From: a virus | DNA: 42,624 nucleotides | UHGV virus genome: UHGV-0204464 | Strand: one strand, 5' to 3' | Notes under the pieces: generated by a model | What the model was told of the DNA's origin: nothing | The model's input: the letters and a program-made list of their open reading frames with translations, nothing else | The model's database searches: none | In this document: piece by piece, positions 1 through 42,624 of the stretch | Layout of the letters: the number at the start of each line of letters is the position of its first letter | How positions within the stretch are numbered: position 1 is the first letter of the stretch | Position numbers and translations under genes: made by a program

Positions 1-546
1 ATGTTAAGTGAAGATATTAGAGATGTAGTTGGTTATGAGGGGCTTTATGCGGTAACTCGTGATGGTAGAGTTTACTCTCACTCAAGGATAATAAATACAT
101 GCCATGGGGCTACTCGATTAATGAAGGGTAGATGGCTGAAGCCAGCAAAGGATGGGGGCGGATATCTATTTGTTGGTCTCTGTAAGGATGGAGAGGTTAA
201 ACCAAAAAAAATACATCGAATTGTTGCTGAGGCATTTATTGAAAACAAAGAATCTAAACCATTCATCAACCATATAGATAATAATAATCAAAATAATAAT
301 GTAGAAAATCTTGAATGGTGTACGCAACATGAAAACATGCAGCATTGCTCTAGAAGCGGTAGGGTGAAAATACCTCATTATGTGGGTTCTGAACATCCAT
401 CGTCCAAATTAAATGAAGATATAGTTCTGGTCATAAAAAATGATTTGATTACGCCAATTAGCGAGTTAGCTGCAAGATATAATGTGACTGTTCAGGCCAT
501 ACACGCCATTAAAAAAGGGAAGACATGGAGGCATGTGAATGGCTGA
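1..546 (+). CDS. HNH homing endonuclease (NUMOD4-like N-terminus, HNH core, C-terminal HTH-like tail)
   Basis: 181-aa ORF; motifs [16 protein letters not shown] and HINHIDNN...[10 protein letters not shown]; AAGGAG at 42614-42619 sits 5 nt upstream of the ATG at base 1 if the window is circular; AT-rich, low-complexity Asn run. Confidence 0.7.
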
Positions 547-1240
547 TCCCAATCTCAACGTGCCAGTAACTATCCAGGCCACCCGGCTAGACACATCAAT
601 CCTTCCACGCAATATATTCAGCCAGTCTTACCTGCTGTATGTCATTAATCAGGGGGCTGATGTCGGCGCAATTGCCGGGAAGGCAAATCAGGCTGGTCAG
701 GGCGCTTACGATGCTCAGGTGAAAAACGATGAACAGGACGTCGAACTGGCAGATCACGATTCAAGAATCACCGCAAACACAAAAGCGATAAATCTCCTTG
801 AGGTCAGGTTAACAACCGCCGAAGTGAAGATAGTCGTACTGCGTAGCGATGTTGATTACTTGCTGGATGAGGTTATCGATATTCAGGCGCATCTGGTCAC
901 TGTTGACAAAAGACTGGATGGCGTAGAAAGCGATGTATCTGACATTAAGAGTGATTACGTATCGAAAACCGTAACCAAATTGCAGTCTCTTGCGTCACCG
1001 CTGGATGTAAAAACATCATATTCAGTTGATGGAATTCAGGTTGTTGGAGCAAGAAATACCGGATGGACTGCAGCCACAGGTACACCTCTTCTTGGCTCAT
1101 TCAACGCTAACCAGTCATACACGGTCGGCACTACGTACACACAATCCGAAGTCGCAGCTCTCGCTACAGGTTTGGAGCAGGCGCGGCAGCGTATTCTGGC
1201 GCTTGAAACAGCACTTAGATTACATGGGCTGATTGACTGA
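539..1240 (+). CDS. Tail needle / cell-envelope-penetrating protein (P22 gp26-like)
   Basis: 233 aa, same length as P22 gp26; N-terminus [25 protein letters not shown] and C-terminus [19 protein letters not shown] match my memory of gp26; coiled-coil heptads; start overlaps the upstream stop. Confidence 0.8.
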
Positions 1241-1695
1241 TGATTACATTCAAACCAACACGAAACATCGACCTGATAGAAGCCGTGGGAAATCACCCTG
1301 ACATTATTGCCGGGAGCAACAACGGTGATGGATACGACTACAAGCCTGAATGCCGTTACTTTGAGGTTAACGTGCACGGACAGTTCGGCGGCATTGTTTA
1401 CTATCAGGAGATTCAGCCGCTGACATTCGATTGCCACGCCATGTACCTGCCAGAGATTCGCGGCTTCAGCAAGGAAATCGGGCTGGCGTTCTGGCGATAC
1501 ATTCTGACTAACACCACCGTTCAGTGCGTCACATCGTTCGCTGCGCGCAAATTCCGCCACGGTCAGATGTACTGCGCAATGATTGGCCTTAAGCGTGTAG
1601 GAACCATCAAGAAATACTTCAAAGGCGTGGATGACGTGACGTTTTACAGCGCCACACGTGAAGAACTAATCGACTTCCTGAATCACGGGAGATAG
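1240..1695 (+). CDS. P22 gp14-like DNA-ejection/assembly protein (by position)
   Basis: 151-aa ORF; start overlaps needle gene stop (ATGA); position between gp26-like and gp7-like genes. Confidence 0.5.
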   Translation: MITFKPTRNIDLIEAVGNHPDIIAGSNNGDGYDYKPECRYFEVNVHGQFGGIVYYQEIQPLTFDCHAMYLPEIRGFSKEIGLAFWRYILTNTTVQCVTSFAARKFRHGQMYCAMIGLKRVGTIKKYFKGVDDVTFYSATREELIDFLNHGR

Positions 1696-1697
1696 CC

Positions 1698-2387
1698 ATG
1701 TTATATGCATTTAAGCTGGGCAGAAAACTGCGCGGCGAGGAACCTTATTGCCCTGAAAAAGGCGGGAAAGGTGGCTCTGATAAAAGTGCAAAGTATGCCG
1801 CAGAAGCTCAGAAGTATGCCGCAGACCTGCAAAATCAGCAGTTCAATACCATCATGAACAACCTGAAGCCGTTTACTCCTCTGGCTGGGAAGTATGTCGG
1901 CAGCCTTGAGAACTTATCGTCTCTGGAAGGGCAAGGTCAGGCACTTAACCAGTATTACAACTCTCAGCAGTACAAAGATCTTGCTGGTCAGGCTCGCTAT
2001 CAGAGTCTGGCGGCAGCGGAAGCAACAGGTGGATTGGGTTCCACCGCAACCAGTAATCAGTTAGCAACAATCGCACCAACGCTTGGTCAGCAATGGCTAT
2101 CTGGACAAATGAACAATTACAACAACCTGGCAAATATCGGTCTTGGCGCTCTTCAGGGACAGGCAAACGCCGGGCAGACATATGCCAACAACATGAGCCA
2201 GATTTCACAGCAAAGCGCGGCTCTTGCAGCGGCAAACGCCAACCGACCGTCAGCATTGCGGCAGGGTGTTAGTGGTGCTGCATCCGGTGCGCTTTTGGGT
2301 GGTGGCATAGCCAGTGCTCTCGAGCTATCAACTCCGTGGGGTGCTGGTATCGGTGCTGGTCTTGGTCTGCTTGGCTCGTTGTTTTAA
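1698..2387 (+). CDS. Ejection (injection) protein, P22 gp7-like
   Basis: 229 aa (same as P22 gp7); Gln/Ala/Gly-rich with a Gly-rich hydrophobic C-terminus; synteny. Confidence 0.55.
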   Translation: MLYAFKLGRKLRGEEPYCPEKGGKGGSDKSAKYAAEAQKYAADLQNQQFNTIMNNLKPFTPLAGKYVGSLENLSSLEGQGQALNQYYNSQQYKDLAGQARYQSLAAAEATGGLGSTATSNQLATIAPTLGQQWLSGQMNNYNNLANIGLGALQGQANAGQTYANNMSQISQQSAALAAANANRPSALRQGVSGAASGALLGGGIASALELSTPWGAGIGAGLGLLGSLF

Positions 2388-2397
2388 GGGGTAATCA

Positions 2398-3849
2398 ATG
2401 GCTACGTGGCAACAGGGTATTAATTCTGGTGGTTTTCTGGCTGGCATCGGTACGCAAAATGAGAATGCGCCAAAGGCAAGCGACATTAACGCAACGCTTG
2501 GTCTGATTCGCGAAAACAATGAACTGGCTCGTTCAGGTGCAAATAACGTTGGTCTGACCGCGTTACGTGGTCTGGCTGGAGTTGCTGATATTTATAAGCA
2601 GCAGCAACAGCAGGAACGTAAAGCGGCATTCCAGAAAGGTTATGCGGATGCTTATGCGTCCGGCGACAGGGAGCAGATGCGTAATCTTATTACAGCATTC
2701 CCCGAAGAGTTTGAGGAAGTCCGTAAAGGCATGGGGTATGTCGATGACGCCCAGCGGAATGATTTTGGCAATCTGGCGCTCAAGGCTCAGGTAGCTTCGT
2801 CGCTTGGTCCGGGTGCATTTGGCAGGTTCATGATGGATAACGAAAAGGAGATGCGTCGTTTAGGTATCCCTCCAGAAACTATTGCGGAAATGCAGGTTAA
2901 TGACCCGCAGGGCTTCCAGCACTTCACAGGTAATCTGGCACTATTTTCTCTCGGTCATGAGAAGTATTTCGATATCAAAGATCAAATGGAAGGTCGGGAT
3001 ATTGAGCGTGGCAAGTTGGCAGAGACGATTCGCAGCAATAAAGCTGGGGAAGGTTTAAAGGCGCAAAGCATTGCTGTTAGCCGTGAAAACTCCCTGCGCA
3101 CTGCTGGAGGTGCTGTTCCTGCATCTGTTAAAGAATATCAATATTTCAACAGCCTGTCTCCAGAGCAACAAAAGACATATCTTCGTGTTCGAGGTCGTCC
3201 TGATGCTGGCGGGGAGAATGTTGTGCAACTGGCAGATGGCAGAACGGTAACGGTTGGTAGGAAGCTTCACGGCGCTGGTGCTAATGCGTTCTACGAAGGA
3301 ATAGACAACGAGGGCAATATGATTCGCGTCCCCGCAAGTTCTATTGCTGCTCCGGCTACATCGGCAGCTAATGCACAGAATTACGAAATGAAGAAAGATC
3401 TTGATGCAATTTCTGGCGCATCAATTGACGATCTTGGCTTCATGACAGGTATTACAGGTTCTTCAGGTTCTTTTGCTCTTGGTGCAGATATTCGTAGCAG
3501 GGCATCTGGTGTTGAGGAGAGGAGGCTATACAACGCTGCACAGCGAATCATGGGCAAAATGCAAAATCAGGGGATTGCAGCAGCCCGAGATATGGGGGCA
3601 TCTGGCATCAACACCGAAGCAGAGGCCAATAGGTATTTTCAGGGTATGCCAAAGCCTGATTTCTCAAGTCCTGAAGCGCTGCAACAATCAATGCGCGACA
3701 TTCAGCAATATACCGACAATTACAACCAGCAATATAACGTTAATGTTGGTAATGGCGGGAAGAAATCATCAAGGCAACAGTCAGCTACTCAGCAATCAGC
3801 AGGAGGTAGCTACACGTCAAAATCAGGCATTCAATTTACGGTGGAATGA
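2398..3849 (+). CDS. Ejection protein, P22 gp20-like
   Basis: 483-aa ORF in the gp20 position; RBS AAGGGG before the ATG. Confidence 0.55.
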
Positions 3850-5972
3850 TGAAAGTAACTGCAAACGGTAAGACATTTACCTTCCCTGATGGTACGAGCA
3901 CCGAAGATATTGGCACCGCCATTGATGAGTATTTTGCTGGTCAGGCTGTTCAGCAACAAACAGTTAATCAGGCCAATAATGCACCAACACAGGAAGAACC
4001 ATCATTGATGCAACAAGCTGGCGATTGGCTCACTGGTGGTCAAAGTGCAGGGCAAATTGCAGAACAGGCTGGTCGTGGTCTGGTAAACATACCATTTGAC
4101 GTATTACAGGGTGGCGCAAGTCTGATTAATGCAATCAGTCAGGGGCTTGGTGGGCCAAAAGTATTGGATGATGTCTATCGTCCAGTCGATCGACCGACAG
4201 ACCATTACGCGCAAGCCGGTGAAACAATTGGCGGGTATCTCCTGCCAATTGGTACAGCGGCAAAAGCTGCTGGAGCGCCAGCAAAGCTCGCTGGAGATAT
4301 CGGTTCCGCAGGAAACATGATTGCAGGCTCTCTTGCTGATGCTGCAAATCAGGAGGGCGATTTTGCACAAAATGCTGCCATTAACGGTGGTATCAATATT
4401 GGTGCTCAAGGCGTTATTTCAGGTGCCGGGCGCGTTATTGCGCCAAGGGTTTCACAGGCTCTTGGTGGTGCAGCACTGAATTCTGCTAATGATGTTTCCA
4501 GGATGGCAAAGTCAGATGCTGGGCGTCAGTCAATTGCCAGTCAGGCCGCTAATGTGTCCGAAGATGTAGCAAAAGCAGCTGAGTCTGCTGGAATTGATAT
4601 AAACGCATTAACACCAGGAATGCGATCTGGAAGTCGTGGAATTGCACAAGCCGAAGGCGCATTGGCATCAACACCTGGAATTGTTCAGGACGCCCATCAG
4701 GCAGCATTTAACGAAATATCATCAAAGTTAAGTCGAAACCTTGATGAATTTGGGGCCACATCTGGAACGGCATCAGAAAAAAGTGCGGCTATAAAACAAA
4801 GGATTCTTCAAAATCTTGATCAGATGAAGGATGCCGAGCGCGCGGCATGGGATGACGTGCGGTCAACAATGCCAAATCAAAAAGCAAGAATGCTAAATGG
4901 TAATGCCGTTATTCAGGCAGAGCGATCTGCTGGCATACCGCTTACTCCTGAAATGAAACAGTTTGTTCAGGCAAACAATCAAGGTGGAGTAACATTTGAT
5001 GGCATGAAAGCATGGAGAGCGAAATTTGCTGATGCGGAGCAAAAATATAAGCGTAGCGGAGAGGCAAATGCGGCAAGGAGAGCAGGGGAAATACGCCGGG
5101 CAATTACTGATGATATGCGCACAATGGCGGAAAACGGCGGATTTCTTGATGACTGGCAGAAAGCTAATGATCTGTCTAAAGCGAGGTTATCAGCACAAGA
5201 GAGTGCAGAGTCTGTTTTCGGGCGTGATTTGGCAACAGATGCACTGATTACGAATGGAGTAAAATCCCTTCAATCATCGTCAGCTAAAGGTCTTAATGGT
5301 CCTGCTGGATTCCATTCTATGATCCGCGCGCTGCCAGAATCAGAGCGTGTTCCTGCTATATCATCAATGTTGCAAGATGCTATCTCGCATGGTGTACGTG
5401 GTGGCAAAGCTGATGCAGCAGGAATTAACCATATCGCAGAGATACTGACTCCACAAAATGTAAAAGCCATTAGCCGATATTCCTCAGAGCTTGGAAGAAT
5501 TGCTGATGCATATGGCACTCTTGCAAGAGCAGCAGTGAAACCTCAGCAGTATATTGAAAGAACAGGTAGAACTGCCAATGTACTACGCGATCTGGATGCT
5601 GGTTTATCCAACGTCACATCAACAGTGTTAAATGCAATTGCCAATTCAACATCAGGTGCCATTGTTGGTGGCGCTGGAGGAGGCATTGCAGGCGCTGCCG
5701 CAGGTGCTTTAGTTGGCGCTGGGTTAAAAGGCGCTGTATCTAAAATTGCCACCACACGTAGTGGTCGGTATGCGATAGAGAAAGCAGTTCAGGAAGCAAC
5801 TAAAGCAGTAAGAGCAGGCGGAAGCAAAGAAGCATTAGCGGCGGCGGAACGCAGATTTATGGCAAATAAGGCCGCCGTAAAAGCAATACGCGAGGCACTA
5901 GGAAACGAAGAGTTCCAGCGTTTAGCAAGGGCTGGAATTGTGGCATCGCTAAGCGGAATGGCACAGGAGTAA
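3846..5972 (+). CDS. Ejection protein, P22 gp16-like (longer variant)
   Basis: 708-aa ORF overlapping the previous stop; Ala/Gly-rich with Gly-rich hydrophobic segments near the C-terminus; synteny. Confidence 0.55.
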
Positions 5973-6377
5973 TTAGTCATCCATGGATGGATTGAGCTTA
6001 TCTCGTGTTGATGTGGCAATTTTCCCAACATTTTTCAACCAAGATTTTAAGAAGGATATGTCGTCCTTAATATCATGAATATCCTCATTCTTTATACGAT
6101 CAACCTTATCCTCTAAGCTCTCTATAGAACGCTCAATGCTAGACAGAGAGATTTTTAAGTCCCCTTGCTCACGTTCCAGTGAGGATTTGAGAGCACAATA
6201 TTCGTTTTCTAGAATTCCTATTTTTTTTGTTAGAGAGTGCATTCGATACTCATACACCAAACCAGAAACGACTAATGCAGCCAACAGAAACCATTCAAGC
6301 ACACCAACCTCCTTAGTTTTGCGCAGGATACCAGATGATAATGTGTAGTTGGAGTAGCGCGGTTGTAATGCAAGCAT
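5973..6377 (-). CDS. Membrane-anchored coiled-coil protein; candidate superinfection-exclusion moron (sieA position)
   Basis: 134-aa ORF antisense to the late operon; one TM-like segment (LEWFLLAALVVSGLV) followed by a heptad-rich coiled coil; AT-rich; start codon uncertain. Confidence 0.45.
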   Translation of the reverse strand: MLALQPRYSNYTLSSGILRKTKEVGVLEWFLLAALVVSGLVYEYRMHSLTKKIGILENEYCALKSSLEREQGDLKISLSSIERSIESLEDKVDRIKNEDIHDIKDDISFLKSWLKNVGKIATSTRDKLNPSMDD

Positions 6378-6436
6378 TTTGTTTTGGTTTTATGCTTGCT
6401 TGTATGTGTGTACAGTGCATATAATGCAAGCATACA
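6364..6436 (+). promoter_or_regulatory. Candidate regulated promoter with three ATGCAAGCAT-type repeats
   Basis: Repeat copies at about 6367-6376, 6393-6401 (inverted) and 6424-6433; TATAAT at 6418-6423 with TTGCTTG about 17 bp upstream; directly upstream of the 6459 ATG. Confidence 0.35.
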
Positions 6437-6458
6437 TCACAACAAAGGTGCTTGCATT

Positions 6459-7451
6459 ATGACTGAAAAGAAAAGTGGCGAAGGGAAAGCTAAGGGCGGT
6501 ATCGCTCGCGCAAAGTCGCTGACTAAAGAGCAGCGTTCTGAAATAGCAAAGAAAGCAGCGGCTGCAAGATGGAAGGATAAACCATTAATTGCTACGCATA
6601 AGGGATCGTTCCAGCATGAATTCGGGATTGATGTTGAGTGCTATGTGTTAAATGATGATAACAAAACTGCCGTTATTAGCCAGAGAGGCATGGGAGAAGC
6701 GATTGGTCTTGGCGAAGGTGGCAGCAGGTTGCCAAAGTTTATTCAGGGGAAAACTATTTCTCAGTATATCGGGCATGAATTAAGGGCAAAACTTGAAAAT
6801 CCTCTTATTTTTCAATACAAACAGGCGGGCACGAACACTCCAGCTAATCCTGTAATACATGGCTACGATGTAACAATATTAATTGATTTATGTCGAGCAA
6901 TCTCTAATGCTAAAGCTGAAGGTAAGTTGCTTTCCAGTCAGGAAGGGATTGCTAAGCAAGCCAGAATCATTATTGATGCATCAGCCAAGGCGGGCATTCA
7001 GGGGCTTGTTTATGCTTTGGCAGGGTATGACAGAACAAAAGAAGAGGTAATTCAAGCATATAAGCGATATGTTGCTGAAGAGGCTCGTGAGTATGAAAGA
7101 GAGTTCACCCCTGAACTTTATGAGCATTGGTATCGTCTGTATGGTATAGACAAACCAGTTAGAGGGCGACCATGGGCGTTTAAATATCTTACGATAGATC
7201 ACATTTATTACCCATTAGCCAGAAGTGAAGGAAAGGTATTTAATTTAGCAAAAACGTCAAAAGAAGAAAAAGGCAGCAAGAACGATAAAATACACCAGTT
7301 TTTATCAGAGGTTGGAGTTAAGGCTCTTAGAACCCAAATAGGTAAGGTTACTGGTATTGCAATGGTTTCTGATACTCGAGAAGAGTATGAGAAATACATA
7401 GATGAAAAGGTTATTGGACAAAGAACCATAGACTTAAAAGATAAAGAATAA
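6459..7451 (+). CDS. Hypothetical protein with Lys/Arg-rich N-terminal DNA-binding-like segment
   Basis: Long ORF; most plausible ATG at 6459 (MTEKKSGEGKAKGGIARAKSLTKEQRSEIAKKAAAARW); the track ORF starts earlier at 6384. Confidence 0.6.
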   Translation: MTEKKSGEGKAKGGIARAKSLTKEQRSEIAKKAAAARWKDKPLIATHKGSFQHEFGIDVECYVLNDDNKTAVISQRGMGEAIGLGEGGSRLPKFIQGKTISQYIGHELRAKLENPLIFQYKQAGTNTPANPVIHGYDVTILIDLCRAISNAKAEGKLLSSQEGIAKQARIIIDASAKAGIQGLVYALAGYDRTKEEVIQAYKRYVAEEAREYEREFTPELYEHWYRLYGIDKPVRGRPWAFKYLTIDHIYYPLARSEGKVFNLAKTSKEEKGSKNDKIHQFLSEVGVKALRTQIGKVTGIAMVSDTREEYEKYIDEKVIGQRTIDLKDKE

Positions 7452-7452
7452 G

Positions 7453-7479
7453 AAAAACCCACCGTCAGGTGGGTTTTTT
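7453..7479. terminator. Bidirectional rho-independent terminator
   Basis: AAAAACCCACC-GTCA-GGTGGGTTTTTT: 7-bp GC-rich stem flanked by A-run and T-run; sits between convergent genes. Confidence 0.7.
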
Positions 7480-7504
7480 ATAAGGAGTAATCATGATTTA
7501 CCCA

Positions 7505-8041
7505 TCAAACAACCCACCAGTTTGCCTGATTGGATACCAGCCTTGCAGTTTTTATGGAATTAATTATGCCATGCTCAAGAGCCTTGTTAGCATCCAAAAT
7601 GGTCGAGTCTGCTATCAGGGATGCCCACCTAATATGGGTTCCGATGTCGATATTGAACGTCTCAACGAAGCGATCAAGATCGTTATCGAGGCATTTCCCG
7701 TACTCTCTCAATCTGGCATGGTCGGCGGCTGGGGAGGCAAAGCACCATAATAGAGGATGTAACAGGAATCTTGATAATGGGTTTGCGAAACGTTCTGAGC
7801 CAGCCAGGAAAACGATATTAGCTATGGATTCAACATTGCTTATGTTGTGAGTTCTAACGGTAACAGGGAGTGACTTAAGAAAGTTATACGCAGTAAAGCC
7901 AGCGGCTGTTTCCCCTCCCTGACTTGATATATGGATATTTAATTCAGTTGCGCCTTGAGATAATGCGGTGAGACAGTGGTTCTGAAGTTGCCCAACAGTG
8001 GCAGTGTTAACGGGGCATAAGAAATGAATTGTGTGCAGCAT
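7505..8041 (-). CDS. ClpP-like (S14 family) serine peptidase homologue, translationally coupled to mnt
   Basis: 178 aa; by-eye alignment to ClpP core (IHISSQGGETAAGF vs INSPGG.ITAG; candidate Ser in NVESIAN and His in LLHPL); ATG overlaps the mnt stop (TAATG). Confidence 0.5.
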   Translation of the reverse strand: MLHTIHFLCPVNTATVGQLQNHCLTALSQGATELNIHISSQGGETAAGFTAYNFLKSLPVTVRTHNISNVESIANIVFLAGSERFANPLSRFLLHPLLWCFASPAADHARLREYGKCLDNDLDRFVETFNIDIGTHIRWASLIADSTILDANKALEHGIINSIKTARLVSNQANWWVV

Positions 8042-8295
8042 TATTTATCATCCTTGCCATAAATCTTTTTAAGTGTCTCAAACACAACGGCCTTGAACTG
8101 CTCTGCTTGCTGATCAGCCAAGCGTTCAGCTTCGTCTCGATAGCCTGCAATCGGTGATGGCTTTGAGAGAGCATCCTGAACGATTTGTAATAACTCAGAG
8201 TTCATTGACCTTCCGTTAGCCTCTGCTCTTAATTTCAATTTTTCTCTTACTTCCAAAGGCATACGGAAGTTAAAGTGCGGATCGTTTCTAGCCAT
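8041..8295 (-). CDS. mnt: Mnt repressor (ribbon-helix-helix), P22 immI
   Basis: 84-aa ORF MARNDPHFNFRMPLEVREKLKLRAEANGRSMNSELLQIVQDALSK closely matches my memory of P22 Mnt; divergent from arc. Confidence 0.85.
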   Translation of the reverse strand: MARNDPHFNFRMPLEVREKLKLRAEANGRSMNSELLQIVQDALSKPSPIAGYRDEAERLADQQAEQFKAVVFETLKKIYGKDDK

Positions 8296-8317
8296 GCCAT
8301 CACCCCAAGTTAGTGTA

Positions 8318-8346
8318 TTGACATGATAGAAGCACTCTACTATATT
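8318..8346 (+). promoter_or_regulatory. Pant promoter with Arc operator
   Basis: TTGACA (8318-8323), 17-bp spacer, TATATT (8341-8346); the spacer holds ATGATAGAAGCACTCTACTAT (8323-8343), matching the P22 arc operator as I remember it. Confidence 0.75.
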
Positions 8347-8350
8347 CTCA

Positions 8351-8371
8351 ATAGGTCCACGGTGGACCTAT
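8351..8371. promoter_or_regulatory. Mnt operator (Omnt) palindrome
   Basis: Perfect palindrome ATAGGTCCACGGTGGACCTAT between mnt and arc. Confidence 0.75.
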
Positions 8372-8385
8372 ATTGTGAGGTAAAT

Positions 8386-8544
8386 ATGAAAGGAATGAGC
8401 AAAATGCCGCAGTTCAATTTGCGGTGGCCTAAAGAAGTATTGGATTTGGTGCGTAAGGTGGCGGAAGAGAACGGGCGATCTGTTAACTCTGAGATTTACA
8501 AGCGAGTGTTGGACAGCCTGAAGAGAGAGGGGATAACGGTATGA
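8386..8544 (+). CDS. arc: Arc repressor (ribbon-helix-helix)
   Basis: MKGMSKMPQFNLRWPKEVLDLVRKVAEENGRSVNSEIYKRVLDSLKREG matches P22 Arc; the track ORF (from 8323) begins inside the operator, so the internal ATG at 8386 is used. Confidence 0.85.
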   Translation: MKGMSKMPQFNLRWPKEVLDLVRKVAEENGRSVNSEIYKRVLDSLKREGITV

Positions 8545-8762
8545 GGTTTATTGAGGTTGATGAGATTGGCTATGAGAATGCACTTGGTAGAGGTAAATCT
8601 TTAGTTAACATTGATGGCATTGAATCGATAAGGAGTGGTGAATTTACGGAGATCAGAATGATGTCAGGCGGAATCATTCCTTGCCGTGATTCAGTAGAGT
8701 CAATCAAATCAAAAATGAGTGGTCAGTGGCTTTATAGCTACAGTGACTTACAAAAACAGTGA
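8541..8762 (+). CDS. Hypothetical 73-aa protein inserted between arc and ant
   Basis: ATG overlaps arc stop (ATGA); no recognisable motif; fills the arc-ant spacer. Confidence 0.4.
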   Translation: MRFIEVDEIGYENALGRGKSLVNIDGIESIRSGEFTEIRMMSGGIIPCRDSVESIKSKMSGQWLYSYSDLQKQ

Positions 8763-8825
8763 AGCCCCAACTGCGGGAACAGTCAGGGCTTCGGTATCGT
8801 AAAACCACGCATAGGAATTAACGAC

Positions 8826-9749
8826 ATGACGAGTGTAGCAATTGCAGAACATACAATCAACGTTCCATTCCACGGAACAAATCTCTTTTTGGTCAGCATT
8901 AACAATGAACCTTACGTTCCTATGAAACCCGTTGTAGAAGGCATGGGTATGGTTTGGGCTGCTCAATTTGTTAAATTAAAACAGAGATTTGTCAAAGGTA
9001 TTTCGGAAATCGAAATACCTTCTGCTGGCGGTAAACAGTTAATGATATGCCTTGCCTTTCGTAAGTTTGCGGCTTGGCTTTCAAGCATTCAGCCAAACAA
9101 AGTCCGCCCTGAAATCCGCGACAAGGTAATCCAGTATCAGGAAGAGTGTGACGATGTGCTCTACGAGTACTGGACTAAAGGCCATGTGGTTAATCCACGC
9201 AAAGCTAAAAAGGCGTTGCCGGGGAAAATCACTACTGAACAGCAGGAAGCCATTAAACAACTCGTCATGAGTCGCGGTCAGTCTCTGCCAAAAGAAAAAC
9301 AGGCTAAGGCGATGATCACCATGTGGTCGTCACTGAAATCCCATTTTGGATGTTCGTACAAAGAAATCAGTGAGGAGCAGTTTACAGAAGCACTGTCACT
9401 TGCAGCTCGAGTTCCACTTGAAGGTGAGTTCATTGGCAAACAAGAAGAGTTACCAGCGCCAAAACTGGATATTAACTTCCCGATTTCATGGTTTGCTGAA
9501 AATGCACCTTACGCCATTATCAGGCAGCAATGCGGTGATACTGTTGCTCTTGACCGCAGCGCACTCGTTGAATGCAGTCCGGCGTATAAACTAATCAATA
9601 TTCTGACAAAAGCGGGGTATGACGTTTCAGCAGTAAGAGCTGAACTAAAAGCACTTCGCCATTTAATGGCTGAGCAAAGCTGGGCACTTAAAGAGATAGC
9701 TTCATTCGCAGCGATACGTGATAGAGCGTGCCACTCAATTAAACTTTAA
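8826..9749 (+). CDS. ant: Antirepressor Ant
   Basis: 307 aa; N-terminal AntA/KilA-N-like segment; position after mnt/arc; AGGA RBS. Confidence 0.8.
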   Translation: MTSVAIAEHTINVPFHGTNLFLVSINNEPYVPMKPVVEGMGMVWAAQFVKLKQRFVKGISEIEIPSAGGKQLMICLAFRKFAAWLSSIQPNKVRPEIRDKVIQYQEECDDVLYEYWTKGHVVNPRKAKKALPGKITTEQQEAIKQLVMSRGQSLPKEKQAKAMITMWSSLKSHFGCSYKEISEEQFTEALSLAARVPLEGEFIGKQEELPAPKLDINFPISWFAENAPYAIIRQQCGDTVALDRSALVECSPAYKLINILTKAGYDVSAVRAELKALRHLMAEQSWALKEIASFAAIRDRACHSIKL

Positions 9750-9790
9750 CTACCTGCACGAAAAGTGTAGGTCAATAACCAACGCAACGA

Positions 9791-9813
9791 CCCAGCTTCG
9801 GCTGGGTTTTTTT
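9791..9813 (+). terminator. Rho-independent terminator after ant
   Basis: CCCAGC-TTCG-GCTGGG hairpin followed by TTTTTTT. Confidence 0.7.
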
Positions 9814-9871
9814 ATGCCCAAAATTCACCGTAGCCATGCTGCGGCGATTCCTTGTGTCTGGAGCAAATTAA

Positions 9872-12817
9872 ATGAGAGACATTACAGCCAATGTGATCGT
9901 ATCGATGCCTTCGCAACTCTTCACTATGGCGCGTTCTTTTAAAGCCGTAGCTAATGGCAAAATTTATATCGGTAAAATTGACACAGATCCTGTAAATCCA
10001 GAAAACCAGATTCAGGTCTATGTGGAGAATGAAGACGGTTCTCACGTTCCTGTTTCGCAACCAATAATCATTAACGCTGCTGGATATCCTGTATATAACG
10101 GACAGATTGCCAAATTCGTTACCGTGCAAGGCCATTCTATGGCTGTTTATGATGCGTATGGTGCGCAGCAGTTCTATTTTCCTAATGTGCTGAAGTATGA
10201 CCCTGATCAGTTACGGCAGCAATTAGAAGACCCAGATGGAGCGAATAAATACCCAAAACTTCAGATAGCAAGATGGAGAGACAGTTATGATGTAAGAGGT
10301 TGGGGGGCTATTGGTGATGGTGTTCATGATGATACATCAGCTCTATCAGAATTACTTTCTGTTGCAACAGGTGGTGAAAAGATAGATGGGCGAGGGCTTA
10401 CTTTTAAAGTATCAACTCTTCCAGATGTCAGTCGATTTAAAAATGCTCGTTTTTTATTTGAGAGAATACCGGGTCAGCCTCTTTTTTATGCTTCTGAAGA
10501 TTTTATCCAGGGAGAGTTATTTAAAATTACAGATACACCGTGGTACAACGCCTGGACGCAGGATAAAACGTTTGTATATGACAATGTCATCTATGCGCCT
10601 TTTATGGCTGGAGACCGCCATGGTGTAAATAACCTCCATGTTGCATGGGTTCGCTCAGGAGATGACGGGAAGACCTGGACAACGCCGGAATGGCTTACAG
10701 ATTTACATAAAAACTATCCCACAGTTAACTATCACTGCATGAGTATGGGGGTTGTCAGAAATCGCCTTTTTGCTGTAATTGAGACGCGGACCGTGAGAGG
10801 AAATAAACTGCAGGTTGCAGAGTTGTGGGATCGCCCAATGAGTCGCAGCCTTCGCGTTTATGGTGGTATAACGAAAGCAGCAAATCAGCAAGTCGCTTAT
10901 ATTCGCATTACTGATCACGGATTATTTGCTGGTGATTTTGTCAACTTCTCAAACTCTGGTGTTACAGATGTTACCGGGAATATGACGGTGACTACTGTTA
11001 TTGATAAAAATACCTTTACAGTTACGACGCAAAATACCCAGGATGTGGATCAGAATAACGAGGGTAGATACTGGAGTTTTGGTACATCATTTCACTCGTC
11101 ACCATGGAGAAAAACCAGTCTTGGAACTATTCCTTCTTTTGTTGACGGAAGCACTCCTGTTACTGAGATTCACAGTTTTGCGACGATTAGCGATAACAGT
11201 TTTGCTGTTGGCTACCATAATGGTGATATTGGTCCACGCGAGCTTGGGATACTCTATTTCTCTGATGCTTTCGGTTCTCCTGGTAGCTTTGTTCGCAGAC
11301 GCATACCTGCAGAATATGAGGCGAATGCATCTGAGCCATGTGTAAAATATTATGATGGCATTCTGTATCTGACGACCAGGGGGACATTAAGTACTCAACC
11401 CGGTAGTTCATTGCACAGAAGCTCTGATTTAGGTACATCATGGAATTCTCTTCGCTTCCCAAATAATGTTCATCACTCAAACCTTCCTTTTGCCAAAGTT
11501 GGCGATGAGCTGATTATTTTTGGCAGTGAGCGCACATTTGGTGAGTGGGAAGGAGGAGAACCTGATAACCGTTATGCAGGAAATTATCCAAGAACATTTA
11601 TGACCAGAGTTAACGTCAATGAGTGGAGTCTGGATAATGTAGAGTGGGTTAATGTTACTGATCAGATTTATCAGGGCGGAATAGTTAACTCTGCGGTTGG
11701 TGTTGGTTCAGTTTGTATCAAAGACAACTGGCTGTACTACATTTTCGGTGGGGAAGACTTTCTAAACCCATGGAGCATAGGGGATAACAACAGAAAATAT
11801 CCTTATGTTCACGATGGTCACCCGGCTGATTTGTATTGTTTCAGGGTGAAAATTAAACAGGAAGAATTTGTTTCAAGGGATTTTGTCTACGGAGCCACTC
11901 CTAACAGAACGCTTCCTACTTTTATGTCGACGTCAGGCGTGAGGACGGTTCCTGTACCCGTTGATTTCACAGATGATGTTGCCGTCCAGTCACTGACTGT
12001 CCATGCAGGTACATCAGGACAAGTTCGCGCGGAAGTCAAACTTGAGGGTAATTACGCCATTATTGCGAAGAAAGTACCGTCTGATGATGTTACCGCTCAG
12101 AGATTAATCGTTAGCGGCGGTGAAACAACGTCTTCAGCAGATGGTGCAATGATAACGTTGCATGGTTCCAGAAGCAGTACTCCACGTCGCGCGGTATATA
12201 ACGCACTCGAACATCTTTTTGAGAACGGAGATGTTAAACCTTATCTTGATAATGTAAATGCTCTTGGTGGTCCGGGAAACAGGTTCTCGACAGTTTATCT
12301 TGGCTCCAATCCTGTGGTTACCAGTGACGGAACATTAAAGACAGAGCCGGTCTCTCCTGACGAAACATTGCTGGATGCCTGGGGTGACGTCAGGTATATC
12401 GCTTATAAATGGCTGAACGCTGTCGCTATAAAGGGGGAAGAAGGGGCGAGGATACATCATGGTGTAATCGCGCAGCAACTTCGTGATGTTCTTATTTCTC
12501 ACGGACTCATGGAAGAAGAAAGCACAACATGCCGCTATGCGTTTCTTTGCTATGACGATTATCCCGCAGTATATGATGACGTCATTACTGGCCAAAGGGA
12601 AATGCCGCTGACTGATAATGACGGGAGCATCATTGTTGATGAGGATGATAATCCAGTGATGGTAATGGAAGACATCATTGAGCGCGTTGAAATAACGCCA
12701 GCAGGATCTAGATGGGGGGTCAGGCCTGATCTCTTATTCTATATCGAGGCGGCATGGCAGCGCAGAGAAATGGATAAGATAAAAGCTAGGTTAGACTTAA
12801 TAGAAGGGAAGCACTAA
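9872..12817 (+). CDS. Chimeric tailspike: P22-type head-binding N-terminus fused to sialidase/endosialidase-like domain with C-terminal autochaperone-like segment
   Basis: 981 aa; first ~115 aa ([45 protein letters not shown]) match the P22 gp9 N-terminus; Asp-box motifs SGDDGKTW and SSDLGTSW; C-terminal HHGVIAQQL region resembles endosialidase/T5 pb1-type intramolecular chaperone domains. Confidence 0.8.
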
Positions 12818-12962
12818 ATGTTTCGTTGGCGTCAAAAATATGAACTGCTCACATAAAGAAGTAAGTACATTGGCAAAAAACATTGACGTCAACGAAATTA
12901 AATATAAAACATCATGCAGACATATTACCAATATTAATATAAGGTAATAAAAATATAATTTA

Positions 12963-12990
12963 CAAAAAAGGCCCGTTGGAAGCGACGGGC
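12963..12990 (-). terminator. Candidate minus-strand rho-independent terminator
   Basis: GCCCGT..ACGGGC hairpin (12971-12990) with a T-run on the minus strand (plus AAAAAAG 12964-12970). Confidence 0.3.
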
Positions 12991-13244
12991 ATTAACCGCG
13001 GTAATGGATAAATTATTAATGTTTTTAGATTGTGAACGATATCATATTGTGCGGAAGTAGTGAAGTAACCATGTAAAATGATTGTTTCATAGCCTATGAG
13101 ACACACAAGGCTTTGTGCTCTTCGATAGTTGTTAAGGCGGATCACTCTACCTTCTCATCAATCCAGTCCGCCCCCACTGCATCATTTCTCTGCGCTTATC
13201 GAGATACTGAGCATGGTTGTAAATTCAACTAACCCAGTTCGTTG

Positions 13245-13290
13245 ACAAAAAATTAGCGCAAGAGGACAAAAAATCACCTTGCGCTAATGC
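13245..13290 (-). promoter_or_regulatory. sib/tI-like hairpin downstream of int
   Basis: TTGACAAAAAATTAGCGCAAG..CTTGCGCTAATGC long inverted repeat matching the lambda sib/tI region. Confidence 0.6.
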
Positions 13291-13530
13291 TCTGCCTCAG
13301 GTCACTAATACTATCTAAGTAGTTGATTCATAGTGACTGGATATGTTGTGTTTTGTAGTATTATGCAGTCTATTATTTAGACTAAATCCTTCATAACATA
13401 TTGATATTTACAGTGTTTTCTGTTTCTCGTTCAGCTTTTTTATACTAAGTTGGCATTATAAAAAAGCATTGCTTATCAATTTGTTGTAACGAACAGGTCA
13501 CTATCAGTCAAAATAAAATCATTATTTGAT
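13275..13530. other. attP (lambda type) with arm-type Int sites; core at 13434-13448
   Basis: Core GCTTTTTTATACTAA at 13434-13448; arm-type CAGGTCACTAT-like repeats in both arms; adjacent to int. Confidence 0.8.
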
Positions 13531-14592
13531 TTCAATTTTGTCCCACTCCCTGCCTCTGTCATCACGATACTGTGATGCCATGGTGTCCGACTTATGCCCG
13601 AGAAGATGTTGAGCAAACTTATCGCTTATCTGCTTCTCATAGAGTCTTGCAGACAAACTGCGCAACTCGTGAAAGGTAGGCGGATCCCCTTCGAAGGAAA
13701 GACCTGATGCTTTTCGTGCGCGCATAAAATACCTTGATACTGTGCCGGATGAAAGCGGTTCACGACGAGTAGATGCAATTATGGTTTCTCCGCCAAGAAT
13801 CTCTTTGCATTTATCAAGTGTTTCCTTCATTGATATCCCGAGAGCATCAACATGCAATGTTGTAGGGATGGCAATTTTTACGCCTGTTTTGCTTTGCTCG
13901 ACATAAAGATATCCATCTACGATATCAGACCACTTCATTTCGCATAAATCCCCAACTCGCTGCCCGGTAACAACAGCCAGTTCCATTGCAAGTCTGAGCC
14001 AACATGGTGATGATTCTGCTGCTTGATAAATTTTCAGGTATTCGTCAGCCGTAAGTCTTGATCTCCTTACCTCTGATTTTGCTGCGCGAGTGGCAGCGAC
14101 CGGGTTTGTTGTTATATGGCCTTCAGCTATTGCCTCTCGGAATGCATCGCTCAGTGTTGATCTGATTAACTTGGCTGACGCCGCCTTGCCCTCGTCTATG
14201 TATCCATTGAGCATTGCTGCAATTTCTTTTGTGGTGATGTCTTCAAGTGGAGCATCAGGCAGGCCCCTCCTTATTGCTTTAATTTTGCTCATGTAATTTA
14301 TGAGTGTCTTCTGCTTGATTCCTCTGCTGGCGAGGATTTTTTCGTAGCGATCAAGCCATGAATGTAACGTAACAGAATTATCACTGTTGATTCTCGCTGT
14401 CAGAGGCTTGTGTTTGTGTCCTGAAAATAACTCAATGTTGGCCTGTATAGCTTCAGTGATTGCTATCCTCCTGTCTCGGCCTAATCCAAACTCTTTACCC
14501 GTCCTTGGGTCCCTGTAGCAGTAATATCCATTGTTTCTTATATAAAGGTTAGGGGGTAAATCCCGGCGCTCATGACTTCGCCTTCTTCCCAT
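13522..14592 (-). CDS. int: Integrase (tyrosine recombinase), essentially lambda Int
   Basis: 356 aa; MGRRRSHERRDLPPNLYIRNNGYYCYRDPRTGKEFGLGRDRR... matches lambda Int along its length. Confidence 0.95.
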   Translation of the reverse strand: MGRRRSHERRDLPPNLYIRNNGYYCYRDPRTGKEFGLGRDRRIAITEAIQANIELFSGHKHKPLTARINSDNSVTLHSWLDRYEKILASRGIKQKTLINYMSKIKAIRRGLPDAPLEDITTKEIAAMLNGYIDEGKAASAKLIRSTLSDAFREAIAEGHITTNPVAATRAAKSEVRRSRLTADEYLKIYQAAESSPCWLRLAMELAVVTGQRVGDLCEMKWSDIVDGYLYVEQSKTGVKIAIPTTLHVDALGISMKETLDKCKEILGGETIIASTRREPLSSGTVSRYFMRARKASGLSFEGDPPTFHELRSLSARLYEKQISDKFAQHLLGHKSDTMASQYRDDRGREWDKIEIK

Positions 14593-14788
14593 TTCTGATC
14601 CTCTTCAAAAGGCTACCTGTTACTGGTCGATTTAAGTCAACCTTTACCGCTGATTCGTGGAACAGATACTCTCTTCCATCCTTAACCGGAGGAGGGAATA
14701 TCCTGCATTCGCGCACCCATCGACGAACTGTTTCAAGGCTTCTTGGGCGTCGCTGGCGTGCGTTCCACTCCTGAAGTGTCAAGTACAT
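14570..14788 (-). CDS. xis: Excisionase Xis
   Basis: MYLTLQEWNARQRRPRSLETVRRWVRECRIFPPPVKDGREYLF... (72 aa) matches lambda Xis; overlaps int start; track ORF extends upstream. Confidence 0.9.
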   Translation of the reverse strand: MYLTLQEWNARQRRPRSLETVRRWVRECRIFPPPVKDGREYLFHESAVKVDLNRPVTGSLLKRIRNGKKAKS

Positions 14789-14904
14789 CGCAAAGTCTCC
14801 GCAATTACACGCAAGAAAAGCCGCATTGATGCGGCAATGGTAGGTCTGGATATCATTGAGCAATGAACAGGCCTCATCGAGTGTGAGGCGGTGTTATTTC
14901 ATGG

Positions 14905-15249
14905 TTAGTCCTTGCGTAGCTCGCTGATTCTTCTGTAAGTCTCTGGTGCTTTGTTTCCGTGTATCTTCATTTCAAACTTCAACAGAGCAACGAGAGAATC
15001 CCATTCGTTGAGGATGCCTTTGAATGCCGGAACGCGCTTTGCAACCTTGTCGAATGAATCTCTGATTTCTGGAATCTGCTCAACAAGTGCAACGCATCGC
15101 CGGAAGTCTGCTGCGTCATGTGGAGCGCCGAAGTGATGACCATAGATATTTTTTTTCAGTCCACATGCGATTGAGGCAAGAGTTGCGCTACTGATGCCGA
15201 CATCGCCAGTTGATTGCCATTTCAAAACCTTCATAGCCAAATCTGACAT
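14905..15249 (-). CDS. Hypothetical early-left protein
   Basis: ORF with GGAGA RBS before the ATG at 15249 (MSDLAMKVLKW...). Confidence 0.5.
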   Translation of the reverse strand: MSDLAMKVLKWQSTGDVGISSATLASIACGLKKNIYGHHFGAPHDAADFRRCVALVEQIPEIRDSFDKVAKRVPAFKGILNEWDSLVALLKFEMKIHGNKAPETYRRISELRKD

Positions 15250-15275
15250 TTCTTGTCTCCAATAAAAAACCGCCA

Positions 15276-15443
15276 TCAGGCGTCTTGGTGTTCTTTCAGT
15301 TCTTCAATTCGAATATTGGTTACGTCTGCATGTGCTATCTGCGCCCATATCATCCAGTGGTTATAGCAGTCGTTGATGTCCTCTGCTTCGATAACCCTGT
15401 CGAATGGCTCTCCATTCCATTCACCTGTGACTCGGAAGTGCAT
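15276..15443 (-). CDS. Hypothetical small protein (55 aa)
   Basis: Hand-found ORF MHFRVTGEWNGEPF... with GGAG RBS 7 nt upstream; not in the supplied track. Confidence 0.3.
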   Translation of the reverse strand: MHFRVTGEWNGEPFDRVIEAEDINDCYNHWMIWAQIAHADVTNIRIEELKEHQDA

Positions 15444-15543
15444 TTATCATCTCCATAAAACAAAACTCGCCGTAGCGAGTTCAGATAAAAGAAATCCCCG
15501 CGAGTGCGAGGATTGTTATTCACCTTTGACGGCAAGTTGCAGG

Positions 15544-16167
15544 TTAGCCACGGTTAACCTCCTGCGGCGGTTCTGGTAGCGGCATCCAGAACAAGGCGTT
15601 CCCTAACCACGATAAAGTGCCGTCGCTCAACTCCACGTATTCCCCTTGTACCTGTCCTGCCATATACTCGCCGTGCTTTGAATAAATTAAAATCCAATCA
15701 TCTTGAGCGGGCATTCGCTCACTACAGCTTATCCAACCATCCGGAGTTACCGGATAGTTGCCGGGTTCTTTAATGTGCAAGCGAGGCTCACCATCTTTTG
15801 GTTCAGGCCACTGGCGCTCCATGTTGATCTTCAATTTATCTTCCATAGCAGCGGTAATTTCAGCATCGCTGATGCCAGCACGGCGCTGTGCATCCCACAA
15901 CAGGAAATGCATATCAGCCCACTCGCTGAGATCGTCTGGTTCGGCTGCGGCTTCCAGAGCCTCTTTTGAGAGGTGTTTCAGTGGACCAATGGGGCCAACG
16001 CAGCCAAATGTGGAGTCAGACCATTTGGCATGCTCGTGGCGAATCAGTTCGCGTTCCAGTGATGCCAGTGCAATTCGTGCCAGTTCCATTTGTTCGCCAC
16101 GAGTAAGCCCGTTTTCAAGCGGATTTTTAATGAACAATTCAATACGTTCTTTGGTAATAGTGGTCAT
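15544..16167 (-). CDS. Hypothetical protein, common lambdoid early-region family (possibly DUF550/DUF551-type)
   Basis: 207-aa ORF with AGGA RBS; family assignment from memory only. Confidence 0.55.
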   Translation of the reverse strand: MTTITKERIELFIKNPLENGLTRGEQMELARIALASLERELIRHEHAKWSDSTFGCVGPIGPLKHLSKEALEAAAEPDDLSEWADMHFLLWDAQRRAGISDAEITAAMEDKLKINMERQWPEPKDGEPRLHIKEPGNYPVTPDGWISCSERMPAQDDWILIYSKHGEYMAGQVQGEYVELSDGTLSWLGNALFWMPLPEPPQEVNRG

Positions 16168-16177
16168 TTGTTAGTCC

Positions 16178-16933
16178 TTAAACTGCTAGTTGCAATTGCA
16201 TTTCAAAGCGGTCGCGTTGTTCACAATACGCAAGAGAACCAGGGCTATTGTGTGCCTCAATCCGTTCTACCATTAATGCTGCTCGTGTCTCTTTACTTGC
16301 AGGTGCATAAGCCCCAGACCAGGCTTTATCAATACCGATGTTTCGAGCGACGTTCGTACTATCTGCGCTGGCTAAGGGTAATTTTGTGAATATCTGCGGA
16401 TTTAACATGCGCAATCCATGTAGTTTCGCAACCGGCTGACCATACTCATCAACAATGTGACGAATCAGGTCTTTCATTCTGGCTACCGCAAGAGTTGGGC
16501 GCTTTACGTCATAGTCGCCACAACTACCGATAGCCACTCGCGGAAACTCATTGCACAAATGAATAAATCGCTCGTCACTTTCATTCATGTGCCACACTGG
16601 AACGCCAGCTAGTTTTCCGTGAGGCCACTCATTCAGAAGCGCATCATTTTCTTCCTCTCCGCCATCAATAACATCAGGGATAATGGCAAAATCGAATCCT
16701 GGGTGATTCTTCCAGCGAGCAACAAACTCGTAGTAATCGCTCCAGTCGATTTTGTTTTTGCCAGCTGCTTTCCAGGCGGTGAATGCACCGTTGTCCAGCG
16801 CGAACGACTGACAGTATTCAGCCGCGAGATTGATCTGGCCTGAATGCGCAAAACTGATAAACGCATGTCGCCCTTTCCATGCTCTCATGGCGCACGTATC
16901 AGGAGTAATAGGCCCACCGTGATAGTGAATCAT
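16178..16933 (-). CDS. Hypothetical protein; possible tRNA-guanine-transglycosylase-like (DpdA-like) fold
   Basis: 251 aa from ATG at 16933 (coupled to upstream stop); LDNGAF segment resembles the TGT DSGGFQ motif; track ORF starts at an upstream TTG. Confidence 0.5.
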   Translation of the reverse strand: MIHYHGGPITPDTCAMRAWKGRHAFISFAHSGQINLAAEYCQSFALDNGAFTAWKAAGKNKIDWSDYYEFVARWKNHPGFDFAIIPDVIDGGEEENDALLNEWPHGKLAGVPVWHMNESDERFIHLCNEFPRVAIGSCGDYDVKRPTLAVARMKDLIRHIVDEYGQPVAKLHGLRMLNPQIFTKLPLASADSTNVARNIGIDKAWSGAYAPASKETRAALMVERIEAHNSPGSLAYCEQRDRFEMQLQLAV

Positions 16934-16934
16934 C

Positions 16935-17669
16935 TCACTCTCCTTTGATGCCAATGTTTACAGCCTGGCAAGCCTCTTTGAGCACCCAGTCAACAGCGTC
17001 TTTCCATGCTCCTGTTTCGACTGGCGGGTTCTCACGTTTTACCTGCTCATAAAAACGCACCGCTTTAATCAGTCCTTCAGGTACTACTGGCGATGGCTGT
17101 TTAGCTTCTAAATCAGCAATTCTGTCAACTACGGCATCTACTGCATCTGAAAAACCGAACCAGTTACTCCACTCAGGCCTATCCCCGGTTGCTGCAAAAT
17201 ACATATCAGCTAAAGCAGACTCAGCATGGTCACGCTCATTAATGAGTTGCTCTTCGCTTTTCTCCAGTTCAGCAATGCGCTTCTCTGCGGCCTCTGCCCT
17301 GCATTGTTCCCGTTGGAACATTTTGTGGGTGCGGTCGAGCGCCTCAAGTCTAGCTGCTGATGTTTTCTCTTCTGCTTCCAGCTCAACGCGCAGCTTCCCT
17401 ACCGTTAGCGCAATTTCCTCGTTCTCCTGGTCGCGGGATTTGATGTATTGCTGGTTCCTTTCCCGTTCATCCAGTAGTGCCAAAGCAATCTTTGGATTAA
17501 AGGCAGCAATAAATTCAGCGTTGTTTTTCAGAACGTGTTGCGCAATGGCCTGACTACTTAGTCGGACCTCATAACCACGTGCGCCACGGTGTGGTTTATA
17601 TGAGTCCCAGTCTCCCCACGTTGCTTTCTCTGCTTTTTCACGCAGTCCCTGATAGTCAATCTTGCTCAC
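16935..17669 (-). CDS. Ea22-like coiled-coil protein
   Basis: 244 aa with long central heptad/coiled-coil region (ELEAEEKTSAARLEALD...). Confidence 0.55.
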   Translation of the reverse strand: MSKIDYQGLREKAEKATWGDWDSYKPHRGARGYEVRLSSQAIAQHVLKNNAEFIAAFNPKIALALLDERERNQQYIKSRDQENEEIALTVGKLRVELEAEEKTSAARLEALDRTHKMFQREQCRAEAAEKRIAELEKSEEQLINERDHAESALADMYFAATGDRPEWSNWFGFSDAVDAVVDRIADLEAKQPSPVVPEGLIKAVRFYEQVKRENPPVETGAWKDAVDWVLKEACQAVNIGIKGE

Positions 17670-17973
17670 TGGTTGACTCCTTTGCTGGGCTTTCTAACTT
17701 CTGAGTGGTTGTATCAAACTCAAACAACTTAACCACGTCATCAAACAGGACATAATCGCCATCAGAATCTTCAGTCATGTCAGCGCCACAATCCTGACCG
17801 AACGAGTCACAACCATCCATATCAAGCTCGTATCGCTTGAGTTTTGCGATATTTGATAAATTCAGCGCCAGTACAGCAAGGTCATAAACCTCGTCAGCGG
17901 TATACCCGGCACCATGCCCATACATTTCAATGCGGGATATGATTTCTTCTACACGTTGTTTTGTGATCGTCAT
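17656..17973 (-). CDS. Hypothetical acidic protein
   Basis: 105-aa ORF in tightly packed minus-strand operon. Confidence 0.45.
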   Translation of the reverse strand: MTITKQRVEEIISRIEMYGHGAGYTADEVYDLAVLALNLSNIAKLKRYELDMDGCDSFGQDCGADMTEDSDGDYVLFDDVVKLFEFDTTTQKLESPAKESTSEQD

Positions 17974-18431
17974 TTTTGCTCACCTCCCTGTTCTTCCAGA
18001 AAAATACGCATAGCCTCAAGCATCTCTTCGGTGTCATACGGTGATAACTTGTCACGCAGGATGTGTTCAATGCTGTTAATGAACTTGCGGATTGCTTTGC
18101 GTTCAATTTCAGCCAGGAAAGCATCGGTGGCTGGGGTGTCTGATTGCAGAGACTTTGCGCGATAGTCATTCCACCCTCTTGCATACATGGGATTAACTTG
18201 CACTCCATCTTTTACGCAATATGCCTGCCCTCCACGGTTGATAACCTTGATTTCATCCATAGCGCCAGACTTCAGCCCCGCATTCTCCGCAGCCAGCGCC
18301 GCGCACTTGGCCTCCGCTTCAGCAAATTTACGCACCAGATATTCAGCGTTTGTTTCGTTAACCTTTAAATCGCTTGGGATGCATTTACCTTTCAGGAATC
18401 CATCCATCTCAATTAGTGACATTTGTTTCAT
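17970..18431 (-). CDS. Hypothetical protein
   Basis: 153-aa ORF; start overlaps upstream stop. Confidence 0.5.
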
Positions 18432-18592
18432 TTCTTCCCACTCCGCAACATCGCATTCAGATATTTGTTTTGATTCACTGACGGAAAAGAATTTCTCTTT
18501 AGCAATTCCTCTCTCGATGGCATTGGCTTTACGCGTTGGCGAATAATCATTTCTGCCGGAAGAATGCCTGGGTTGTATGCAAGTCCTCTCAT
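18428..18592 (-). CDS. Hypothetical small protein
   Basis: In-frame ATG at 18592 ([12 protein letters not shown]...) just after the stop of the 18603-18899 gene; the longer track ORF would overlap that gene. Confidence 0.3.
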
Positions 18593-18602
18593 GGTAAATT
18601 CC

Positions 18603-18899
18603 TCAGTCATTACTGATAGCGCCATAGCGTGATCGATAATTACGCAGCCGCGGGTCGATATATTCAGGGAAGTGGGTATATGTGGCTTTGCGGAATGGTC
18701 GGATTGATGTTTCGTTTGTTCGGTCCTTCTCATCTTTTAACGCGAGTTGTATATCGCGTCGGTACATCCGTTCTGCTTTTGTTTCTGGTGGCAGATCGAT
18801 AAACGTGTCGAAAATGTTTTTGATATTTTCCAGCACCTCCGCCTTGGAGCTACCGGAGCAATTGCGCGGGTCATCCGCACCATACAGAGGCGCTGGCAT
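18603..18899 (-). CDS. Hypothetical protein
   Basis: 98-aa ORF. Confidence 0.45.
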
Positions 18900-18922
18900 A
18901 ATGGGAGCCTTATTTTCAGTAA

Positions 18923-19510
18923 TCAGAAAGCAGGGTAATCGTTCTGGCTGTAACCATAATCATCTGCATGATTCTGGCTTACGTTTTTAGAGCGATTGTC
19001 TTTATCTTTGAGATTGGCAACCATGTTGGCGATAGTTTCTGGTTGCTTGCCTTCTACCTTTTCTTTAAGGGTTTGACCTGTTTGTGCAATAAACGGGATG
19101 CGTATTTCCATCTGGTAGCTGTCTGCGCCAGTCTTTTTGTTTGTGGTTAATACTTTCTGGAGCACTAACCCGATTTTCTTTCCATGAAATTCAGGTGCAA
19201 CAAATTTACTGGCGGAAACCATATGCTGCGTTAATTGTCCAATCCCGGCACACCCCATCATGGCGTGAACGACATTTGCGCCAAATTTGTTTTCCGTTCC
19301 GTCATTTTTCTGAACACAGACGCTAAGATATTGGATTTTACGTCCGTCGTCGGATTCTCCAGAAAACTCAATAAATTTGGCTCCTTTTTCTGATTGCTTT
19401 AGTTCTGCTTCAGTAATGGTAATGATATGGGCTCCAGTTTCGTTAATAAAACCACCTTGCCCTGCGGTCAGTGCTGCTTCTTCGTTATAAGTAAAAATCA
19501 CGTTGCTCAT
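18923..19510 (-). CDS. SSB-like partner of Sak4-type recombinase (DUF669-like)
   Basis: 195 aa; immediately downstream of and overlapping the Walker-A ATPase gene; acidic C-terminal tail DDYGYSQNDYPAF. Confidence 0.5.
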   Translation of the reverse strand: MSNVIFTYNEEAALTAGQGGFINETGAHIITITEAELKQSEKGAKFIEFSGESDDGRKIQYLSVCVQKNDGTENKFGANVVHAMMGCAGIGQLTQHMVSASKFVAPEFHGKKIGLVLQKVLTTNKKTGADSYQMEIRIPFIAQTGQTLKEKVEGKQPETIANMVANLKDKDNRSKNVSQNHADDYGYSQNDYPAF

Positions 19511-20187
19511 GCGGCGTTTTCCTTAATTTGATGAACATTATTGATGCCGTAGTAATCACAAACAGTGGCATCGACGAAAGAGAGATCGTTATCAATCTCA
19601 TTGGAATCAAACATTCCCATTGGGGATTTGACAGTGTCTGCACCGTTGTTTTTCGTGGTGAAAAAGAACTGGTCATCGCGGGTAAGAGTGCGAAGAACTA
19701 TAGTAAACATGCCTTCGACAGTGATTTTCTCGTCCAGCATTTTGCCGATAGTTTTCATTTTCACGCGCCCCATAGGGGTTTCTTCGGTATGTGCAAGAAA
19801 ATAGACTCTCAGGTCATCAGGTGCATCCTGTGCAGCCTTAATCACCTCCCATGCGTGGCGGCCTATCTCAGTAAATTTATCAAACGATTTTTCTTCTGAG
19901 CGGCGCATAAACTCATTGCTCATCACATACTGGAAGTCATCAACAATAACGATTCTTTTTCCGTATTCGTGAGCACGCTTAATTACAGCAACTATTACGT
20001 CCCATTTGTCAGTGGTAACTACGGTTCCTTTTTTTGCTCTGGCATCCCATGCAAGCCAGTCTTTTGATTTAAATGGTAGCGGCTTGCCTATTGGTTTTAT
20101 AAGTATTGCTTCCTCTGGATTGATATTTCTCATGCTGGTTGATTTTCCGGTGCCAGATTCACCGAGTATTAATGTCGCAGTTCCCAT
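19507..20187 (-). CDS. Sak4-like RecA-fold ATPase (single-strand annealing recombination)
   Basis: 226 aa; Walker A GESGTGKST near N-terminus; occupies the exo/bet slot of a lambda-like PL operon. Confidence 0.6.
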   Translation of the reverse strand: MGTATLILGESGTGKSTSMRNINPEEAILIKPIGKPLPFKSKDWLAWDARAKKGTVVTTDKWDVIVAVIKRAHEYGKRIVIVDDFQYVMSNEFMRRSEEKSFDKFTEIGRHAWEVIKAAQDAPDDLRVYFLAHTEETPMGRVKMKTIGKMLDEKITVEGMFTIVLRTLTRDDQFFFTTKNNGADTVKSPMGMFDSNEIDNDLSFVDATVCDYYGINNVHQIKENAA

Positions 20188-20195
20188 AATTTGCC

Positions 20196-20396
20196 TCAGA
20201 ATGGTAATTCGGATGGGCAGGAAAGAAATTCGCGCTCATTCATGCGCTCTCTTTGCGCCTGCCATAAACAAAGTTGTTTCTTTGATTTATCTCCCGCTTT
20301 ACGCCAGTAACGAGCCTCAGCAATGTGATATTCTCTTTTTAATCGACTTAACTCTGGAGTTTTCGCCAGTTCTACCGGAATCATTTTGACCTCCAT
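20196..20396 (-). CDS. Hypothetical small protein (gam position)
   Basis: 66-aa ORF. Confidence 0.4.
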   Translation of the reverse strand: MEVKMIPVELAKTPELSRLKREYHIAEARYWRKAGDKSKKQLCLWQAQRERMNEREFLSCPSELPF

Positions 20397-20494
20397 TTTC
20401 TGTAGGCTTCTACGGCTTCACGAAACATCTTTTCATCGCCAATAAAAGTGGCGATAGTGAATTTAGTCTGGATAGCCATAAGTGTTTTATCCAT
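20381..20494 (-). CDS. Kil-like small protein candidate
   Basis: 37 aa, MDKTLMAIQTKFTIATFIGDEKMFREAV...; resembles my recollection of lambda Kil; start overlaps cIII stop. Confidence 0.4.
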   Translation of the reverse strand: MDKTLMAIQTKFTIATFIGDEKMFREAVEAYRKWRSK

Positions 20495-20627
20495 TTTTGG
20501 GAACTCCTGGCTGATTAAGTATGTCGATAAGGCGTTTCCATCCATCACGTAATTTACGTGTGATTCGTTCAAGTAAAGATTCGGAAGGGCAGCCAGCAAC
20601 AGGCCACCCTGCAATGGCATATTGCAT
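20487..20627 (-). CDS. cIII: CIII (FtsH inhibitor), apparently shortened at C-terminus
   Basis: MQYAIAGWPVAGCPSESLLERITRKLRDGWKRLIDILNQPGVPKNG then stop; matches lambda CIII, which I recall as 54 aa. Confidence 0.6.
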   Translation of the reverse strand: MQYAIAGWPVAGCPSESLLERITRKLRDGWKRLIDILNQPGVPKNG

Positions 20628-20699
20628 GGTGTGCTCCTTATTTATACATAACGAAAAACGCCTCGAGTGAAGCGTTATTGGTATGCGGTAACGCCGCGC

Positions 20700-21068
20700 T
20701 CAGGCGGCCTTGATAGTCATATCATCTGAATCAAATATTCCTGATGTATCGATATCGGTAATTCTTATTCCTTCACTACCATCCATTGGAGGCCATCCTT
20801 CCTGACCATTTCCATCATTCCAGTCGAACTCACACACAACACCATATGCATTTAAGTCGCTTGAAATTGCTATAAGCAGAGCATGTTGCGCCAGCATGAT
20901 TAATACAGCATTTAATACAGAGCCGTGTTTATTGAGTCGGTATTCAGAGTCTGACCAGAAATTATTAATCTGGTGAAGTTTTTCCTCTGTCATTACGTCA
21001 TGGTCAATTTCAATTTCTATTGATGCTTTCCAGTCGTAATCAATGATGTATTTTTTGATGTTTGACAT
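20700..21068 (-). CDS. Hypothetical protein (Ea10-position)
   Basis: 122-aa ORF, acidic C-terminal half. Confidence 0.5.
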   Translation of the reverse strand: MSNIKKYIIDYDWKASIEIEIDHDVMTEEKLHQINNFWSDSEYRLNKHGSVLNAVLIMLAQHALLIAISSDLNAYGVVCEFDWNDGNGQEGWPPMDGSEGIRITDIDTSGIFDSDDMTIKAA

Positions 21069-21250
21069 CTATTCATATCCTCATAGATAAAAAATCGCCC
21101 TCACACTGGAGGGCAAAGAAGATTTCCAATAATCAGAACAAGTCGGCTCCTGTTTAGTTACGAGCGACATTGCTCCGTGTATTCACTCGTTGGAATGAAT
21201 ACACAGTGCAGTGTTTATTCTGTTATTTATGCCAAAAATAAAGGCCACTA

Positions 21251-21451
21251 TCAGGCAGCTTTGTTGTTCTGTTTACCAAGTTCTCTGGCAATCATTGCCG
21301 TCGTTCGTATTGCCCATTTATCGACATATTTCCCATCTTCCATTACAGGAAACATTTCTTCAGGCTTAACCATGCATTCCGATTGCAGCTTGCATCCATT
21401 GCATCGTTTGAATTGTCCACACCATTGATTTGTATCAATAGTCGTAGTCAT
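21251..21451 (-). CDS. Small Cys-containing protein, possibly Ral (restriction alleviation)
   Basis: 66 aa, MTTTIDTNQWCGQFKRCNGCKLQSEC...; length and position fit lambda Ral from memory. Confidence 0.45.
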   Translation of the reverse strand: MTTTIDTNQWCGQFKRCNGCKLQSECMVKPEEMFPVMEDGKYVDKWAIRTTAMIARELGKQNNKAA

Positions 21452-21664
21452 ACGGATAGTCCTGGTATTGTTCCATCACATCTTGAGGATGCTCTTCGAA
21501 CTCTTCAAATTCTTCTTCCATATATCACCTTAAATAGTGGATTGCGGTAGTAAAGATTGTGCCTGTCTTTTAACCACATCAGGCTCGGTGGTTCTCGTGT
21601 ACCCCTACAACGAGAAATCGGATAAACTCTATTCACCCCTACAGAGAGCAAAAGAGAAACGCCG

Positions 21665-22246
21665 ATGAACAACTCATGGTGGCAGGAACTAATGCATTTT
21701 TTCCTGCAAGGAATGACACTTAAACAGTTGATTCATATGCTAATCATCCTGATCATATTGATTATTGTTATGCCGGTAAGCGTAAAAGAATGGATAAACC
21801 TGCATAATCCAGAAATCCTTCCTCATTACTGGATGTATTACATCCTGTTGTTTTGCGTTAGCTATGTGCTTAACGGCGTTGTTAATTCCGCTTATCACGC
21901 TGTGACTGAAAGAATTGAGGTATTCGCTGCTCAGAAGCGCAAATCTAAAGAAGAAAAATATGTGCAAGATTTGTTTGATTCGTTAACTCTTGGAGAAAGA
22001 GCGTATTTGGCATTCGCTGTAGCCGCTAATAACCAGCTACAAACGGAAAAGGGCGCTCATGAATCAATTTCATTGCTCAAAAAAGGACTCCTCGTTCGAA
22101 GGCCTCCTGCTGTTGGATATCCTGATACCGACCGTTTCGTTATCCCTGAAAGCTATAGACATGAGTGCTACATTAGGTTTGCCGGGAAGGCAGACAGCCT
22201 TATGGATGAACTTATCGCTCAGGATAAGCATGGCAAAAACAAGTAA
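21665..22246 (+). CDS. sieB: Superinfection exclusion protein B (SieB)-like membrane protein
   Basis: 193 aa with N-terminal hydrophobic segments (LIHMLIILIILIIVMPV; YWMYYILLFCVSYVL); lambda/P22 SieB is about 192 aa. Confidence 0.6.
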   Translation: MNNSWWQELMHFFLQGMTLKQLIHMLIILIILIIVMPVSVKEWINLHNPEILPHYWMYYILLFCVSYVLNGVVNSAYHAVTERIEVFAAQKRKSKEEKYVQDLFDSLTLGERAYLAFAVAANNQLQTEKGAHESISLLKKGLLVRRPPAVGYPDTDRFVIPESYRHECYIRFAGKADSLMDELIAQDKHGKNK

Positions 22247-22262
22247 TTAGCAAATGAATTTA

Positions 22263-22535
22263 TCATCTCGCCGTCAGTTGTTTTGATTTCCGGTAGCCTG
22301 CCGCGTAAAGAGCTACGTTCGGAAGACAAGTTGAACCTTCATATTTTCTGGTCAACGTTGTCAGAGTTATCACTTCTGCTCTCATTGCTGGTTTGAGCTT
22401 GCATTGCAAGACCACTCGTGAAGGGGTTGGCCTGTGTAGCTTGTCGGAGCTGATCGCCTCCTGACTTTGCAGATTTGCGCGACGAGCTCTACGGCGAGAA
22501 GCTGCGGTGCCTTTAAATTCTGTTTTTCTGGACAT
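22263..22535 (-). CDS. N-like transcription antiterminator (P22 gp24 family)
   Basis: Arg-rich motif TAASRRRARRANLQSQ near N-terminus; C-terminus LPNVALYAAGYRKSKQLTAR resembles P22 gp24; internal ATG at 22535 chosen over the longer track ORF. Confidence 0.7.
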   Translation of the reverse strand: MSRKTEFKGTAASRRRARRANLQSQEAISSDKLHRPTPSRVVLQCKLKPAMRAEVITLTTLTRKYEGSTCLPNVALYAAGYRKSKQLTAR

Positions 22536-22631
22536 GGATTCCTCCCGAATAAACTTTGGCGATGCAATCTCGAAGCTCCTCCTGAGACGGTTGCTTCGGC
22601 ATTGCATCCCACAGCTTATGTGGTTGGGTGA

Positions 22632-22682
22632 TCTGGCTTTTCAGCCACGTAGTCGAGAGTCGACGTTGTTTAAAGAGCCTGC
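22632..22682 (-). promoter_or_regulatory. nutL (boxA plus boxB)
   Basis: On the minus strand: boxA-like GGCTCTTTA and boxB hairpin GGC-TGAAAA-GCC; boxB matches the nutR copy. Confidence 0.5.
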
Positions 22683-22719
22683 CAGTCTGTTCCATTTGGC
22701 TTCCAGCGTCCTGCTGACG

Positions 22720-22760
22720 GTTAAATAGTACGATATGTACTTTACAAGATCAATACAATT
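22720..22760 (-). promoter_or_regulatory. Candidate PL promoter with OL operator palindrome
   Basis: Minus strand TTGATC-17-TACTAT; palindrome AGTACGATATGTACT (22727-22741) overlaps the -10. Confidence 0.35.
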
Positions 22761-22940
22761 TGTTGTAAGTTGGCGTGGTTTTTTATAACGCTTTGTATTT
22801 AATAGTGTTGTTTTTTAGCGTGGATGTATTGCCTCGGCGATGTAAGGAGAGATCAGAATTGCGTGGTTTAGTGGGTTGCATCTATTTATTTTTCAATAAA
22901 TATAATTGGTTATGTGTTTTTAGGTGGGCGAACGTGAGGC

Positions 22941-22967
22941 AAAGAAAACCCGGCGCTGAGGCCGGGT
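22941..22967 (-). terminator. Rho-independent terminator ending the cI operon
   Basis: Minus strand ACCCGGC-CTCAGC-GCCGGGT hairpin followed by TTTTCTTT; directly after the 250-aa gene stop. Confidence 0.65.
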
Positions 22968-22971
22968 TGTA

Positions 22972-23724
22972 TTATGCTGCAAGTCTCTTAACCCAAGTCT
23001 CTCTTTTGGAGAATGGTAGAACTTGGCTTGATTCATGGAAGAGTAAGGAGAGTTGTTGCATTTGATCACCAATTGCTTCGCTGTCTATAACAACAAATCT
23101 GTTGTTATACTCCTCACTTGAAGCTTTAAGATCAATTAGTTTCCCAAGCAATGAGTAAGCACTATTCCAGCTTCCTCCGTGTTTCACGCTTGATGTAAAA
23201 ACGTATTTAGGTATGTCGGTTTTTATTGTTACAGGGACGGTAATTTGATGTCCACTCAAGCCATATACGTTTTCACGAAGAGAAAGTGCGTCTCTAAGCT
23301 CTGTGTGATATAGATAATCAATAACCATACTTTCAAACTTTTCAGCTTGAACTGGCTGATACCAGTCTAACGACAAAGTTGATGCGAGTATACCAGCTCT
23401 AATTATGTTCGATGTAATCGCACCGACATCCTTTTCTGTTGCCCAAGCAATGATTTCTCCTCGAGCATTGAGTTCTGCGCCTTCTTTAAGCAGTAATTGT
23501 CGTATCTCATCAAGTCGTTTTTTGGTAAGCGAGATCCCTCTTGCCTCCATATTCATTAAGGCATCGCATCTGTCACTAACTAAATACCTACCATTGACTT
23601 CACGGATAAAGGCACCGACATGCTCTCCATCATCACAGTAAGTGAATGGACTGATAATTCTCAAGGTCTTGCCTATTGGATGGCATTCGAAACCTAGTTG
23701 TGAGATCACTGTTGAGCACATCAT
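22972..23724 (-). CDS. Hypothetical protein B of cI-linked cassette (unknown function)
   Basis: 250-aa ORF; ATG overlaps stop of upstream gene (ATGA); no TM segment and no motif I recognise; AT-rich. Confidence 0.6.
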   Translation of the reverse strand: MMCSTVISQLGFECHPIGKTLRIISPFTYCDDGEHVGAFIREVNGRYLVSDRCDALMNMEARGISLTKKRLDEIRQLLLKEGAELNARGEIIAWATEKDVGAITSNIIRAGILASTLSLDWYQPVQAEKFESMVIDYLYHTELRDALSLRENVYGLSGHQITVPVTIKTDIPKYVFTSSVKHGGSWNSAYSLLGKLIDLKASSEEYNNRFVVIDSEAIGDQMQQLSLLFHESSQVLPFSKRETWVKRLAA

Positions 23725-24278
23725 ATTCCAAACCCCATTTGCCCCGACTCATCTTCAAGCGGTAAAGGTATTCTCCCAGAGTAAGTTATGTTCAGATGTT
23801 TACAGAAGTAATTCCAATACCCTACCAGGTCATCTGGGTTTATGTCATCTTCGATTGGAAACGCTATTCTATCACTATAGTATCCAGCTTCTTCATAGTA
23901 TACATGGTAGTGAGCACCGTAAATGATATCTTGGTACTTCGGATGATCGACCTTGTAACTATTCGTGTGTTTGTCAAAGTGATAGGTATCTACCGCGAAA
24001 ACCCTCTTGTTATGATAGAAAGCAATAATATTTATTTTAGGGTAAGAAATCGGGTCATCAGGTTCTGAATCCTGATCTGGTTTCCATTTCAGTTCAAACT
24101 TTAGCCCTTGTATAGGTATACAATCCTCATCCAAGGGGATGATATGGGCTTGTAGCCACATATCAGAGCGACTTGGTTTCTGTTTCCATTTAACGCCAGA
24201 AAAGTTAACTATTTTTTTACAATAAAGTACTTTATCAACTTCTACTTGGCTTGGCTGATAATCATCTATTTTTGCCAA
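23721..24278 (-). CDS. Hypothetical protein A of cI-linked cassette (unknown function)
   Basis: 185-aa ORF beginning 39 nt after the cI stop; first in-frame codon is TTG with GGCGG upstream (next ATG is 39 codons in); Tyr/His/acidic-rich; AT-rich. Confidence 0.55.
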   Translation of the reverse strand: MAKIDDYQPSQVEVDKVLYCKKIVNFSGVKWKQKPSRSDMWLQAHIIPLDEDCIPIQGLKFELKWKPDQDSEPDDPISYPKINIIAFYHNKRVFAVDTYHFDKHTNSYKVDHPKYQDIIYGAHYHVYYEEAGYYSDRIAFPIEDDINPDDLVGYWNYFCKHLNITYSGRIPLPLEDESGQMGFGI

Positions 24279-24317
24279 TGTTTACCGCCCTGTAAATTGT
24301 AGATAAAAGTGGTTTCA

Positions 24318-24977
24318 TCACCCAAACGTCTCTTCAGGCCATTGGCTGGCGATAACTTTCCCCACAACGGAACAACTCTCATTGCATGGGATCATTGGGT
24401 ATTGTGGGTTTAGTGGCTGTAGAAACACCTGACCGCTATCCCTGATCAGTTTCTTGAAGGTAAATTCATCACCACCAAGTCTGGCTATGCAGAAATCGCC
24501 GGGCTCAACAGCTTGCTCAGGGTCAACCAGAATTAACATCCCGTCAGGAAAGCTGGGTTTGGAACCTGTTGGTGCGGTCATTGAGTTACCTTCAACCTCA
24601 AGCCAGAATGCAGAGTCACTGGCTTTTTTGGTTGTGCTTACCAATCTCTCCGCATCGCCTTTGGTAAAGGTTCTGAGTTCTGGAGAGAACATCCCAGCCT
24701 GAACATGAGAAAAAACAGGGTACTCATATTGTTTTTTAACTGGGGCCGATGAGTATTCGCCAACAGGTGAAAATGTCCCGTCGTGGTTGAATGATATGTT
24801 ATCAATACCAAGGTATTTAAACACCACACCAATATCACTAAGAGATGGATGACGAGATCCGCGCAACCAGTGTCCAATCCCACCCTGCGTCATACCTAGC
24901 TCTTCGGCTAACTTCTCTTGAGTTATGCCGAGCTCTTTCATTCTGGATCTAGCCAGTTCATACCATTTCATTTTCAT
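24318..24977 (-). CDS. cI: CI-type prophage repressor (HTH plus LexA-like S24 peptidase domain)
   Basis: N-terminal HTH ([20 protein letters not shown]), C-terminal autocleavage-type domain ([17 protein letters not shown]); divergent from cro; start taken at MKMKWY. Confidence 0.8.
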
Positions 24978-25088
24978 GTCCTTATTATTACGCTCTGTAC
25001 TGGAACCATCCATGCACAATGTGTATTTTTACTTGTATTCGCAAAGTACATATTGTATTTTTTTATTCGTGTTTACTATGGAGGGCAT
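24978..25088. promoter_or_regulatory. OR/PR/PRM region between cI and cro
   Basis: Divergent intergenic region with AGTACATATTGTAT and TACTT..AAGTA partial palindromes related to the OL palindrome; TTGTAT-17-TATTTT promoter candidate; GGAGG RBS before cro. Confidence 0.4.
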
Positions 25089-25304
25089 ATGAGCAACCTA
25101 CGAAAATATCGAGAGTCACTGAATATCTCTCAAACAACACTTGCTAAGGCAGTTGGATGCACACAGGGAGCTATCGGACATTGGGAATCTGGTCGTCGCT
25201 TCCCAGACCTTAAAACATGCCGTGCTCTTGTTGCGTGCCTAAACAAGTTAGGCGCAAAAGTCAGTCTTGATGACGTGTTCCCGCCGGAACACAAAGCCGC
25301 TTAA
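25089..25304 (+). CDS. cro: Cro-like HTH regulator
   Basis: 71 aa from internal ATG with GGAGGG RBS; HTH QTTLAKAVGCTQGAIGHWESG; the track ORF has an implausible upstream extension. Confidence 0.7.
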   Translation: MSNLRKYRESLNISQTTLAKAVGCTQGAIGHWESGRRFPDLKTCRALVACLNKLGAKVSLDDVFPPEHKAA

Positions 25305-25315
25305 TAAGCGGATCC

Positions 25316-25360
25316 GCTCTTTGTAACAACGGACATTCGTCCTACGTCGCTGAAAAGCGA
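25316..25360 (+). promoter_or_regulatory. nutR (boxA CGCTCTTTG plus boxB hairpin)
   Basis: boxA-like CGCTCTTTG at 25316-25324; boxB TCGC-TGAAAA-GCGA at 25347-25360; preceded by AGCGGATCCGCT palindrome. Confidence 0.5.
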
Positions 25361-25445
25361 GTTCCAAGATATCTGACCAACTAAGGCCATATGCGTTTCC
25401 ACGCATACCTTTCAACTAACTATTCACTATTGGAAATCTTAAGAA

Positions 25446-25742
25446 ATGGAAAGAACAAGTTACAGCAAACTATCACAGCGTGACGTTGATCGCGCAGAAA
25501 CAGATTTACTTATCAATCTGTCAGCTATTACCCAGCGCGGTCTGGCAAAGATGATTGGCTGTCATGAATCGAAGATAAGCAGAACGGACTGGAGATTTAT
25601 TGCTTCGGTCTTGTGTGCTTTCGGAATGGCATCAGACATCAGTCCGATTAGCAGGGCTTTTAAGTATGCGCTTGATGGACTCACCAATAAAAAACGCCCG
25701 GCGGCAACCGAGCGTTCTGAACAAATCCAGATGGAATTCTGA
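25446..25742 (+). CDS. cII: CII transcriptional activator
   Basis: 98 aa; C-terminus LTNKKRPAATERSEQIQMEF matches lambda CII; N-terminal half divergent. Confidence 0.85.
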   Translation: MERTSYSKLSQRDVDRAETDLLINLSAITQRGLAKMIGCHESKISRTDWRFIASVLCAFGMASDISPISRAFKYALDGLTNKKRPAATERSEQIQMEF

Positions 25743-25774
25743 GGTCATTACTGGATCAATCCACAGGAGTCATT

Positions 25775-26674
25775 ATGACAAATACAGCAAAAATACTCAA
25801 CTTCTGCAGAGGTAACTTTGCCAAACAGGAGCGTAATGTGGCAGATCTCGATGATGGTTACGCCAGACTATCAAATATGCTGCTTGAGGCTTATTCAGGC
25901 GCAGATCTGACCAAGCGACAGTTTAAAGTGCTGCTTGCCATTCTGCGTAAAACCTATGGATGGAATAAACCAATGGACAGAATCACCGATTCTCAACTTA
26001 GCGAGATTACAAAGTTACCCGTCAAACGGTGCAATGAAGCCAAGTTAGAACTCGTCAGAATGAATATTATCAAGCAGCAAGGCGGCATGTTTGGACCAAA
26101 TAAAAACATCTCAGAATGGTGTATCCCTCAAAACGAGGGAAAATCCCCTAAAACGAGGGATAAAACATCCCTCAAATTGGGGGATTGCTATCCCTCAAAA
26201 CAGGGGGACACAAAAGACACTATTACAAAAGAAAAAAGAAAAGATTATTCGTCAGAGAATTCTGGCGAATCCTCTGACCAGCCAGAAAACGACCTTTCTG
26301 TGGTGAAACCGGATGCTGCAATTCAGAGCGGCAGCAAGTGGGGGACAGCAGAAGACCTGACCGCCGCAGAATGGATGTTTGACATGGTGAAGACCATCGC
26401 GCCATCAGCCAGAAAACCGAATTTTGCAGGGTGGGCTAACGATATCCGCCTGATGCGTGAACGTGACGGACGTAACCATCGCGACATGTGTGTACTGTTC
26501 CGCTGGGCATGCCAGGACAACTTCTGGTCCGGTAACGTGCTGAGCCCGGCCAAACTCCGCGACAAGTGGACCCAGCTCGAAATCAACCGTAACAAGCAAC
26601 AGGCAGGTGTGACAGCCTGCAAACCAAAACTCGACCTGACAAACACTGACTGGATTTACGGGGTGGATTTATGA
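25775..26674 (+). CDS. O: Replication initiator O
   Basis: 299 aa matching lambda O along its length; ori iterons inside the gene. Confidence 0.95.
   Translation: MTNTAKILNFCRGNFAKQERNVADLDDGYARLSNMLLEAYSGADLTKRQFKVLLAILRKTYGWNKPMDRITDSQLSEITKLPVKRCNEAKLELVRMNIIKQQGGMFGPNKNISEWCIPQNEGKSPKTRDKTSLKLGDCYPSKQGDTKDTITKEKRKDYSSENSGESSDQPENDLSVVKPDAAIQSGSKWGTAEDLTAAEWMFDMVKTIAPSARKPNFAGWANDIRLMRERDGRNHRDMCVLFRWACQDNFWSGNVLSPAKLRDKWTQLEINRNKQQAGVTACKPKLDLTNTDWIYGVDL
26123..26208 (+). repeat. ori-lambda iterons (four TCCCTCAAAACGAGGGA-type repeats) followed by AT-rich tract
   Basis: Direct repeats ATCCCTCAAAACGAGGGA / ATCCCCTAAAACGAGGGA / ATCCCTCAAATTGGGGGA / ATCCCTCAAAACAGGGGGA within O. Confidence 0.85.
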
Positions 26675-27372
26675 AAAACATCGCCGCACAGATGGTTAAT
26701 TTTGACCGTGAGCAGATGCGTCGGATCGCCAACAACATGCCGGAACAGTACGACGAAAAGCCGCAGGTACAGCAGGTAGCGCAGATCATCAACGGTGTGT
26801 TCAGCCAGTTACTGGCAACTTTCCCGGCGAGTCTGGCTAACCGTGACCAGAACGAACTGAACGAAATCCGCCGCCAGTGGGTTCTGGCTTTCCGGGAAAA
26901 CGGGATCACCACAATGGAACAGGTTAACGCAGGAATGCGCGTAGCCCGTCGGCAGAATCGACCATTTCTGCCATCACCCGGGCAGTTTGTTGCATGGTGC
27001 CGGGAAGAAGCATCCGTTATCGCCGGACTGCCAAACGTCAGCGAGCTGGTTGATATGGTTTACGAGTATTGCCGGAAGCGAGGCCTGTATCCGGATGCAG
27101 AGTCTTATCCGTGGAAATCGAACGCGCACTACTGGCTGGTTACCAACCTGTACCAGAACATGCGGGCCAATGCGCTGACTGACGCGGAATTACGACGCAA
27201 GGCTGCCGATGAACTGACCTGTATGACAGCGCGAATTAACCGTGGTGAGACGATACCTGAACCAGTAAAACAACTTCCTGTCATGGGCGGCAGACCTCTA
27301 AATCGTGTTCAGGCGCTGGCGAAGATCGCAGAAATTAAAGCTAAGTTAGGACTGAAAGGAGCAAGTGTATGA
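26671..27372 (+). CDS. P: Replication protein P (DnaB helicase loader)
   Basis: 233 aa matching lambda P; overlaps O stop. Confidence 0.95.
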   Translation: MKNIAAQMVNFDREQMRRIANNMPEQYDEKPQVQQVAQIINGVFSQLLATFPASLANRDQNELNEIRRQWVLAFRENGITTMEQVNAGMRVARRQNRPFLPSPGQFVAWCREEASVIAGLPNVSELVDMVYEYCRKRGLYPDAESYPWKSNAHYWLVTNLYQNMRANALTDAELRRKAADELTCMTARINRGETIPEPVKQLPVMGGRPLNRVQALAKIAEIKAKLGLKGASV

Positions 27373-27659
27373 CGGGCAAAGAGGCAATTATTCATTACCT
27401 GGGGACGCATAATAGCTTCTGTGCGCCGGACGTTGCCGCGCTAACAGGCGCAACAGTAACCAGCATAAATCAGGCCGCGGCTAAAATGGCACGGGCAGGT
27501 CTTCTGGTTATCGAAGGTAAGGTCTGGCGAACGGTGTATTACCGGTTTGCTACCAAGGAAGAACGGGAAGGAAAGATGAGCACGAACCTGATTTTTAAGG
27601 AGTGTCGCCAGAGTGCCACGATGAAACGGATATTGGCGGTATATGGAGTTAAAAGATGA
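27369..27659 (+). CDS. ren: Ren
   Basis: 96 aa matching lambda Ren (MTGKEAIIHYLGTHNSFCAPDVAALTG...). Confidence 0.9.
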   Translation: MTGKEAIIHYLGTHNSFCAPDVAALTGATVTSINQAAAKMARAGLLVIEGKVWRTVYYRFATKEEREGKMSTNLIFKECRQSATMKRILAVYGVKR

Positions 27660-27732
27660 CCATCTACATCACTGAGCTAATAACAGGCCTGCAGGTAATC
27701 GCAGGCCTTTTTATTTGGGGGAGAGGGAAGTC

Positions 27733-28173
27733 ATGAAAAAACTAACCTTTGAAATTCGATCTCCGGCACATCAGCAAAACGCTATTCACGCAGTACAGCA
27801 AATCCTTCCAGACCCAACCAAACCAATCGTAGTAACCATTCAGGAACGCAACCGCAGCTTAGACCAAAACAGGAAGCTATGGGCCTGCTTAGGTGACGTC
27901 TCTCGTCAGGTTGAATGGCATGGTCGCTGGCTGGATGCAGAAAGCTGGAAGTGTGTGTTTACCGCAGCATTAAAGCAGCAGGATGTTGTTCCTAACCTTG
28001 CCGGGAATGGCTTTGTGGTAATAGGCCAGTCAACCAGCAGGATGCGTGTAAGCGAATTTGCGGAGCTATTAGAGCTTATACAGGCATTCGGTACAGAGCG
28101 TGGCGTTAAGTGGTCAGACGAAGCGCGACTGGCTCTCGAATGGAAAGCGCGATGGGGAGATCGGGCTGCATGA
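27733..28173 (+). CDS. ninB: NinB (Orf) recombination mediator
   Basis: MKKLTFEIRSPAHQQNAIHAVQQILPDPTKPIVVTIQERNRSLDQNRKLWA... matches lambda NinB; start at internal ATG. Confidence 0.9.
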   Translation: MKKLTFEIRSPAHQQNAIHAVQQILPDPTKPIVVTIQERNRSLDQNRKLWACLGDVSRQVEWHGRWLDAESWKCVFTAALKQQDVVPNLAGNGFVVIGQSTSRMRVSEFAELLELIQAFGTERGVKWSDEARLALEWKARWGDRAA

Positions 28174-28697
28174 CTATCAAATCAAATACGCCAGCACACG
28201 ACAAGGACTGCTGGCAAACGCCGCTTTGGCTTTTTGATGCACTGGATATTGAGTTTGGATTCTGGCTGGATTCGGCAGCGAGCGACAAAAATGCTCTGTG
28301 CGCTCACTGGCTAACTGAGGACGACGACGCGCTCAATTCTGAGTGGGTAAGCCACGGTGCAATCTGGAATAACCCACCGTACAGCAATATCAGGCCGTGG
28401 GTGGAAAAAGCCGCTGAGCAGTGTATACAACAGCGACAGACGGTAGTGATGCTTGTGCCAGAGGATATGTCTGTCGGATGGTTCAGCAAGGCTCTGGAGA
28501 GTGTTGACGAAGTTCGCATCATCACTGATGGACGGATTAATTTTATCGAACCATCGACGGGGCTGGAGAAGAAGGGAAACAGCAAAGGTTCCATACTGCT
28601 GATTTGGCGACCGTTCATCAGTCCCCGGCGAATGTTTACTACCGTATCCAAAGCGGCATTGATGGCGATCGGGCAGGGCGTCAGGAGGGCGGAATGA
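28170..28697 (+). CDS. DNA N6-adenine methyltransferase (phage Dam-like, orphan)
   Basis: 175 aa from ATG overlapping ninB stop; NPPY motif (WNNPPYS); no adjacent restriction endonuclease gene. Confidence 0.7.
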
Positions 28698-28876
28698 GGC
28701 GACAGCAACGAAGTATCACCGACATAATCTGCGAAAACTGCAAATACCTTCCAACGAAACGCTCCAGAAATAAACGCAAGCCAATCCCAAAAGAATCTGA
28801 CGTAAAAACCTTCAACTACACGGCTCACCTGTGGGATATCCGGTGGCTTAGAGAACGCGCGAGGAAAACAAGGTGA
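28694..28876 (+). CDS. ninE: NinE
   Basis: [60 protein letters not shown] matches lambda NinE. Confidence 0.85.
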
Positions 28877-29043
28877 TTGACCAAAATCGAAGTTACGAAC
28901 AAGAAAGCGTCGAGCGGGCTTTAACGTGCGCTAACTGCGGTCAGAAGCTGCATGTGCTGGAAGTTCACGTGTGTGAGCACTGCTGCGCAGAGCTGATGAG
29001 CGATCCGAATAGCTCAATGTACGAGGAAGAAGACGATGAGTGA
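28873..29043 (+). CDS. ninF: NinF-like small Cys-rich protein (GTG start)
   Basis: GTG-initiated ORF (M)[47 protein letters not shown]...; overlaps ninE stop; not in the supplied track. Confidence 0.6.
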
Positions 29044-29248
29044 TTACCTGAAATGGTATCTCTGCCACCGCTGGCTAATTAAGTTTGCTGTAAAAGACTG
29101 GATGACAGCGGATGCCAACAAACTTAAGCAAAGAAAGGACTATTACTACGCCAGAATGAAGGAAAACTACTGCTCAATTCGCACTCGCATATTTATTAAA
29201 AAAGACCTTCAGTCAATTCTTCAATTGCGAGGGAAGGTAAATGGCTAA
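29036..29248 (+). CDS. Hypothetical nin-region protein
   Basis: 70-aa ORF with ATGA overlap to upstream gene. Confidence 0.45.
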   Translation: MSDYLKWYLCHRWLIKFAVKDWMTADANKLKQRKDYYYARMKENYCSIRTRIFIKKDLQSILQLRGKVNG

Positions 29249-29531
29249 CCTACGCAAAGAAGCGCGCGGCAGAGAATGCCAGGTACGTATTTACGGCGTA
29301 TGCAATGGAAATCCTGAAACTACAGTTCTGGCACATTACCGGATGGCTGGAATTTGTGGAACGGGGATGAAGCCTGACGACCTGATCGGTGCATGGGCTT
29401 GTAGTGACTGCCACGCGGAGATCGACCGACGCACAAGGATTCTCGACAACAAAGACGCCAGACTTTACCACCTCGAAGGCGTGATCAGGACGCAGGCGAT
29501 ACTGCTGAAGGAGGGGAAGATTAAGTCATGA
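29241..29531 (+). CDS. YbcO-like (DUF1364-type) Cys-rich protein
   Basis: 96 aa; ARGRECQVRIYGVCNGNPETTVLAHYR and CSDCHAEIDRR motifs resemble E. coli DLP12 YbcO from memory. Confidence 0.55.
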   Translation: MANLRKEARGRECQVRIYGVCNGNPETTVLAHYRMAGICGTGMKPDDLIGAWACSDCHAEIDRRTRILDNKDARLYHLEGVIRTQAILLKEGKIKS

Positions 29532-29890
29532 ACGAATATCAGTTTGTGCTTCCATACCCGCCGTCGGTGAACACCTACTGGCGAAGACGGGGAAGCCAAT
29601 ACTACATCAGCGATAAAGGAGAGAAATACCGAAAAGACGTTCAGCAAATCATCCGCCAACTCAAGTTAGACATTTTCACTAAATCACGACTCCGCATCAA
29701 AGTCATCGCAGACGTTCCAGACTCCCGCCGCCGCGACCTCGACAACATCCTGAAAGGTTTACTCGACTCCCTTATCCACGCCGGATTTGCGGAAGACGAC
29801 GAGCAATTCGATGACATTCGCGTAATTCGTGGCGTGAAAGTACCAGGCGGAAGGCTTGGAATAAAAATCACCGAACTGGAGAGCGTATGA
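29528..29890 (+). CDS. rusA: Holliday junction resolvase RusA
   Basis: 120 aa; LPYPPSVN..., DSRRRDLDNILKGLLD, GGRLGIKITEL motifs match RusA. Confidence 0.85.
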   Translation: MNEYQFVLPYPPSVNTYWRRRGSQYYISDKGEKYRKDVQQIIRQLKLDIFTKSRLRIKVIADVPDSRRRDLDNILKGLLDSLIHAGFAEDDEQFDDIRVIRGVKVPGGRLGIKITELESV

Positions 29891-30030
29891 ACAAAGCATT
29901 CGAACGATATATGCGCCAGCGTTATGGCAATCGCTACGATCTGACCCGCGATACTGGCGGTTTCTACTGCCGTGAGGTTGTGAAACGAATGTTTGAAGTG
30001 TGGTGTCATTGCAAAGGATGGGAGATCTGA
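29887..30030 (+). CDS. Hypothetical small protein (47 aa)
   Basis: ATG overlaps rusA stop; stop adjoins candidate Q start; not in the supplied track. Confidence 0.3.
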   Translation: MNKAFERYMRQRYGNRYDLTRDTGGFYCREVVKRMFEVWCHCKGWEI

Positions 30031-30644
30031 TGCGGTTAACTCCAGTATTCAGCATGGTTAACTTCATTAATGACGCGCACTTTCGCCGCGTATGGAGACA
30101 CCCGAAGAAAACCATCAACTCTAGCCAGAAAGCATGGGTTCATTACATGTTACAGGTATGGGGCAAGGTTAATGCCGGAGATTGCTCTCCAGGTGGTGCA
30201 ATTAACGTTATCGGTCGTCTGATGATTCGCAGTCAGTGGAGCGATGACAAGGCTAAGCAGATAGAGTCTGTCGTCATGCGCCTGTACGAAGAAGATGGGC
30301 TGCGCGGAGATGTGCTATACAAGAAAGCTCGCGAACTGGTCATTCCTCAATCATCGTTTAGCCACATCATCACTCTCGCCAAAGAATCAGATGATGCGGC
30401 TTTCGTTGAACGTGTGATGGTCAAGACTTTTCACCGTGAAAGCCCCGTCCGCGATGTAGCTATTAAGCGATATTGCAATCGCAATTGCACGCAAGATATA
30501 GCCAGGATGATTTCTTATATAACAGGTGCTGATATTCAATATTGTCGTAAGCGAGTGGTGTGGTGTGAGAAAGTGCTGGAGTCAGAAATGTTTTATGCAA
30601 TGAAACGAGAATTGGAGAAAGAATTTCCATTGATAGCGGCCTGA
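30030..30644 (+). CDS. Putative late-gene antiterminator (Q position)
   Basis: ORF between rusA and the PR'/tR'/lysis region; start ambiguous (30000 or 30030); no zinc-finger motif like lambda Q recognised. Confidence 0.5.
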   Translation: MRLTPVFSMVNFINDAHFRRVWRHPKKTINSSQKAWVHYMLQVWGKVNAGDCSPGGAINVIGRLMIRSQWSDDKAKQIESVVMRLYEEDGLRGDVLYKKARELVIPQSSFSHIITLAKESDDAAFVERVMVKTFHRESPVRDVAIKRYCNRNCTQDIARMISYITGADIQYCRKRVVWCEKVLESEMFYAMKRELEKEFPLIAA

Positions 30645-30737
30645 ACTGAAATAATTTTGTAAATGCGTTGCTTCCGAGAAATGAAAGTGGTATTTTTCGT
30701 ATATGCTCGGAGCAAAAGCGAACTGAGCAGCGAAATT

Positions 30738-30790
30738 GAAATCCTGATTTCCCCGGTTGCCGATAATATTTAGGGTCGACATACTGGCTA
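30738..30790 (+). promoter_or_regulatory. Candidate late promoter PR'
   Basis: TTGAAA-18-GATAAT or TTGCCG-17-CATACT, 15-60 bp upstream of the tR' hairpin. Confidence 0.3.
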
Positions 30791-30802
30791 GATTAGGTAA
30801 GA

Positions 30803-30835
30803 GCCTCGGCATAAACGTCGGGGCTTTTTTGTTTG
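30803..30835 (+). terminator. tR'-like rho-independent terminator
   Basis: GCCTCGGC-ATAAAC-GTCGGGGC hairpin followed by TTTTTTGTTTG. Confidence 0.55.
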
Positions 30836-31119
30836 CACAACAGGTAAGTGCATTTGTAGAGTTCGACTCTCTACCGTGGGCTTTTTCCCGCGATGCGAGC
30901 CATAAGTGCTCTTTCCGTTGTGCTGAATTAAGCGAATGCCGGAAGCAGAACCGGATCACCAAATGCGTACAGGCGTCATCGCCGCCCAGCAACAGCACAA
31001 CCCAAACTGAGCCGTAGCCACTGGCTATCCTGAACTCATCAGTGATAGTTACGCTGCGGCCTTCTTTCCCCCTTCCCAATATAAGAACTACGCAATCCGT
31101 TACTGGCGGAGGCGTTGCT

Positions 31120-31335
31120 ATGAAATCAATGGACAAAATCTCAACTGGCATTGCCTACGGAACATCCGCTGGTAGTGCGGGATACTGGTTTTTGCAGTGG
31201 TTGGATCAGGTCAGTCCATCACAGTGGGCTGCGATTGGAGTGCTTGGAAGCCTTGTGTTGGGCTTTCTCACCTATCTGACAAATCTGTACTTCAAAATCA
31301 GAGAAGACAGAAGAAAGGCTGCGAGAGGTGAATAA
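31120..31335 (+). CDS. Class II holin / pinholin (phage 21 S21-like) with dual start MKSM
   Basis: [71 protein letters not shown] matches S21 from memory; two TM segments. Confidence 0.8.
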
Positions 31336-31832
31336 TGCCTCCATCATTACGAAAAGCCGTTGCTGCTGCTATTGGTGGCGGGGCTATTGCTATAGCATCT
31401 GTGTTAATCACTGGCCCAAGTGGTAACGATGGTCTGGAAGGTGTGAGACATAATCCTTACAAAGACATAGTTGGTGTATGGACTGTATGTTACGGGCATA
31501 CAGGAAAAGACATCATTCCCAGTAAAACGTATACCGAAGCAGAATGCAAAGCCCTCCTGAATAAAGACCTTGCCACGGTCGCCAGACAAATTAACCCGTA
31601 CATCAAAGTCGATATACCGGAAACAACGCGCGGCGCTCTTTACTCGTTCGTCTACAACGTGGGGGCTGGCAATTTCAGAACATCGACGCTTCTTCGCAAA
31701 ATAAACCAGGGCGATATCAAAGGCGCATGTGACCAGCTACGTCGCTGGACATACGCTGGCGGTAAGCAATGGAAAGGGCTGATGACCCGTCGTGATATTG
31801 AGCGTGAAGTCTGTTTGTGGGGGCAGCAATGA
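31335..31832 (+). CDS. SAR endolysin (signal-anchor-release lysozyme)
   Basis: 165 aa; N-terminal Gly/Ala-rich SAR domain ([20 protein letters not shown]) then lysozyme-like domain; overlaps holin stop. Confidence 0.85.
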
Positions 31833-32266
31833 GCAGGGTAACCGCGATTATCTCCGCTCTGGTTATCTGCATCATCGTCTGCCTGTCATGGGCTGTTAAT
31901 CATTACCGTGATAACGCCATTACCTACAAAGAGCAGCGCGATAAAGCCACATCCATCATCGCTGATATGCAGAAGCGTCAACGTGATGTAGCAGAACTCG
32001 ACGCCAGATACACAAAGGAGCTTGCTGATGCTAACGCGACTATCGAAAGTCTCCGTGCTGATGTTTCTGCTGGTCGTAAGCGCCTGCAAGTCGCCGCCAC
32101 CTGTGCAAAGTCAACGACCGGAGCCAGCAGCATGGGCGATGGAGAAAGCCCAAGACTTACAGCAGATGCTGAACTCAATTATTACCGTCTCAGAAGTGGA
32201 ATCGACAGGATAACCGCGCAGGTTAGCTACCTGCAGGAATACATCAGGACGCAATGCCTGAAATGA
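31829..32266 (+). CDS. i-spanin Rz
   Basis: N-terminal TM ([20 protein letters not shown]) then coiled-coil periplasmic domain; ATGA overlap with endolysin stop. Confidence 0.7.
32022..32213 (+). CDS. o-spanin Rz1 embedded in Rz (+1 frame)
   Basis: Signal peptide plus lipobox (LLVVSAC) followed by Pro-rich mature part; wholly inside Rz. Confidence 0.6.
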
Positions 32267-32301
32267 TCGGGCGATGAAAACCAAAAAAACAGGAGCAATA
32301 T

Positions 32302-32577
32302 ATGACTAAGCTTTATCACCGCATCTCAACTTTTCTCTCTGGGTGCTGGGCGTTTATCACGTCTATTTCGTTCGCCATCTTTAGTTTCGGTAGCACAGCA
32401 TGCTCGCTTAGTCGGGGTATGTGGCGTGCTATTTCAGCACTAGCGCCGAAATTTTTACCTGAAAAGGCTGTTTGGCGAATTGTAGAGCGAATGTGTAGTG
32501 AGAGCGTTCGCGAGAAGATTAACGTATTTGGACGTCATCCTCGAAATACAGGCGCATTGTGCAGTTCGTTACTGTAG
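32302..32577 (+). CDS. Hypothetical protein (moron region)
   Basis: 91-aa ORF; hydrophobic N-terminal half. Confidence 0.35.
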   Translation: MTKLYHRISTFLSGCWAFITSISFAIFSFGSTACSLSRGMWRAISALAPKFLPEKAVWRIVERMCSESVREKINVFGRHPRNTGALCSSLL

Positions 32578-32986
32578 TCATTACAAAGCCCATCAATGGG
32601 TGGGCTTGATAATGAAACCGGAATTTATTCTGGGCAACCAGTTACGGCAGTACCGCGAAACAACCCAAGCCAGTAAGTGGGGAAATAACACTGGCAGCCA
32701 CTGAAAGATGAACCTCCTGCCTTATGGCAAAAAAGATTCTTTGTGGTGGCGGACTGATGGAAAGACATCCGCTGAATCGATAACGAACAAGTGGAAGATG
32801 TTGCGATGGTTTCCGTAAACAAAGACCAGAAGGAAGGCGTTGAATATATCACTGGTGCTGATGGTGTGAAAAGGCCAATGGCTTATTACAAAGCGGCTGA
32901 AGAGAGGGCAAGAATGGAAAATCCCCCTAAATGCGGATCATTTTTCGACATACTGGACCTTCAATGGAAGTTGTGAACAACTAACA

Positions 32987-33010
32987 GGTCGCCCAGGCGG
33001 CCTTTTTTAT
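32987..33010 (+). terminator. Candidate rho-independent terminator
   Basis: GGTCGCC-CAGG-CGGCC hairpin (one G-U pair) followed by TTTTTTATT. Confidence 0.45.
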
Positions 33011-33115
33011 TGCTATCACAAAAGCCATTCCTTACTGAGTGGCTTTGATAATGGCTTATACCCTACACGGGATAACTTAACTGATATCCCTTTTAACGGA
33101 TAAACGGAGCCAACA

Positions 33116-33358
33116 ATGGCAGAGATTATTCCCATGACTGAAGAACAGAAATTCCAGTTAGAGATTTACAAACTGGTCATGAACCAGAACGCAGCCGCAG
33201 AAGAAGCATTTCAATTCATTGGCACTGACGAACTGAAGCTTGAGCTATTCAAAATTCACTTCCAGTCAGGCGGCGCTAATTCGGATATCACAACCCGCAC
33301 TATCGAAGCGGTGCGTAAATCGAAGGAAGCGTTAGACCTGTTCACCACCGGAGCATGA
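33116..33358 (+). CDS. Hypothetical protein
   Basis: 80-aa ORF upstream of terminase module. Confidence 0.45.
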   Translation: MAEIIPMTEEQKFQLEIYKLVMNQNAAAEEAFQFIGTDELKLELFKIHFQSGGANSDITTRTIEAVRKSKEALDLFTTGA

Positions 33359-33359
33359 T

Positions 33360-33539
33360 GTGAGCCGCGTAATCAATTTGGGTAAGGAGAAGAAATTCCC
33401 AATTACTCAAGAGCTATACGAGAGGCTGGAAAGCGTCATCCATGATTACGATGGTGAAATCAGTTTATGCGAGGCGATTGGCACACTCGAATTGCTGAAG
33501 CAGTCACTGATTGAAGGCGCGAAAGAGTCCTCAACCTGA
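33360..33539 (+). CDS. Hypothetical small protein (GTG start)
   Basis: 59-codon GTG-initiated ORF immediately after upstream stop; not in the supplied track. Confidence 0.25.
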   Translation: MSRVINLGKEKKFPITQELYERLESVIHDYDGEISLCEAIGTLELLKQSLIEGAKESST

Positions 33540-33602
33540 AATGACAATTAAGTGAGATGAATATGGCAGCACTCAACATGCTGCCTTTTATCGTTGATTA
33601 GT

Positions 33603-33842
33603 TTAACCGCGAGCTTCACGACCGTTTTCGTCTTCAGGCACACGGAAACGCCAGTACTTATCTGGCTTAACCCAAACAACACTTTCACCGCTATCAACCC
33701 TGAATTTATTAATCACTTTTGTTGATAGCGCTTGGTTGCCATCCGCATTTTCTTTGAGGTGCTGCTCGTTATGTTGTTTAACGAGATAATCCACAACATC
33801 CTGCTGATAAAGGCAACCCTCTGTTGATAAAACGGACATCAT
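33603..33842 (-). CDS. Hypothetical protein (antisense moron, downstream partner)
   Basis: 79-aa ORF on minus strand; no obvious SD; basic C-terminus. Confidence 0.4.
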   Translation of the reverse strand: MMSVLSTEGCLYQQDVVDYLVKQHNEQHLKENADGNQALSTKVINKFRVDSGESVVWVKPDKYWRFRVPEDENGREARG

Positions 33843-33886
33843 CCATGATGAAATATCATCAAGAGTTAAGGTTGGTGTGTTTGGGA

Positions 33887-34069
33887 CTATGGCTTTGGGG
33901 TAACGCGCTCAAGAGATTCCGGTTTGAAATATCCTTGCTCAAGCTTCTTGCCAGCAAACCATTGACAAAGAAAAGAGTTACCGTGGGTAGATGAAAATGA
34001 CCTGATAGTCATGTCAGGTCCGCCTGATTTCAGTTTAACAATGTCACCTGTTTTAAAGTCATCGTTCAT
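33887..34069 (-). CDS. YodC/DUF2158-like small protein
   Basis: 60 aa from ATG at 34069 with strong AAGGAG RBS; motif GDIVKLKSGGPDMTI; the track ORF start at 34102 would overlap the terminase gene. Confidence 0.5.
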   Translation of the reverse strand: MNDDFKTGDIVKLKSGGPDMTIRSFSSTHGNSFLCQWFAGKKLEQGYFKPESLERVTPKP

Positions 34070-34095
34070 AACAATCTCCTTATGGGAAGTAAAAA

Positions 34096-34623
34096 ATGGC
34101 ACTCACCGACAAACAAGAAATGTTCTGTCGCGAGTACCTCATCGATTTAAATGCCACGCAAGCGGCTATTCGGGCGGGGTACAGCGCAAAGACAGCTAAC
34201 CGTACCGCATCCGAAAACCTGTCAAAACCTGATATCAAGTTAAGAATCTCCGAACTGAAAGCGCAACGCAATGATCTTGTTGGTATTAATGCAGAATATG
34301 TACTTAATCGCCTTATTGAAATCGACCAGATGGATGTGCTCGACATTCTCCTGCAAAACGGCGAGTTAAAGCCAATTAAAGACTGGCCTAAGGTATGGCG
34401 CACAACGCTATCAGGAATGGATGTCGTGGAGATGGTATCCGCAGATAGCGCCGCACTTCTGAAGAAAATCAAATGGCCTGATAAGGTTAAAAACCTCGAA
34501 CTTCTTGGTAAGCATGTTTCTGTTCAGGCGTTTAAAGAACAAGCTTCTCACGAATTAACAGGCAAAGACGGCGGCGCAATCCAGATTGAAACATCACCGA
34601 TGAGCACTCTATTCGGAAAATGA
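34096..34623 (+). CDS. Terminase small subunit
   Basis: 175 aa; N-terminal KQEMFCREYLIDLNATQAAIRAGYS typical of a small terminase family; precedes large terminase with ATGA overlap. Confidence 0.8.
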   Translation: MALTDKQEMFCREYLIDLNATQAAIRAGYSAKTANRTASENLSKPDIKLRISELKAQRNDLVGINAEYVLNRLIEIDQMDVLDILLQNGELKPIKDWPKVWRTTLSGMDVVEMVSADSAALLKKIKWPDKVKNLELLGKHVSVQAFKEQASHELTGKDGGAIQIETSPMSTLFGK

Positions 34624-36035
34624 CCTCGATTAATCCTATCTTTGAACCGTTCATTGAGGCGCATCGCTACAAAGTCGCCAAAGGCGGTCGAGGTAGCGGT
34701 AAGTCATGGGCAATTGCGAGGCTGCTTGTTGAAGCGGCGCGTCGGCAGCCAGTGCGTATTCTTTGCGCTCGTGAACTGCAAAACAGTATCAGCGATTCGG
34801 TAATCCGGTTGCTTGAAGACACCATAGAGCGGGAAGGGTATTCGGCTGAGTTTGAAATTCAGCGTTCAATGATTCGTCATCTCGGAACGAATGCTGAATT
34901 CATGTTCTACGGCATAAAAAACAACCCGACGAAGATTAAATCGCTCGAAGGCATTGATATCTGCTGGGTGGAAGAAGCGGAAGCGGTAACGAAGGAGTCA
35001 TGGGATATCCTGATACCAACCATCCGTAAGCCGTTTTCCGAAATATGGGTGAGCTTTAACCCGAAGAACATCCTCGACGATACCTATCAGCGATTCGTCG
35101 TAAATCCTCCTGATGATATTTGTCTGCTGACGGTGAACTACACCGACAACCCGCACTTTCCTGAAGTTCTCCGTCTGGAGATGGAAGAGTGTAAACGCAG
35201 AAATCCGACACTGTATCGTCACATCTGGCTTGGTGAGCCAGTAAGCGCAAGTGATATGGCAATCATCAAACGTGAATGGCTTGAAGCCGCAACCGATGCG
35301 CACAAGAAACTCGGATGGAAAGCGAAAGGCGCGGTTGTCTCTGCGCATGACCCGTCAGATACAGGGCCAGATGCTAAAGGTTACGCATCGCGTCACGGTT
35401 CGGTGGTTAAGCGCATTGCCGAAGGCCTGCTGATGGACATCAACGAGGGTGCTGACTGGGCTACTTCGCTGGCGATTGAAGACGGCGCTGACCACTACCT
35501 GTGGGATGGCGATGGTGTCGGTGCCGGGCTACGCAGACAGACAACGGAAGCGTTCTCCGGCAAGAAAATCACCGCCACGATGTTCAAGGGCAGCGAATCG
35601 CCATTCGATGAAGATGCTCCGTATCAGGCCGGAGCATGGGCTGATGAAGTCGTACAGGGCGACAACGTTCGCACTATTGGCGATGTATTCCGCAATAAGC
35701 GAGCGCAATTCTATTACGCGCTGGCTGACAGGCTGTATCTGACATATCGGGCGGTTGTCCACGGTGAGTATGCAGACCCCGACGACATGCTGAGTTTCGA
35801 CAAAGAAGTGATAGGCGAGAAGATGCTGGAGAAGCTGTTTGCAGAACTGACGCAGATTCAGCGCAAATTCAATAATAACGGGAAGCTGGAGCTTATGACT
35901 AAGGTCGAAATGAAGCAGAAGCTCGGTATTCCATCTCCTAACCTGGCTGATGCACTGATGATGTGTATGCATTGCCCGGAGTCGGCTGCGCAACCCGACT
36001 ATTCCAGTTACTCAATTCCTTGTGGTGTAGGTTGA
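34620..36035 (+). CDS. Terminase large subunit
   Basis: 471 aa; Walker A KGGRGSGKS; ATPase plus nuclease architecture; synteny. Confidence 0.9.
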   Translation: MTSINPIFEPFIEAHRYKVAKGGRGSGKSWAIARLLVEAARRQPVRILCARELQNSISDSVIRLLEDTIEREGYSAEFEIQRSMIRHLGTNAEFMFYGIKNNPTKIKSLEGIDICWVEEAEAVTKESWDILIPTIRKPFSEIWVSFNPKNILDDTYQRFVVNPPDDICLLTVNYTDNPHFPEVLRLEMEECKRRNPTLYRHIWLGEPVSASDMAIIKREWLEAATDAHKKLGWKAKGAVVSAHDPSDTGPDAKGYASRHGSVVKRIAEGLLMDINEGADWATSLAIEDGADHYLWDGDGVGAGLRRQTTEAFSGKKITATMFKGSESPFDEDAPYQAGAWADEVVQGDNVRTIGDVFRNKRAQFYYALADRLYLTYRAVVHGEYADPDDMLSFDKEVIGEKMLEKLFAELTQIQRKFNNNGKLELMTKVEMKQKLGIPSPNLADALMMCMHCPESAAQPDYSSYSIPCGVG

Positions 36036-36036
36036 T

Positions 36037-38235
36037 ATGGCAGAAAAAAAGATGACTGACTGGCATCGCAAGGTGCTGTGCAACTTTGATAATGCCTGGT
36101 CAGCAACGCAGGATATGCGTGAGCAGATTATTGAGGCTCAACGTTTCGTCCGGGTGTCCGGCGCACAGTGGGAAGGCAGCACAAACGCTGGTTACTCATT
36201 TGATGAAGGCAGGTTTGAGCATTACCCGCGCTTTGAACTGAATAAGATTGCCCGTGAATGTGATCGCATCATTGGCGAGTATCGACAGAATCGCATCAGC
36301 GTTAAATTCAGGCCGAAGGACGATAAGGCATCGGAAGCGTTAGCCGAAAAGATGAACGGAAAATTCCGCGCTGACTATCAGGAAACATCCGGTGGCGAAG
36401 CGTGTGATAACGCATTTGATGATGCTGTAACGGGCGGATTCGGTTGTTTCCGCATGTGTGCCGATTACGAAGATGAAATGGATCCGAGTAACGAGCAACG
36501 CCGTATAAGCCTTCTCCCGGTTTACGACCCAGCGACATGCGTCTTCTTCGATCAGGACAGCAAGCAATATGACCGCTCTGATGCTATGTGGGCTATGGAA
36601 ATGTTCTCCATGACGCCTAAAGCGTTCGAGGCTGAATACCCTGATTCCATCGCGGCAAGTCTTTCTCGTGATGACACTGGCACTCAATATGACTGGTCAA
36701 CTCCTGATGCTATCTATGTTGGTCGCTACTACGAAGTTCGCATAGAGAAGGTGAAGCTCACAGCATGGCGTAACCCTGTTAGCGGAGAAACGGCAATCTA
36801 TGATGAAGAGCAAATCAAAGATATTGTTGACGAGCTGACCGATGGCGCATTCGAACTGATTGGCGAGCGGACAGTGAAGAAACGCCGCGTTTATTGCGGC
36901 CTTCTGTCTGGCGCTGAATGGCTGGAAGAACCGAAGCGTATTCCGGGCGAACATATTCCTCTCATCCCGGTATATGGGCGTCGTTCATTTGTTGATAATC
37001 AGGAGCGAATCGAAGGCCACGCAGCAAAAGCGATGGATGCACAGCGTCTTGAGAACCTGATGGTTTCCATGATTGCAGATAACGCCACTCAGGCTGGCGG
37101 CGATGGCATTCCTGTAGTTGATGTTGACATGATTCCTGGCCCTCTCGCCACTCATTGGGCGGAGCGCAACAAAAAGCGCCCGGCGTTCCTGCCGATGGTC
37201 AGTCTGAAAAACAAAAATGGAGATATTACTGCGCAGGCTCAGGTCAGCAGTTATACACCTCCAACACAAATGCCTCCTGCTCTTGCCGGGCTATTACAGT
37301 ACACCGGAACGGCTATTCAGCAAATTACAGGTGCGTCGCAGCTTGAGAACATGCCGAGCAACGTCGCCACCGATACCGTTGATAGCATCTTTAACCGGAT
37401 GGACACGCAGTCCTATATCTACATGGACAACATGGCTAAATCCATGCGTCGCGCTGGCGTTGTGTGGCTTTCTATGGCGCGTGAGGTCTATGGAAGTGAT
37501 ACGCCGATGCGTATCGTTAATGAGGACGGCAGCGATGACGTGGCGCTGATGACTGGTGAAGTGGTTGACCGTCAGACAGGGCAGGTTATCGCTCTTAACG
37601 ACCTTTCGCAGGGTAACTATGAAGTGACTGTCGATGTTGGTCAGTCGTTTGCTACTCGCCGTGATGCAACGGTTAAGTCGTTACTTTCCATGCTGGCACT
37701 TATCCCACCAGGAACGCAGAAGCACGACCTTGTATCGTCGATGATTCTCGACAATATGGACGGCGAAGGGATGGACGACCTTAAAGAATACAACCGCAAT
37801 CAGTTGCTTCTGTCTGGCGTTATCAAGCCGAGAACGCCTGAAGAACAGCAGATGGTTGAACAAGCGAAACAACAACAGGCCAGTCAGCCAGATCCGGCTA
37901 TGGTTGCTGCGCAAGGTCAGCTTCTTGCTGGTCAGGCTGAATTGCAGAAAGCGCAGAACGAACAAGCAGCCATTCAGGTTAAAGCATTCCAGGCACAGAC
38001 GGATGCTCAGGTTGCTGCGGCAAATGTTGTGAAAATCCTCGCATCTGCCGATAGCCAGCAAAAATCTGATATCCGTGAGGCGCTGAAACTGCTCGGACAG
38101 TTCCAGCAACAGCAAGGAGACAATGCCCGTGCTGATGCAGAGCTTGTCCTGAAAAGTCAGGCACAGGGCCATGCACAACGAATGGACATCAGCAGCATCC
38201 TGCAAAAATCAACCCAGCAACAACCACAGCAGTAA
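36037..38235 (+). CDS. Portal protein (P22 gp1-like)
   Basis: 732 aa with Gln-rich C-terminal coiled-coil barrel-like tail; position after large terminase. Confidence 0.85.
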   Translation: MAEKKMTDWHRKVLCNFDNAWSATQDMREQIIEAQRFVRVSGAQWEGSTNAGYSFDEGRFEHYPRFELNKIARECDRIIGEYRQNRISVKFRPKDDKASEALAEKMNGKFRADYQETSGGEACDNAFDDAVTGGFGCFRMCADYEDEMDPSNEQRRISLLPVYDPATCVFFDQDSKQYDRSDAMWAMEMFSMTPKAFEAEYPDSIAASLSRDDTGTQYDWSTPDAIYVGRYYEVRIEKVKLTAWRNPVSGETAIYDEEQIKDIVDELTDGAFELIGERTVKKRRVYCGLLSGAEWLEEPKRIPGEHIPLIPVYGRRSFVDNQERIEGHAAKAMDAQRLENLMVSMIADNATQAGGDGIPVVDVDMIPGPLATHWAERNKKRPAFLPMVSLKNKNGDITAQAQVSSYTPPTQMPPALAGLLQYTGTAIQQITGASQLENMPSNVATDTVDSIFNRMDTQSYIYMDNMAKSMRRAGVVWLSMAREVYGSDTPMRIVNEDGSDDVALMTGEVVDRQTGQVIALNDLSQGNYEVTVDVGQSFATRRDATVKSLLSMLALIPPGTQKHDLVSSMILDNMDGEGMDDLKEYNRNQLLLSGVIKPRTPEEQQMVEQAKQQQASQPDPAMVAAQGQLLAGQAELQKAQNEQAAIQVKAFQAQTDAQVAAANVVKILASADSQQKSDIREALKLLGQFQQQQGDNARADAELVLKSQAQGHAQRMDISSILQKSTQQQPQQ

Positions 38236-38325
38236 TTAACCAATAACGTGCAATGGCTGTCTTTATGAGGCCTGGCACCCTATTGCCTTCCGATGGGCTG
38301 AACATCGAGTAAACAGGGGTAACAA

Positions 38326-39219
38326 ATGGACCAGATGGCAGAAAACACACCAGAAGTTGAAATCGAAACCGACGCGTCAGAGCAGATTCCTGATGATGTC
38401 GAACTGGCTGAAGAAGTCGAAACAGAAGATGGCAGTGAGTCCTCCGGCAATGATGCAGAGGAAGCTACTGAAACTGATGACGACGAATCAGAACAGGAAT
38501 TCTACTTTGGTGACGAAAAGCTGGATTCGCCAACCAGCGAAGATGGCGCTGAGCATGGACTGGTAAAACACCTGCGCAAGACGATTAAAGAGAAAGACCG
38601 CGAGCTGAAAGAGCTGATGCGTCAGTCCCAGAAAACCGTCGAGCAGCAGCCGGTAATCACTCAACCACCGCGAATGCCAAAACTGGATGATGAGGACATC
38701 GGTTTCGATGAAGAAATCTACCAGCAACGCATGGCTAAGTGGGCAGAGGATAACGGCAAATACCAGGAGCAAGTACGAGAGCGGAAACGAGAGGAAGAGG
38801 CGCGTACCGCAACGCTTCAGCAGAAAGCAGCCAATTACATGCATAGAGTAAAAGCACTGAAAGTGGCTGGTTACCAGGATGCAGAGCAGGCTGTACGCGA
38901 AGATGTTCCTGTTCACATTCAGGACATGATCCTTCTTGAGTCAGAGAAGCCGGAAATCGTTGTTCTGGCACTCGGTCGCAACGCTGAACTGCGCAAGCAA
39001 CTGGCAGAAGCTACCAACCCCGTAGCAATTGGTCGTCTGCTGGAACGTATCGAATCGAAGGCCAGAATCATGCCAAAAGCAAAAACCACGGCAGCCACAA
39101 CCCCGACAGTTAAGGGGAGCAACGGCGCAGTAATCAATAACCTCGACAAACTGAAAGCCAAAGCGCTGGAAACTGGTGACTGGACGCCGTATTTCGCCGC
39201 TAAAAGGCAAAAAAAATAA
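38326..39219 (+). CDS. Scaffolding protein
   Basis: 297 aa, highly acidic N-terminus and charged helical body; between portal and coat. Confidence 0.7.
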   Translation: MDQMAENTPEVEIETDASEQIPDDVELAEEVETEDGSESSGNDAEEATETDDDESEQEFYFGDEKLDSPTSEDGAEHGLVKHLRKTIKEKDRELKELMRQSQKTVEQQPVITQPPRMPKLDDEDIGFDEEIYQQRMAKWAEDNGKYQEQVRERKREEEARTATLQQKAANYMHRVKALKVAGYQDAEQAVREDVPVHIQDMILLESEKPEIVVLALGRNAELRKQLAEATNPVAIGRLLERIESKARIMPKAKTTAATTPTVKGSNGAVINNLDKLKAKALETGDWTPYFAAKRQKK

Positions 39220-39237
39220 CCTATCGGAGCATTAAGC

Positions 39238-40503
39238 ATGGCTAACCAATTAGTAAAAGACCTTGAAATCATGTTCGAAAACTACGTTGAAGGCTTTGAG
39301 GCCGCCTGCGTAGTTTCCCGTAACGCTAAAAAATTCCGTCCCGGTGATACAGCAATGCAGCGAGCAGGTGATGTTCTGTATCGTCCGCAGCATTACCACA
39401 TGAACATTGAGGAGGGCTTGGACCTCAGCGAAAAAACATCAACAGCACTGGTTCAGCGCCTTGTTCCTTCTGTGTTCAAGGAGCCGAAAAACATTCTGTA
39501 CACTCTGGATGCGCGTGAAATGCGTGACCCTGAACATAAAACTGAAGCTGGTCGAGCCGCAGGTATGCGCCTTGCTGCACAGATTGACTCTGACCTGATT
39601 TCCATGGTCACGCAGCGTGCTACTAACGTGGTCGCAGTTCCTGACTCAGCAACTGGCTCGCGTGGCCTTGCCTTGTGGAATGGTGCGGCAGATATTGATG
39701 CCACCATGACGGCGATTGGTGTGCCGCAGGGTATCAACCGTCGCTCTTTCTGGAACCCCTTCAACTACAAAGACCTTGCTGGCGAGCTTGGTCACCGTGC
39801 CTACGCTCAGGGCGCAACCATGACAGCATACGAAAAAGCGCAAATCCCTCCGGTTGCTTCCTTCGATAGCTACAAGACCGATATTTCCGGTCGTGTTCCG
39901 GAGGGTAAGACTGTAGAAAATGGCATTAAGCTGACTGAAGAACCTAAGCACAAGGTTGAAGCGAAAGATGTTAATGGTATGCCTGTTGATAACCGACAGG
40001 GGACAATTAAGGTATCTGCTGCGGGTTTGCAGGTTGGCGATGCGTTTACCATCGCAGGTGTGAATTCCGTACACCAGATCACCAAAGATACCACCGGGCA
40101 ACCGCAGGTATTCCGCGTTCTGGCAGTAGACACAGCAGGAACCACCGTAACAATCTCTCCGAAAATTCTGCCGCCTAACAACACGGATACCGCCAGCCGT
40201 CCATATGCAAACGTTGATGCTAATGCGGCAAATAATGCAGTAATCACCATTCTCAACAAAAAAGCCGCACCGGCTAACCTGTTCTGGGCTGATGGTTCTG
40301 TTGAGCTGATGTACGGCAAACTGGCGTTCCCGACTGGTCAGGGTCCACAGGTAATGACTGCAACCACCGAGCAGGGCGCTACGCTGATCATGTCTTACGC
40401 CTTCGACCACATCAAAGGCGTAACCACTGCGCGTTTCACCACTCTGTACGGTTGCTCTGTACTTGTTCCTGAATATACGGGCATCGTTATTGCCGGGCAG
40501 TAA
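39238..40503 (+). CDS. Major coat protein (P22 gp5-like)
   Basis: 421 aa; position and size; strong RBS region. Confidence 0.8.
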   Translation: MANQLVKDLEIMFENYVEGFEAACVVSRNAKKFRPGDTAMQRAGDVLYRPQHYHMNIEEGLDLSEKTSTALVQRLVPSVFKEPKNILYTLDAREMRDPEHKTEAGRAAGMRLAAQIDSDLISMVTQRATNVVAVPDSATGSRGLALWNGAADIDATMTAIGVPQGINRRSFWNPFNYKDLAGELGHRAYAQGATMTAYEKAQIPPVASFDSYKTDISGRVPEGKTVENGIKLTEEPKHKVEAKDVNGMPVDNRQGTIKVSAAGLQVGDAFTIAGVNSVHQITKDTTGQPQVFRVLAVDTAGTTVTISPKILPPNNTDTASRPYANVDANAANNAVITILNKKAAPANLFWADGSVELMYGKLAFPTGQGPQVMTATTEQGATLIMSYAFDHIKGVTTARFTTLYGCSVLVPEYTGIVIAGQ

Positions 40504-40510
40504 TTTTATT

Positions 40511-40531
40511 GGGGCTTCGGCCCCATTTTTA
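40511..40531 (+). terminator. Hairpin terminator/attenuator after coat gene
   Basis: GGGGCTTCGGCCCC perfect hairpin followed by ATTTTTA. Confidence 0.5.
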
Positions 40532-40544
40532 TTGGGAGAAGACA

Positions 40545-40733
40545 ATGGCACGAACAATGCTCTATAAGCCTGGCAACATGATCACCTGTGGTCAGTTTGC
40601 TGTCGATTACATCATCGTTGATGACGAAGAAGTTAAATCTCACCTGAAAAAAGGCTGGGTAAAAACTCCTGAAGAAACCGCAACGAAGCAAAAAGTGGCT
40701 AAGGCGGAAGAAGATGGCGAAAACGAAGGGTGA
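40545..40733 (+). CDS. Hypothetical small protein
   Basis: 62 aa from ATG with GGAGA RBS; overlaps start of next gene. Confidence 0.4.
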   Translation: MARTMLYKPGNMITCGQFAVDYIIVDDEEVKSHLKKGWVKTPEETATKQKVAKAEEDGENEG

Positions 40734-41175
40734 TCTCGTTCTAAAGGCTTTACGAAAAGCCGGGCTGTATTCCAATGCCACGTTGACAGATGCTGACCCT
40801 CAGGCAATTGAAGATGCCATTAATGACCTCGAAGACATGATGGCAGCATGGCAGGCTAAAGGTATCGAGCTTGGATATCAGTTTGCTGATACAGAAAACG
40901 GCATCATGCCGTTACCTGACGATGATTCAGGTATCCCTGCATGGGCAAATGATGGCGTCGCTTTGAAACTCGCTGTGCAAGTGTGCATGGATAACGTCAT
41001 TCAGCCGTCAGACGCTCTCCTTACCGCTGCTGACAGTGCATATCAAACAATCTGTATCGCTTTAACCAAAATACCACCACTTGAGCGACGAAATGACATG
41101 CCTCGCGGGGCGGGGTTAAAAAGCGCGTTTACGTGGAATCGGTTTTACATCGAGAAAGATGATCCGAGTACGTGA
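40714..41175 (+). CDS. Head-to-tail adaptor, P22 gp4-like
   Basis: 153-aa ORF in the gp4 position. Confidence 0.55.
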   Translation: MAKTKGDLVLKALRKAGLYSNATLTDADPQAIEDAINDLEDMMAAWQAKGIELGYQFADTENGIMPLPDDDSGIPAWANDGVALKLAVQVCMDNVIQPSDALLTAADSAYQTICIALTKIPPLERRNDMPRGAGLKSAFTWNRFYIEKDDPST

Positions 41176-41184
41176 GGTGAATAA

Positions 41185-42603
41185 ATGCCGATTCAGCAAC
41201 TTCCGCTTATGAAAGGTGTCGGCAAAGACTTTCGAAACGCCGACTATATCGACTATCTGCCAGTGAATATGCTGGCTACGCCCAAAGAAATACTCAACAG
41301 CAGCGGATATCTTCGCTCATTCCCGGGCATTGCCAAACGTTCTGATGTGAACGGCGTATCGCGGGGCGTCGAGTACAACATGGCGCAGAATGCTGTTTAT
41401 CGCGTATGTGGTGGTAAGCTGTACAAAGGAGAAAGTGAAGTCGGTGACGTCGCCGGAAGTGGTCGCGTATCAATGGCGCATGGTCGAACATCACAGGCGG
41501 TAGGCGTTAATGGTCAACTGGTCGAATACCGCTATGATGGCACGGTTAAAACCGTCTCAAACTGGCCTACAGACAGCGGATTCACGCAGTATGAGTTAGG
41601 CTCAGTCCGCGACATTACGCGCTTGCGTGGGCGTTATGCGTGGTCAAAAGACGGCACTGATTCATGGTTTATCACTGACCCTGAAGACGAATCGCATCCT
41701 GACCGTTACAGCGCACAATATCGCGCAGAATCTCAGCCGGACGGCATCATCGGCATCGGAACATGGCGAGACTTCATCGTCTGCTTTGGCTCATCGACGA
41801 TTGAATATTTCTCCCTGACGGGCGCAACCACTGTTGGTGCCGCTTTGTATGTCGCCCAGCCATCGTTGATGGTGCAAAAAGGAATCGCCGGAACCTACTG
41901 CAAAACGCCGTTTGCTGATTCGTATGCGTTCATCAGCAATCCGGCAACAGGTGCGCCGTCTGTGTACATCATCGGCTCCGGTCAGGTGTCACCAATCGCC
42001 AGCGCGAGCATTGAGAAAATCCTCCGCTCCTACACTGCTGATGAACTGGCTGATGGCGTGATGGAGTCTCTGCGCTTTGATGCTCATGAGTTGCTGATTA
42101 TCCACCTTCCGCGCCATGTTCTCGTGTACGACGCATCTTCAAGCGCCAATGGTCCGCAATGGTGTGTGCTGAAAACAGGCTTGTATGACGATGTGTACCG
42201 CGCTATCGACTTCATTTACGAAGGCAATCAGATAACGTGCGGAGATAAGCTGGAATCGGTTATCGGCAAATTGCAGTTCGATATCAGCAGCCAGTATGGG
42301 CTACAGCAAGAACATATTTTATTTTCACCATTAATAAAGGCAGATAATGTCATTATTAATGACCTTGAATTAGAAACATCAGGCGGCGTGTGTGATAGAA
42401 TAGATAAAATATTTATATCAGCAACAACAGATGGAATAAATTACGGCAGGGAACAAATGGTCGTATTGCAATCTCCATTTGTATATGACAATCGAGTCTT
42501 ATGGCGCAGGATTGGAAGAGTTAGACGTCTCATCGGTTTTAAATTCAGAGTTATTGCAAAAGGCCCGGTTACATTATCCGGACTGTCTATTCGTACAACA
42601 TAA
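41185..42603 (+). CDS. Head completion / tail hub protein, P22 gp10-like
   Basis: 472 aa (same length as P22 gp10); synteny; 3' ~300 nt compositionally distinct (AT-rich). Confidence 0.65.
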   Translation: MPIQQLPLMKGVGKDFRNADYIDYLPVNMLATPKEILNSSGYLRSFPGIAKRSDVNGVSRGVEYNMAQNAVYRVCGGKLYKGESEVGDVAGSGRVSMAHGRTSQAVGVNGQLVEYRYDGTVKTVSNWPTDSGFTQYELGSVRDITRLRGRYAWSKDGTDSWFITDPEDESHPDRYSAQYRAESQPDGIIGIGTWRDFIVCFGSSTIEYFSLTGATTVGAALYVAQPSLMVQKGIAGTYCKTPFADSYAFISNPATGAPSVYIIGSGQVSPIASASIEKILRSYTADELADGVMESLRFDAHELLIIHLPRHVLVYDASSSANGPQWCVLKTGLYDDVYRAIDFIYEGNQITCGDKLESVIGKLQFDISSQYGLQQEHILFSPLIKADNVIINDLELETSGGVCDRIDKIFISATTDGINYGREQMVVLQSPFVYDNRVLWRRIGRVRRLIGFKFRVIAKGPVTLSGLSIRTT

Positions 42604-42624
42604 ATCGAAACTTAAGGAGTAGAT

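Follow-up and report, generated by a model that had tools for sequence, protein, structure and literature searches.

The window, by which we mean the whole 42,624-nt stretch of DNA analysed here, carries a free-standing gene for an I-HmuI-like HNH endonuclease, which probably acts as a homing endonuclease within a mobile cassette of about 0.9 kb; cleavage and homing are read from the anatomy of the locus and from its pattern in the population. The gene is an ORF that starts with ATG, occupies positions 1..546 of the + strand and encodes a product of 181 residues. Upstream of it lies gene 10 (41185..42603, +), which encodes the tail hub or 'packaged DNA stabilisation' protein, and whose 472-aa product is spanned entirely by the Pfam family PF11134 (E 2.4e-280). 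Downstream lies the tail needle gene, gp26 (539..1240, +; phrog_1219, E 2.6e-111), which shares 92-96% identity with its counterparts in HK620, CUS-3 and their relatives. The original prediction, made from the sequence alone, had placed a 181-aa HNH endonuclease between a gp10-like gene and a needle gene, and the Pfam, PHROG and neighbour matches all bear this out. The gene-10 stop and the HNH start are separated by a 21-nt leader (42604..42624, +), which contains the Shine-Dalgarno sequence AAGGAG at 42614-42619, 5 nt short of the window end. At the other end of the gene, the stop codon TGA (544-546) is located 8 nt into the needle ORF, whose ATG is at 539-541; this 8-nt overlap had been correctly read from the sequence.

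The location of this ribosome binding site at the far 3' end of the window had suggested that the sequence is circularly contiguous. Indeed, four E. coli prophages (KE40, AF46, NRZ105822 and PEC011) continue without a break, and with identical sequence, from the end of the window into its start. The window is thus the circularly permuted form of a complete genome of a P22-like temperate coliphage. Besides Ant, tailspike, integrase, TerL and portal genes, this genome comprises the sar RNA and the CIII thermoregulator of lambda. In phages without the insert, gene 10 is directly followed by gene 26, as had been stated for P22: in that phage, gene 10 extends to 8206 and gene 26 begins at 8210, and the two genes overlap by 1 nt in HK620 and in the prophage AR_0017.

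Two Pfam domains were recognized in the 181-aa product, NUMOD4 (PF07463) at residues 7-60 (nt 19-180; 34.4 bits for a cut-off of 23.4) and HNH_3 (PF13392) at residues 70-114 (nt 208-342; 35.2 bits for a cut-off of 24.8), and its best PHROG is phrog_59, 'HNH endonuclease' (E 2.9e-52). I-HmuI (PDB 1u3e) was the sole PDB match found by sequence, with an E value of 5e-12. An AlphaFold (AF2) model calculated from 52 homologues has a pLDDT of 90.3 and shows β-strands over residues 6-70. Searched against the PDB with Foldseek, this model aligned with 1u3e over its full length (182 columns, E 6.7e-9, probability 1.00, TM 0.56/0.58), while the next match had an E value of only 0.09. I-HmuI and I-HmuII come from the Bacillus phages SPO1 and SP82. 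The window protein is of like size (181 against 174 aa) and is built of the same three parts as I-HmuI, namely an N-terminal β-sheet NUMOD4 region, the HNH motif and a C-terminal helix-turn-helix, located here at residues 153-171 (nt 457-513, +). Both proteins also share the His/Asn/Asn catalytic set. Residues N90-H91 (nt 268-273, +), N103 (nt 307-309, +) and N112 (nt 334-336, +) pair with D74-H75, N87 and N96 of I-HmuI, position 90 being Asn in the window protein and Asp in I-HmuI. The four residues are without variation in alignments of 32 and of 52 sequences, so that the catalytic His and Asn on which the endonuclease assignment depended are indeed in place. The two proteins are nevertheless only 26% identical over the Foldseek structural alignment, and their genetic settings differ: I-HmuI is encoded by a group I intron in a DNA polymerase gene, whereas the window gene is intronless and belongs to the structural operon of a temperate podovirus of Gram-negative bacteria.

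The 181-aa product is predicted, from sequence and fold model, to be a working endonuclease of the I-HmuI-like subfamily of HNH (ββα-metal) enzymes. Compared with an allele that is 86% identical to it, the window gene shows a pN of 0.09 and a pS of 0.70, that is, a dN/dS of about 0.05. The HNH ORF is hence under purifying selection, and functional rather than decaying. The exact protein is already public as WP_042048397.1, 'HNH endonuclease [Escherichia coli]', and is found on about 500 contigs.

HNH proteins encoded among the structural genes of some siphoviruses serve packaging. By this precedent, the window protein could be a terminase accessory required for DNA packaging, as in HK97-like cos phages, a role that we consider extremely improbable. 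P22, HK620 and Sf6 lack its gene, as do about 94% of the P22-like gene clusters of E. coli, its family (NUMOD4 plus HNH_3, I-HmuI-like) is a different one, and the large terminase gene (TerL, 34620..36035) is about 6.6 kb away. Moreover, P22-like phages package their DNA by a headful mechanism. A terminase-associated HNH protein of the cos-phage type is thus ruled out by distribution, family and location. An intron or an intein was rejected as well, since gene 10 and gene 26 are uninterrupted ORFs and the HNH gene forms an ORF apart from them, preceded by a Shine-Dalgarno sequence that belongs to it.

With a GC content of 0.38, the HNH ORF falls below both the structural genes on either side of it (0.50-0.55) and the window as a whole (0.465), in agreement with the low GC first noticed for this gene. 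However, the low-GC island is not confined to 1..546, as initially described, but starts at 42315 within gene 10. The GC content drops from about 0.52 to 0.33-0.40 from about position 42300, inside gene 10, and the 856-nt block 42315..546 has a GC content of 0.369, below the 5th percentile (0.403) of 900-nt windows. Elsewhere in the window, only a non-coding stretch near 12.7 kb matches this block in low GC. Compared codon by codon with its counterpart in HK620, gene 10 is 88-98% identical in nucleotides and about 100% identical in amino acids up to nt ~1100, while over the last ~96 codons these values fall to 45-62% and 45-75%, respectively.

Alignment of the junction with the prophage AR_0017, which lacks the HNH gene, revealed a sharp heterology over 42315..592. 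The backbone part of gene 10 (codons 1-376; 41185..42314, +; GC 0.52) forms the left homology arm and is nearly identical in the two genomes, only 1 difference being found in 40685..42314. Identity breaks abruptly between 42314 and 42315, and the DNA is unrelated through the gene-10 tail and the HNH gene. In the needle gene, 14 differences are gathered within 548..592 and a single one is found over 593..860. The 5' segment of the needle gene is the same as in the donor-like prophages KE40 and PEC011 up to position 603. The 5' end of the needle gene (539..603, +) was thus imported with the cassette, and the right end point of recombination lies between 593 and 603. The reconstructed event places the left crossover between 42283/42304 and 42314 and the right one between 593 and 603: the window looks like an AR_0017-type genome carrying a KE40/PEC011-type patch. 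What moves is a replacement cassette some 0.9 kb long (42315..546), accompanied by co-converted sequence up to about 592-603. It consists of a divergent gene-10 tail (42315..42603), the 21-nt leader and the HNH ORF. The cassette has therefore not merely slipped in between two complete genes: it also takes the place of the final 96 codons of gene 10.

The sequence that replaces these 96 codons (42315..42603, +) is divergent and AT-rich, with a GC content of 0.36 against 0.49 in HK620 and AR_0017. It shares about 55-63% nucleotide and ~63% amino acid identity with the tails of gene-less phages. A candidate promoter motif, TGnTAGAAT, was spotted by eye within it, at 42393-42401. We inspected 15 occupied loci (the window; KE40, AF46, NRZ105822, PEC011, O111:H- 11128, SBF22, CUVM3 and A39; HZ41; and the metagenomic contigs L013-L017) and 4 empty ones (P22, HK620, AR_0017 and AF14). 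An AT-rich tail (GC 0.35-0.40) is present in all 15 occupied loci, where it starts at or near the same codon, after QQEH; in the O111-type allele, the low-GC sequence extends about 33 nt further upstream. All four empty loci have a gene-10 tail of ordinary composition. The tail tracks the HNH gene in diverged backbones. L013, L014 and L016 are 67-73% identical to the window in the gene-10 body (nucleotides), 75-81% in the tail and 74-78% in the HNH gene, and between L017 and HZ41 the dS is about 1 in the gene-10 body and 0.17 in the tail. This shows that the gene-10 tail is inherited with the cassette and not with the backbone. A search for the donor of the tail by tblastn, run with the 102-aa tail on 50,697 phage records, gave no match above 68% except HZ41.

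At its other end, the cassette contributes to the context of the needle start codon. A GGAGG sequence (527..531, +) is located in the 3' end of the HNH gene, 7 nt before the needle ATG, and the surrounding sequence TGGAGGCATGTNAATGG is kept in all alleles found at the site; gene-less phages have AAGGATTGAGTAATGG in its place. This GGAGG probably replaces the needle Shine-Dalgarno sequence that the 3' end of gene 10 supplies in gene-less phages.

We then determined how often the site is occupied. Gene 10 is found in 920 of 5,426 complete E. coli genomes, and HNH alleles lie at the site in about 56 of the 920 (~6%), a lower bound since further alleles may exist: 4 genomes carry the window type, 16 the HZ41-type (full length) and 36 the O111-type. 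Among 126 phage records with a gene-10 match, HZ41 is the only one to show the arrangement. The gene is thus not universal in related phages, and its composition is not host-like, in line with what had been anticipated for a mobile gene. The HZ41-type allele was also found in Salmonella enterica and Klebsiella aerogenes. The position of the gene and the 21-nt spacer are the same in the 15 occupied loci inspected, and relatives that are 48-86% identical sit at the same position in diverged P22-like contigs with four needle types. The leader, which reads AAATCGAAAC-N3-AGGAGTAGAT-ATG, is alike in all alleles save 3 positions. An exact scan of the representative-genome contigs for this conserved leader gave 0 matches. 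Profile scans of the same contigs and of IMG/VR yielded nothing but distant relatives, whose identity reached 53% at most over partial segments, mostly in Firmicutes and other low-GC taxa. Such relatives fit a low-GC origin of the HNH family and have no bearing on the cassette itself.

Comparison of the prophages that share the window allele points to recent movement. The segment 42304..588/603 is 100% identical in KE40, AF46 and NRZ105822 and has one substitution, at 348, in PEC011. The gene-10 bodies of these four prophages show 3-10 differences per 100 nt from the window and their backbones differ by 5-10% or more; the capsid module of NRZ105822 is unrelated to that of the window. These data suggest a recent horizontal transfer of the cassette with co-converted flanks. 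The original prediction of a free-standing homing endonuclease that has invaded a conserved structural operon thus stands as regards the sporadic occupation of the site and its recent movement. It has to be amended in that a gene-10 tail was replaced along with the insertion, and we infer the activity of the enzyme from these features.

Identical patches could also have been placed in different backbones by ordinary homologous recombination. The P22-like genomes compared here are visibly mosaic, in their capsid and scaffold modules and in a needle patch at 604-676, and many prophages share almost the same flanking genes 26-14-7-20, so that ample homology is available for ordinary exchange. The low-GC tail and the HNH gene would then have entered P22-like phages once, from a low-GC relative, and spread by general homologous recombination, the nuclease having no role. 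We consider this scenario rather unlikely. A useless gene would decay, yet the dN/dS is about 0.05 and the catalytic residues are invariant. The gene keeps exactly its position even where the identity in gene 10 of the backbone drops to 67-73%. Furthermore, the converted patch is minimal and centred on the HNH gene, and the window is only 1 nt off the gene-less genome on each side of it. Finally, a related HNH gene in Salmonella phage UPF_BP1 repeats, at the other end of gene 10, the same design of bringing along its own gene-10 end.

This second HNH protein (SPUPF_00057) is 46% identical to that of the window and its gene has the same leader, AAATCGAAAC..AGGAGTAGAT, at a different site. This gene lies between genes 4 and 10, inserted behind codon 31 at the 5' end of gene 10, whereas the window gene is at the 3' end. 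The UPF_BP1 cassette carries a recoded replacement of gene-10 codons 1-31, of lower GC, which starts inside the 3' end of the HNH gene; the original codons 1-31 are kept as a remnant overlapping gene 4. The C-terminal DNA-binding region of the UPF_BP1 protein is unrelated to that of the window protein (16-23% identity). By its sequence organization, UPF_BP1 is the mirror-image case of the window cassette.

The following sequence of events would account for a homing cassette of this structure. The HNH gene would be transcribed together with the late structural genes of its operon. On meeting a related P22-like genome that is free of the cassette, the carrier phage or prophage would replicate alongside it, and the enzyme would nick or cut that genome at a conserved sequence within the 3' part of its gene 10 or adjacent to it. 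Recombinational repair from the carrier would then copy the whole heterologous block into the broken genome. The recoded gene-10 tail would lack the target, leaving the carrier immune while a functional gp10 is still made. We thus propose, on account of its 37-45% nucleotide divergence, that the recoded tail may be a self-immunity segment. I-HmuI, which is a nickase, attacks even the DNA that contains its own intron, and immunity through the recoded tail is for that reason not guaranteed.

As to the cut site, a location near the left boundary of the cassette, at about codon 377, between GAACA and CCTGCTGTTTAC in gene-less phages, may be the most likely one. It is mildly favoured over the gene 10/26 junction because the left crossover is at most 11-32 nt from the boundary, whereas the right one is 55-65 nt past the needle start; both distances come from one reconstructed event, and the donors used may differ from the true donor. 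The shared left boundary could also stem from a single ancestral recombination, the tail being 55-63% identical in nucleotides to the resident one and unable to recombine with it.

The arrangement at both ends of gene 10 (3' in the window, 5' in UPF_BP1) tentatively suggests a more general design, which is possible although we would not yet call it probable: a 'self-immunising' homing unit, whose endonuclease would target an essential structural gene and would always carry a recoded functional substitute between the cut site and the insertion point.

Free-standing endonucleases of phage T4 are encoded by promoter-less cassettes within polycistronic messages; their cut sites lie hundreds of bp away from the endonuclease gene, and the flanking sequence is co-converted (PMC2988022). 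MobE, SegF and SegG of T4, which are cases of 'intronless homing', resemble the window gene in being promoter-less ORFs between conserved operon genes, in overlapping a neighbour, in the co-conversion of flanks and in their sporadic distribution (PMC2988022). SegF and SegG belong to the GIY-YIG enzymes; MobE is of the HNH type and is likened to the window gene by description. Two differences should be noted. The window phage is a temperate P22-like phage mostly found as a prophage, and its co-converted flank shows a wholesale recoding of 96 codons, with about 40-45% nucleotide divergence, where the T4 flanks carry a few polymorphisms.

We searched the locus for expression signals. No sigma-70 promoter or terminator was found by a consensus scan of the + strand over KE40 3300-4900. 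In Rfam, the only matches to the whole window at the gathering threshold were the sar RNA and the CIII thermoregulator of lambda, and the contiguous junction of KE40 gave no match under permissive conditions (E up to 1). A hairpin over the ribosome binding site controlling HNH translation, as in some T4 endonucleases, was rejected, since the 111-nt fold had a z of +0.94 and was no better than shuffles. With no intron, RBS hairpin, consensus promoter or terminator found, the HNH gene behaves as a promoter-less cassette of the late operon.

The alleles found at the site are strikingly divergent. Amino acid identity to the window HNH protein is 58% for the HZ41-type, 50% for L017 and 47% for the O111-type. 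Between the HZ41 and O111 types, the dS of the tail is 0.17 and the pN of the HNH gene is 0.31. Strongly diverged alleles lying beside close tails indicate that the HNH ORF is exchanged independently of the tail. I-HmuI and I-HmuII compete, in SPO1 versus SP82, and the occurrence of at least 3 divergent HNH alleles at one site recalls, by analogy, such competing endonucleases.

The enzyme might accordingly be taken for a competition or exclusion nuclease, which would chiefly aid its phage or lysogen by damaging co-infecting or superinfecting P22-like genomes, carriers of other alleles included, the spread of the cassette being a by-product. At least three alleles that are only 47-58% identical in amino acids, at the same site and beside nearly the same tail, are the pattern expected of competing endonucleases. 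In addition, the protein belongs to the I-HmuI family, and marker exclusion is documented for the intron endonucleases of HMU phages (PMC2988022). As a chief function, exclusion nonetheless seems to us quite unlikely: the consensus scan found no promoter that would be active in the lysogen, and the gene sits in the late operon. Exclusion overlaps homing mechanistically and does not exclude it, and we retain homing as the preferred explanation.

Nuclease genes at recombination boundaries are described for ICP1 and other phages by Barth et al. 2023 (PMC10448857). As in the window, a homing endonuclease gene lies there by an essential structural gene, at a boundary between high and low identity. 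The scale differs, with a 'HEG island' of more than 10 kb in that paper and a converted tract of less than 1 kb in the window, and so does the family of the enzyme, the emphasis there being on the T5orf172 and IPA-HNH types (PMC10448857). Full-text searches found no paper on an endonuclease at the gene 10/26 junction; an earlier description may exist.

The cassette is an uncharacterised homing endonuclease unit that is real and well supported; it will not surprise specialists of homing endonucleases, and it is directly testable. Homing endonucleases have been well studied in lytic T4-like phages and barely in temperate phages that live mostly as prophages. The P22/HK620/Sf6 group offers for this purpose a compact and tractable system, with a defined 0.9-kb cassette and natural near-isogenic empty and occupied alleles, to which are added several divergent alleles at one site and, at the opposite end of gene 10, which is essential, a mirror-image relative. 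It may be used to study how free-standing endonucleases spare their own genome and how far they shape the mosaic boundaries of virion genes. Phylogenies of gp10 should allow for the fact that, in carrier phages, its final 96 codons are of another lineage than the rest of the protein. If the self-immunising unit proves true, alleles 47-58% identical beside one tail would reflect an ongoing competition between endonucleases with replacement of the ORF, and homing endonucleases would be a measurable driver of virion-gene mosaicism in temperate enterobacterial phages and prophages.

At least 3-4 strongly diverged alleles of the HNH endonuclease gene occupy one exact position between gene 10 and the needle gene, with 47-86% amino acid identity to the HNH of the window. 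Loci carrying an HNH at this site include L002 (HZ41), L004 (E. coli O111:H- 11128), L005 and the metagenomic contigs L013-L017. In some allele pairs, the adjoining tail of gene 10 has hardly diverged (dS 0.17), whereas the HNH ORF is saturated with substitutions. This means that the endonuclease ORF was exchanged independently of its flank.

A related HNH (46% amino acid identity to that of the window) is found at the other end of gene 10 in Salmonella phage UPF_BP1 (KX776161; locus L001, insertion region 2001-2800), where it interrupts the gene past codon 31. A truncated remnant of the original 5′ end is kept at 2001-2092 of this locus, and a recoded substitute for the gene-10 start, overlapping the 3′ end of the HNH gene in a different frame, begins at 2674. 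The GenBank start of gene 10, at 2782, is probably set too far downstream. Separately, a single gene-10 match spans two features annotated as ‘DNA stabilization protein’ in several Salmonella P22-like records, including KR296688 (phage 34), MK972692 (SE21) and others; their annotations may contain a split or frameshifted gene 10.

Comparison of the cassettes revealed runs without a single nucleotide difference in the AT-rich tail of gene 10, at 42361-42420 on the plus strand of the window: GACCTTGAATTAGA, GTGTGTG and ATATTTATATC. Outside these runs, synonymous sites are saturated. The runs contain an extended -10-like motif, TGnTAGAAT (42393-42401, plus strand), at which a consensus promoter scan made no call; they could serve as an internal promoter or as a site for protein binding. 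On the other side of the HNH gene, the needle gene differs from that of the E. coli prophages KE40, AF46 and PEC011 at 28 of the 73 nucleotides in 604-676 (plus strand), while both flanks are identical to these prophages. The prophages NRZ105822 and AR_0017 agree with the window over this stretch, which represents a small patch of mosaicism in the N-terminal region of the needle.

Elsewhere, a 178-residue ORF (7505-8041, minus strand) has PHROG matches among the head-maturation proteases (phrog_94, E 7e-21). Located on the opposite strand in the immI/antirepressor region, distant from the head genes, this ORF could represent a moron or a fragment of a gene. An ORF-poor stretch of about 700 nucleotides (12818-13521), flanked by the tailspike gene (9872..12817) and the integrase gene (13522..14592, minus strand), is devoid of ORFs longer than 61 residues and has a GC content of about 0.37, the minimum for the window; attP presumably lies inside it. 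Two Rfam models match the window, that of the sar antisense RNA (8758-8824, minus strand, 76.6 bits) and that of the lambda CIII thermoregulator (20582-20640, minus strand, 88.5 bits); both matches fit a complete temperate genome of P22-like/lambdoid type.

What the first reader, a model, noticed from the sequence alone, without database searches (positions are those of the whole stretch)
5973..6377. Antisense membrane-anchored coiled-coil gene in the superinfection-exclusion position
Directly after the last ejection-protein gene, on the opposite strand, is a 134-aa ORF with one predicted TM helix followed by a heptad-rich coiled coil, in an AT-rich segment. In P22 this position holds sieA, which blocks superinfecting DNA entry. 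A different small membrane protein here may be a non-homologous exclusion or defence determinant expressed in the lysogen.
Basis: inference. Interest (0 to 1): 0.5.

Follow-up and report, generated by a model that had tools for sequence, protein, structure and literature searches.

The report
Known phage gene hkcB, function unknown
The flagged ORF is real but is hkcB, an already catalogued P22-like phage gene of unknown function that encodes a small membrane-anchored helical protein in the slot where P22 keeps its exclusion gene sieA, so an exclusion role is plausible but untested.

Summary
The ORF at 5973-6377 (-) exists, but the gene is shorter. It runs 5973-6302 (-), 109 aa, from a GTG preceded by AAGGAGG. 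It is a homologue of hkcB of phage HK620 (PHROG 5962), which the literature calls "unknown function".

It is a real gene (dN/dS 0.16-0.37). It has an N-terminal membrane anchor, about 80 residues of heptad-patterned helix, and a strongly conserved C-terminal motif. Charge distribution predicts that the helix lies in the cytoplasm, not the periplasm.

The family is tiny and confined to P22-like prophages of Escherichia, Salmonella, Klebsiella and Serratia. Wherever sequence beyond its stop codon was available, it lies tail-to-tail (0-4 nt) with ejection gene 16. That is the slot and strand of sieA in P22 and in prophage HS1. No hkcB locus carries a sieA, and there is no sequence or topology similarity to SieA.

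In several lineages hkcB sits just downstream of mnt, the prophage maintenance repressor, on the same strand. In this window a terminator and a convergent gene separate it from mnt, and only a weak conserved extended -10-like element is found upstream.

A SieA-like exclusion role is the best guess (about 0.35), but it is unproven. Interest is modest.

The parts
5973..6302 (-). hkcB coding sequence, 109 aa, GTG start, TAA stop at 5973-5975
   Evidence: PHROG 5962 E=2.8e-61 on residues 26-134 of the long ORF. 98% identical to HK620 HkcB. The GTG start is conserved in 9 loci. dN/dS is 0.16-0.37.
6303..6377 (-).
   Evidence: Upstream sequence is unrelated between homologous loci, and the in-frame ATG is absent in HK620, CUS-3 and L008. 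Homology in E. coli genomes ends 16-81 nt upstream of the GTG.
6308..6314 (-). Shine-Dalgarno sequence AAGGAGG, 5 nt before the GTG
   Evidence: Read. Conserved as AAGG(A/G)G(G/A) in all nine loci.
6246..6302 (-). N-terminal membrane anchor, residues 1-19 (MLEWFLLAALVVSGLVYEY)
   Evidence: Kyte-Doolittle 2.16 over 15 aa. No K/R before it and 3 K/R in the 15 aa after it. The same pattern holds in five divergent subfamilies.
6015..6233 (-). Heptad-patterned helix, residues 24-96, with two register breaks near residues 45-53 and 70-75
   Evidence: 3-4 hydrophobic spacing. AlphaFold2 single helix 2-103, pLDDT 86.5. Only generic coiled-coil matches in Pfam, PDB and NCBIfam.
5976..6098 (-). Most conserved module, residues 69-109, containing the motif SW[LIV]xNVGxIATxT[RK]DK
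   Evidence: Most invariant columns of alignment A1 fall here. dN/dS is 0.09-0.25 with dS 0.35-2.5, so the constraint is on the protein, not the DNA. The motif is retained in the remote members P0030 and P0032.
6325..6333 (-). Candidate extended -10 element TGgTATCCT, 22 nt upstream of the GTG; unverified
   Evidence: The block is kept in four unrelated upstream contexts (P63C, hkcC, and genes of 149 aa and 198 aa), and homology ends just upstream of it. No -35 is present, and it was not reported by the consensus scan.
3846..5972 (+). Gene-16-type ejection (DNA transfer) protein gene, the invariant convergent neighbour of hkcB
   Evidence: 95.6% identical to CUS-3 gp16 and 73% to HK620 gp16. 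hkcB abuts a gp16 homologue wherever the sequence beyond its stop was recovered: 45 of 48 other loci and both remote members.

Best explanation
The feature is hkcB, an accessory gene of the 'ant moron' of P22-like phages that carry the CUS-3/HK620 type of ejection protein gp16. It encodes a 109-aa single-pass inner-membrane protein. Residues 1-19 form the anchor, with the N-terminus predicted outside. About 85 residues of alpha-helix with heptad spacing are predicted to hang into the cytoplasm, ending in a conserved SWLKNVGKIATSTRDK motif.

My best guess is that it is made in the lysogen and works as a non-homologous counterpart of SieA. It would sit in the inner membrane and interfere with the inner-membrane end of the gp20/gp16 DNA-delivery conduit of incoming P22-like phages, so their DNA does not reach the cytoplasm.

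Shown: gene identity, true start, purifying selection, anchor-plus-helix architecture, invariant position next to gene 16, absence of sieA in every hkcB locus examined, and a same-strand position just downstream of mnt in several lineages.

Inferred: membrane topology, expression in the lysogen, and the whole exclusion mechanism. The confidence given (0.35) is for the exclusion function; the descriptive part is much more certain.
For: 1. Same slot and strand as sieA in P22 and as type B sieA in E. coli HS prophage HS1.
2. No type A or type B SieA is found in the window or in any of the 54 other loci searched, which include all 48 hkcB loci.
3. The position is kept wherever it can be read: 45 of 48 other loci show a gp16 homologue beside hkcB and the other three are truncated or below the match cut-off. 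All five subfamilies, down to about 25-30% identity, lie 0-4 nt tail-to-tail with gp16, in Escherichia, Salmonella, Klebsiella and Serratia.
4. In CUS-3, in Klebsiella L008 and in Serratia L053, hkcB is the last gene of a same-strand run that begins with mnt. In Serratia the moron consists of only mnt and hkcB, 36 nt apart. Mnt is a prophage maintenance repressor (PMC2629481).
5. A membrane anchor is conserved in hydrophobicity but not in sequence, which fits an inner-membrane site of action like that of SieA (PMC10883804).
6. It shows moron hallmarks: low GC, and absence from Dewey and CurroJimenez, which have the same gp16 type.
7. It is under purifying selection, so the protein is used.
Against: - There is no experiment on hkcB in any paper found.
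- There is no match to PADLOC defence models.
- There is no convincing sigma-70 promoter upstream in this window.
- Here hkcB is separated from Pmnt by an intrinsic terminator (7478..7453, minus strand) and by the convergent P63C gene.
- In about 32 of 46 loci the gene immediately upstream is divergent, so expression as part of an mnt operon is not general.
- The predicted topology puts most of the protein in the cytoplasm, away from the periplasmic part of the conduit.
- dN/dS stays below 0.45 everywhere, with no sign of an arms race.
- The tie to gp16 type can be explained by physical linkage alone.
Confidence: 0.35

Rival explanations
1. HkcB serves the phage's own cycle or the host's physiology rather than defence. 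It could be a membrane-tethered cytoplasmic coiled coil that scaffolds or titrates a host inner-membrane process such as division, envelope stress or a membrane protease. Alternatively it could handle the phage's own membrane-active gp16 during lytic growth.
For: The architecture (N-out anchor plus cytoplasmic coiled coil) is that of host scaffolds such as PspB, ZipA and YhcB; this comparison comes from my own knowledge and was not tested. HkcB is tied to one gp16 type across more than 64% gp16 divergence. It evolves under steady purifying selection without diversifying signal. It has no defence-model match.
Against: It lies on the strand opposite the late operon, so it cannot be made together with gp16. 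Phages with the same gp16 type do without it. There is no homology to any host scaffold family in Pfam or NCBIfam.
Confidence: 0.3
2. HkcB is an abortive-infection or sensor-type membrane protein. Its anchor would oligomerise and depolarise the membrane, or its helix would relay a signal, when a phage perturbs the inner membrane, killing or arresting the cell rather than blocking DNA entry.
For: It is a small single-TM protein with an oligomerising helix, placed in a prophage accessory region and next to other variable cargo (ClpP-like, P63C). A faint ZorA-like PADLOC hit (E=0.045) is noise but covers the anchor plus the start of the helix.
Against: There is no partner effector that is constant across loci. 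There is no toxin-like domain. The gene is carried stably in 154 of 5426 complete E. coli genomes.
Confidence: 0.15
3. The ORF is a chance or decaying reading frame, and the conserved block is kept for a DNA- or RNA-level reason, such as a recombination boundary or control of late read-through into the tailspike gene.
For: The 3' 122 nt of hkcB plus the end of gene 16 form a block shared between otherwise different morons. Chimeric ORFs that carry only the C-terminal 45 residues exist (P0022 and P0023). P22 ant-moron transcription is thought to affect tailspike level (PMC2629481).
Against: Synonymous sites are saturated while amino acids are kept: dS up to about 2.5, with dN/dS 0.09-0.25 in that block. 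The GTG and Shine-Dalgarno sequence are conserved. The frame is intact in all five subfamilies. No Rfam family matches inside the gene.
Confidence: 0.03

Closest known systems
HkcB of phage HK620 (also CUS-3 hkcB and epsilon34 gene 14; PHROG 5962)
   Same: Homologous: 98% identity to HK620 HkcB and about 50% to the CUS-3 and epsilon34 type. It has the same length, the same GTG start and the same position abutting gene 16.
   Different: Nothing essential differs. The upstream neighbour here is a P63C gene with a 106-nt palindrome, instead of hkcC (HK620) or a same-strand operon (CUS-3). The function of the family is unknown (PMC2629481).
SieA of phage P22 (types A, B and C)
   Same: It is the first gene after gene 16, on the opposite strand, in a P22-like prophage. 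It is a predicted inner-membrane protein. The two genes never co-occur in the loci examined (PMC10883804).
   Different: There is no sequence similarity, and no FxRYPxEAxxFNK motif. HkcB has one TM instead of three or four, and 109 aa instead of 162-212. It is linked to the CUS-3/HK620 gp16 type rather than the P22 type. SieA's exclusion activity is demonstrated, whereas HkcB's is not.
Other small membrane exclusion proteins (T4 Imm and Sp, HK97 gp15, lactococcal Sie2009); from my own knowledge, not tested here
   Same: They are short prophage- or phage-encoded proteins with an N-terminal membrane anchor that block DNA entry of related phages.
   Different: No homology was detected to anything outside the hkcB family in an exhaustive profile search. 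None of these is known to me as an anchor followed by one long coiled coil.
Rz-type i-spanin
   Same: An N-terminal TM followed by a coiled coil, about 110-150 aa.
   Different: The window has its own holin, lysozyme and Rz cassette at 31042-32266. hkcB is not in a lysis cassette and has no o-spanin partner. Its charge pattern predicts a cytoplasmic helix, not a periplasmic one. The only spanin-related match is a sub-threshold hit to the Rz1-like o-spanin model, not to an i-spanin (E=0.052).

Membership tests
HkcB family (PHROG 5962) | Significant full-length match to the family profile | tested here: met
   E=2.8e-61, profile positions 1-109 of 109. 98% identity to HK620 HkcB.
HkcB family (PHROG 5962) | Position tail-to-tail with gene 16 in a P22-like genome | tested here: met
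   Stop codons abut in the window. A gp16 homologue flanks hkcB in 45 of 48 other loci, and the other three are truncated or below the match cut-off. The remote members lie 3-4 nt from gp16.
SieA superinfection exclusion proteins | Sequence similarity to SieA type A, B or C, including the FxRYPxEAxxFNK motif | tested here: not met
   BLASTP finds no alignment with E<=100. The motif is absent in HkcB but present in P22 and HS1 SieA. Type C was not tested.
SieA superinfection exclusion proteins | Three or four transmembrane segments | tested here: not met
   There is a single hydrophobic segment at residues 1-19, and the rest is a charged helix. TMHMM and DeepTMHMM were not available.
SieA superinfection exclusion proteins | Located between genes 16 and 9 of a P22-like prophage, opposite to the late operon | tested here: met
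SieA superinfection exclusion proteins | Blocks DNA injection by P22-like phages | not testable with these tools
   This needs efficiency-of-plating, K+ efflux or DNA-entry assays.
Moron (independently expressed insert in a phage operon) | Absent between the same flanking genes in related phages | tested here: met
   In Dewey and CurroJimenez, gene 16 is followed directly by the tailspike gene.
Moron (independently expressed insert in a phage operon) | Own promoter and terminator | tested here: inconclusive
   Only a conserved TGgTATCCT extended -10-like element is found. The consensus scan reports no promoter. There is no room for a terminator before gene 16.
Moron (independently expressed insert in a phage operon) | Base composition different from the flanking operon | tested here: met
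   GC is 0.38-0.40 against 0.46-0.52.
Rz-type i-spanin | Member of the lysis cassette with an o-spanin partner | tested here: not met
   The lysis cassette, with an Rz gene (PF03245, E=1e-36), lies at 31042-32266. hkcB has no Pfam Rz match.

The most novel reading that the evidence does not exclude
HkcB is a new family of superinfection exclusion protein, unrelated to SieA. It would act from the cytoplasmic face of the inner membrane, using its conserved C-terminal tip to bind and plug the gp16 end of the ejection-protein conduit. It would have co-evolved with the CUS-3/HK620 type of gp16, as SieA has with the P22 type. That would give two independent solutions to the same problem at the same genomic slot.
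Probability: 0.3. Interest if true: 0.55.

Novelty: new member of a known kind. Interest (0 to 1): 0.3.

Why it matters
If HkcB excludes phages, the slot after gene 16 would be a swap site for unrelated inner-membrane blockers of the P22-type DNA conduit. A one-helix protein would be a much simpler handle than SieA for asking how gp16 and gp20 cross the inner membrane, which is still unresolved (PMC10883804). It would also put a function on a gene annotated 'hypothetical protein' in every listed match among the 154 of 5426 complete E. coli genomes that carry it, including K1 and uropathogenic strains. If it does not exclude phages, it remains one more small prophage gene of unknown role.

Tried and rejected
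- Pfam, NCBIfam, PADLOC and a PDB sequence profile gave only sub-threshold, coiled-coil-type matches.
- Foldseek of the AlphaFold2 model against viral structures gave 0 hits, as expected for a single helix. Other fold libraries were not tried for that reason.
- An exhaustive profile search of 1.84 billion representatives found only about six family clusters. The rest were long coiled-coil proteins.
- Scans of genome contigs with the family alignment and with P0032 found nothing. A viral-contig scan with P0032 also found nothing.
- Rfam found no RNA family inside hkcB.
- The i-spanin idea was rejected.
- The idea that the conserved C-terminal helix is a distinct membrane-binding amphipathic helix was not supported. 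Its hydrophobic moment is no higher than the rest of the helix.
- A mirror-image promoter inside the intergenic palindrome was looked for and not found.
- Searches for 'hkcB' alone returned unrelated papers. The Tai defence paper mentions HK620 but not this locus.

Full report
**What the window is.** The window is a complete or nearly complete P22-like (Lederbergvirus-type) genome.
- The virion and ejection genes are the tail needle gene, DUF2824, gp7 (PF25688), gp20 (PF16928) and a 708-aa gene-16-type DNA transfer protein at 3846-5972.
- An 'ant moron' follows, containing mnt, arc, sar RNA (RF00262, E=3e-15) and ant.
- Then come an endosialidase tailspike like that of CUS-3, an integrase, a cI-type repressor and a holin-lysozyme-Rz cassette.

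**Checking the observation.** The 134-aa ORF at 5973..6377 (-) is there.
- Its stop codon touches the stop codon of gene 16, read as TAA|TTA.
- GC falls to 0.38-0.40 across it, against 0.46-0.52 in the ejection genes.
- It has one hydrophobic stretch, followed by a 3-4 hydrophobic repeat that runs for about 70 residues with two register breaks.
- AlphaFold2 on a six-sequence alignment gives one helix from residue 2 to 103, mean pLDDT 86.5.
- In P22, sieA is the first gene after gene 16 on the opposite strand.

**The true start.** The gene is shorter than the ORF.
- PHROG 5962, a 109-position profile, matches residues 26-134 at E=2.8e-61.
- HK620 hkcB is annotated at 109 aa and CUS-3 hkcB at 107 aa.
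- In nine homologous loci the reading frame begins at the same GTG. It is preceded by AAGG(A/G)G(G/A) and a 5-nt spacer, while sequence further upstream is unrelated.
- In complete E. coli genomes, homology to the window ends 16-81 nt upstream of the GTG, mostly within 16-66 nt.

The gene is therefore 5973..6302 (-). The GTG is at 6300-6302 and the Shine-Dalgarno sequence at 6308-6314. Several database proteins of 112-179 aa (P0005, P0024, P0027, P0028) are the same over-extension made by gene callers.

**It is a real gene.** Nei-Gojobori estimates between the window and relatives at 68%, 50% and 47% identity give dN/dS of 0.23-0.37, with dS of 0.65-1.8. The comparison between CUS-3 and the Klebsiella locus gives 0.16. 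The C-terminal 41 codons are the most constrained, at 0.09-0.25. Their synonymous sites are far from conserved (dS 0.35-2.5). The conserved block at the 3' end is therefore kept for the protein, not for a DNA or RNA signal.

**What the protein looks like.**
- Residues 1-19 (MLEWFLLAALVVSGLVYEY) form the anchor.
- Residues 24-96 carry the heptad pattern.
- Residues 69-109 hold most of the invariant columns, including SW[LIV]xNVGxIATxT[RK]DK. The remote members P0030 and P0032 keep this motif.
- In all five subfamilies there is no Lys or Arg before the anchor, and there are two or three in the 15 residues after it.

By the positive-inside rule the N-terminus is outside and the helix is cytoplasmic. 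This is an inference, because no dedicated topology predictor was available.

**How wide the family is.**
- A word-indexed search found 26 proteins, all from Escherichia, Salmonella, Klebsiella or metagenomes.
- An exhaustive HMM search of 1.84 billion representatives found 12 hits. About six are true family clusters and the rest are long coiled-coil proteins.
- There is no significant match in Pfam, NCBIfam, PADLOC, PDB sequences or predicted viral structures.
- Of 5426 complete E. coli genomes, 154 carry it: 82 of the HK620 type and 72 detected through the conserved 3' part. All matches are chromosomal, and every listed one is annotated 'hypothetical protein'.

**Context.** I examined 41 IMG/VR loci, five phage records and the loci found for divergent members.
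- The gene lies tail-to-tail with a gp16 homologue in 45 of these 48 loci. In the other three, the contig ends too close to hkcB or the gp16 match fell below the length cut-off used.
- This holds for the Serratia marcescens member (about 30% identity, 3 nt from gp16). It also holds for the most remote member, P0032, which is 4 nt from a gene 64% identical to the C-terminal 280 aa of the window's gp16.
- What lies upstream varies. It can be mnt, a ClpP-like gene or two other genes on the same strand, or a P63C gene or hkcC on the other strand.
- The immediate upstream gene is co-oriented in about 14 of 46 loci and divergent in about 32.
- In CUS-3, Klebsiella L008 and Serratia L053, hkcB ends a same-strand run that starts with mnt. 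In Serratia the moron is only mnt plus hkcB, 36 nt apart, with no ant.
- Dewey and CurroJimenez have the same gp16 type and no moron at all, so hkcB is dispensable.

**Relation to sieA.**
- P22 SieA (type A) and the HS1 protein (type B) both sit in this slot. The HS1 protein is 28% identical to P22 SieA and carries the motif.
- Neither type is found in the window or in any of the 54 other loci searched.
- HkcB shows no alignment to SieA and has one TM rather than three or four.
- All hkcB-linked gp16 proteins are at least 64% identical to the window's gp16 over the aligned region. That region is about 650 aa in the full-length genes and 280 aa in the truncated L054 gene.
- P22 gp16 shares only the N-terminal 200 aa with the window's gp16. 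HS1 gp16 is 76% identical to P22 gp16 over 559 aa and aligns with the window's over only about 370 N-terminal residues at 42%.
- So the slot gene goes with the type of the gp16 C-terminal domain. This may reflect function. It is equally explained by linkage: crossovers in the shared gp16 N-terminal part would carry the gp16 C-terminal part and the slot gene together.

**Expression.**
- The consensus scan finds no promoter for hkcB in this window.
- A strong intrinsic terminator at 7478..7453 (-), after the ClpP-like gene, and the convergent P63C gene at 6459-7451 (+) separate it from Pmnt.
- One element survives in four unrelated upstream contexts, with homology ending just beyond it. This is TGgTATCCT at 6333..6325 (-), which fits an extended -10.

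This is a lead, not evidence of transcription.

**Literature.** HK620 hkcB is listed as 'unknown'. The epsilon34 paper calls it a gene of unknown function in the fast-changing ant moron (PMC2629481). [quoted passage not shown] It also reports that only 22 of 66 P22-like phages carry sieA, and it does not mention hkcB (PMC10883804). I found no functional study of hkcB.

**Verdict.** The gene is an already catalogued family, so the finding is not a new feature.

Several results strengthen it:
- hkcB and sieA never occur together in the loci examined.
- The position is conserved across genera.
- In several lineages hkcB follows mnt on the same strand.
- The membrane anchor is conserved.

Several results weaken it:
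- The helix is predicted to be cytoplasmic.
- No clear promoter is found here.
- No defence-model match is found.
- No experiment exists.

Rivals are a non-defence membrane scaffold role (0.3), an abortive-infection or sensor role (0.15) and a non-coding explanation (0.03, largely excluded by the dN/dS result). The remaining probability is for functions I have not thought of. The experiments that would settle it are simple and listed above.

Noticed in passing
window 6360-6465: The whole intergenic region between hkcB and the P63C gene is a 106-nt imperfect palindrome. It contains four copies of ATGCAAGCAT/ATGCTTGCAT arranged as two inverted pairs (6368-6377/6392-6401 and 6424-6433/6448-6457). 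As RNA it folds at -52.3 kcal/mol (z = -6.7). It encloses a plus-strand promoter-like site, TTGCTT-18-TATAAT (6396-6425), and its right end overlaps the P63C ATG at 6459. It may be an operator array or a hairpin controlling the P63C gene.
   Followed up: partly
window 7505-8041 (-): A 178-aa ClpP-like serine protease (PF00574, E=2e-11, below family-specific NCBIfam cut-offs) sits directly downstream of mnt on the same strand, inside the ant moron and far from the head genes. It is followed by a strong bidirectional-looking terminator at 7453-7478. In some relatives (L004) it lies immediately upstream of hkcB. Its role is unknown.
   Followed up: partly
window 6459-7451 (+): A 330-aa P63C-domain protein (PF10546, E=1e-8; PHROG 2384, E=5e-103) of unknown function lies between hkcB and the ClpP-like gene. 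It is one of the two common divergent neighbours of hkcB; the other is hkcC.
   Followed up: partly
L001 1045-3210 and L003 2114-4270 (HK620 and CUS-3 gene 16): BLASTP of the deposited HK620 and CUS-3 gp16 sequences gives 77% identity over 725 aligned positions. PMC10883804 states that these two proteins are only 26% identical and uses that figure to explain their different SieA sensitivity. The discrepancy is unexplained.
   Followed up: partly
P0022, P0023 (metagenome contigs of 1.2-1.7 kb): These are chimeric ORFs in which the last 45 residues of HkcB are fused to an unrelated N-terminal part without a TM. The break is near codon 65, the same place where the HK620-type and CUS-3-type genes stop being alike at the DNA level (window about 6094). 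This suggests a recombination hotspot inside the gene.
   Followed up: no
window 1-546 (+): An HNH/NUMOD4 homing-endonuclease-like ORF (PF13392, PF07463) lies just upstream of, and overlaps by 8 nt, the tail needle gene. It has a low-GC segment (0.34-0.36), so it looks like a mobile insertion in the late operon.
   Followed up: no
window 22972-24278 (-): Two genes lie directly downstream of the cI-type repressor (24318-25019) on the same strand: one of 185 aa (weak DUF6978 match) and one of 250 aa (DUF1828). This is the position of rexAB-like prophage-expressed cargo, so they are candidate defence genes.
   Followed up: no
L053 8713-9315 (Serratia marcescens prophage): This is a minimal moron made only of an mnt homologue and an hkcB homologue, with no ant gene for Mnt to repress. 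It suggests that Mnt and HkcB can form a regulator-plus-effector pair.
   Followed up: partly

Follow-up and report, generated by a model that had tools for sequence, protein, structure and literature searches.

Organization of the mnt operon

The stretch of DNA analyzed here (the window; 42,624 nucleotides of virus genome UHGV-0204464) belongs to a P22-like E. coli phage and carries, on its minus strand, an mnt homologue followed by the gene for a ClpP-like protein. The mnt homologue (8041..8295, minus strand) encodes 84 amino acids comprising a ribbon-helix-helix and the Mnt-specific C-terminal domain (Pfam Arc, 3.4e-27; Repressor_Mnt, 3.8e-12). The ClpP-like gene (7505..8041, minus strand) encodes 178 amino acids, and the open reading frame list, the Pfam PF00574 and PDB 9uxt_A matches, an AF2 model and the dN/dS ratio point to a short ClpP-family peptidase subunit resembling PpClpP1. 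In agreement with the original prediction, which had placed the mnt stop codon over the ATG of the 178-aa reading frame, the plus strand reads CATTA at 8039-8043, that is TAATG on the minus strand (8039..8043), in which the mnt stop TAA (8043-8041) and the ClpP-like ATG (8041-8039) overlap by 1 nt as a putative translational coupling signal. A Shine-Dalgarno-like AAGGA is found 9 nt upstream of this ATG, within the last mnt codons (8051..8055, minus strand), and the stop-start overlap recurs in all six other mnt-linked loci examined.

Using consensus scans, we identified two candidate promoters lying face to face upstream of mnt, as do the annotated Pmnt and Pant of P22. The Pmnt-like promoter (TTGAGA-17-TATCAT, 8323..8351, minus strand, 10/12 matches) would drive mnt and the ClpP-like gene, and the Pant-like promoter (TTGACA-17-TATATT, 8318..8346, plus strand, 11/12 matches, compared with the P22 annotation) would serve the arc homologue (8386..8544, plus strand, 52 aa, start codon taken from the sequence; Pfam Arc, 5.9e-26) and the ant (antirepressor) homologue (8826..9749, plus strand; Pfam P22_AR_N, 6.9e-40). 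At the other end, a hairpin with an 11-bp stem followed by a minus-strand T run (7453..7478), a palindrome set between A and T runs, is a predicted bidirectional terminator that would end both the mnt/ClpP-like transcript and that of the convergent plus-strand gene.

In its promoters, TAATG overlap and terminator, the operon of the window parallels the annotated mnt-orf59a-t_mnt arrangement of P22, in which mnt is followed downstream by orf59a, t_mnt and sieA. A ClpP gene is absent from this part of the P22 annotation, which bears out the earlier claim that such a gene is foreign to the canonical immI region. The ClpP-like gene takes the place that orf59a has in P22, second in the Pmnt operon, and is bounded by the terminator. 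Since Pmnt is the immI promoter active in lysogens, and given the start/stop overlap, the ClpP-like protein should be made in lysogens alongside Mnt, as judged from the biology of Pmnt in P22. The mnt operon of Gally, a P22-like prophage of E. coli LF82, is transcribed and 50-fold induced in macrophages; for this reason we checked the LF82 prophage for the ClpP-like gene, and found it to be without one. A tandem-repeat search revealed no heptanucleotide array of the CUS-3 neuO type.

Family assignment, predicted fold and active site

The original prediction had aligned the 178-aa product with the ClpP core by eye. Profile searches lead to the same assignment, with a match to Pfam CLP_protease (PF00574) over profile positions 37-180 of 182 that scores 44.4 bits (E=2.2e-11), above the gathering score of 20.2 bits. 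The match to PDB 9uxt_A, the PpClpP1 of Pseudomonas plecoglossicida, is far stronger (E=1.8e-35 over residues 3-175) than those to canonical ClpPs (about 1e-7), and the protein lies far under the cut-off of every NCBIfam ClpP model. At E<=1e-10 we collected 519 homologue representatives, and most of those listed are 180-190 aa in length. A dN/dS of 0.077 (about 0.08) against the Pectobacterium orthologue indicates purifying selection, and together with the strength of the homology shows that the resemblance to ClpP is not due to chance.

Structure prediction, which had been proposed as a check, returned a ClpP fold, and the scenario in which no such fold would be found is therefore set aside. 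The AF2 monomer model (pLDDT 94.6) contains a long (handle) helix at 108-132, superimposes on 9uxt_A with a TM of 0.93 and an rmsd of 1.6 A, at 38% identity in the structural alignment, and reaches a TM of 0.83 to E. coli ClpP. The two-paralogue ClpP structures 4ryf and 4u0g are also among its fold matches.

The Ser and His residues that had been put forward as catalytic candidates in the motifs NVESIAN and LLHPL are Ser72 (codon TCC, 7826..7828, minus strand) and His95 (codon CAT, 7757..7759, minus strand). Both are invariant across 62 family members and align with Ser97 and His122 of E. coli ClpP (mature numbering) and with Ser73 and His96 of PpClpP1, as expected of catalytic positions. The Ser-His-Asp triad is incomplete, however: the column of E. 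coli Asp171 holds Ser146 in the window protein (codon at 7604..7606, minus strand), leaving a Ser-His pair only, and across 24 relatives this column is Ala (13), Ser (9) or Gly (2), with Pro in PpClpP1.

Two further features of canonical ClpP are missing. The N-terminal axial loops, which gate the pore and contact the unfoldase, are absent, the first ~36 profile positions having no counterpart and the protein beginning at the first core strand. In addition, polar residues replace the hydrophobic unfoldase pocket. We take the docking pocket for the IGF/LGF loops of ClpX/ClpA to be formed by E. coli ClpP Y60, Y62, F82, I90, L114 and L189, which align with N35, H37, S57, H65, N87 and K164, respectively; the E. 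coli sequence used carries the expected residue at every position queried.

Compared to housekeeping E. coli ClpP (MEROPS S14, PF00574), the window protein thus shares the fold, the Pfam match and the aligned Ser and His, but differs in its low identity (about 20-25%), in the loss of axial loops, gating and ClpX pore-2 contacts, and in the exchange of Asp171 for Ser and of the hydrophobic pocket for a polar one. Its closest characterized relative is PpClpP1, with which it has in common a length of ~180 aa, a full-length alignment, a near-superimposable predicted fold, catalytic Ser and His at equivalent positions, a third position that is not Asp, the absence of axial loops and the lack of conservation of unfoldase pocket residues, whereas identity amounts to about 40-50% only and the third position is Ser146 in the phage protein and Pro in PpClpP1. 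By homology and modeling, the gene is intact and its product is placed in the 'short ClpP' branch of peptidase family S14, of which PpClpP1 is the characterized member; it can be classed neither with the housekeeping ClpPs nor with the prohead proteases. This corrects its current database labels, 'head maturation protease' or ordinary 'ATP-dependent Clp protease proteolytic subunit'.

The first of these labels corresponds to a reading, following the name given in the phiv205-1 record and in PHROG 94, in which the gene for a ClpP-type prohead (head maturation) protease has been relocated or is decaying. The best PHROG match is indeed phrog_94, 'head maturation protease' (7.4e-21), GenBank MN340231 carries the same label, and there are weak NCBIfam matches to Clp_rel_HeadMat; phage head maturation proteases (NCBIfam NF045542, PHROG 94) show distant sequence similarity, and the ClpP fold is shared among viral models. 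We nevertheless regard this reading as scarcely credible, because the protein scores 49.3 bits against the NF045542 curated cut-off of 120, resembles the cellular short ClpP 9UXT far more closely and is under purifying selection, and because the gene always lies outside the portal/scaffold/capsid block and antisense to the lytic genes, here in immI on the mnt strand. P22-like phages release their scaffold uncleaved and are not known to use a prohead protease, so that the type of phage carrying the ClpP-like gene does not need one. The relocation scenario that the original prediction had allowed for accordingly fails on score, strand, place and mode of head maturation alike.

Distribution and genomic contexts of relatives

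The ClpP-like gene is present in 155 of 5426 complete E. coli genomes (about 3%) and in 6 of 50,697 phage records. A cassette covering 7454 to about 8080-8128, terminator included, is found at 98% identity between unrelated flanks, and the slot after mnt holds other genes in CUS-3 and P22. The ClpP-like gene is hence a cargo gene (moron), and the same cassette moves between phages.

Relatives occur in several settings. Those coupled to mnt are found in P22-like prophages of E. coli and Pectobacterium and in lambdoid PhiR12 phages. Stand-alone antisense copies occupy the gap between lysis and terminase genes in Klebsiella, Leclercia, Citrobacter, Rahnella and E. coli, a Proteus relative lies in the N/erf gap, and relatives in Pantoea dispersa, an Enterobacterales MAG and Chromobacterium are located within or beside tail or baseplate modules. 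In Enterobacterales and Chromobacterium, all homologues examined reside in prophages, either coupled to mnt or alone and antisense to lytic operons, whereas the Pseudomonas homologues are chromosomal; in the enterobacterial and Chromobacterium loci examined, to which this statement is confined, high-GC loci (Massilia and similar) being left aside, this sister clade of PpClpP1 is carried exclusively by prophages. No conserved partner gene was found across contexts among the loci examined. Cargo genes next to relatives encode, among others, a YafO-family toxin. Upstream of four stand-alone relatives, scans for promoters and terminators did overall no better than on shuffled sequence, the exception being one good promoter-plus-terminator pair in Klebsiella.

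These contexts bear on two readings in which the association with mnt is itself functional. In the first, the protein would be an immI-specific device, a protease that tightens lysogeny maintenance, either by clearing leaky Ant or Arc or by processing Mnt, which would explain its coupling to mnt. Such a role is consistent with the conservation of the mnt overlap from E. coli to Pectobacterium, between which the whole mnt/ClpP/arc stretch keeps its order with 73% nucleotide identity, and with the presence of mnt-ClpP-arc-ant as a travelling module in lambdoid PhiR12 phages. We consider it distinctly improbable, since most family members stand alone in lysis/terminase, N/erf or tail regions with no adjacent Arc or Mnt gene, and since P22, CUS-3 and Gally run immI without the ClpP-like gene.

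In the second, mnt and the ClpP-like gene would resemble a type II toxin-antitoxin pair in which the ribbon-helix-helix protein Mnt is the antitoxin and its ClpP-like neighbor the toxin. An upstream ribbon-helix-helix gene overlapping its downstream neighbor is the usual layout of such pairs, and Mnt weakly matches antitoxin profiles of this fold (FitA-like, RelB-like). However, there is no obligate co-occurrence, most prophage relatives and the Pseudomonas chromosomal copies being devoid of a ribbon-helix-helix partner, and the many stand-alone copies suggest that the ClpP-like gene can be expressed alone without toxicity. Moreover, the Mnt-specific C-terminal domain and the facing Pant/arc/ant unit argue that the upstream protein is a bona fide Mnt, and we judge a toxin-antitoxin pair to be very unlikely. 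Based on score, context and stand-alone copies, the prohead protease, toxin-antitoxin and immI-specific readings were all ranked low.

A possible accessory ClpP subunit in lysogens

The biochemistry of PpClpP1 offers the closest guide to function. This truncated ClpP (PDB 9UXT, 2026) has weak peptidase activity, 13-fold below that of canonical ClpP, and forms a homotetradecamer with a wide pore of 42.7 A; activity requires Ser73 and His96 but not the third residue (PMC12900304). On its own it degrades neither casein nor GFP-ssrA and does not bind ClpX, and the heterotetradecamer that it builds with canonical ClpP is stable and has raised activity, both peptidase and ClpX-dependent (PMC12900304). 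This first structural and biochemical description of the short ClpP branch concerns a Pseudomonas chromosomal gene and leaves phages unmentioned (PMC12900304). Genes of the PpClpP1 type lie on the Pseudomonas chromosome beside KGG stress-protein genes, whereas a phage carries the window gene as cargo, in association with a lysogeny repressor; because PpClpP1 thus belongs to a chromosomal stress-gene neighborhood and not to a phage, its partner relationships may not transfer to the phage protein.

Of the two functional guesses of the original prediction, a protease acting in exclusion or defence and a degenerate pseudo-protease that modulates host ClpP, the modulation of host ClpP is favored by the homologue biochemistry (PMC12900304), while degeneracy is disfavored by the invariant Ser and His, the purifying selection and the activity, albeit weak, of the homologous peptidase. 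Our best reading, to which we would give about an even chance, is that the gene product is an accessory ClpP subunit, made in lysogens, through which host Clp proteolysis is retuned. By analogy with PpClpP1, the protein probably assembles into heptameric rings, which would be unable to dock ClpX or ClpA but could stack with host ClpP or mix into it. Host unfoldases, engaging the host ClpP face, would then drive the hybrid barrels so formed, whose activity or specificity would be altered, and the prophage may thereby retune the Clp proteolysis of its lysogen. The occurrence of the same gene alone at unrelated prophage positions suggests that the payoff is not an immI-specific task; most likely it would lie in lysogen survival, through phage resistance or through stress or regulatory effects.

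A comparable division of labor is known from Listeria ClpP1/2, Mycobacterium ClpP1P2 and P. aeruginosa ClpP1/ClpP2, in which weak or atypical paralogues pair with a canonical ring and the unfoldase engages one face only. These systems differ from the present case in being chromosomal and full-length, whereas here the prophage would supply the putative second subunit.

The same losses can be read in the opposite direction. As a pseudo-protease whose catalysis is irrelevant, the protein would be a ClpP decoy: by poisoning host ClpP rings or sequestering them, it would reduce Clp proteolysis in lysogens. In favor of this, the protein lacks the canonical Asp as well as axial loops and unfoldase pocket, and the intrinsic activity of the homologue is low. 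Yet Ser72 and His95 are invariant in the 62 family members under a dN/dS of 0.077, the equivalent Ser and His are essential in the homologue, and its mixed complex is more active, not less, which makes a decoy improbable in our view.

Alternatively, the protein could be an autonomous, unfoldase-independent protease, whose own wide-pore 14-mer would degrade host proteins, or else proteins of superinfecting phages that are unstructured or are just entering the cell, and which would act as a single-gene exclusion or abortive-infection factor with no need for host ClpP. The sequence fits a wide-pore homo-oligomer that acts alone equally well, the homologous homotetradecamer combines an open pore of 42.7 A with measurable peptidase activity, and no partner gene is conserved across contexts. 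The locations of the gene (mnt/sieA region, lysis/terminase gap, N/erf gap) are moreover those in which P22-like and lambdoid phages carry protective genes expressed in lysogens, and the YafO-family toxin in the cargo near relatives fits the same picture. Conversely, the homologue alone left casein and GFP-ssrA intact at an activity 13-fold under that of canonical ClpP, and PADLOC defence models were unmatched: in PADLOC-DB 2.0 the ClpP-like protein hit no defence family at E<=1, and no defence model was found for its two neighbors, a P63C-domain gene and a 73-aa ORF. We consider autonomous action rather unlikely, if worth keeping in mind.

In slot and orientation, the ClpP-like gene matches the P22 immI accessory gene and lysogen-expressed morons such as lambda bor and sieB. 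The product of the P22 accessory slot is unrelated, SieA being an inner-membrane exclusion protein and the present one a soluble ClpP-fold peptidase, and the SieA study does not mention Clp (PMC10883804).

Extending the accessory-subunit reading beyond this locus, we tentatively suggest that temperate phages of Enterobacterales may spread a single-gene accessory ClpP subunit that co-assembles with host ClpP in the lysogen and reprograms ClpXP/ClpAP, resulting in phage immunity or in control of prophage or host regulators. ClpXP and ClpAP control lambda O, the Mu repressor, P1 Phd, RpoS and LexA fragments, among other phage-relevant proteins, and a ClpP-type subunit supplied by a prophage in the lysogenic state would give a direct handle on this machinery. 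If true, this would amount to a previously unrecognized prophage takeover of a core host protease and to a new class of lysogenic-conversion or defence genes. As the clade occupies the slots of exclusion and conversion genes, it offers a concrete and easily tested hypothesis of its role in genetically tractable phage/host systems. In the literature on prophage ClpP-like, exclusion, defence and moron genes we found nothing on this gene, and 'prophage-encoded clpP' came up in a single mention, which merely notes a clpP homologue in a Staphylococcus prophage.

A ClpP-like gene in the Pmnt operon

The window is a complete E. coli CUS-3-like P22-type (Lederbergvirus) genome, which carries a K1 endosialidase tailspike, an integrase and a C2-type repressor. 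On its minus strand, an 84-aa mnt homologue (8041..8295; Pfam Arc, 3.4e-27; Repressor_Mnt, 3.8e-12) is followed by a 178-aa ORF matching Pfam CLP_protease (7505..8041), and the mnt stop and ClpP-like start codons overlap as TAATG with one base in common (8043-8039, minus strand). Both ORFs and their overlap, as put forward in the original prediction, are seen in the sequence, and Pfam bears out the identity of the two proteins. The ClpP-like ATG is preceded by an AAGGA motif at a distance of 9 nt, two promoter-like sites just upstream of mnt face each other (8351-8323, minus strand; 8318-8346, plus strand), and a hairpin terminator (7478-7453) lies 3' of the 178-aa ORF. This layout parallels the annotated P22 order of Pmnt/Pant, then mnt, orf59a and t_mnt, and the ClpP-like gene is therefore the second gene of its Pmnt operon. 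In P22 orf59a has this position and sieA comes next, under its own promoter, so that the ClpP-like gene is indeed foreign to the canonical P22 immunity region (immI), as had been proposed; CUS-3 has different genes at this position.

Several neighbouring features were also recorded. In the arc-ant interval, P22 has the sar antisense RNA alone, whereas the window has a 73-aa ORF (8541-8762, plus strand), whose start codon and the arc stop codon overlap as ATGA and which matches phrog_11805, a family of unassigned function, at 2.8e-53. A strong minus-strand hairpin with a T run at 8792-8761 could be a sar-type terminator. The tailspike (981 aa, in the interval 9872-13520) is as in CUS-3, and a search of the entire window for a heptanucleotide repeat array resembling the CUS-3 neuO poly-psi region gave none.

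Fold and active site of the ClpP-like protein

The protein matched Pfam CLP_protease well above the gathering score (44.4 bits versus 20.2; E=2.2e-11), over profile positions 37-180 only. The best solved-structure match by far was chain 9uxt_A, full length (E=1.8e-35), compared with ~1e-7 at best for canonical ClpPs. An AlphaFold2 model built from 62 family sequences (pLDDT 94.6, pTM 0.90) gave a predicted structure matching 9uxt_A (TM 0.93, rmsd 1.6 A) and E. coli ClpP (TM ~0.83). The ClpP homology originally suggested by eye is thus upheld by profile and by confident predicted fold, and the protein belongs to the short ClpP (PpClpP1-type) branch of family S14. A full HMMER scan delineated this broad family (519 representatives at E<=1e-10, mostly 180-190 aa among those listed).

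PHROG 94, named 'head maturation protease', matched at 7.4e-21, and all NCBIfam models, whether of housekeeping ClpP or of ClpP-related head maturation proteases, scored far under their cut-offs. A relocated virion or prohead protease, one of the alternatives under which the original prediction was to be abandoned, is barely credible, as it fails by score, place and strand, and P22-type head biology speaks against it.

The E. coli ClpP sequence used to align the active-site positions has the expected residues at all numbered positions. Ser72 and His95, the predicted candidates in NVESIAN and LLHPL, are invariant across family alignments and align with E. coli Ser97 and His122. Three defining features of canonical ClpP are, in contrast, absent: the Asp, the axial loops and the unfoldase pocket. 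The residues that we take to form the IGF/ADEP docking pocket of E. coli ClpP (Y60, Y62, F82, I90, L114, L189) have N35, H37, S57, H65, N87 and K164 as counterparts. The Asp171 column holds Ser146 in the window protein, Ala (13), Ser (9) or Gly (2) in 24 relatives, and Pro in 9UXT (Pro151 in the numbering of PMC12900304, residue 150 by chain count). Comparison with a 79%-identical Pectobacterium orthologue gave a dN/dS of 0.077, indicating strong purifying selection. The protein is thus an intact subunit of peptidase type that keeps a Ser-His pair and is devoid of gating loops and unfoldase pocket. A catalytically dead decoy is improbable, given the same invariant pair and purifying selection.

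The prophage clade also has a conserved aromatic C-terminal tail, NWWV(x)C (residues 174-178 of the window protein in the family alignment), which forms a short terminal strand in the predicted model and might serve in ring contacts or in docking on host ClpP.

PpClpP1 and a proposed pairing with host ClpP

Structure 9UXT is that of PpClpP1 from Pseudomonas plecoglossicida (PLoS Pathog 2026, PMC12900304), whose N-terminally truncated subunits form a homotetradecamer; at 42.7 A, its axial pore is unusually wide. The 'Ser73-His96-Pro' active site requires Ser and His but not the third residue. Its peptidase activity is 13-fold below that of the canonical paralogue, alone it degraded no proteins, it did not interact with ClpX, and ADEP did not stabilise it in differential scanning fluorimetry. 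With canonical ClpP, PpClpP1 forms a stable heterotetradecamer, in which peptidase and ClpX-dependent activity are raised (PMC12900304).

We propose a model in which the ClpP-like gene would be expressed in lysogens from Pmnt via its coupling to mnt, and its product would assemble into rings and pair with host ClpP in a hybrid barrel, which host ClpX or ClpA might drive with changed output. Pairing, the main uncertainty of the scheme, is extrapolated from one homologue of ~40-50% identity. Taken as one statement, lysogen expression from Pmnt, ring assembly and pairing into a hybrid barrel have, in our judgement, an even chance of being correct. While the annotation as such is ordinary, the biology implied, a prophage-supplied subunit for the host ClpP machine, is unexplored and directly testable. 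Phages are nowhere mentioned in PMC12900304, and we found no description in the searchable literature of a phage-borne clade of the short ClpP branch, of its behaviour as lysogen-slot cargo or of its coupling to Mnt.

The Pseudomonas homologues are chromosomal and share conserved surroundings, with genes for KGG general-stress proteins and a DUF6555 gene; in six Pseudomonas contigs (L015-L020), the PpClpP1-type gene lies at 5001-5552 beside these genes. This neighbourhood, not discussed in the 2026 structural paper, hints at a stress or stationary-phase role.

Settings and mobility of the phage-borne clade

All enterobacterial and Chromobacterium homologues with readable surroundings lie in prophages. 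The mnt-coupled arrangement with the same one-base overlap recurs in the E. coli P22-like phages phiv205-1 and EC.P3, an ExPEC prophage and Pectobacterium, as well as in lambdoid PhiR12 phages. In the lambdoid siphovirus PhiR12_1 (L002, PV340549.1; 4048-6060), tail tip genes L and K flank an inserted, complete mnt/ClpP-like/arc/ant block, so that movement of the immI-type module, its ClpP gene included, extends to phages of unrelated types.

Elsewhere, the gene stands alone and antisense, in the lysis/terminase gap (Klebsiella, Leclercia, Citrobacter, Rahnella, E. coli) or between N and erf/ssb genes (Proteus). It is antisense between tape-measure and DNA-circularisation genes in Pantoea dispersa, and at two more Pantoea loci a single plus-strand homologue sits inside a minus-strand run whose neighbours have no Pfam match. 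It adjoins baseplate genes in an Enterobacterales MAG and a Rha gene in Erwinia, and is flanked by tail-fibre and lysis genes in Chromobacterium. The many stand-alone copies speak against an immI-specific protease, which we consider quite improbable, and against a toxin-antitoxin pair, which is very unlikely.

Such slots serve lysogen-expressed genes, e.g. lambda bor and sieB and P22 sieA. Location in slots for protective genes fits the main rival reading, an autonomous wide-pore protease serving as a single-gene exclusion factor; this is nevertheless rather unlikely, as PpClpP1 by itself did not degrade proteins and the PADLOC defence models gave no match to the ClpP-like protein.

In E. coli the allele forms a discrete cassette with unrelated flanks. 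Its 98% identity runs from the terminator (7454) to ~8080-8128, a far end ~40-90 nt inside the mnt 3' end. The cassette is present in 155 of 5426 complete E. coli genomes and in just 6 of 50,697 phage records. Taken with the stand-alone copies, this behaviour is that of a moron and shows that the protein's job is independent of Mnt.

A mosaic joint is visible within the mnt 3' end: identity to other phages is 95-98% over the terminator, the ClpP-like gene and the final 40-90 nt of mnt, and the remaining part of mnt resembles CUS-3 mnt (88.6%), which evidently reflects recombination within the conserved Mnt C-terminal coding region. The P22 sieA slot, here 5973-7451, holds two genes, a 134-aa minus-strand ORF without Pfam match and a plus-strand P63C-domain gene (phrog_2384, a PHROG without assigned function); in related E. 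coli prophages that share the ClpP cassette, their place is taken by a gene for a YafO-family toxin and one of 188 aa, and the slot resembles a hot spot for cargo or defence. Gene names in the databases are misleading: the ClpP-like gene is a 'head maturation protease' in phiv205-1 (GenBank MN340231), a 'hypothetical protein' in other phage records and an 'ATP-dependent Clp protease proteolytic subunit' in RefSeq E. coli genomes.

Follow-up and report, generated by a model that had tools for sequence, protein, structure and literature searches.

The window analyzed here is the 42,624-nucleotide genome of the virus UHGV-0204464, taken at its full length; a ClpP-like gene is among its genes. Between its gene-16 and tailspike genes, the position that immI occupies in P22, it harbors the components of the P22 module in identical order, namely, Mnt, the divergent promoters, Arc, sar with its terminator and promoter, Ant, and a terminator (Table 1). 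The regulation of P22 immI has been reviewed previously (PMC12111858, PMC2629481). The region from 8300 to 8524 shares 92% DNA identity with the annotated Pant/Pmnt/arc-operator/arc region of P22, and our promoter scan predicted TTGACA-17-TATATT as Pant (8318-8346, plus strand) and TTGAGA-17-TATCAT as Pmnt (8351-8323, minus strand). Unlike in P22, however, the sar 5' half and the ant N terminus represent another allele, the C-terminal residues of Arc are exchanged (..DSLKREGITV here versus ..ESFKKEGRIGA in P22; alignment A1), and an additional cistron, hereafter ORF73, separates arc from the sar terminator.

A preliminary description of this DNA had pointed to a 73-aa ORF whose ATG lies on the arc stop codon as ATGA (8541-8544) and to an arc-ant distance of about 280 bp that is short in P22. 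Both are present in the sequence. The gap measures 281 nt (8545-8825), compared to 68 nt in P22 (BK000583; arc end at 15022, ant start at 15091), and since it is filled by ORF73, UHGV-0204464 represents a variant of the P22-type immI module. In alignment A1, P22 and epsilon34 lack positions 8525 to 8760 but have both flanks in common with the window, which defines the insertion point.

Table 1. Features of the immI locus in UHGV-0204464 (positions in the window)
Feature	Position	Strand	Basis
mnt repressor gene, 84 aa	8041..8295	-	Pfam Arc 94.5 bits, Repressor_Mnt 46.1 bits; position as P22 mnt
Divergent overlapping Pant (+) and Pmnt (-) promoters and operator region	8318..8351		Promoter scan
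arc, 52 aa, P22-type Arc	8386..8544	+	Pfam Arc 91.9 bits; alignment A1
Left slot boundary TGGACAGCCTGAAGAGAGAGGGGATAACGGTATGA: Arc tail, GAGGGG, and ATGA stop/start overlap	8510..8544	+	Conserved across cargo types
ORF73, small protein gene, 73 aa	8541..8762	+	PHROG 11805; dN/dS; ATGA overlap with arc
sar intrinsic terminator: stem-loop 8792-8761 and U-tract ACUGUUUUUG (8760-8751)	8751..8792	-	Terminator scan
sar antisense RNA, complement of ant leader and ribosome-binding site (AGGA 8813-8816)	8758..8824	-	Rfam RF00262
ant antirepressor, 307 aa	8826..9749	+	Pfam P22_AR_N 136.3 bits; PHROG 524/245 anti-repressor Ant
Psar-like promoter within ant codons 3-12	8832..8860	-	-35 TTGATT 8860-8855, 17 bp, -10 TACACT 8837-8832
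Intrinsic terminator 3' of ant	9789..9808	+	Terminator scan; position as P22 ant terminator

ORF73 matched PHROG 11805 with an E value of 2.8e-53, residues 1 to 73 aligning to profile positions 1 to 73 of 73. Its product is 100% identical to orf73 of Salmonella phage vB_SemP_Emek (AFM54340) and 96% identical to URC09203 of Escherichia phage vB_EcoP-611R6. These two and PHROG 11805 represent the same gene as ORF73, at the same position and with the same ATGA overlap, and no structural difference was found. Both phage records label it a hypothetical protein, as does PGAP in E. coli, where the gene occurs in 51 of 5426 complete genomes and is an annotated CDS in all 51. The locus had been suspected to contain an inserted, unrecognized small gene. 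The insertion of a coding gene is supported by the P22/epsilon34 alignment and by the substitution pattern described below, but the gene is not unrecognized, because it is already listed as a hypothetical protein by GenBank (AFM54340, URC09203) and PGAP and belongs to PHROG 11805.

The reading frame was intact in 29/29 related loci examined, which harbor eight nucleotide alleles with pairwise pN/pS values of 0 to 0.85, mostly 0.1 to 0.6. Lack of conservation of the coding frame among relatives had been named beforehand as one part of what would refute the gene, and the frame was kept in all loci and genomes seen. Comparison with the 65%-identical homolog P0008 (locus L029) gave a dN/dS of 0.21 at a dS of about 1.2. 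The sole length difference between the two is a 33-nt indel, which is in frame, and the five remaining reading frames are closed by 3 to 13 stops. P0008 occupies the same place as ORF73, overlaps arc by GTGA, and is followed by sar.

The family is very small. When 1.84 billion representatives were searched exhaustively with phmmer, one true relative was recovered, P0008, itself a singleton; a second match, P0009, was rejected as a spurious repeat protein. The matches of a word-indexed homolog search were all above 90% identity, plus fragments, and a related-locus search of species-representative genomes found no ORF73 relative. Neither NCBIfam nor PADLOC gave a match, and no Pfam family scored above threshold. 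Because the family is so tiny, no function can be transferred from relatives. The literature on the epsilon34 "ant moron," phage L, Emek, and accessory-gene screens contained no account of ORF73 or of a gene between arc and ant.

The ORF had been proposed to lie where sar normally does. Instead, ORF73 sits between arc and the sar terminator, and sar itself is complete, matching Rfam RF00262 over model positions 1 to 68 of 68 (76.6 bits, gathering threshold 43, E value 9.9e-16), with a predicted fold of two hairpins (z -5.35). It lies in the same place relative to the ant ribosome-binding site and ATG as P22 sar does, and CUS-3 has an identical sequence across sar and the ant leader. The GAAGCCC..GGGCTTC hairpin noted earlier 3' of the ORF is indeed present, in the inverted repeat GAAGCCCCAACTG..CAGTCAGGGCTTC at 8761-8792, the first two bases of which are the last two of the ORF73 TGA stop codon. 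This hairpin is the terminator of sar itself. The terminator scan found 14 uninterrupted pairs with the tail ACTGTTTTTG, and folding gave -23.4 kcal/mol on the minus strand versus -18.4 kcal/mol on the plus strand, where the stem is interrupted. The U-tract, which is better than that of P22 sar, is the complement of the final ORF73 codons (..Q K Q stop), and the stem is invariant across P22, epsilon34, Emek, and 611R6 (alignment A1). We also considered the hairpin as a plus-strand attenuator preceding ant and rejected this: on the plus strand, the hairpin has no U-run 3' of it, and C-A mismatches stand in place of two G-U pairs that the sar strand forms.

Antisense promoter signals, suggested to be looked for near 8826-8870, were found there in the form of the Psar-like -35 and -10 elements, at the position of the annotated P22 Psar. 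The site scores 8/12 and therefore fell below the threshold of 9 of the consensus scanner; the motif TTGCTA(T/C)ACT is recurrent in most ant types. As judged from the sequence, sar, its predicted promoter, and the ant leader are thus intact next to ORF73. All 20 of the other ORF73-bearing loci keep sar as well, with scores of 58.8 to 88.4 bits.

We surveyed the arc-sar junction in IMG/VR loci holding the sar stem, at least 111 of which were usable, in a collection that is rich in near-identical prophages. A cargo ORF filled the junction in about 43 of the at least 111 sar-bearing loci listed (approximately 40% among the matches listed). Among these loci we counted at least nine unrelated small ORFs, including ClpX-zinc-finger-like, FlbD-like, and membrane proteins. 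All cargos listed overlap arc by ATGA or GTGA and end in a TGA overlapping the sar terminator stem. Moreover, Arc has a tail of the form DSLK(R/K)EG.. in all cargo loci listed but in 0/58 of the listed loci where arc directly abuts sar. The left boundary sequence varies by only a few bases and is found 5' of all of the at least nine cargo types and 3' of at least three Arc families. Embedded in its last arc codons is the Shine-Dalgarno-like GAGGGG (8527-8532), 8 nt 5' of the ORF73 ATG. ORF73 was found paired with three Arc families and at least five Ant N-terminal types. CUS-3, a close relative of the window, differs in its Arc type and has a Cys-rich cargo of 67 aa in the slot, and an 80-aa cargo in the same slot of another locus (L072) matched the FlbD profile with a hhalign probability of 90%. 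Two further loci (L055 and L093) were rejected as empty slots, as they harbor a 12-codon in-frame deletion remnant of a 57-aa cargo. Recombination in the conserved flanks has probably exchanged the block of arc tail and cargo between phages. Overall, ORF73 is likely a genuine conserved small protein gene, and the place it occupies, from the arc stop codon to the sar terminator, is likely a slot with precise borders in which cargos are exchanged.

This arrangement is reminiscent of the lambdoid morons and the "ant moron" (PMC2629481), in the sense that some close relatives have ORF73 and others do not, that its joints on both sides are conserved, and that its GC content (38.7%, versus 46.5% for the whole window) is below that of its surroundings; it is absent from P22 and epsilon34 and replaced in CUS-3, where the corresponding stretch is annotated solely as "bsq2; boundary sequence." However, a classical moron has its own promoter and terminator, while the ORF73 cargo has neither. 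A plus-strand promoter scan of 8386-8541 found no promoter-like site, and the sole 3' terminator faces the opposite way and is that of sar, with which ORF73 shares its 3' end.

The predicted ORF73 protein would be soluble, with a mass of 8 kDa, a pI of 5.0, and a net charge of -2.5. Its AF2 model, built on a 6-sequence alignment, consists of five strands and a helix (pLDDT 81.6; two of the five models were confident). The model of P0008 failed (pLDDT 41) and therefore gives no independent support for the fold. The best BFVD structure matches of the ORF73 model were phage proteins named "Flagellar and swarming motility protein" (TM 0.6 to 0.8). A Foldseek search of the PDB returned nothing better than an E value of 0.7, and the sole sequence match among solved structures (E value 0.063) is meaningless. 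A consensus-like FlbD probe had no match among PDB sequences, SwrD being absent from the set searched.

ORF73 is similar in size to the FlbD/SwrD family (PF06289), may, according to its partly confident model, have a similar run of beta strands followed by a helix, and shares the motif T-x-I-x(3)-(S/N)-G-x(2)-(I/V)-x(3)-(D/E)-S-(V/I)-E; its best viral structure matches bear an FlbD/SwrD-type name. However, it scored below the gathering threshold of Pfam FlbD (14.6 bits versus 24.7, E value 0.025), lies outside a flagellar operon, and lacks the invariant FlbD motif TPDT (alignment A3), with S-G-E-F-T at the aligned place. PHROG 8458 ("flagellar protein") was matched with an E value of 0.09, and hhalign against a 40-sequence FlbD alignment gave a P value of 0.012 and a probability of 3.6%. 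SwrD has been reported to be RemA-like and to form a hexameric ring, and in RemA, a helical insertion between strands 3 and 4 bears the DNA-binding residues Arg51 and Arg53 (PMC13232269). Compared to RemA (DUF370, a ring-forming biofilm regulator of Bacillus/Geobacillus) and LytTR, ORF73 is acidic, shows at most 21% identity, and has no Pfam match to either, and the corresponding strands of its model (27-32 and 36-40) are joined by a 3-residue turn without a helix. The partly confident model suggests that ORF73 may resemble the small beta proteins of the SwrD/FlbD/RemA type, the characterized members of which form rings.

Could the locus be explained without a functional ORF73? A chance open frame in a noncoding arc-ant spacer or leader, where the RNA or the spacing is what matters, would fit with the small number of codons (73), the AT richness, and the lack of a Pfam or NCBIfam family above threshold. 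Nevertheless, the low dN/dS at considerable divergence, with an in-frame indel and closed alternative frames, the intact frame in every locus and genome seen, the arc overlap kept as ATGA or GTGA, and the full-length PHROG match all speak against it, and the substitution pattern in particular effectively refutes this explanation, which we regard as having almost no chance of being correct. We see just as little chance that the insertion abolished the control of ant by sar or, as the preliminary description had proposed, rearranged it. The arc-to-ant distance is four times that of P22 and the -10 element is TACACT instead of the P22 TATACT, but sar is complete and has the better U-tract, the ant ribosome-binding site lies inside it at the P22 spacing, the Psar-like promoter is at its P22 position, and sar is retained in all 20 ORF-bearing loci, with a sar/ant leader identical to that of CUS-3. 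A rearranged ant control is thus hardly credible and, by homology, sar would control ant exactly as in P22.

Regarding the function of the protein, ORF73 could be a third DNA- or RNA-binding immunity regulator, RemA- or LytTR-like, acting, for example, on Pant, Pmnt, Psar, or the immC promoters. We consider this unlikely, because the protein is acidic, Pfam gives no LytTR match, and the model has three residues where RemA has its Arg-bearing insertion; in addition, ORF73 assorts freely with three Arc/operator families, and unrelated proteins can take the same slot. A direct action on Ant or Arc, as a chaperone, an antagonist, or a specificity factor of the antirepressor, is suggested by the finding of ORF73 exclusively between arc and ant and by its predicted coexpression with both. 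This too appears improbable, given that ORF73 is combined with three Arc families and at least five Ant N-terminal types, including PGAP BRO-N domain proteins, that about 60% of the immI loci listed have no cargo at all, and that the alternative cargos are structurally unrelated. Finally, the FlbD matches in Pfam, PHROG 8458, and BFVD (TM up to 0.7 to 0.8), together with a clearer FlbD-like cargo in the same slot elsewhere, raise the question of whether ORF73 is a true FlbD/SwrD homolog targeting the host flagellar motor. The subthreshold Pfam score, the missing TPDT motif, and the low hhalign probability argue against this. Furthermore, the flagellar operons of E. coli and Salmonella are not known to harbor FlbD, and P22-like phages adsorb to the O-antigen or capsule rather than to flagella. 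A flagellar target is thus very unlikely. What we tentatively favor, still with less than even confidence, is that ORF73 may have an accessory role in the infection phase and bind a protein of the host or the phage, in counter-defense or host takeover, rather than being a DNA-binding regulator. Against counter-defense in particular, neither the PADLOC nor the NCBIfam search returned a match for ORF73, and no paper on the gene was found.

Expression of ORF73 would follow from the gene order Pant, arc, ORF73, ant, in which sar, with terminator, RNA, and promoter, reads in antisense between ORF73 and ant. By homology to P22, on which both coupling and timing rest, ORF73 would be translationally coupled to arc via the ATGA and would be made from the Pant transcript in a brief burst after infection or derepression. 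This burst would be ended by Arc shutting Pant, and in lysogens, Pant would be silenced by Mnt. Read-through from the late operon would probably also yield ORF73, with sar blocking ant only.

In acr-aca operons, a strong early promoter is turned off by a small repressor that the operon itself encodes, and small, highly variable genes lie next to it. The immI locus is analogous, in architecture only, in having an autorepressed promoter and adjacent small variable genes; however, its repressor is a ribbon-helix-helix protein and is encoded upstream of the variable gene. We know of no anti-defense activity for any of the slot cargos. It is conceivable, albeit rather doubtful at present, that the arc-sar junction is a slot for exchangeable immediate-early effectors pulsed via Arc and that the cargos are counter-defense, host-proteolysis, or takeover factors. 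Translation of such effectors would depend on that of the Arc autorepressor, and their production would therefore be confined, in the manner of acr-aca, to a brief pulse as infection begins. In terms of such an effector slot, ORF73 would be a possible ring-forming SwrD-like protein, its alternates being mimics of the ClpX zinc-finger domain, FlbD-like proteins, and a small membrane protein.

For UHGV-0204464 alone, the significance of these findings is modest, in that ORF73 is a real gene that had already been catalogued as hypothetical, and the regulation of ant by sar would be normal. They also explain an annotation gap: CUS-3, which has been reported to be without arc, does possess arc, left unannotated, together with a cargo gene, under the label "boundary sequence." More broadly, P22 immI is a textbook module consisting of Arc, Mnt, sar, and Ant, to which a sizeable fraction of its relatives add a third, interchangeable cistron. 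Because its joints are fixed, the slot is easy to find in other genomes. An unstudied component is thus added to a classic circuit, together with a set of small candidate effector proteins. If the slot does hold exchangeable effectors, it would bring to the immI region a functional class that has not yet been linked to it.

Nucleotides 7500-9900 of the window form a P22-type immI region flanked by a DNA-transfer gene and a tailspike gene. The preliminary description had reported a 73-aa ORF (ORF73) overlapping arc as ATGA, a hairpin, and a long arc-ant spacer, and all of these were present as described, the arc-ant gap measuring 281 nt compared to 68 nt in P22. It had also considered that the ORF stands in place of sar, the antisense RNA opposite the ant ribosome-binding site, or that sar control of ant is rearranged; neither proposal was borne out. 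A complete sar RNA (Rfam RF00262, model positions 1-68 of 68) was found on the minus strand with 76.6 bits (E 1e-15; gathering score, 43), and the fold of this segment shows the two hairpins that sar should have and an exposed anti-Shine-Dalgarno UUCCU. On the minus strand, the stem of the GAAGCCC..GGGCTTC repeat comprises 14 pairs without a break and leads into ACUGUUUUUG; its fold energy is -23.4 kcal/mol on this strand versus -18.4 kcal/mol on the mRNA strand, where the stem is interrupted because two G-U pairs turn into C-A mismatches. This hairpin is the sar terminator. Antisense promoter signals were likewise present near the ant start: a Psar-like site lies in the first ant codons, at the position of the annotated Psar of P22, and the motif TTGCTA(T/C)ACT was found again in most ant alleles examined. 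In a five-way alignment of P22, epsilon34, Emek (vB_SemP_Emek), 611R6 (vB_EcoP-611R6), and the window, the terminator stem is invariant, and window positions 8525-8760 are absent from P22 and epsilon34. Since sar is complete and neither displaced nor rearranged, and P22 and epsilon34 lack this segment, the ORF is an insertion upstream of sar, not a replacement for it. No sign of changed sar control of ant was seen when sar, terminator, and promoter were compared.

Features of the immI region (window coordinates)
Feature	Position	Strand	Remarks
ClpP-like ORF	7505-8041	-	178-aa serine protease; Pfam CLP_protease, E 2e-11; PHROG head maturation protease
mnt	8041-8295	-	
Overlapping divergent promoters	8318-8351		
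arc	8386-8544	+	
Left slot joint	8510-8544		
ORF73	8541-8762	+	ATG overlaps arc stop (ATGA)
Right slot joint	8751-8792		
sar	8758-8824	-	
Inverted repeat GAAGCCC..GGGCTTC	8761-8792		
ant	8826-9749	+	
Psar-like site	8860-8832	-	-35 TTGATT (8860-8855), 17-bp spacer, -10 TACACT (8837-8832)
Terminator	9789-9808		
Tailspike gene	9872-12817	+	981 aa

Highly divergent ant alleles share the start M-x-S-(I/V/L)-A (window 8826-8840 and related loci), encoded by codons complementary to the -10 element of Psar (TTGCTATACT). Judging from these sequences, Psar appears to constrain the N terminus of Ant.

As to an inserted, unrecognised small gene, the insertion stood, but the gene had already been annotated. 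ORF73 aligns with PHROG 11805 from end to end (E 2.8e-53). Salmonella phage Emek encodes the identical protein as "orf73" (100% identity), and Escherichia phage 611R6 has a hypothetical protein at 96% identity, in both cases between arc and ant. PGAP calls ORF73 a hypothetical protein in 51 of the 5426 complete E. coli genomes; of the 5426, 289 carry the sar segment. When 1.84 billion representatives were searched exhaustively with phmmer, a single more distant relative emerged, P0008 (84 aa, 65% identity). Its contig is arranged like the window: an mnt-like gene and arc are followed by the ORF, overlapping as GTGA, and then by sar. Between ORF73 and P0008, dN/dS is 0.21 (dS about 1.2), the two differ in length only by an in-frame 33-nt indel, which falls in a model-predicted loop, and all other frames are closed; moreover, the eight nucleotide alleles of ORF73 (29 loci) are all intact. 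The coding frame is therefore conserved among relatives, contrary to one outcome considered earlier, and a chance ORF can be dismissed. On sequence criteria, ORF73 is a real gene, already catalogued as hypothetical.

To survey the arc-sar junction, IMG/VR was scanned for the sar terminator stem, which yielded at least 120 loci, 111 of them with enough upstream sequence. Among the matches listed, 58/111 had an Arc that ended right at the stem, its tail P22-like or of another kind, and a small ORF (cargo) lay between arc and stem in about 43/111. At least nine unrelated cargo types occupy this slot in P22-like phages (L030-L149), several of them similar to the N-terminal zinc finger of ClpX.

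Cargos at the arc-sar junction (copies among the matches listed)
Cargo	Copies	Remarks
67 aa, Cys-rich	14 intact + 4 frameshifted	PHROG 7150
57 aa	8	PHROG 17642
ORF73	6	PHROG 11805
89 aa	5	PHROG 27312; hydrophobic N-terminal stretch, judged by eye
74, 61, and 63 aa, Cys-rich	2, 1, and 1	weak ClpX zinc-finger matches
60 aa (L085)	1 (+1 truncated)	Pfam zf-C4_ClpX, 43 bits (threshold 27)
80 aa (L072)	1	FlbD, E 1.7e-4; hhalign probability 90% vs FlbD profile

Both joints of the slot are shared by every cargo found. On the left, all cargos follow a common block of about 35 nt, TGGACAGCCTGAAGAGAGAGGGGATAACGGT. It specifies the Arc tail and contains a Shine-Dalgarno-like GAGGGG 8 nt before the start codon, which overlaps the arc stop as ATGA or GTGA. 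On the right, the cargo TGA overlaps the sar stem at its first two bases, and just before this TGA comes an A-rich run complementary to the sar U-tract; the last cargo residues (K/Q/S/R) are therefore dictated by the sar terminator. In all loci carrying ORF73, Arc ends in ..DSLKREG(I/V)(T/A)(V/A), a tail that spans three Arc families (P22-like, 611R6-like, and CUS-3-like), and ORF73 occurs alongside five types of Ant N terminus. Most simply, arc tail and cargo would form a mosaic block that is swapped by recombination between the conserved left joint and sar.

Several loci depart from this pattern. In four of 18 copies of the 67-aa cargo (L077, L101, L127, and L147), a T-run near codons 6-8 is longer by one T (TGTTGTTTTTTGCGG). 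The resulting frameshift takes the ORF start away from the arc stop; these copies could be pseudogenes or contain a slippage-prone tract. L055 and L093 have the cargo-type Arc tail DSLRREGITV and then only 33 nt to the sar stem. These are what an in-frame deletion has left of the 57-aa cargo (12 codons), and cargos can thus decay in place. In L079, L116, L119, and L136, the sar stem is immediately preceded by a promoter-like TTGACAT..(operator-like palindrome) without an arc ORF between, and by sequence these loci resemble an ant operon that has no arc. A "YlcI/YnfO family protein" annotated under or beside the sar segment in E. coli MS 196-1 (NZ_CP146681, H150) may be another cargo type in E. 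coli prophages. The ClpP-like ORF adjoins mnt in the variable "ant moron", distant from the head genes, and it is curious that ClpX-zinc-finger-like cargos fill the slot neighbouring this position in related phages.

In the 981-aa tailspike, endosialidase domains (End_beta_propel, 770 bits; End_tail_spike; Peptidase_S74 chaperone) are joined to a head-binding domain of the P22 type, which makes the window a K1-capsule-specific phage or prophage like CUS-3. CUS-3, a close relative, is 96% identical over 65% of window 5000-13000 and has the same tailspike and an identical sar and ant leader, but differs in its Arc type and in carrying the 67-aa Cys-rich cargo. Its Arc-family gene, cargo, and sar (CP000711 6505-6986; L150) have no gene annotation, the sole label being "bsq2; boundary sequence". 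The missing annotation accounts for a published remark that CUS-3 seems to lack arc (PMC2629481).

In P22, the strong promoter Pant is repressed by Mnt in lysogens and turned off by Arc a few minutes after infection; immI is also read through from the late promoter, and sar blocks ant translation (PMC2629481, PMC12111858). A promoter scan found no promoter-like site of ORF73's own on the plus strand. Given this and its predicted coupling to arc, ORF73 should be made with Arc in the early Pant pulse and, unlike Ant, would still be translatable from late read-through transcripts, a pattern that probably holds by homology with P22.

ORF73 is a soluble, acidic protein (8.3 kDa, pI 5.0) encoded at 38.7% GC versus 46.5% for the genome. 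Its AlphaFold2 model (mean pLDDT 81.6; two of five models confident; shallow alignment of six sequences) has five strands, a nine-residue helix (52-60), and a short C-terminal helix; that of P0008 gave no usable fold (pLDDT 41). The best BFVD matches were small phage proteins named "Flagellar and swarming motility protein" (TM 0.6-0.8), and Foldseek against the PDB returned nothing significant. SwrD, of the FlbD family, is reported to form hexameric rings and to have a RemA- and LytTR-like fold without the RemA DNA-binding insertion (2026 preprint, PMC13232269), which the ORF73 model also lacks. The Pfam FlbD match was below threshold (E 0.025). We did not accept membership in the SwrD, FlbD, or RemA families: hhalign against the FlbD profile gave P 0.012 and a probability of 3.6%, and the invariant TPDT motif of FlbD is absent. 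ORF73 is possibly a very diverged SwrD/FlbD/RemA-type small beta protein; a flagellar-motor effector seems highly improbable.

A nucleic-acid-binding regulator appears unlikely, as ORF73 is acidic and misses the RemA insertion, which disfavours direct DNA binding, and assorts freely with Arc types. Modulation of Ant or Arc is quite unlikely: unrelated proteins interchange in the slot and ORF73 assorts freely with both, so that it is unlikely to depend on any single Arc, operator, or Ant sequence. The reading we tentatively favour is an accessory effector that would bind a protein of the host or of the phage and serve in counter-defence or host take-over. Predicted infection-phase-only expression, small size, low GC, narrow distribution, and the slot context, with many alternative genes at one fixed joint beside a pulse-generating autorepressor, fit such an effector.

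We found no description of the slot's exact shared architecture and cargo repertoire in the searchable literature, and both seem undescribed so far. Overall, the immI region of the window is a variant of a well-known system, in which ORF73 was already known as a hypothetical gene; the shared slot joints and the range of cargos are apparently new.

Follow-up and report, generated by a model that had tools for sequence, protein, structure and literature searches.

The characterised protein most similar to the tailspike described here is SiaK1 of Enterobacteria phage CUS-3 (CP000711, ABQ88383.1; host E. coli RS218), which is annotated as an 'endosialidase tailspike protein' with endo-alpha-sialidase activity (GO:0016996), under the evidence code IDA (PMID 16689790; Stummeyer et al. 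2006). CUS-3 is counted among the best-studied K1 endosialidases in a review in which its tailspike also serves as the example of module exchange, with an N-terminal domain like those of P22, HK620 and Sf6 and a catalytic domain like that of K1F. Thus, a K1 endosialidase tailspike with a swapped module is already known, both as a characterised protein and as a published example (PMC5380687).

A second point of reference is endoNF, the endosialidase of coliphage K1F (PDB 1v0e, 3gvl and 3ju4; chaperone 3gw6). Deep mutational scanning of the K1F tailspike identified H350, R549, E581, R596 and R647 as key catalytic residues that do not tolerate substitution; Q330, K585 and N699 are also reported there as highly conserved and important for function, and D331, H527 and S528 as contributing to the network of interactions that surrounds E581 (PMC12632334). 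The Ser911-Lys916 dyad, together with R897 in the stalk, is essential for autocleavage (PMC8326128). The catalytic body and C-terminal chaperone of endoNF are common to the tailspike described here, whereas its N-terminus is a T7 tail-fibre-type adaptor, in the place of which the present protein has a P22 head-binding domain (PMC5380687).

The DNA analysed (hereafter 'the window') comprises all 42,624 nucleotides of the viral genome UHGV-0204464. It contains a single, uninterrupted tailspike gene (Table 1) that is 99.3% identical to siaK1 at the nucleotide level over its full length, and the two encoded proteins agree in length (981 aa) and in the order of their domains. The upstream boundary sequence and the first 92 bp downstream of the gene are likewise common to the window and CUS-3. 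We consider it close to certain that the product of this gene is a variant CUS-3 endosialidase that serves a P22-like temperate podovirus as its tailspike, with activity, self-cleavage and host range predicted by homology.

Table 1. Features of the tailspike gene and its surroundings (nucleotide positions are those of the window; residues are those of the tailspike).
Feature	Residues (aa)	Position (nt)	Strand	Remarks
Arc-domain repressor ORF, immI region		8323-8544		upstream of tailspike
Antirepressor Ant gene (P22_AR_N), immI region		8826-9749		directly upstream of tailspike
Boundary sequence bsq1 of CUS-3 record		9775-9871	+	start of 99.2% identity block with CUS-3
Terminator-like hairpin		9789-9808		in bsq1
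Tailspike gene, allele of CUS-3 siaK1	1-981	9872-12817	+	single ORF from ATG, 981 aa plus stop
P22-type head-binding (virion attachment) domain	1-113	9872-10210	+	Pfam Head_binding PF09008, E=2.3e-66
Linker and swap joint	114-145	10211-10306	+	Gally and ZX5 homologies overlap
Endosialidase N-terminal extension	146-212	10307-10507	+	Pfam End_N_terminal PF12218, E=7.7e-37
Catalytic six-bladed beta-propeller	213-662	10508-11857	+	Pfam End_beta_propel PF12217, E=4.1e-232
Beta-barrel inserted within propeller	324-406	10841-11089	+	Pfam End_beta_barrel PF12195, E=1.6e-45
Asp-box 1, SGDDGKTW	262-269	10655-10678	+	aligns with endoNF SGDDGQTW
Asp-box 2, SSDLGTSW	517-524	11420-11443	+	aligns with endoNF SRDIGQTW
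Stalk (triple beta-helix)	663-817	11858-12322	+	Pfam End_tail_spike PF12219, E=3.9e-78
C-terminal intramolecular chaperone / autoprotease domain	818-981	12323-12814	+	Pfam Peptidase_S74 PF13884 and PDB 3gw6
Predicted cleavage dyad, Ser	S818	12323-12325	+	endoNF Ser911
Predicted cleavage dyad, Lys	K823	12338-12340	+	endoNF Lys916
HHGVIAQQL	862-870	12455-12481	+	in chaperone domain
Functional residue	Q230			endoNF Q330, conserved
Functional residue	D231			endoNF D331, conserved
Functional residue	H250			endoNF H350, conserved
Functional residue	H434			endoNF H527, conserved
Functional residue	S435			endoNF S528, conserved
Functional residue	R456			endoNF R549, conserved
Functional residue	E488			endoNF E581, conserved
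Functional residue	K492			endoNF K585, conserved
Functional residue	R503			endoNF R596, conserved
Functional residue	R554			endoNF R647, conserved
Functional residue	N606			endoNF N699, conserved
Functional residue (stalk)	R804			endoNF R897, conserved
Substitutions relative to CUS-3 (12)	R2, P43, P121, A207, K280, R309, D366, T555, T807, M967-D968-K969			window residues
attP core GCTTTTTTATACTAA		13434-13448		downstream of CUS-3-like part
Lambda-type integrase		13522-14592	-	Arm-DNA-bind_1 and Phage_integrase domains
Excisionase (lambda-type Xis)		14570-14863	-	

An initial annotation, made by reading the sequence, had assigned the first ~115 residues of the protein to a head-binding domain of the P22 gp9 type. 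The profile match to PF09008, which covers the full length of that domain, agrees closely with this assignment, and the extent of the P22-like similarity can now be refined: it reaches approximately residue 127 against gp9 structures and residue 159 against the tailspike of phage Gally. In the PDB search, the N-terminal domains of P22-type tailspikes (1lkt, 2vnl and 8tvr, and also 7sg7, a 623-aa 'Gene 14 protein' chain) were aligned to residues 1 to ~127 with E-values between 4e-64 and 9e-45, and the P22 tailspike chains showed no similarity past that point. P22 gp9 and related P22-like tailspikes therefore share with the window protein a homologous N-terminal domain (PF09008).

Beyond the linker, the protein takes on a different identity. 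Residues 145-817 match endoNF (PDB 1v0e, 3gvl and others) with an E-value of 0, and when the two chains are aligned as a pair, 65.9% of the 665 aligned residues are identical, with a single 7-residue insertion in the present protein (FVDGSTP, aa 423-429). Because this similarity is to crystal structures, the endosialidase fold can be regarded as settled by homology, and the identification of the catalytic body as a sialidase-type endosialidase is supported. The initial annotation had proposed a profile search and had named a missing sialidase fold as an outcome that would count against it; both endosialidase and Peptidase_S74 domains were found in Pfam, and the fold is present as judged by the match to endoNF. 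All of the Pfam domains in the tailspike lie far above their gathering cut-offs, with E-values well past chance. Both Asp-boxes that had been read as marks of a sialidase-type propeller are where they were reported, inside a region of very strong endosialidase matches, and they are the only two occurrences of the pattern S-x-D-x-G-x-x-W in the whole protein. In addition to the Ser-Lys cleavage dyad, 12 functional residues of endoNF were mapped onto the window tailspike by alignment, and all 12 are conserved. One position in the stalk differs: Q853 of endoNF, which we take to be a polysialic-acid-binding residue, is replaced by Met760, and CUS-3 has the same residue there. The tailspike family presumably corresponds to GH58 of the CAZy classification, the phage endosialidases (endo-N-acetylneuraminidases).

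The C-terminal portion can be described in similar terms. The structure of the endoNF stalk plus chaperone (3gw6) aligns to residues 698-979 with an E-value of 1.8e-93, and Peptidase_S74 matches residues 818-878 (E=2.8e-10), a stretch that includes the segment HHGVIAQQL, which had previously been read as resembling the endosialidase chaperone; homology to both models, with Ser818 and Lys823 aligned, supports that reading. Residue T910 of endoNF aligns with T817 of the window tailspike, and S818 and K823 (in the context SDGTLK) therefore occupy the positions of the Ser911-Lys916 dyad. The predicted mature protein would thus consist of residues 1-817, with a C-terminal fragment of 164 aa being released.

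The joint between the two halves of the protein is defined by a pair of phages from different genera, each of which shares only one of them. The tailspike of phage Gally (Lederbergvirus), in which Head_binding is the sole Pfam domain, is 91% identical to the window protein over residues 1-159 and shows no similarity after that point. Conversely, Escherichia phage vB_EcoP_ZX5 (Uetakevirus, MW722083), which belongs to another genus than the window phage, encodes a tail fibre of 1039 aa (QTH80017.1) in which an N-terminal region of ~190 aa is unrelated and the extreme C-terminus differs; this fibre is 96% identical to the window protein over residues 134-980, which cover the endosialidase and S74 domains, and its endosialidase module is 99.5% identical at the nucleotide level over nt 522-2914 of the gene. 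The two homologies overlap at residues 134-159, and this overlap marks the swap joint. The earlier suggestion of a horizontally exchanged receptor-binding module thereby gains visible boundaries, on one side against Gally (aa 1-159) and on the other against the endosialidase part of ZX5. The near-identical ZX5 tract begins inside the endosialidase N-terminal extension and not at a domain border, which makes recent homologous recombination, from one endosialidase gene to another, a more likely source of the shared sequence than a clean shuffling of domains. At residues 967-969, the window protein reads MDK, as does ZX5, whereas CUS-3 reads IER.

The surroundings of the gene are those expected of a P22-like genome, in which the tailspike lies downstream of the immI (arc/ant) region; the layout of the window is complete in this respect, and morphogenesis genes elsewhere in it are matched in other phage records. 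The ant gene is only 84% identical to its CUS-3 counterpart, although it adjoins a block of 99.2% identity. Downstream of the tailspike, an 842-bp block of CUS-3 that carries neuO and its poly-psi repeats (positions 9039-9880 of the CUS-3 sequence) is absent from the window; the CUS-3 alignments that flank the missing block overlap by 11 bp (12899-12909), and the AAGACTC tandem of the neuO contingency locus was found nowhere in the window. Downstream of the gene, similarity to CUS-3 ends at 13224. CUS-3 has its own integrase, in place of which the window has a lambda-type attP/int/xis module, and the sequence GCTTTTTTATACTAA at 13434-13448 is what we take to be the lambda attP core. A related arrangement is seen in the prophage of E. 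coli 10035776-3, where an equally neuO-less tailspike end abuts ybhB-bioA, presumably the lambda attB region, and where homology to the window ends at ~13452. The entire window was scanned for tRNA genes that might mark an attachment site, and none was found; a promoter scan of 9600-13550 returned 9 sites against 9.7 expected.

Identity of the window with phage CUS-3 itself was considered and rejected, given that the neuO block, the CUS-3 integrase and the CUS-3 attachment site are all absent. Neither part of the window (1-25000 or 25001-42624) is covered to 80% or more by any phage record, and the genome is accordingly a mosaic. The window is thus a mosaic P22-like phage in its excised form, which has the CUS-3 tailspike without the CUS-3 cargo gene or integration module.

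Within the tailspike gene itself, the window and CUS-3 differ at 22 nucleotides and 12 amino acids, none of which falls on a mapped functional residue. From the overall identity to a gene annotated by direct assay, we infer that the window allele encodes an active enzyme. A replacement of alanine by threonine at residue 555 adjoins the catalytic Arg554 and is private to the window among the five sequences compared (window, CUS-3, ZX5, the 10035776-3 prophage and endoNF); K280 and the MDK residues at 967-969 are likewise private to the window when CUS-3 and the 10035776-3 prophage are the sequences compared.

Of 5,426 complete E. coli genomes, 181 carry the catalytic module (10400-12300) with an identity of at least 99%, and it is chromosomal in every case. 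Its carriers include O7:K1 CE10 and O1:K1:H7 APEC E18006 (as given in their titles) and APEC IMT5155; IMT_5155 is among the CUS-3 records labelled as serovar K1, and many of the records of CUS-3 siaK1 come from K1-labelled strains, the K1 link of the carriers being drawn from strain labels alone. The initial annotation had named a K1-type E. coli host. These carriers, and the near-identity to siaK1 of a phage from E. coli RS218, support that proposal, and the host range of the allele is probably K1 E. coli.

Two other accounts of the protein deserve mention. The first would make its main receptor a different or modified sialic-acid polymer, such as O-acetylated K1, the alternating alpha-2,8/2,9 polymer of K92 or the polysialic acid of another organism. 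The phage lacks neuO, so that its ecology as regards capsule O-acetylation differs from that of CUS-3, and O-acetylation is known to alter susceptibility to K1 phages (PMC13001214); but the protein departs from the CUS-3 endosialidase at 12 residues in all, with none at the mapped active-site positions, and genes of identical class occur as prophages in K1-labelled strains, which together make this account very improbable. Still less credible is a tailspike that binds polysialic acid with impaired catalysis, as a binding-only adhesin or a decaying prophage gene: the private A555T next to R554 and the further private changes at K280 and 967-969 could be read in that way, but the ORF is intact, every mapped catalytic and substrate-channel residue is kept, the 22 nucleotide differences from a functional gene are few, and a complete P22-like gene set with an intact attP is no degraded remnant.

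The preferred reading, that of an active K1 endosialidase tailspike, suggests the following course of infection. The trimer would attach to the tail by its N-terminal, P22-type head-binding domain, and the GH58-type body would bind and cleave the alpha-2,8-polysialic acid of the E. coli K1 capsule, a digestion that would allow the virion to tunnel to the outer membrane. The C-terminal 164 residues would serve the folding of the trimer as an intramolecular chaperone, after which self-cleavage at Ser818/Lys823 would remove them and leave residues 1-817. The receptor-binding body has been swapped onto a P22-type anchor, and its exchange between phage lineages may still be ongoing.

That last possibility can be put more broadly, as a K1 endosialidase cassette that is at present passing, both entire and in part, between temperate podoviruses of K1 E. 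coli that are unrelated to one another, and we would place the chances of this being correct at about even. Several observations argue for it: the block from 9775 to 12909 is 99% CUS-3-like, with flanking genes that are 84% identical or unrelated; the ZX5 module is 99.5% identical, with breakpoints near nt 522 and 2914 of the gene; the window allele has an MDK patch of the ZX5 type; and the window phage, though related to CUS-3, has no neuO and an attachment site of the lambda type.

What is mildly new in this locus is the combination of a lambda-type attachment site with the lack of neuO, the private A555T substitution and the fact that a Uetakevirus has very recently come to share the module. 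The tailspike assigns the window phage reliably to K1-encapsulated E. coli, and the neuO-less variant with the lambda-type attachment may be of use in tracking the diversity of K1 prophages or in choosing endosialidase reagents. If mobility of the cassette were to prove general, then K1 tropism and neuO-mediated modification of the capsule would be uncoupled far more often than the shorthand 'neuO = CUS-3' implies.

On either side of the tailspike gene, the window departs from the E. coli phage CUS-3 in several respects (the features concerned are collected in the table). The accessory region on the immI side (5973-8041) is unlike that of CUS-3, and the CUS-3 integration module is replaced by a lambda-type module (13225-14863), within which the sequence GCTTTTTTATACTAA at 13434-13448 is presumably the attP core, also of the lambda type. 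Since nothing interrupts this attP, the window represents the phage in its excised or virion form. A related prophage that lacks neuO, found in E. coli 10035776-3, adjoins ybhB-bioA.

Coordinates of features in and around the tailspike gene
Feature	Window position	Strand	Remarks
134-aa ORF	5973-6377	-	no Pfam match
P63C-domain ORF	6384-7451	+	TTG start
ClpP-like protease ORF	7505-8041	-	
Terminator-like hairpin, GACCCAGC-TTCG-GCTGGGTT, with T-run	9789-9808		between ant and tailspike gene
Module common to vB_EcoP_ZX5	10393-12785		gene nt 522-2914; ZX5 sequence 3240-5632
61-aa ORF	12960-13145	-	no Pfam match
Strong terminator-like hairpin, GCCCGTCGCTTCCAACGGGC, with T-run	12971-12990	-	spacer between tailspike and int
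Int	13522-14592	-	lambda-type module
Xis	14570-14863	-	lambda-type module

A separate arrangement was observed in E. coli ExPEC XM (NZ_CP025328, 839691-851532), where the tailspike is followed by an acyltransferase fragment, probably neuO, and then by lambda-type int and xis. Host DNA is absent between these elements, which suggests that the prophages at this locus are tandem or nested.

Immediately downstream of the tailspike gene, where window 12818-13224 was compared with CUS-3, the two flanking alignments have 11 bp in common (12899-12909), and a repeat search of the whole window found no AAGACTC tandem. In the spacer that leads to int, the minus-strand hairpin overlaps the 3' end of the 61-aa ORF. 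Upstream, the mosaic boundary between the window and CUS-3 (9775-9871) coincides exactly with an annotated ‘bsq1 boundary sequence’, and ant, which lies ahead of that boundary, is just 84% identical to its CUS-3 counterpart.

Within the tailspike itself, residue 555 (window 11534-11536), directly after the catalytic Arg554, is changed from alanine to threonine, a substitution that sequence comparison found in none of CUS-3, ZX5, the 10035776-3 prophage or endoNF (the endosialidase of coliphage K1F). The endosialidase and chaperone module is 99.5% identical at the nucleotide level to that of the Uetakevirus vB_EcoP_ZX5, and the N-terminus that precedes it in ZX5 is unrelated to that of the window tailspike. 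Such identity behind an unrelated N-terminus implies that two phage genera have exchanged this module very recently, with breakpoints within the gene.

What the first reader, a model, noticed from the sequence alone, without database searches (positions are those of the whole stretch)
16178..16933. Possible TGT/DpdA-like transglycosylase without linked preQ0 synthesis genes
The 251-aa protein contains an LDNGAF segment reminiscent of the catalytic DSGGFQ motif of tRNA-guanine transglycosylases and a length typical of DpdA-like enzymes that insert 7-deazaguanines into DNA. No folE/queD/queE/queC genes are in the window, so it would have to use host precursors. If confirmed it indicates genome hypermodification as anti-restriction. 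The assignment rests on a short motif and is tentative.
Basis: inference. Interest (0 to 1): 0.5.

Follow-up and report, generated by a model that had tools for sequence, protein, structure and literature searches.

The report
Solo DpdA-like guanine transglycosylase in prophage
This temperate E. coli phage carries a stand-alone copy of the enzyme family that swaps guanines in DNA for 7-deazaguanine bases. The family, including a 92%-identical Salmonella phage gene, is already catalogued, so the find is real but ordinary, and its true activity is still untested.

Summary
The ORF is real: minus strand 16178-16933, 251 aa, strong ribosome-binding site, LDNGAF at residues 46-51.

A family profile aligns with the experimentally validated phage CAjan DpdA at 98.9% probability. 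The catalytic positions are invariant or nearly so: D47, H172 and D191 in 76/76 sequences, D87 and H115 in 75/76.

No preQ0 synthesis gene occurs in the window or in 160 related viral loci. queC is present in 5425 of 5426 complete E. coli genomes.

The family is already published as the "DpdA-only" phage group (Hutinet 2019), which lists orthologues from SPN3UB (92% identical), SfI and HK106. Two tested relatives, phages 7-11 and MED16 (36-38% identical), carry only sparse dADG (0.02-0.13% of G). In MED16 this gave no visible restriction protection. "Hypermodification" is therefore overstated.

One observation I did not find in the papers I read: adenine DNA methyltransferase genes directly abut these genes in 10 of 27 lineages.

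Verdict: already known kind, biochemistry unproven, modest interest.

The parts
16178..16933 (-). CDS of the 251-aa DpdA-like (TGT-superfamily) protein; stop codon included
16940..16945 (-). Shine-Dalgarno AAGGAG, six bases upstream of the ATG. The stop of the upstream Ead/Ea22-like gene (16935-17669) ends one base before the ATG, so translational coupling is likely.
   Evidence: inference for coupling
16781..16798 (-). LDNGAF. D47 (76/76) aligns with D63 of CAjan DpdA (LDSGAF). It is the inferred general acid/base, equivalent to D95 of bacterial DpdA.
   Evidence: role taken from PMC10164549
16661..16681 (-). IPDVIDG after strand 4. This is the candidate guanine-recognition Asp. D87 is 75/76 conserved, but hhalign pairs the CAjan Asp (D105) with D90 (45/76).
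16589..16597 (-). VWH. H115 (75/76) aligns with the invariant H132 of CAjan-type DpdA.
16517..16531 (-). IGSCG. G136-S137 align with the invariant G153-G154 of CAjan-type DpdA, the inferred 7-substituent pocket loop.
   Evidence: role is inference
16409..16426 (-). KLHGLR. H172 (76/76) aligns with CAjan H187. By spacing it matches the residue that hydrogen-bonds the nucleophile in Cap10 (H226, 22 residues before D248).
   Evidence: Cap10 residues from bioRxiv 2025.04.06.647259; equivalence is inference
16355..16369 (-). SADST. D191-S192 (both 76/76) align with CAjan D206-S207. D191 is the inferred catalytic nucleophile, equivalent to D256 of bacterial DpdA.
   Evidence: role from PMC10164549

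Best explanation
The gene encodes a stand-alone ('singleton') member of the phage DpdA branch of the tRNA-guanine-transglycosylase superfamily. It sits inside the leftward early operon of a P22-like temperate phage, between the recombination genes and xis/int, so it is made during lytic growth or induction rather than in the lysogen. The proposed mechanism is the TGT/DpdA double-displacement base exchange. D191 attacks C1' of a deoxyguanosine in double-stranded phage DNA and expels guanine. D47 acts as general acid and base. A 7-deazaguanine made by the host queuosine pathway (preQ0, or its amide ADG) then resolves the covalent intermediate. The expected result is a handful to a few dozen dPreQ0/dADG marks per genome, not bulk replacement. 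These would act as a sparse, probably sequence-specific mark alongside adenine methylation. Shown here: the fold, homology to a validated DpdA, conservation of catalytic residues, absence of phage-encoded precursor genes, presence of host queC, and recurrent adjacency to DNA methyltransferase genes. Inferred: DNA as the substrate, which base is inserted, its density, and any protective effect.
Confidence: 0.6

Rival explanations
1. The enzyme is a diverged base-exchange or glycosylase-type enzyme whose real substrate base is not preQ0. It might insert ADG or CDG directly, or another purine analogue, or merely excise a base. Alternatively it has little or no activity on the phage genome in E. 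coli, as with phage Orion.
For: The tested DpdA-only relatives carry dADG rather than dPreQ0, at very low density, and Orion carries none. Hutinet 2019 explicitly left open whether singleton DpdAs have functionally diverged. The pocket-loop sequence IGSxG differs from GG in CAjan-type DpdA.
Against: The full catalytic set is invariant across 76 sequences down to 33% identity, which argues for retained transglycosylase chemistry. Orion's host lacks the preQ0 pathway, which explains that negative result. E. coli has queC.
Confidence: 0.17
2. The enzyme is a tRNA-directed transglycosylase that alters queuosine-family modification of host tRNA during infection.
For: The fold and catalytic residues are shared with tRNA-guanine transglycosylases. 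Databases label the family 'queuine tRNA-ribosyltransferase'.
Against: The Zn-binding C-terminal subdomain of TGTs is missing (I recall that it takes part in tRNA binding). The only sequence-detectable relatives are phage DpdAs, not TGT. The gene is repeatedly adjacent to DNA methyltransferase genes.
Confidence: 0.08
3. The protein is a Cap10-like, protein-directed enzyme, or a decoy that binds or transfers a 7-amido-7-deazaguanine attached to a protein. One possible role is interference with host type IV CBASS or QatABCD immunity.
Confidence: 0.05

Closest known systems
'DpdA-only' (singleton) phage DpdA group of gamma-proteobacterial phages (Hutinet et al. 2019, Nat Commun, PMC6884629), with members in phages SPN3UB, SfI, HK106, SEN1, BTP1 and 7-11, plus Pantoea phage MED16 gp38 (PMC8306585)
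   Same: It is the same protein family: 92% identity to SPN3UB, 68% to SfI, and 36-38% to HK106, SEN1, 7-11 and MED16. Lengths are similar (234-261 aa). No phage-encoded preQ0 genes are present, and the hosts have the queuosine pathway.
   Different: Nothing material differs. This copy sits in the ea region of a P22-like E. coli phage, whereas in SPN3UB the gene is in the nin region. No modification data exist for this copy or any lambdoid or P22-like carrier.
Phage DpdA1 (phages CAjan and 9g), the validated preQ0-DNA transglycosylase
   Same: Homology is detectable by profile comparison (98.9%), with all catalytic motifs in register. CAjan DpdA, like this protein, shows no CxCxxC zinc-site motif. 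Homologues of both give no Pfam TGT hit. The conserved His is present.
   Different: Identity over the aligned columns is about 23%. The protein is shorter (251 against 306 aa), with different N- and C-terminal extensions. DpdA1 genes lie inside a folE-queD-queE-queC cluster and modify 25-30% of G. Here there is no cluster, and relatives modify at most 0.13% of G.
Bacterial DpdA of the Dpd restriction-modification system (PDB 7UI4; PMC10164549)
   Different: No PADLOC DpdA HMM match. The large Ins8/Zn subdomain is absent (413 against 251 aa). There is no DpdB ATPase, DpdC or other dpd gene nearby.
Cap10 of type IV CBASS (PDB 9NTN; bioRxiv 2025.04.06.647259)
   Different: Cap10 works on a protein-linked nucleobase within a CD-NTase/Cap9 operon, and none of that context is present here. 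There is no sequence-level match.

Membership tests
TGT superfamily (tRNA/DNA guanine transglycosylases) | (beta/alpha)8 TIM-barrel catalytic domain resembling solved TGT/DpdA structures | tested here: met
TGT superfamily (tRNA/DNA guanine transglycosylases) | Catalytic Asp nucleophile after strand 8 and general acid/base Asp after strand 3 | tested here: met
   D191 and D47 are 76/76 conserved and align with D206 and D63 of CAjan-type DpdA. Equivalence to bacterial DpdA D256 and D95 is by motif order, not by direct superposition.
TGT superfamily (tRNA/DNA guanine transglycosylases) | Asp that reads the Watson-Crick edge of guanine (bacterial DpdA D130) | tested here: inconclusive
   D87 is 75/76 conserved, but hhalign pairs the CAjan Asp (D105) with D90, which is only 45/76 conserved.
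TGT superfamily (tRNA/DNA guanine transglycosylases) | Structural Zn site (CxCxxC...H) in a C-terminal subdomain | tested here: not met
   There are five scattered Cys and no such motif, and the protein ends 60 residues after the nucleophile. CAjan DpdA also shows no such motif in its sequence.
TGT superfamily (tRNA/DNA guanine transglycosylases) | Match to Pfam TGT model PF01702 | tested here: not met
   No Pfam family at E<=10. CAjan-type DpdA homologues likewise carry no Pfam domain, so this does not discriminate.
Phage DpdA (DpdA1 / DpdA-only group) | Detectable homology to an experimentally validated phage DpdA | tested here: met
   hhalign 98.9%, E 1.5e-17, 173 columns against the CAjan DpdA profile. 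The match to 7-11 DpdA is 100%, E 1e-47.
Phage DpdA (DpdA1 / DpdA-only group) | Conserved histidine that DpdA2 lacks (9g H196 according to Hutinet 2019) | tested here: met
   H172 is 76/76 conserved and aligns with the invariant CAjan H187. That CAjan H187 equals 9g H196 is my inference.
Phage DpdA (DpdA1 / DpdA-only group) | No phage-encoded preQ0/G+ synthesis genes (this defines the DpdA-only subgroup) | tested here: met
   tblastn with CAjan FolE, QueD, QueE, QueC and YhhQ and with E. coli QueC found nothing in the window or in 160 related loci with up to 10 kb of flank. Pfam on 24 other window ORFs found none.
Phage DpdA (DpdA1 / DpdA-only group) | 7-deazaguanine present in virion DNA and dependent on the gene | not testable with these tools
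   This needs LC-MS/MS of phage DNA with and without the gene. Only correlative data exist for relatives 7-11 and MED16.
Bacterial Dpd system DpdA | Match to the DpdA HMM and neighbouring dpdB/dpdC genes | tested here: not met
   PADLOC gave no hit for the protein. The neighbours are an Ea22-like gene, a DUF550/DUF551 gene and unknowns.
Cap10 (type IV CBASS) | Operon with a CD-NTase and QueC-like Cap9 | tested here: not met
   No such genes in the window and no PADLOC hit. The only link is fold similarity.

The most novel reading that the evidence does not exclude
Singleton DpdAs of temperate enterobacterial phages may write a sparse, sequence-specific 7-amido/7-cyano-7-deazaguanine mark of a few to a few dozen sites per genome. 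The enzyme would draw entirely on the host queuosine pathway and work as one module with an adjacent orphan adenine methyltransferase. The purpose would be to imitate or evade modification-reading host systems, such as Dpd-type restriction or modified-base glycosylases, rather than to block classical restriction by bulk replacement.
Probability: 0.2. Interest if true: 0.55.

Novelty: already known. Interest (0 to 1): 0.3.

Why it matters
If active, the gene means that about 4% of complete E. coli genomes (204/5426) carry prophages able to place queuosine-pathway bases into DNA at the host's metabolic expense. What DpdA-only enzymes actually do has been open since 2019. A P22-like, inducible E. 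coli phage in a host with standard queC genetics is a convenient system to settle it. The recurrent pairing with adenine methyltransferase genes suggests a combined DNA-marking module worth testing. As a discovery it adds little, because the family, its singleton status and near-identical orthologues are already in the literature.

Tried and rejected
**Sequence searches that found nothing**
- Pfam, NCBIfam and phmmer/hmmsearch against PDB sequences gave no hit. The profile search returned only spurious GCN4 coiled-coil matches.
- hhalign of the family profile against the single E. coli TGT sequence gave 1.7% probability. It is uninformative, because a single-sequence template is too weak.
- PADLOC matched neither DpdA nor Cap10 models. 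CAjan DpdA itself only reaches E 1.3e-3 there.

**Structure search**

**Ideas tested and dropped**
- A functional link to the downstream dATP/dGTP pyrophosphohydrolase (DUF550)+DUF551 gene was rejected. DUF550 occurs near the gene in only 9 of 80 related loci, so the adjacency reflects mosaic shuffling in the ea region.
- Longer family members were checked as informative fusions. One is a truncated D12 methyltransferase joined to a DpdA-like domain that lacks its first two strands. Another overlaps a tail gpD domain. Both look like deletion or gene-calling chimeras and were used only as evidence of adjacency.
- An own promoter (moron-style expression) was not found: no minus-strand promoter-like site lies in 14.8-21.5 kb.

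- The search for related loci with the broad alignment failed because it had no conserved stretch. It worked with a narrower alignment.
- Literature searches for later work on singleton DpdAs found nothing beyond the 2019, 2021 and 2023 papers.

Full report
**The observation**

The coordinates hold a genuine gene on the minus strand. It runs from the ATG at 16933 to the stop at 16178 and encodes 251 aa.
- An AAGGAG ribosome-binding site lies six bases upstream, at 16940-16945.
- The stop codon of the preceding Ead/Ea22-like gene ends one base before the ATG.
- All homologues start MIHYHG, so the upstream in-frame TTG (258 aa) is not the start.
- LDNGAF is residues 46-51.
- The gene is strongly conserved: 7845 homologues at E<=1e-3 in a 5.8-billion-protein search and 839 clusters at 50% identity in an exhaustive HMMER scan.

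**The surroundings**

The window is a P22-like temperate E. coli phage related to CUS-3.
- It has a K1 endosialidase tailspike, lambda-type O/P replication genes, N, cI, cII, NinB, RusA, SieB, integrase and Xis.
- The gene lies in the leftward early operon, between the recombination/Abc2 genes and xis-int.
- Its flanking genes are an Ea22-like gene upstream and a DUF550 (dATP/dGTP pyrophosphohydrolase)+DUF551 gene downstream.
- No promoter-like site occurs on the minus strand across 14.8-21.5 kb, and terminator-like hairpins follow only the downstream gene. From this I infer delayed-early, lytic-phase expression.

**What the protein is**

Direct sequence libraries are nearly silent. Pfam, NCBIfam, PADLOC and PDB sequence searches gave no hit. 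PHROGs places the protein in phrog_887, 'queuine tRNA-ribosyltransferase', at E 1e-102.

The structural evidence is as follows.
- A 76-sequence alignment down to 33% identity (A1) gave an AlphaFold2 model with pLDDT 93.4 and pTM 0.90, with eight alternating strands and helices.
- Against predicted viral structures, all named hits at E<=1e-3 are phage queuine tRNA-ribosyltransferases.

The decisive link is profile homology to the validated phage CAjan DpdA. hhalign gives 98.9% probability with E 1.8e-17 against the single sequence and 1.5e-17 against a 16-sequence profile, over 172-173 columns. The motifs pair in order:

| This protein | CAjan DpdA |
|---|---|
| LDNGAF (D47) | LDSGAF (D63) |
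| VWH (H115) | CFH (H132) |
| IGS (G136-S137) | IGG/LGG (G153-G154) |
| KLHGL (H172) | KLHAF (H187) |
| SADS (D191-S192) | SCDS (D206-S207) |

Conservation in A1 is D47 76/76, D87 75/76, H115 75/76, G136 73/76, H172 76/76, D191 76/76 and S192 76/76. By the roles established for bacterial DpdA (D95 acid/base, D256 nucleophile, D130 base recognition; PMC10164549), D47 and D191 are the catalytic pair. The base-recognition Asp is ambiguous, because hhalign pairs the CAjan Asp with D90 rather than the better-conserved D87. The zinc subdomain of TGT and bacterial DpdA is absent. CAjan DpdA also shows no such motif in its sequence.

**No linked precursor genes**

- tblastn with CAjan FolE, QueD, QueE, QueC and YhhQ and with E. 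coli QueC finds nothing in the window.
- Nothing is found in 80 loci of close relatives or in 80 loci of MED16/SEN1-type relatives, each with up to 10 kb of flank.
- Pfam on 24 other window ORFs found none of these families.
- The host can supply the base: queC is in 5425 of 5426 complete E. coli genomes.
- Phage 9g DpdA expressed alone in E. coli put dPreQ0 into plasmid DNA (PMC6884629).

**Comparison with what is known**

This is the published 'DpdA-only' group.
- Hutinet et al. [quoted passage not shown] Their Supplementary Data 1 names SPN3UB YP_007011024, SfI, HK106, SEN1, BTP1 and 7-11.
- The window protein is 92% identical to the SPN3UB protein, 68% to SfI, 36% to HK106 and 37% to SEN1. 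It is 36% identical to 7-11 DpdA (E 3e-33) and 38% to MED16 gp38 (E 4e-44).
- Virion DNA of 7-11 contains dADG at 50 per 10^6 nt (about 0.02% of G). MED16 DNA contains 354 per 10^6 nt (about 0.13% of G), with no noticeable effect on the restriction enzymes tested.
- Scaled to this genome (19,809 G on both strands), that is about 4-30 modified positions. 'Hypermodification as anti-restriction' is therefore not what the relatives show.
- Neither study tied dADG to the phage gene by a knockout. The propagation hosts were unsequenced, so a host Dpd contribution remains possible.

**An added observation**

Adenine DNA methyltransferase genes directly abut DpdA-like genes on the same strand.
- This occurs in 54 of 160 viral loci, which is 10 of 27 lineages at 90% identity.
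- The methyltransferases belong to two unrelated families, PF05869 Dam-type and PF02086 D12-class, and lie on either side of the gene.
- Where a methyltransferase lies anywhere within the flanks (11 lineages), it is adjacent in 10.
- In L054 the two genes overlap by 4 nt.
- One database protein is a truncated D12 methyltransferase joined to a DpdA-like domain.
- This guilt by association favours DNA as the substrate and a shared DNA-marking role. In the window itself the Dam-type gene (28110-28697) is 11 kb away.
- By contrast, the DUF550 neighbour is not a conserved partner; it is near the gene in 9 of 80 loci.

**Mechanism and rivals**

Best reading (about 0.6): an early-expressed DNA guanine transglycosylase that uses host preQ0 or ADG to write sparse 7-deazaguanine marks by the TGT double-displacement mechanism.

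Rivals:
- a diverged or practically silent enzyme with another base or only excision activity (about 0.17);
- a tRNA-directed enzyme (about 0.08), disfavoured by the missing Zn subdomain and the DNA-methyltransferase neighbourhood;

**Verdict**

The family assignment and the dependence on host precursors are supported. The implied hypermodification is not. The kind is already known and near-identical orthologues are catalogued. The gene is present in 204 of 5426 complete E. coli genomes, all eight listed copies annotated 'hypothetical protein'. Interest is modest. The value lies in offering a tractable system for the open question of what singleton DpdAs do, and in the methyltransferase pairing.

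Noticed in passing
window 15544-16167 (minus strand): The gene immediately downstream encodes a PF04447 dATP/dGTP pyrophosphohydrolase (formerly DUF550, E 1e-41) fused to DUF551. A guanine-nucleotide enzyme next to a guanine transglycosylase looked suggestive. However, DUF550 is near the DpdA-like gene in only 9 of 80 related loci, so no conserved partnership exists.
   Followed up: yes
window 28110-28697 (plus strand); loci L054 10001-11298, L075, L081, L047, L062, L101-L148: The phage also encodes a Dam-type N6-adenine DNA methyltransferase (PF05869, E 1e-64). In other phages an adenine methyltransferase gene (PF05869 or PF02086) directly abuts the DpdA-like gene, in 54/160 loci or 10/27 lineages. 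In L054 the two genes overlap by 4 nt.
   Followed up: partly
protein P0234 (421 aa, metagenomic): This is a chimera. A D12-class adenine methyltransferase truncated just after its DPPY motif is joined in frame to a DpdA-like domain lacking its first ~40 residues. It is probably a deletion between adjacent genes or an assembly artefact.
   Followed up: partly
window 9872-12817 (plus strand): The 981-aa tailspike carries a P22 head-binding domain plus endosialidase beta-propeller, beta-barrel and chaperone domains. The phage is therefore predicted to be K1-capsule-specific, like CUS-3.
   Followed up: no
window 7505-8041 and 5973-6377 (minus strand): Two minus-strand ORFs sit among plus-strand virion and injection genes. 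One has a ClpP-protease-like domain (PF00574, E 2e-11) and the other has no family. They are possible moron or accessory genes.
   Followed up: no
window 22972-23724 and 23721-24278 (minus strand): Two overlapping genes lie between the N gene (22263-22607) and the ORF I take to be the repressor (24318-25019). One is DUF1828 (E 5e-8). The other gives a weak DUF6978 hit (E 2e-4, below the Pfam cut-off). I recall that lambda carries rexAB in a comparable position, so they are candidate prophage-encoded exclusion or defence genes.
   Followed up: no
window 14800-21500: Terminator-like hairpins are enriched (17 found against 6.1 +/- 2.5 in shuffles) and sigma-70-like promoter matches are depleted (4 against 10.9 +/- 3.4) across the early-left region.
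   Followed up: no
locus L004 (IMGVR_UViG_2541047826_000014) against the window: This viral contig encodes a 100%-identical DpdA-like protein but has no DUF550 match downstream, only DUF551-like sequence at +629. Recombination breakpoints therefore lie right at the gene's borders.
   Followed up: partly

Follow-up and report, generated by a model that had tools for sequence, protein, structure and literature searches.

Which recombination system does a phage carry when its early left operon looks like that of lambda on both sides, but not in the slot that lambda fills with gam, bet and exo? The question arises from UHGV-0204464, a viral genome of 42,624 nucleotides (hereafter the window, that is, the whole stretch of DNA that was analysed). 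A sequence-only reading had found in this slot a Walker-A ATPase of RecA fold and an overlapping SSB-like gene, and had described the arrangement as a module swap. Here, we conclude with high confidence that the locus is an HK620-type Rec module of a P22-like temperate coliphage, consisting of hkaM, sak4, ssb and abc2 and running leftward from PL under N antitermination (Table 1).

Table 1. Positions of the module genes and of associated features in the window
Feature	Position	Strand	Description
abc2	18603..18899	-	98 aa; putative P22-type anti-RecBCD (RecC-binding) protein, diverged allele
ssb (hkaK homologue)	18923..19510	-	195 aa; 'SSB-2'/DUF669-type, predicted OB-fold ssDNA-binding protein, disordered acidic C-terminal tail ending NDYPAF
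sak4 (hkaL homologue)	19507..20187	-	226 aa; putative RecA-core-only, ATP-dependent single-strand annealing protein
hkaM	20196..20384	-	62-aa orphan between kil and sak4; conserved C-terminal psi-P-F
kil and cIII	20381..20627	-	Upstream frame common to lambda, HK620 and the window phage
DUF2737 gene (hkaI homologue)	18428..18592	-	Downstream frame of the module; Pfam DUF2737, E=1.8e-31
Terminator-like hairpin	20657-20676		HK620 tL2B equivalent; terminator scan
Terminator-like hairpin	21095..21116	-	HK620 tL2A equivalent; terminator scan
N antiterminator gene	22263..22607		
pL/OL1-nutL-like segment	22670..22744	-	86.7% identical to HK620 locus L001 2387-2461
ninB/orf recombination mediator	27715..28173	+	phrog_72, E=3.7e-59; early-right operon
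RusA-like Holliday-junction resolvase	29528..29890	+	phrog_34, E=3e-53; early-right operon

The ATPase and its SSB partner

The ATPase carries a Walker A motif (GESGTGKS, residues 9-16) and a Walker B motif (IVIVDD, residues 79-84). Both are kept throughout an alignment of 38 homologues, in which G9, S11, G12, G14, K15, D83 and D84 are invariant. The predicted structure has the RecA/Rad51 core fold and lacks both terminal domains (N and C) of RecA, and a PHROGs profile search matched the protein over its full length to phrog_2872, 'Sak4-like ssDNA annealing protein' (E=3.9e-108). The RecA-fold ATPase of the sequence-only reading is therefore confirmed, as is the Sak4 family that it had proposed for a profile search. 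The protein differs from HK620 HkaL by a single substitution (225/226 identical, 99.6%). When phage genomes were searched by tblastn, HK620 hkaL was recovered at 99.6% and phage JEP4 at 100% identity, and many Stx1a- and Stx2a-converting phages were found to carry Sak4 at 99.1%. The 90%-identity cluster of the protein comprises 1036 member sequences.

Searching PDB sequences returned nothing at E<=1 for Sak4 and only noise for the SSB (E 0.26 or worse), which is why fold comparison was used instead. NCBIfam gave nothing meaningful for Sak4, SSB, HkaM or Abc2. PADLOC matched Sak4 at the level of the P-loop only, and neither SSB nor HkaM had any match there, indicating that the module is not a defence system.

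The Sak4 protein of HK620 needs ATP both to bind ssDNA and to anneal complementary strands (Hutinet 2018, PMC5928155). By analogy with this protein, one residue apart, Sak4 of the window would bind ssDNA in an ATP-dependent manner, anneal it and support recombineering. That the ATPase might be a replication, helicase-loader or packaging ATPase instead of a recombinase is barely conceivable, as the existing evidence already argues otherwise. A second alternative is that Sak4 and SSB chiefly carry out RecA-like strand exchange or mediate recombination instead of annealing strands. The RecA-core fold and the resemblance of Sak4 to RAD51 paralogues would fit such a role, and sak4 plus ssb reportedly promote post-conjugational recombination at a low level, 20-fold over background (PMC5928155). 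However, the HK620 proteins perform no strand exchange in vitro and neither stimulate nor otherwise affect RecA, and HK620 recombineering is RecA-independent (Hutinet 2018, PMC5928155), so that we regard a strand-exchange role as quite unlikely. Archaeal RadB and the RAD51 paralogues (RAD51C/D, XRCC2/3) are accessory to a strand-exchange protein, whereas Sak4 itself anneals together with SSB and does not act on RecA. The staphylococcal Sak4 (ORF016, PDB 8RC5, target of SaPI2 Stl; PMC11846896) and the lactococcal and Pseudomonas Sak4 proteins are just 13% identical to that of the window. The staphylococcal type belongs to Gram-positive hosts, and the HK620 type has no known interaction with a satellite repressor.

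The cognate ssb lies directly downstream of sak4, the stop codon of one gene and the start codon of the other sharing ATGA at 19510-19507. Such pairing is common, as about 80% of sak4 genes adjoin a cognate ssb (Hutinet 2018, PMC5928155). The SSB matches phrog_743, 'single strand DNA binding protein' (E=3.1e-66), and is identical to HK620 HkaK (SSB_HK620) at 191/195 positions (97.9%). Given the matches to phrog_2872 and phrog_743, neither sak4 nor ssb is a chance ORF. An OB-fold ssDNA-binding core is predicted for the SSB, followed by a C-terminal end that reads ...ADDYGYSQNDYPAF and in which residues 177-195, the last 19 or so, have pLDDT <50 and are predicted to be disordered. The overlapping, acidic-tailed SSB-like gene of the earlier reading thus stands. 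For its suggested membership of DUF669, the evidence is divided. Hmmscan against current Pfam-A gave no match for the SSB at E<=0.01 or even at E<=10, and none of the 120 SSB homologues listed has an entry in the precomputed Pfam column. On the other hand, many homologues bear the NCBI title 'DUF669 domain-containing protein', and HkaK has been equated with DUF669 (Hutinet 2018, PMC5928155). No similarity was found between the SSB and P22 Abc1, in agreement with the same study.

The SSB tail deserves separate consideration. SSB_HK620 is a genuine SSB that raises Sak4 recombineering from 15-fold to ~210-fold over background, and its last six residues (NDYPPF) are needed both for this stimulation and for Sak4 binding to SSB-coated ssDNA (Hutinet 2018, PMC5928155). 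The corresponding residues in the window (18923..18940) are NDYPAF. The change, P194A, falls inside a hexapeptide essential in HK620 and counts against an HK620-type mechanism. Family members differ naturally in the penultimate residue, most often P but also A, Q or D, while conservation of the terminal F is at least 90%. The most populous database cluster of the SSB at 90% identity (P0001, 1407 members) ends in PPF; the AF ending is rare and is present elsewhere in the family. Judging from this variation, P194A is probably tolerated.

Control of RecBCD and the small gene hkaM

The fourth gene of the module was overlooked in the sequence-only reading. Its product matches Pfam PF11043 (E=2.3e-37, residues 1-98 against a 97-position model), phrog_656 (E=9e-47) and P22 Abc2, both as PDB entry 8B1T (E=8.4e-34) and by BLASTP (63% identity, E=5e-44). 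It is less close to HK620 Abc2 (HkaJ) than its neighbours are to their HK620 counterparts, with 66/98 identical residues (67.3%). Compared with HK620 the allele is an intragenic mosaic, in which residues 1-11 match, the last 35 differ at one position, and the divergence is concentrated mainly in residues 12-63. Work cited in a recent survey describes P22 Abc2 as binding RecC and modifying RecBCD activity (PMC12315714). We infer the same for the diverged allele by analogy with P22; an identity of just 63-67% to the studied P22 and HK620 proteins is a point against this mechanism.

A six-frame tblastn search of the whole window found no lambda Exo, Bet or Gam (best E 0.33), and likewise no Gam-like, RecT or Exo protein of phage ArgO145 and no P22 Erf, Abc1 or Arf (best E 0.13 or worse). 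The earlier statement that no Gam homologue is recognizable is thus literally true, but, judged by homology, the RecBCD-control function is nonetheless present in its P22/HK620 form, abc2. The window contains no Chi site; with only about one expected by chance, this count is uninformative.

Another protein of the window, the Ead/Ea22-like coiled-coil product of 16935..17669(-), has a secondary match to phrog_4790, 'host RecBCD nuclease inhibitor' (E=9e-9, residues 81-183), which is one among its 20 PHROG matches. We rejected it as a RecBCD inhibitor, since Pfam reports Ead_Ea22 only and lambda Gam has no tblastn match in this region. The phrog_4790 match is probably a coiled-coil or Ea22-family cross-match.

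The small ORF between kil and sak4 had been taken as a 66-aa frame at 20196-20396. A start at 20384, giving the 62-aa hkaM, is more likely: GGAGG lies 5 nt upstream, and this start overlaps the kil stop in ATGA, as annotated in HK620. Its product is identical to HK620 HkaM at 61/62 positions (98.4%) and matches phrog_1723 (E=3.3e-33), whose label, 'recombinase', is not backed by a tested function in the literature consulted. HkaM has been called an orphan of unknown function, and neither it nor Abc2 is required for oligonucleotide recombineering in HK620 (Hutinet 2018, PMC5928155). It has no similarity to P22 Arf, in agreement with that study, and none in Pfam; a PDB sequence search returned noise only (E 0.26 or worse), and a literature search for 'hkaM' gave unrelated matches only.

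It was suggested in the sequence-only reading that this ORF could inhibit RecBCD and so replace Gam. HkaM is indeed a conserved gene of no known function placed where lambda has gam, directly after kil. However, the module already contains a bona fide anti-RecBCD gene, abc2, so that there is no longer a reason to look for a Gam substitute in the small upstream ORF. HkaM resembles neither Gam nor P22 Arf nor any Pfam or PDB entry, and HK620 sak4 and ssb, with hkaM left out, recombineer as well as the complete module does (PMC5928155). In addition, HkaM co-occurs with abc2 in Erf-type modules too and is therefore not an alternative to it. Taken together, a role as Gam substitute appears highly improbable, and Abc2 is preferred as the protein that controls RecBCD.

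The C-terminus of HkaM offers a different lead. In an alignment of about ten distinct sequences, all full-length homologues, down to ~60% identity, end in [L/I/M]-P-F-COOH, while the four to five residues before this tip vary and carry indels. The tip resembles the SSB tails of E. coli (DDDIPF) and HK620 (NDYPPF), and the gene sits between kil and an annealase, either Sak4 (HK620 and the window) or Erf (phages Huey and ES18). With an SSB-like tip and a fixed position next to the annealase, HkaM could use the same docking pocket. It may then be a mimic of the SSB tail that binds this pocket, either on the phage annealase or on host enzymes of the SSB interactome (ExoI, RecQ, RecO, RecJ or PriA, for example), and so would tune or protect phage recombination intermediates. 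This idea is speculative, and we consider it doubtful. As a separate observation, a database protein of 87 aa (P0249) looks like a natural hkaM::abc2 fusion from which sak4-ssb has been lost, joined at a short motif, LC(L/I)W..A..E, that is common to HkaM and Abc2 of the P22/HK620 type.

Junctions and relatives of the module

The borders of the module were mapped by comparing window 13001-25500 with lambda and HK620 in BLASTN. Lambda matches the window at 13237-14819 (attP/int/xis, 96.7% identity), at 15260-15519 and at 20392-21644 (kil, cIII, ea10 and ral, 97.8%), so that the lambda-like flanks noted earlier are seen on both sides at the DNA level. HK620 matches 18318-20686 with 94.6% identity over 2369 nt, its homology stopping at 18318 within the next gene, the hkaH homologue. 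The lambda boundary at 20392 corresponds to lambda 33228, inside the gam/kil overlap, and a match to phage ev207 (99.7%) begins at the same nucleotide. On these alignments we place the right-hand recombination junction of the module at 20392. Lambda 29362-33227 has no DNA homology in window 13001-25500 except for a short ea22 patch. Relative to lambda, gam-bet-exo and the genes next to them have been cleanly replaced, and in this sense the module swap that had been proposed is real. However, the phage itself is not simply lambda-like. CUS-3, a P22-like, K1-specific podovirus, matches 538-13224 in six pieces that cover about one third of a 25-kb query at 96.4% identity, and by its sequence the whole phage belongs with HK620 among the P22-like phages, as a mosaic of CUS-3 type.

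The order cIII-kil-hkaM-sak4-ssb-abc2-DUF2737 is that of HK620, overlaps included. The frame around the module is also conserved, with 45/46 residues of cIII (97.8%), 36/37 of Kil (97.3%) and 53/54 of the DUF2737 protein (98.1%, compared with HkaI) identical to HK620, and with a Pfam Lambda_Kil match for Kil (E=5.7e-21). Upstream, the HK620 stretch aligned to the pL/OL1-nutL-like segment, L001 2387-2461, overlaps the annotated pL (2378-2413) and nutL (2452-2493), the alignment to the window being partial. This segment is presumed to be the origin of the leftward early transcription that drives the module. Two terminator-like hairpins, both upstream of cIII, were mapped onto annotated HK620 tL2A and tL2B via the BLAST register, and N antitermination would allow transcription to pass through them.

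The closest known system is thus the HK620 Rec module hkaM-hkaL(sak4)-hkaK(ssb)-hkaJ(abc2) (Clark 2001; Lopes 2010; Hutinet 2018, PMC5928155), whose four genes, their order and their overlaps all recur in the window. The window differs from it in its Abc2 allele and SSB tail, and in what surrounds the module: on the downstream side beyond DUF2737, and on the upstream side beyond cIII, the genes derive from other lambdoid sources, ea10, ral, int and xis being those of lambda. Lambda Red (gam-bet-exo) occupies the same PL-operon slot after kil and has the same role, phage homologous recombination with control of RecBCD, but shares no homologous protein with the module. The annealase of lambda is Rad52-like and that of the window a RecA-fold ATPase, which as a Sak4-type system requires a dedicated SSB. 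Moreover, the window lacks a phage exonuclease, and its Abc2 would modify RecBCD where lambda Gam blocks it. P22 arf-erf-abc1-abc2 has the same frame, from kil to abc2-orf56/DUF2737, a homologous Abc2 and no encoded nuclease, but its Erf, Abc1 and Arf have no counterpart in the window, where Sak4 and SSB replace Erf and Abc1.

Parts of the module also occur in other combinations. In phages Huey and ES18, the kil-hkaM/abc2-DUF2737 frame encloses Erf, a bacterial-type SSB and an endonuclease in place of Sak4 and SSB; their HkaM proteins, 98% (Huey) and 66% (ES18) identical to that of the window, precede Erf, SSB, endonuclease and Abc2. An HkaK-type SSB (84% identical) is found in the Stx phage ArgO145 (L007 2601-3188) together with Gam-like, RecT and Exo proteins, and there is no Sak4 within the 5.8-kb stretch around that ssb. 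Both SSB and HkaM are thus promiscuous as to the type of annealase. A 2025 survey of 325 lambdoid phages sorted Rec modules into 13 types, listed HK620 Sak4, 'SSB-2' and Abc2 among the standard components, and described the combinatorial shuffling of Rec-module parts (PMC12315714).

Prevalence was estimated with a 2.3-kb query (window 18400-20700, including DUF2737, kil and cIII) at a cut-off of at least 80% coverage, which retrieved 64 phage records and 180 of 5426 complete E. coli genomes. The best match (99.7%) was E. coli O7:K1 CE10, where a degraded prophage remnant at lambda attB (gal-bio; NC_017646 824649-840320) is interrupted by IS3. This remnant is a relative of the window phage that shares its int/xis and Sak4 module, and retains DNA-transfer and tailspike genes as fragments only. 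Such near-identical copies in degraded prophages, along with a frameshifted ssb in strain MS 21-1, could mean that the module is an inactive relic of a decaying prophage here as well. Against this, all four ORFs are intact and of full length in the window and keep their ribosome-binding sites and coupling. Elsewhere in the window, the int/xis, repressor, N, O, P, NinB, RusA and Q genes are intact and a CUS-3-like late region is present, and we therefore judge a relic very unlikely.

Some other genes of the window are recorded here in their own right. The 258-aa product of 16178..16954(-) matches phrog_887, 'queuine tRNA-ribosyltransferase' (E=2.2e-103), has no Pfam match, and may be a transglycosylase of the DpdA type for 7-deazaguanine DNA modification. 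Its gene is part of the early-left operon and stands immediately upstream of 15544..16167(-), which encodes a dATP/dGTP pyrophosphohydrolase (PF04447, E=1e-41) plus DUF551 protein. Directly downstream of cI, in the slot of lambda rexA/rexB, the ATGA-coupled genes 22972..23724(-) and 23721..24278(-) form a probable prophage-expressed defence or exclusion pair, as suggested by matches of the 250-aa protein to DUF1828 (E=5e-8) and to the PADLOC candidate-defence component PDC-M24B (E=4.7e-10), and by weak matches of the 185-aa protein to PDC-M24A (E=4.8e-4) and DUF6978. In the nin region, a DNA methyltransferase-like ORF at 28110..28697(+) (phrog_111, E=1.7e-87) and an HNH endonuclease-like ORF at 29241..29531(+) (phrog_131, E=4.4e-48) lie between NinB and RusA.

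Proposed course of recombination and its meaning

The gene identities, motifs, folds, order, translational coupling, placement downstream of N and mosaic junctions are read directly from the window, and the activities below are carried over from experiments on HK620 and P22. Abc2 would bind RecC of the host RecBCD enzyme and block its response to Chi. The altered RecBCD would then yield recombinogenic 3' single strands, the resection of ends by RecBCD being extrapolated from P22. We propose that, with RecBCD redirected to make 3' ssDNA, a phage-encoded exonuclease is unnecessary. SSB would coat the ssDNA and expose its C-terminal tail, and ATP-bound Sak4 would dock on the SSB-ssDNA complex via this tail and anneal complementary strands, by single-strand annealing and not by strand exchange. 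NinB/Orf and the RusA-type resolvase from the early-right operon probably assist. The module would thereby support recombination-dependent replication as well as exchange between phages.

As a discovery the module has little significance. It is a standard lambdoid Rec-module type, near-identical to that of HK620 and already known in detail, since HK620 Sak4, SSB and Abc2 have been dissected genetically and biochemically and are common in E. coli prophages. The only possible new lead is HkaM with its SSB-tail-like tip. There is nevertheless some value for annotation. In thousands of E. coli prophages, Stx-converting ones included, RefSeq titles these proteins 'ATP-binding protein' or 'hypothetical protein', so the correct names can be transferred. 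With respect to phage evolution, the exact junction at the gam/kil boundary is a textbook case of modular exchange, and differing cores of annealase and SSB are found within one conserved frame of kil-hkaM and abc2-DUF2737.
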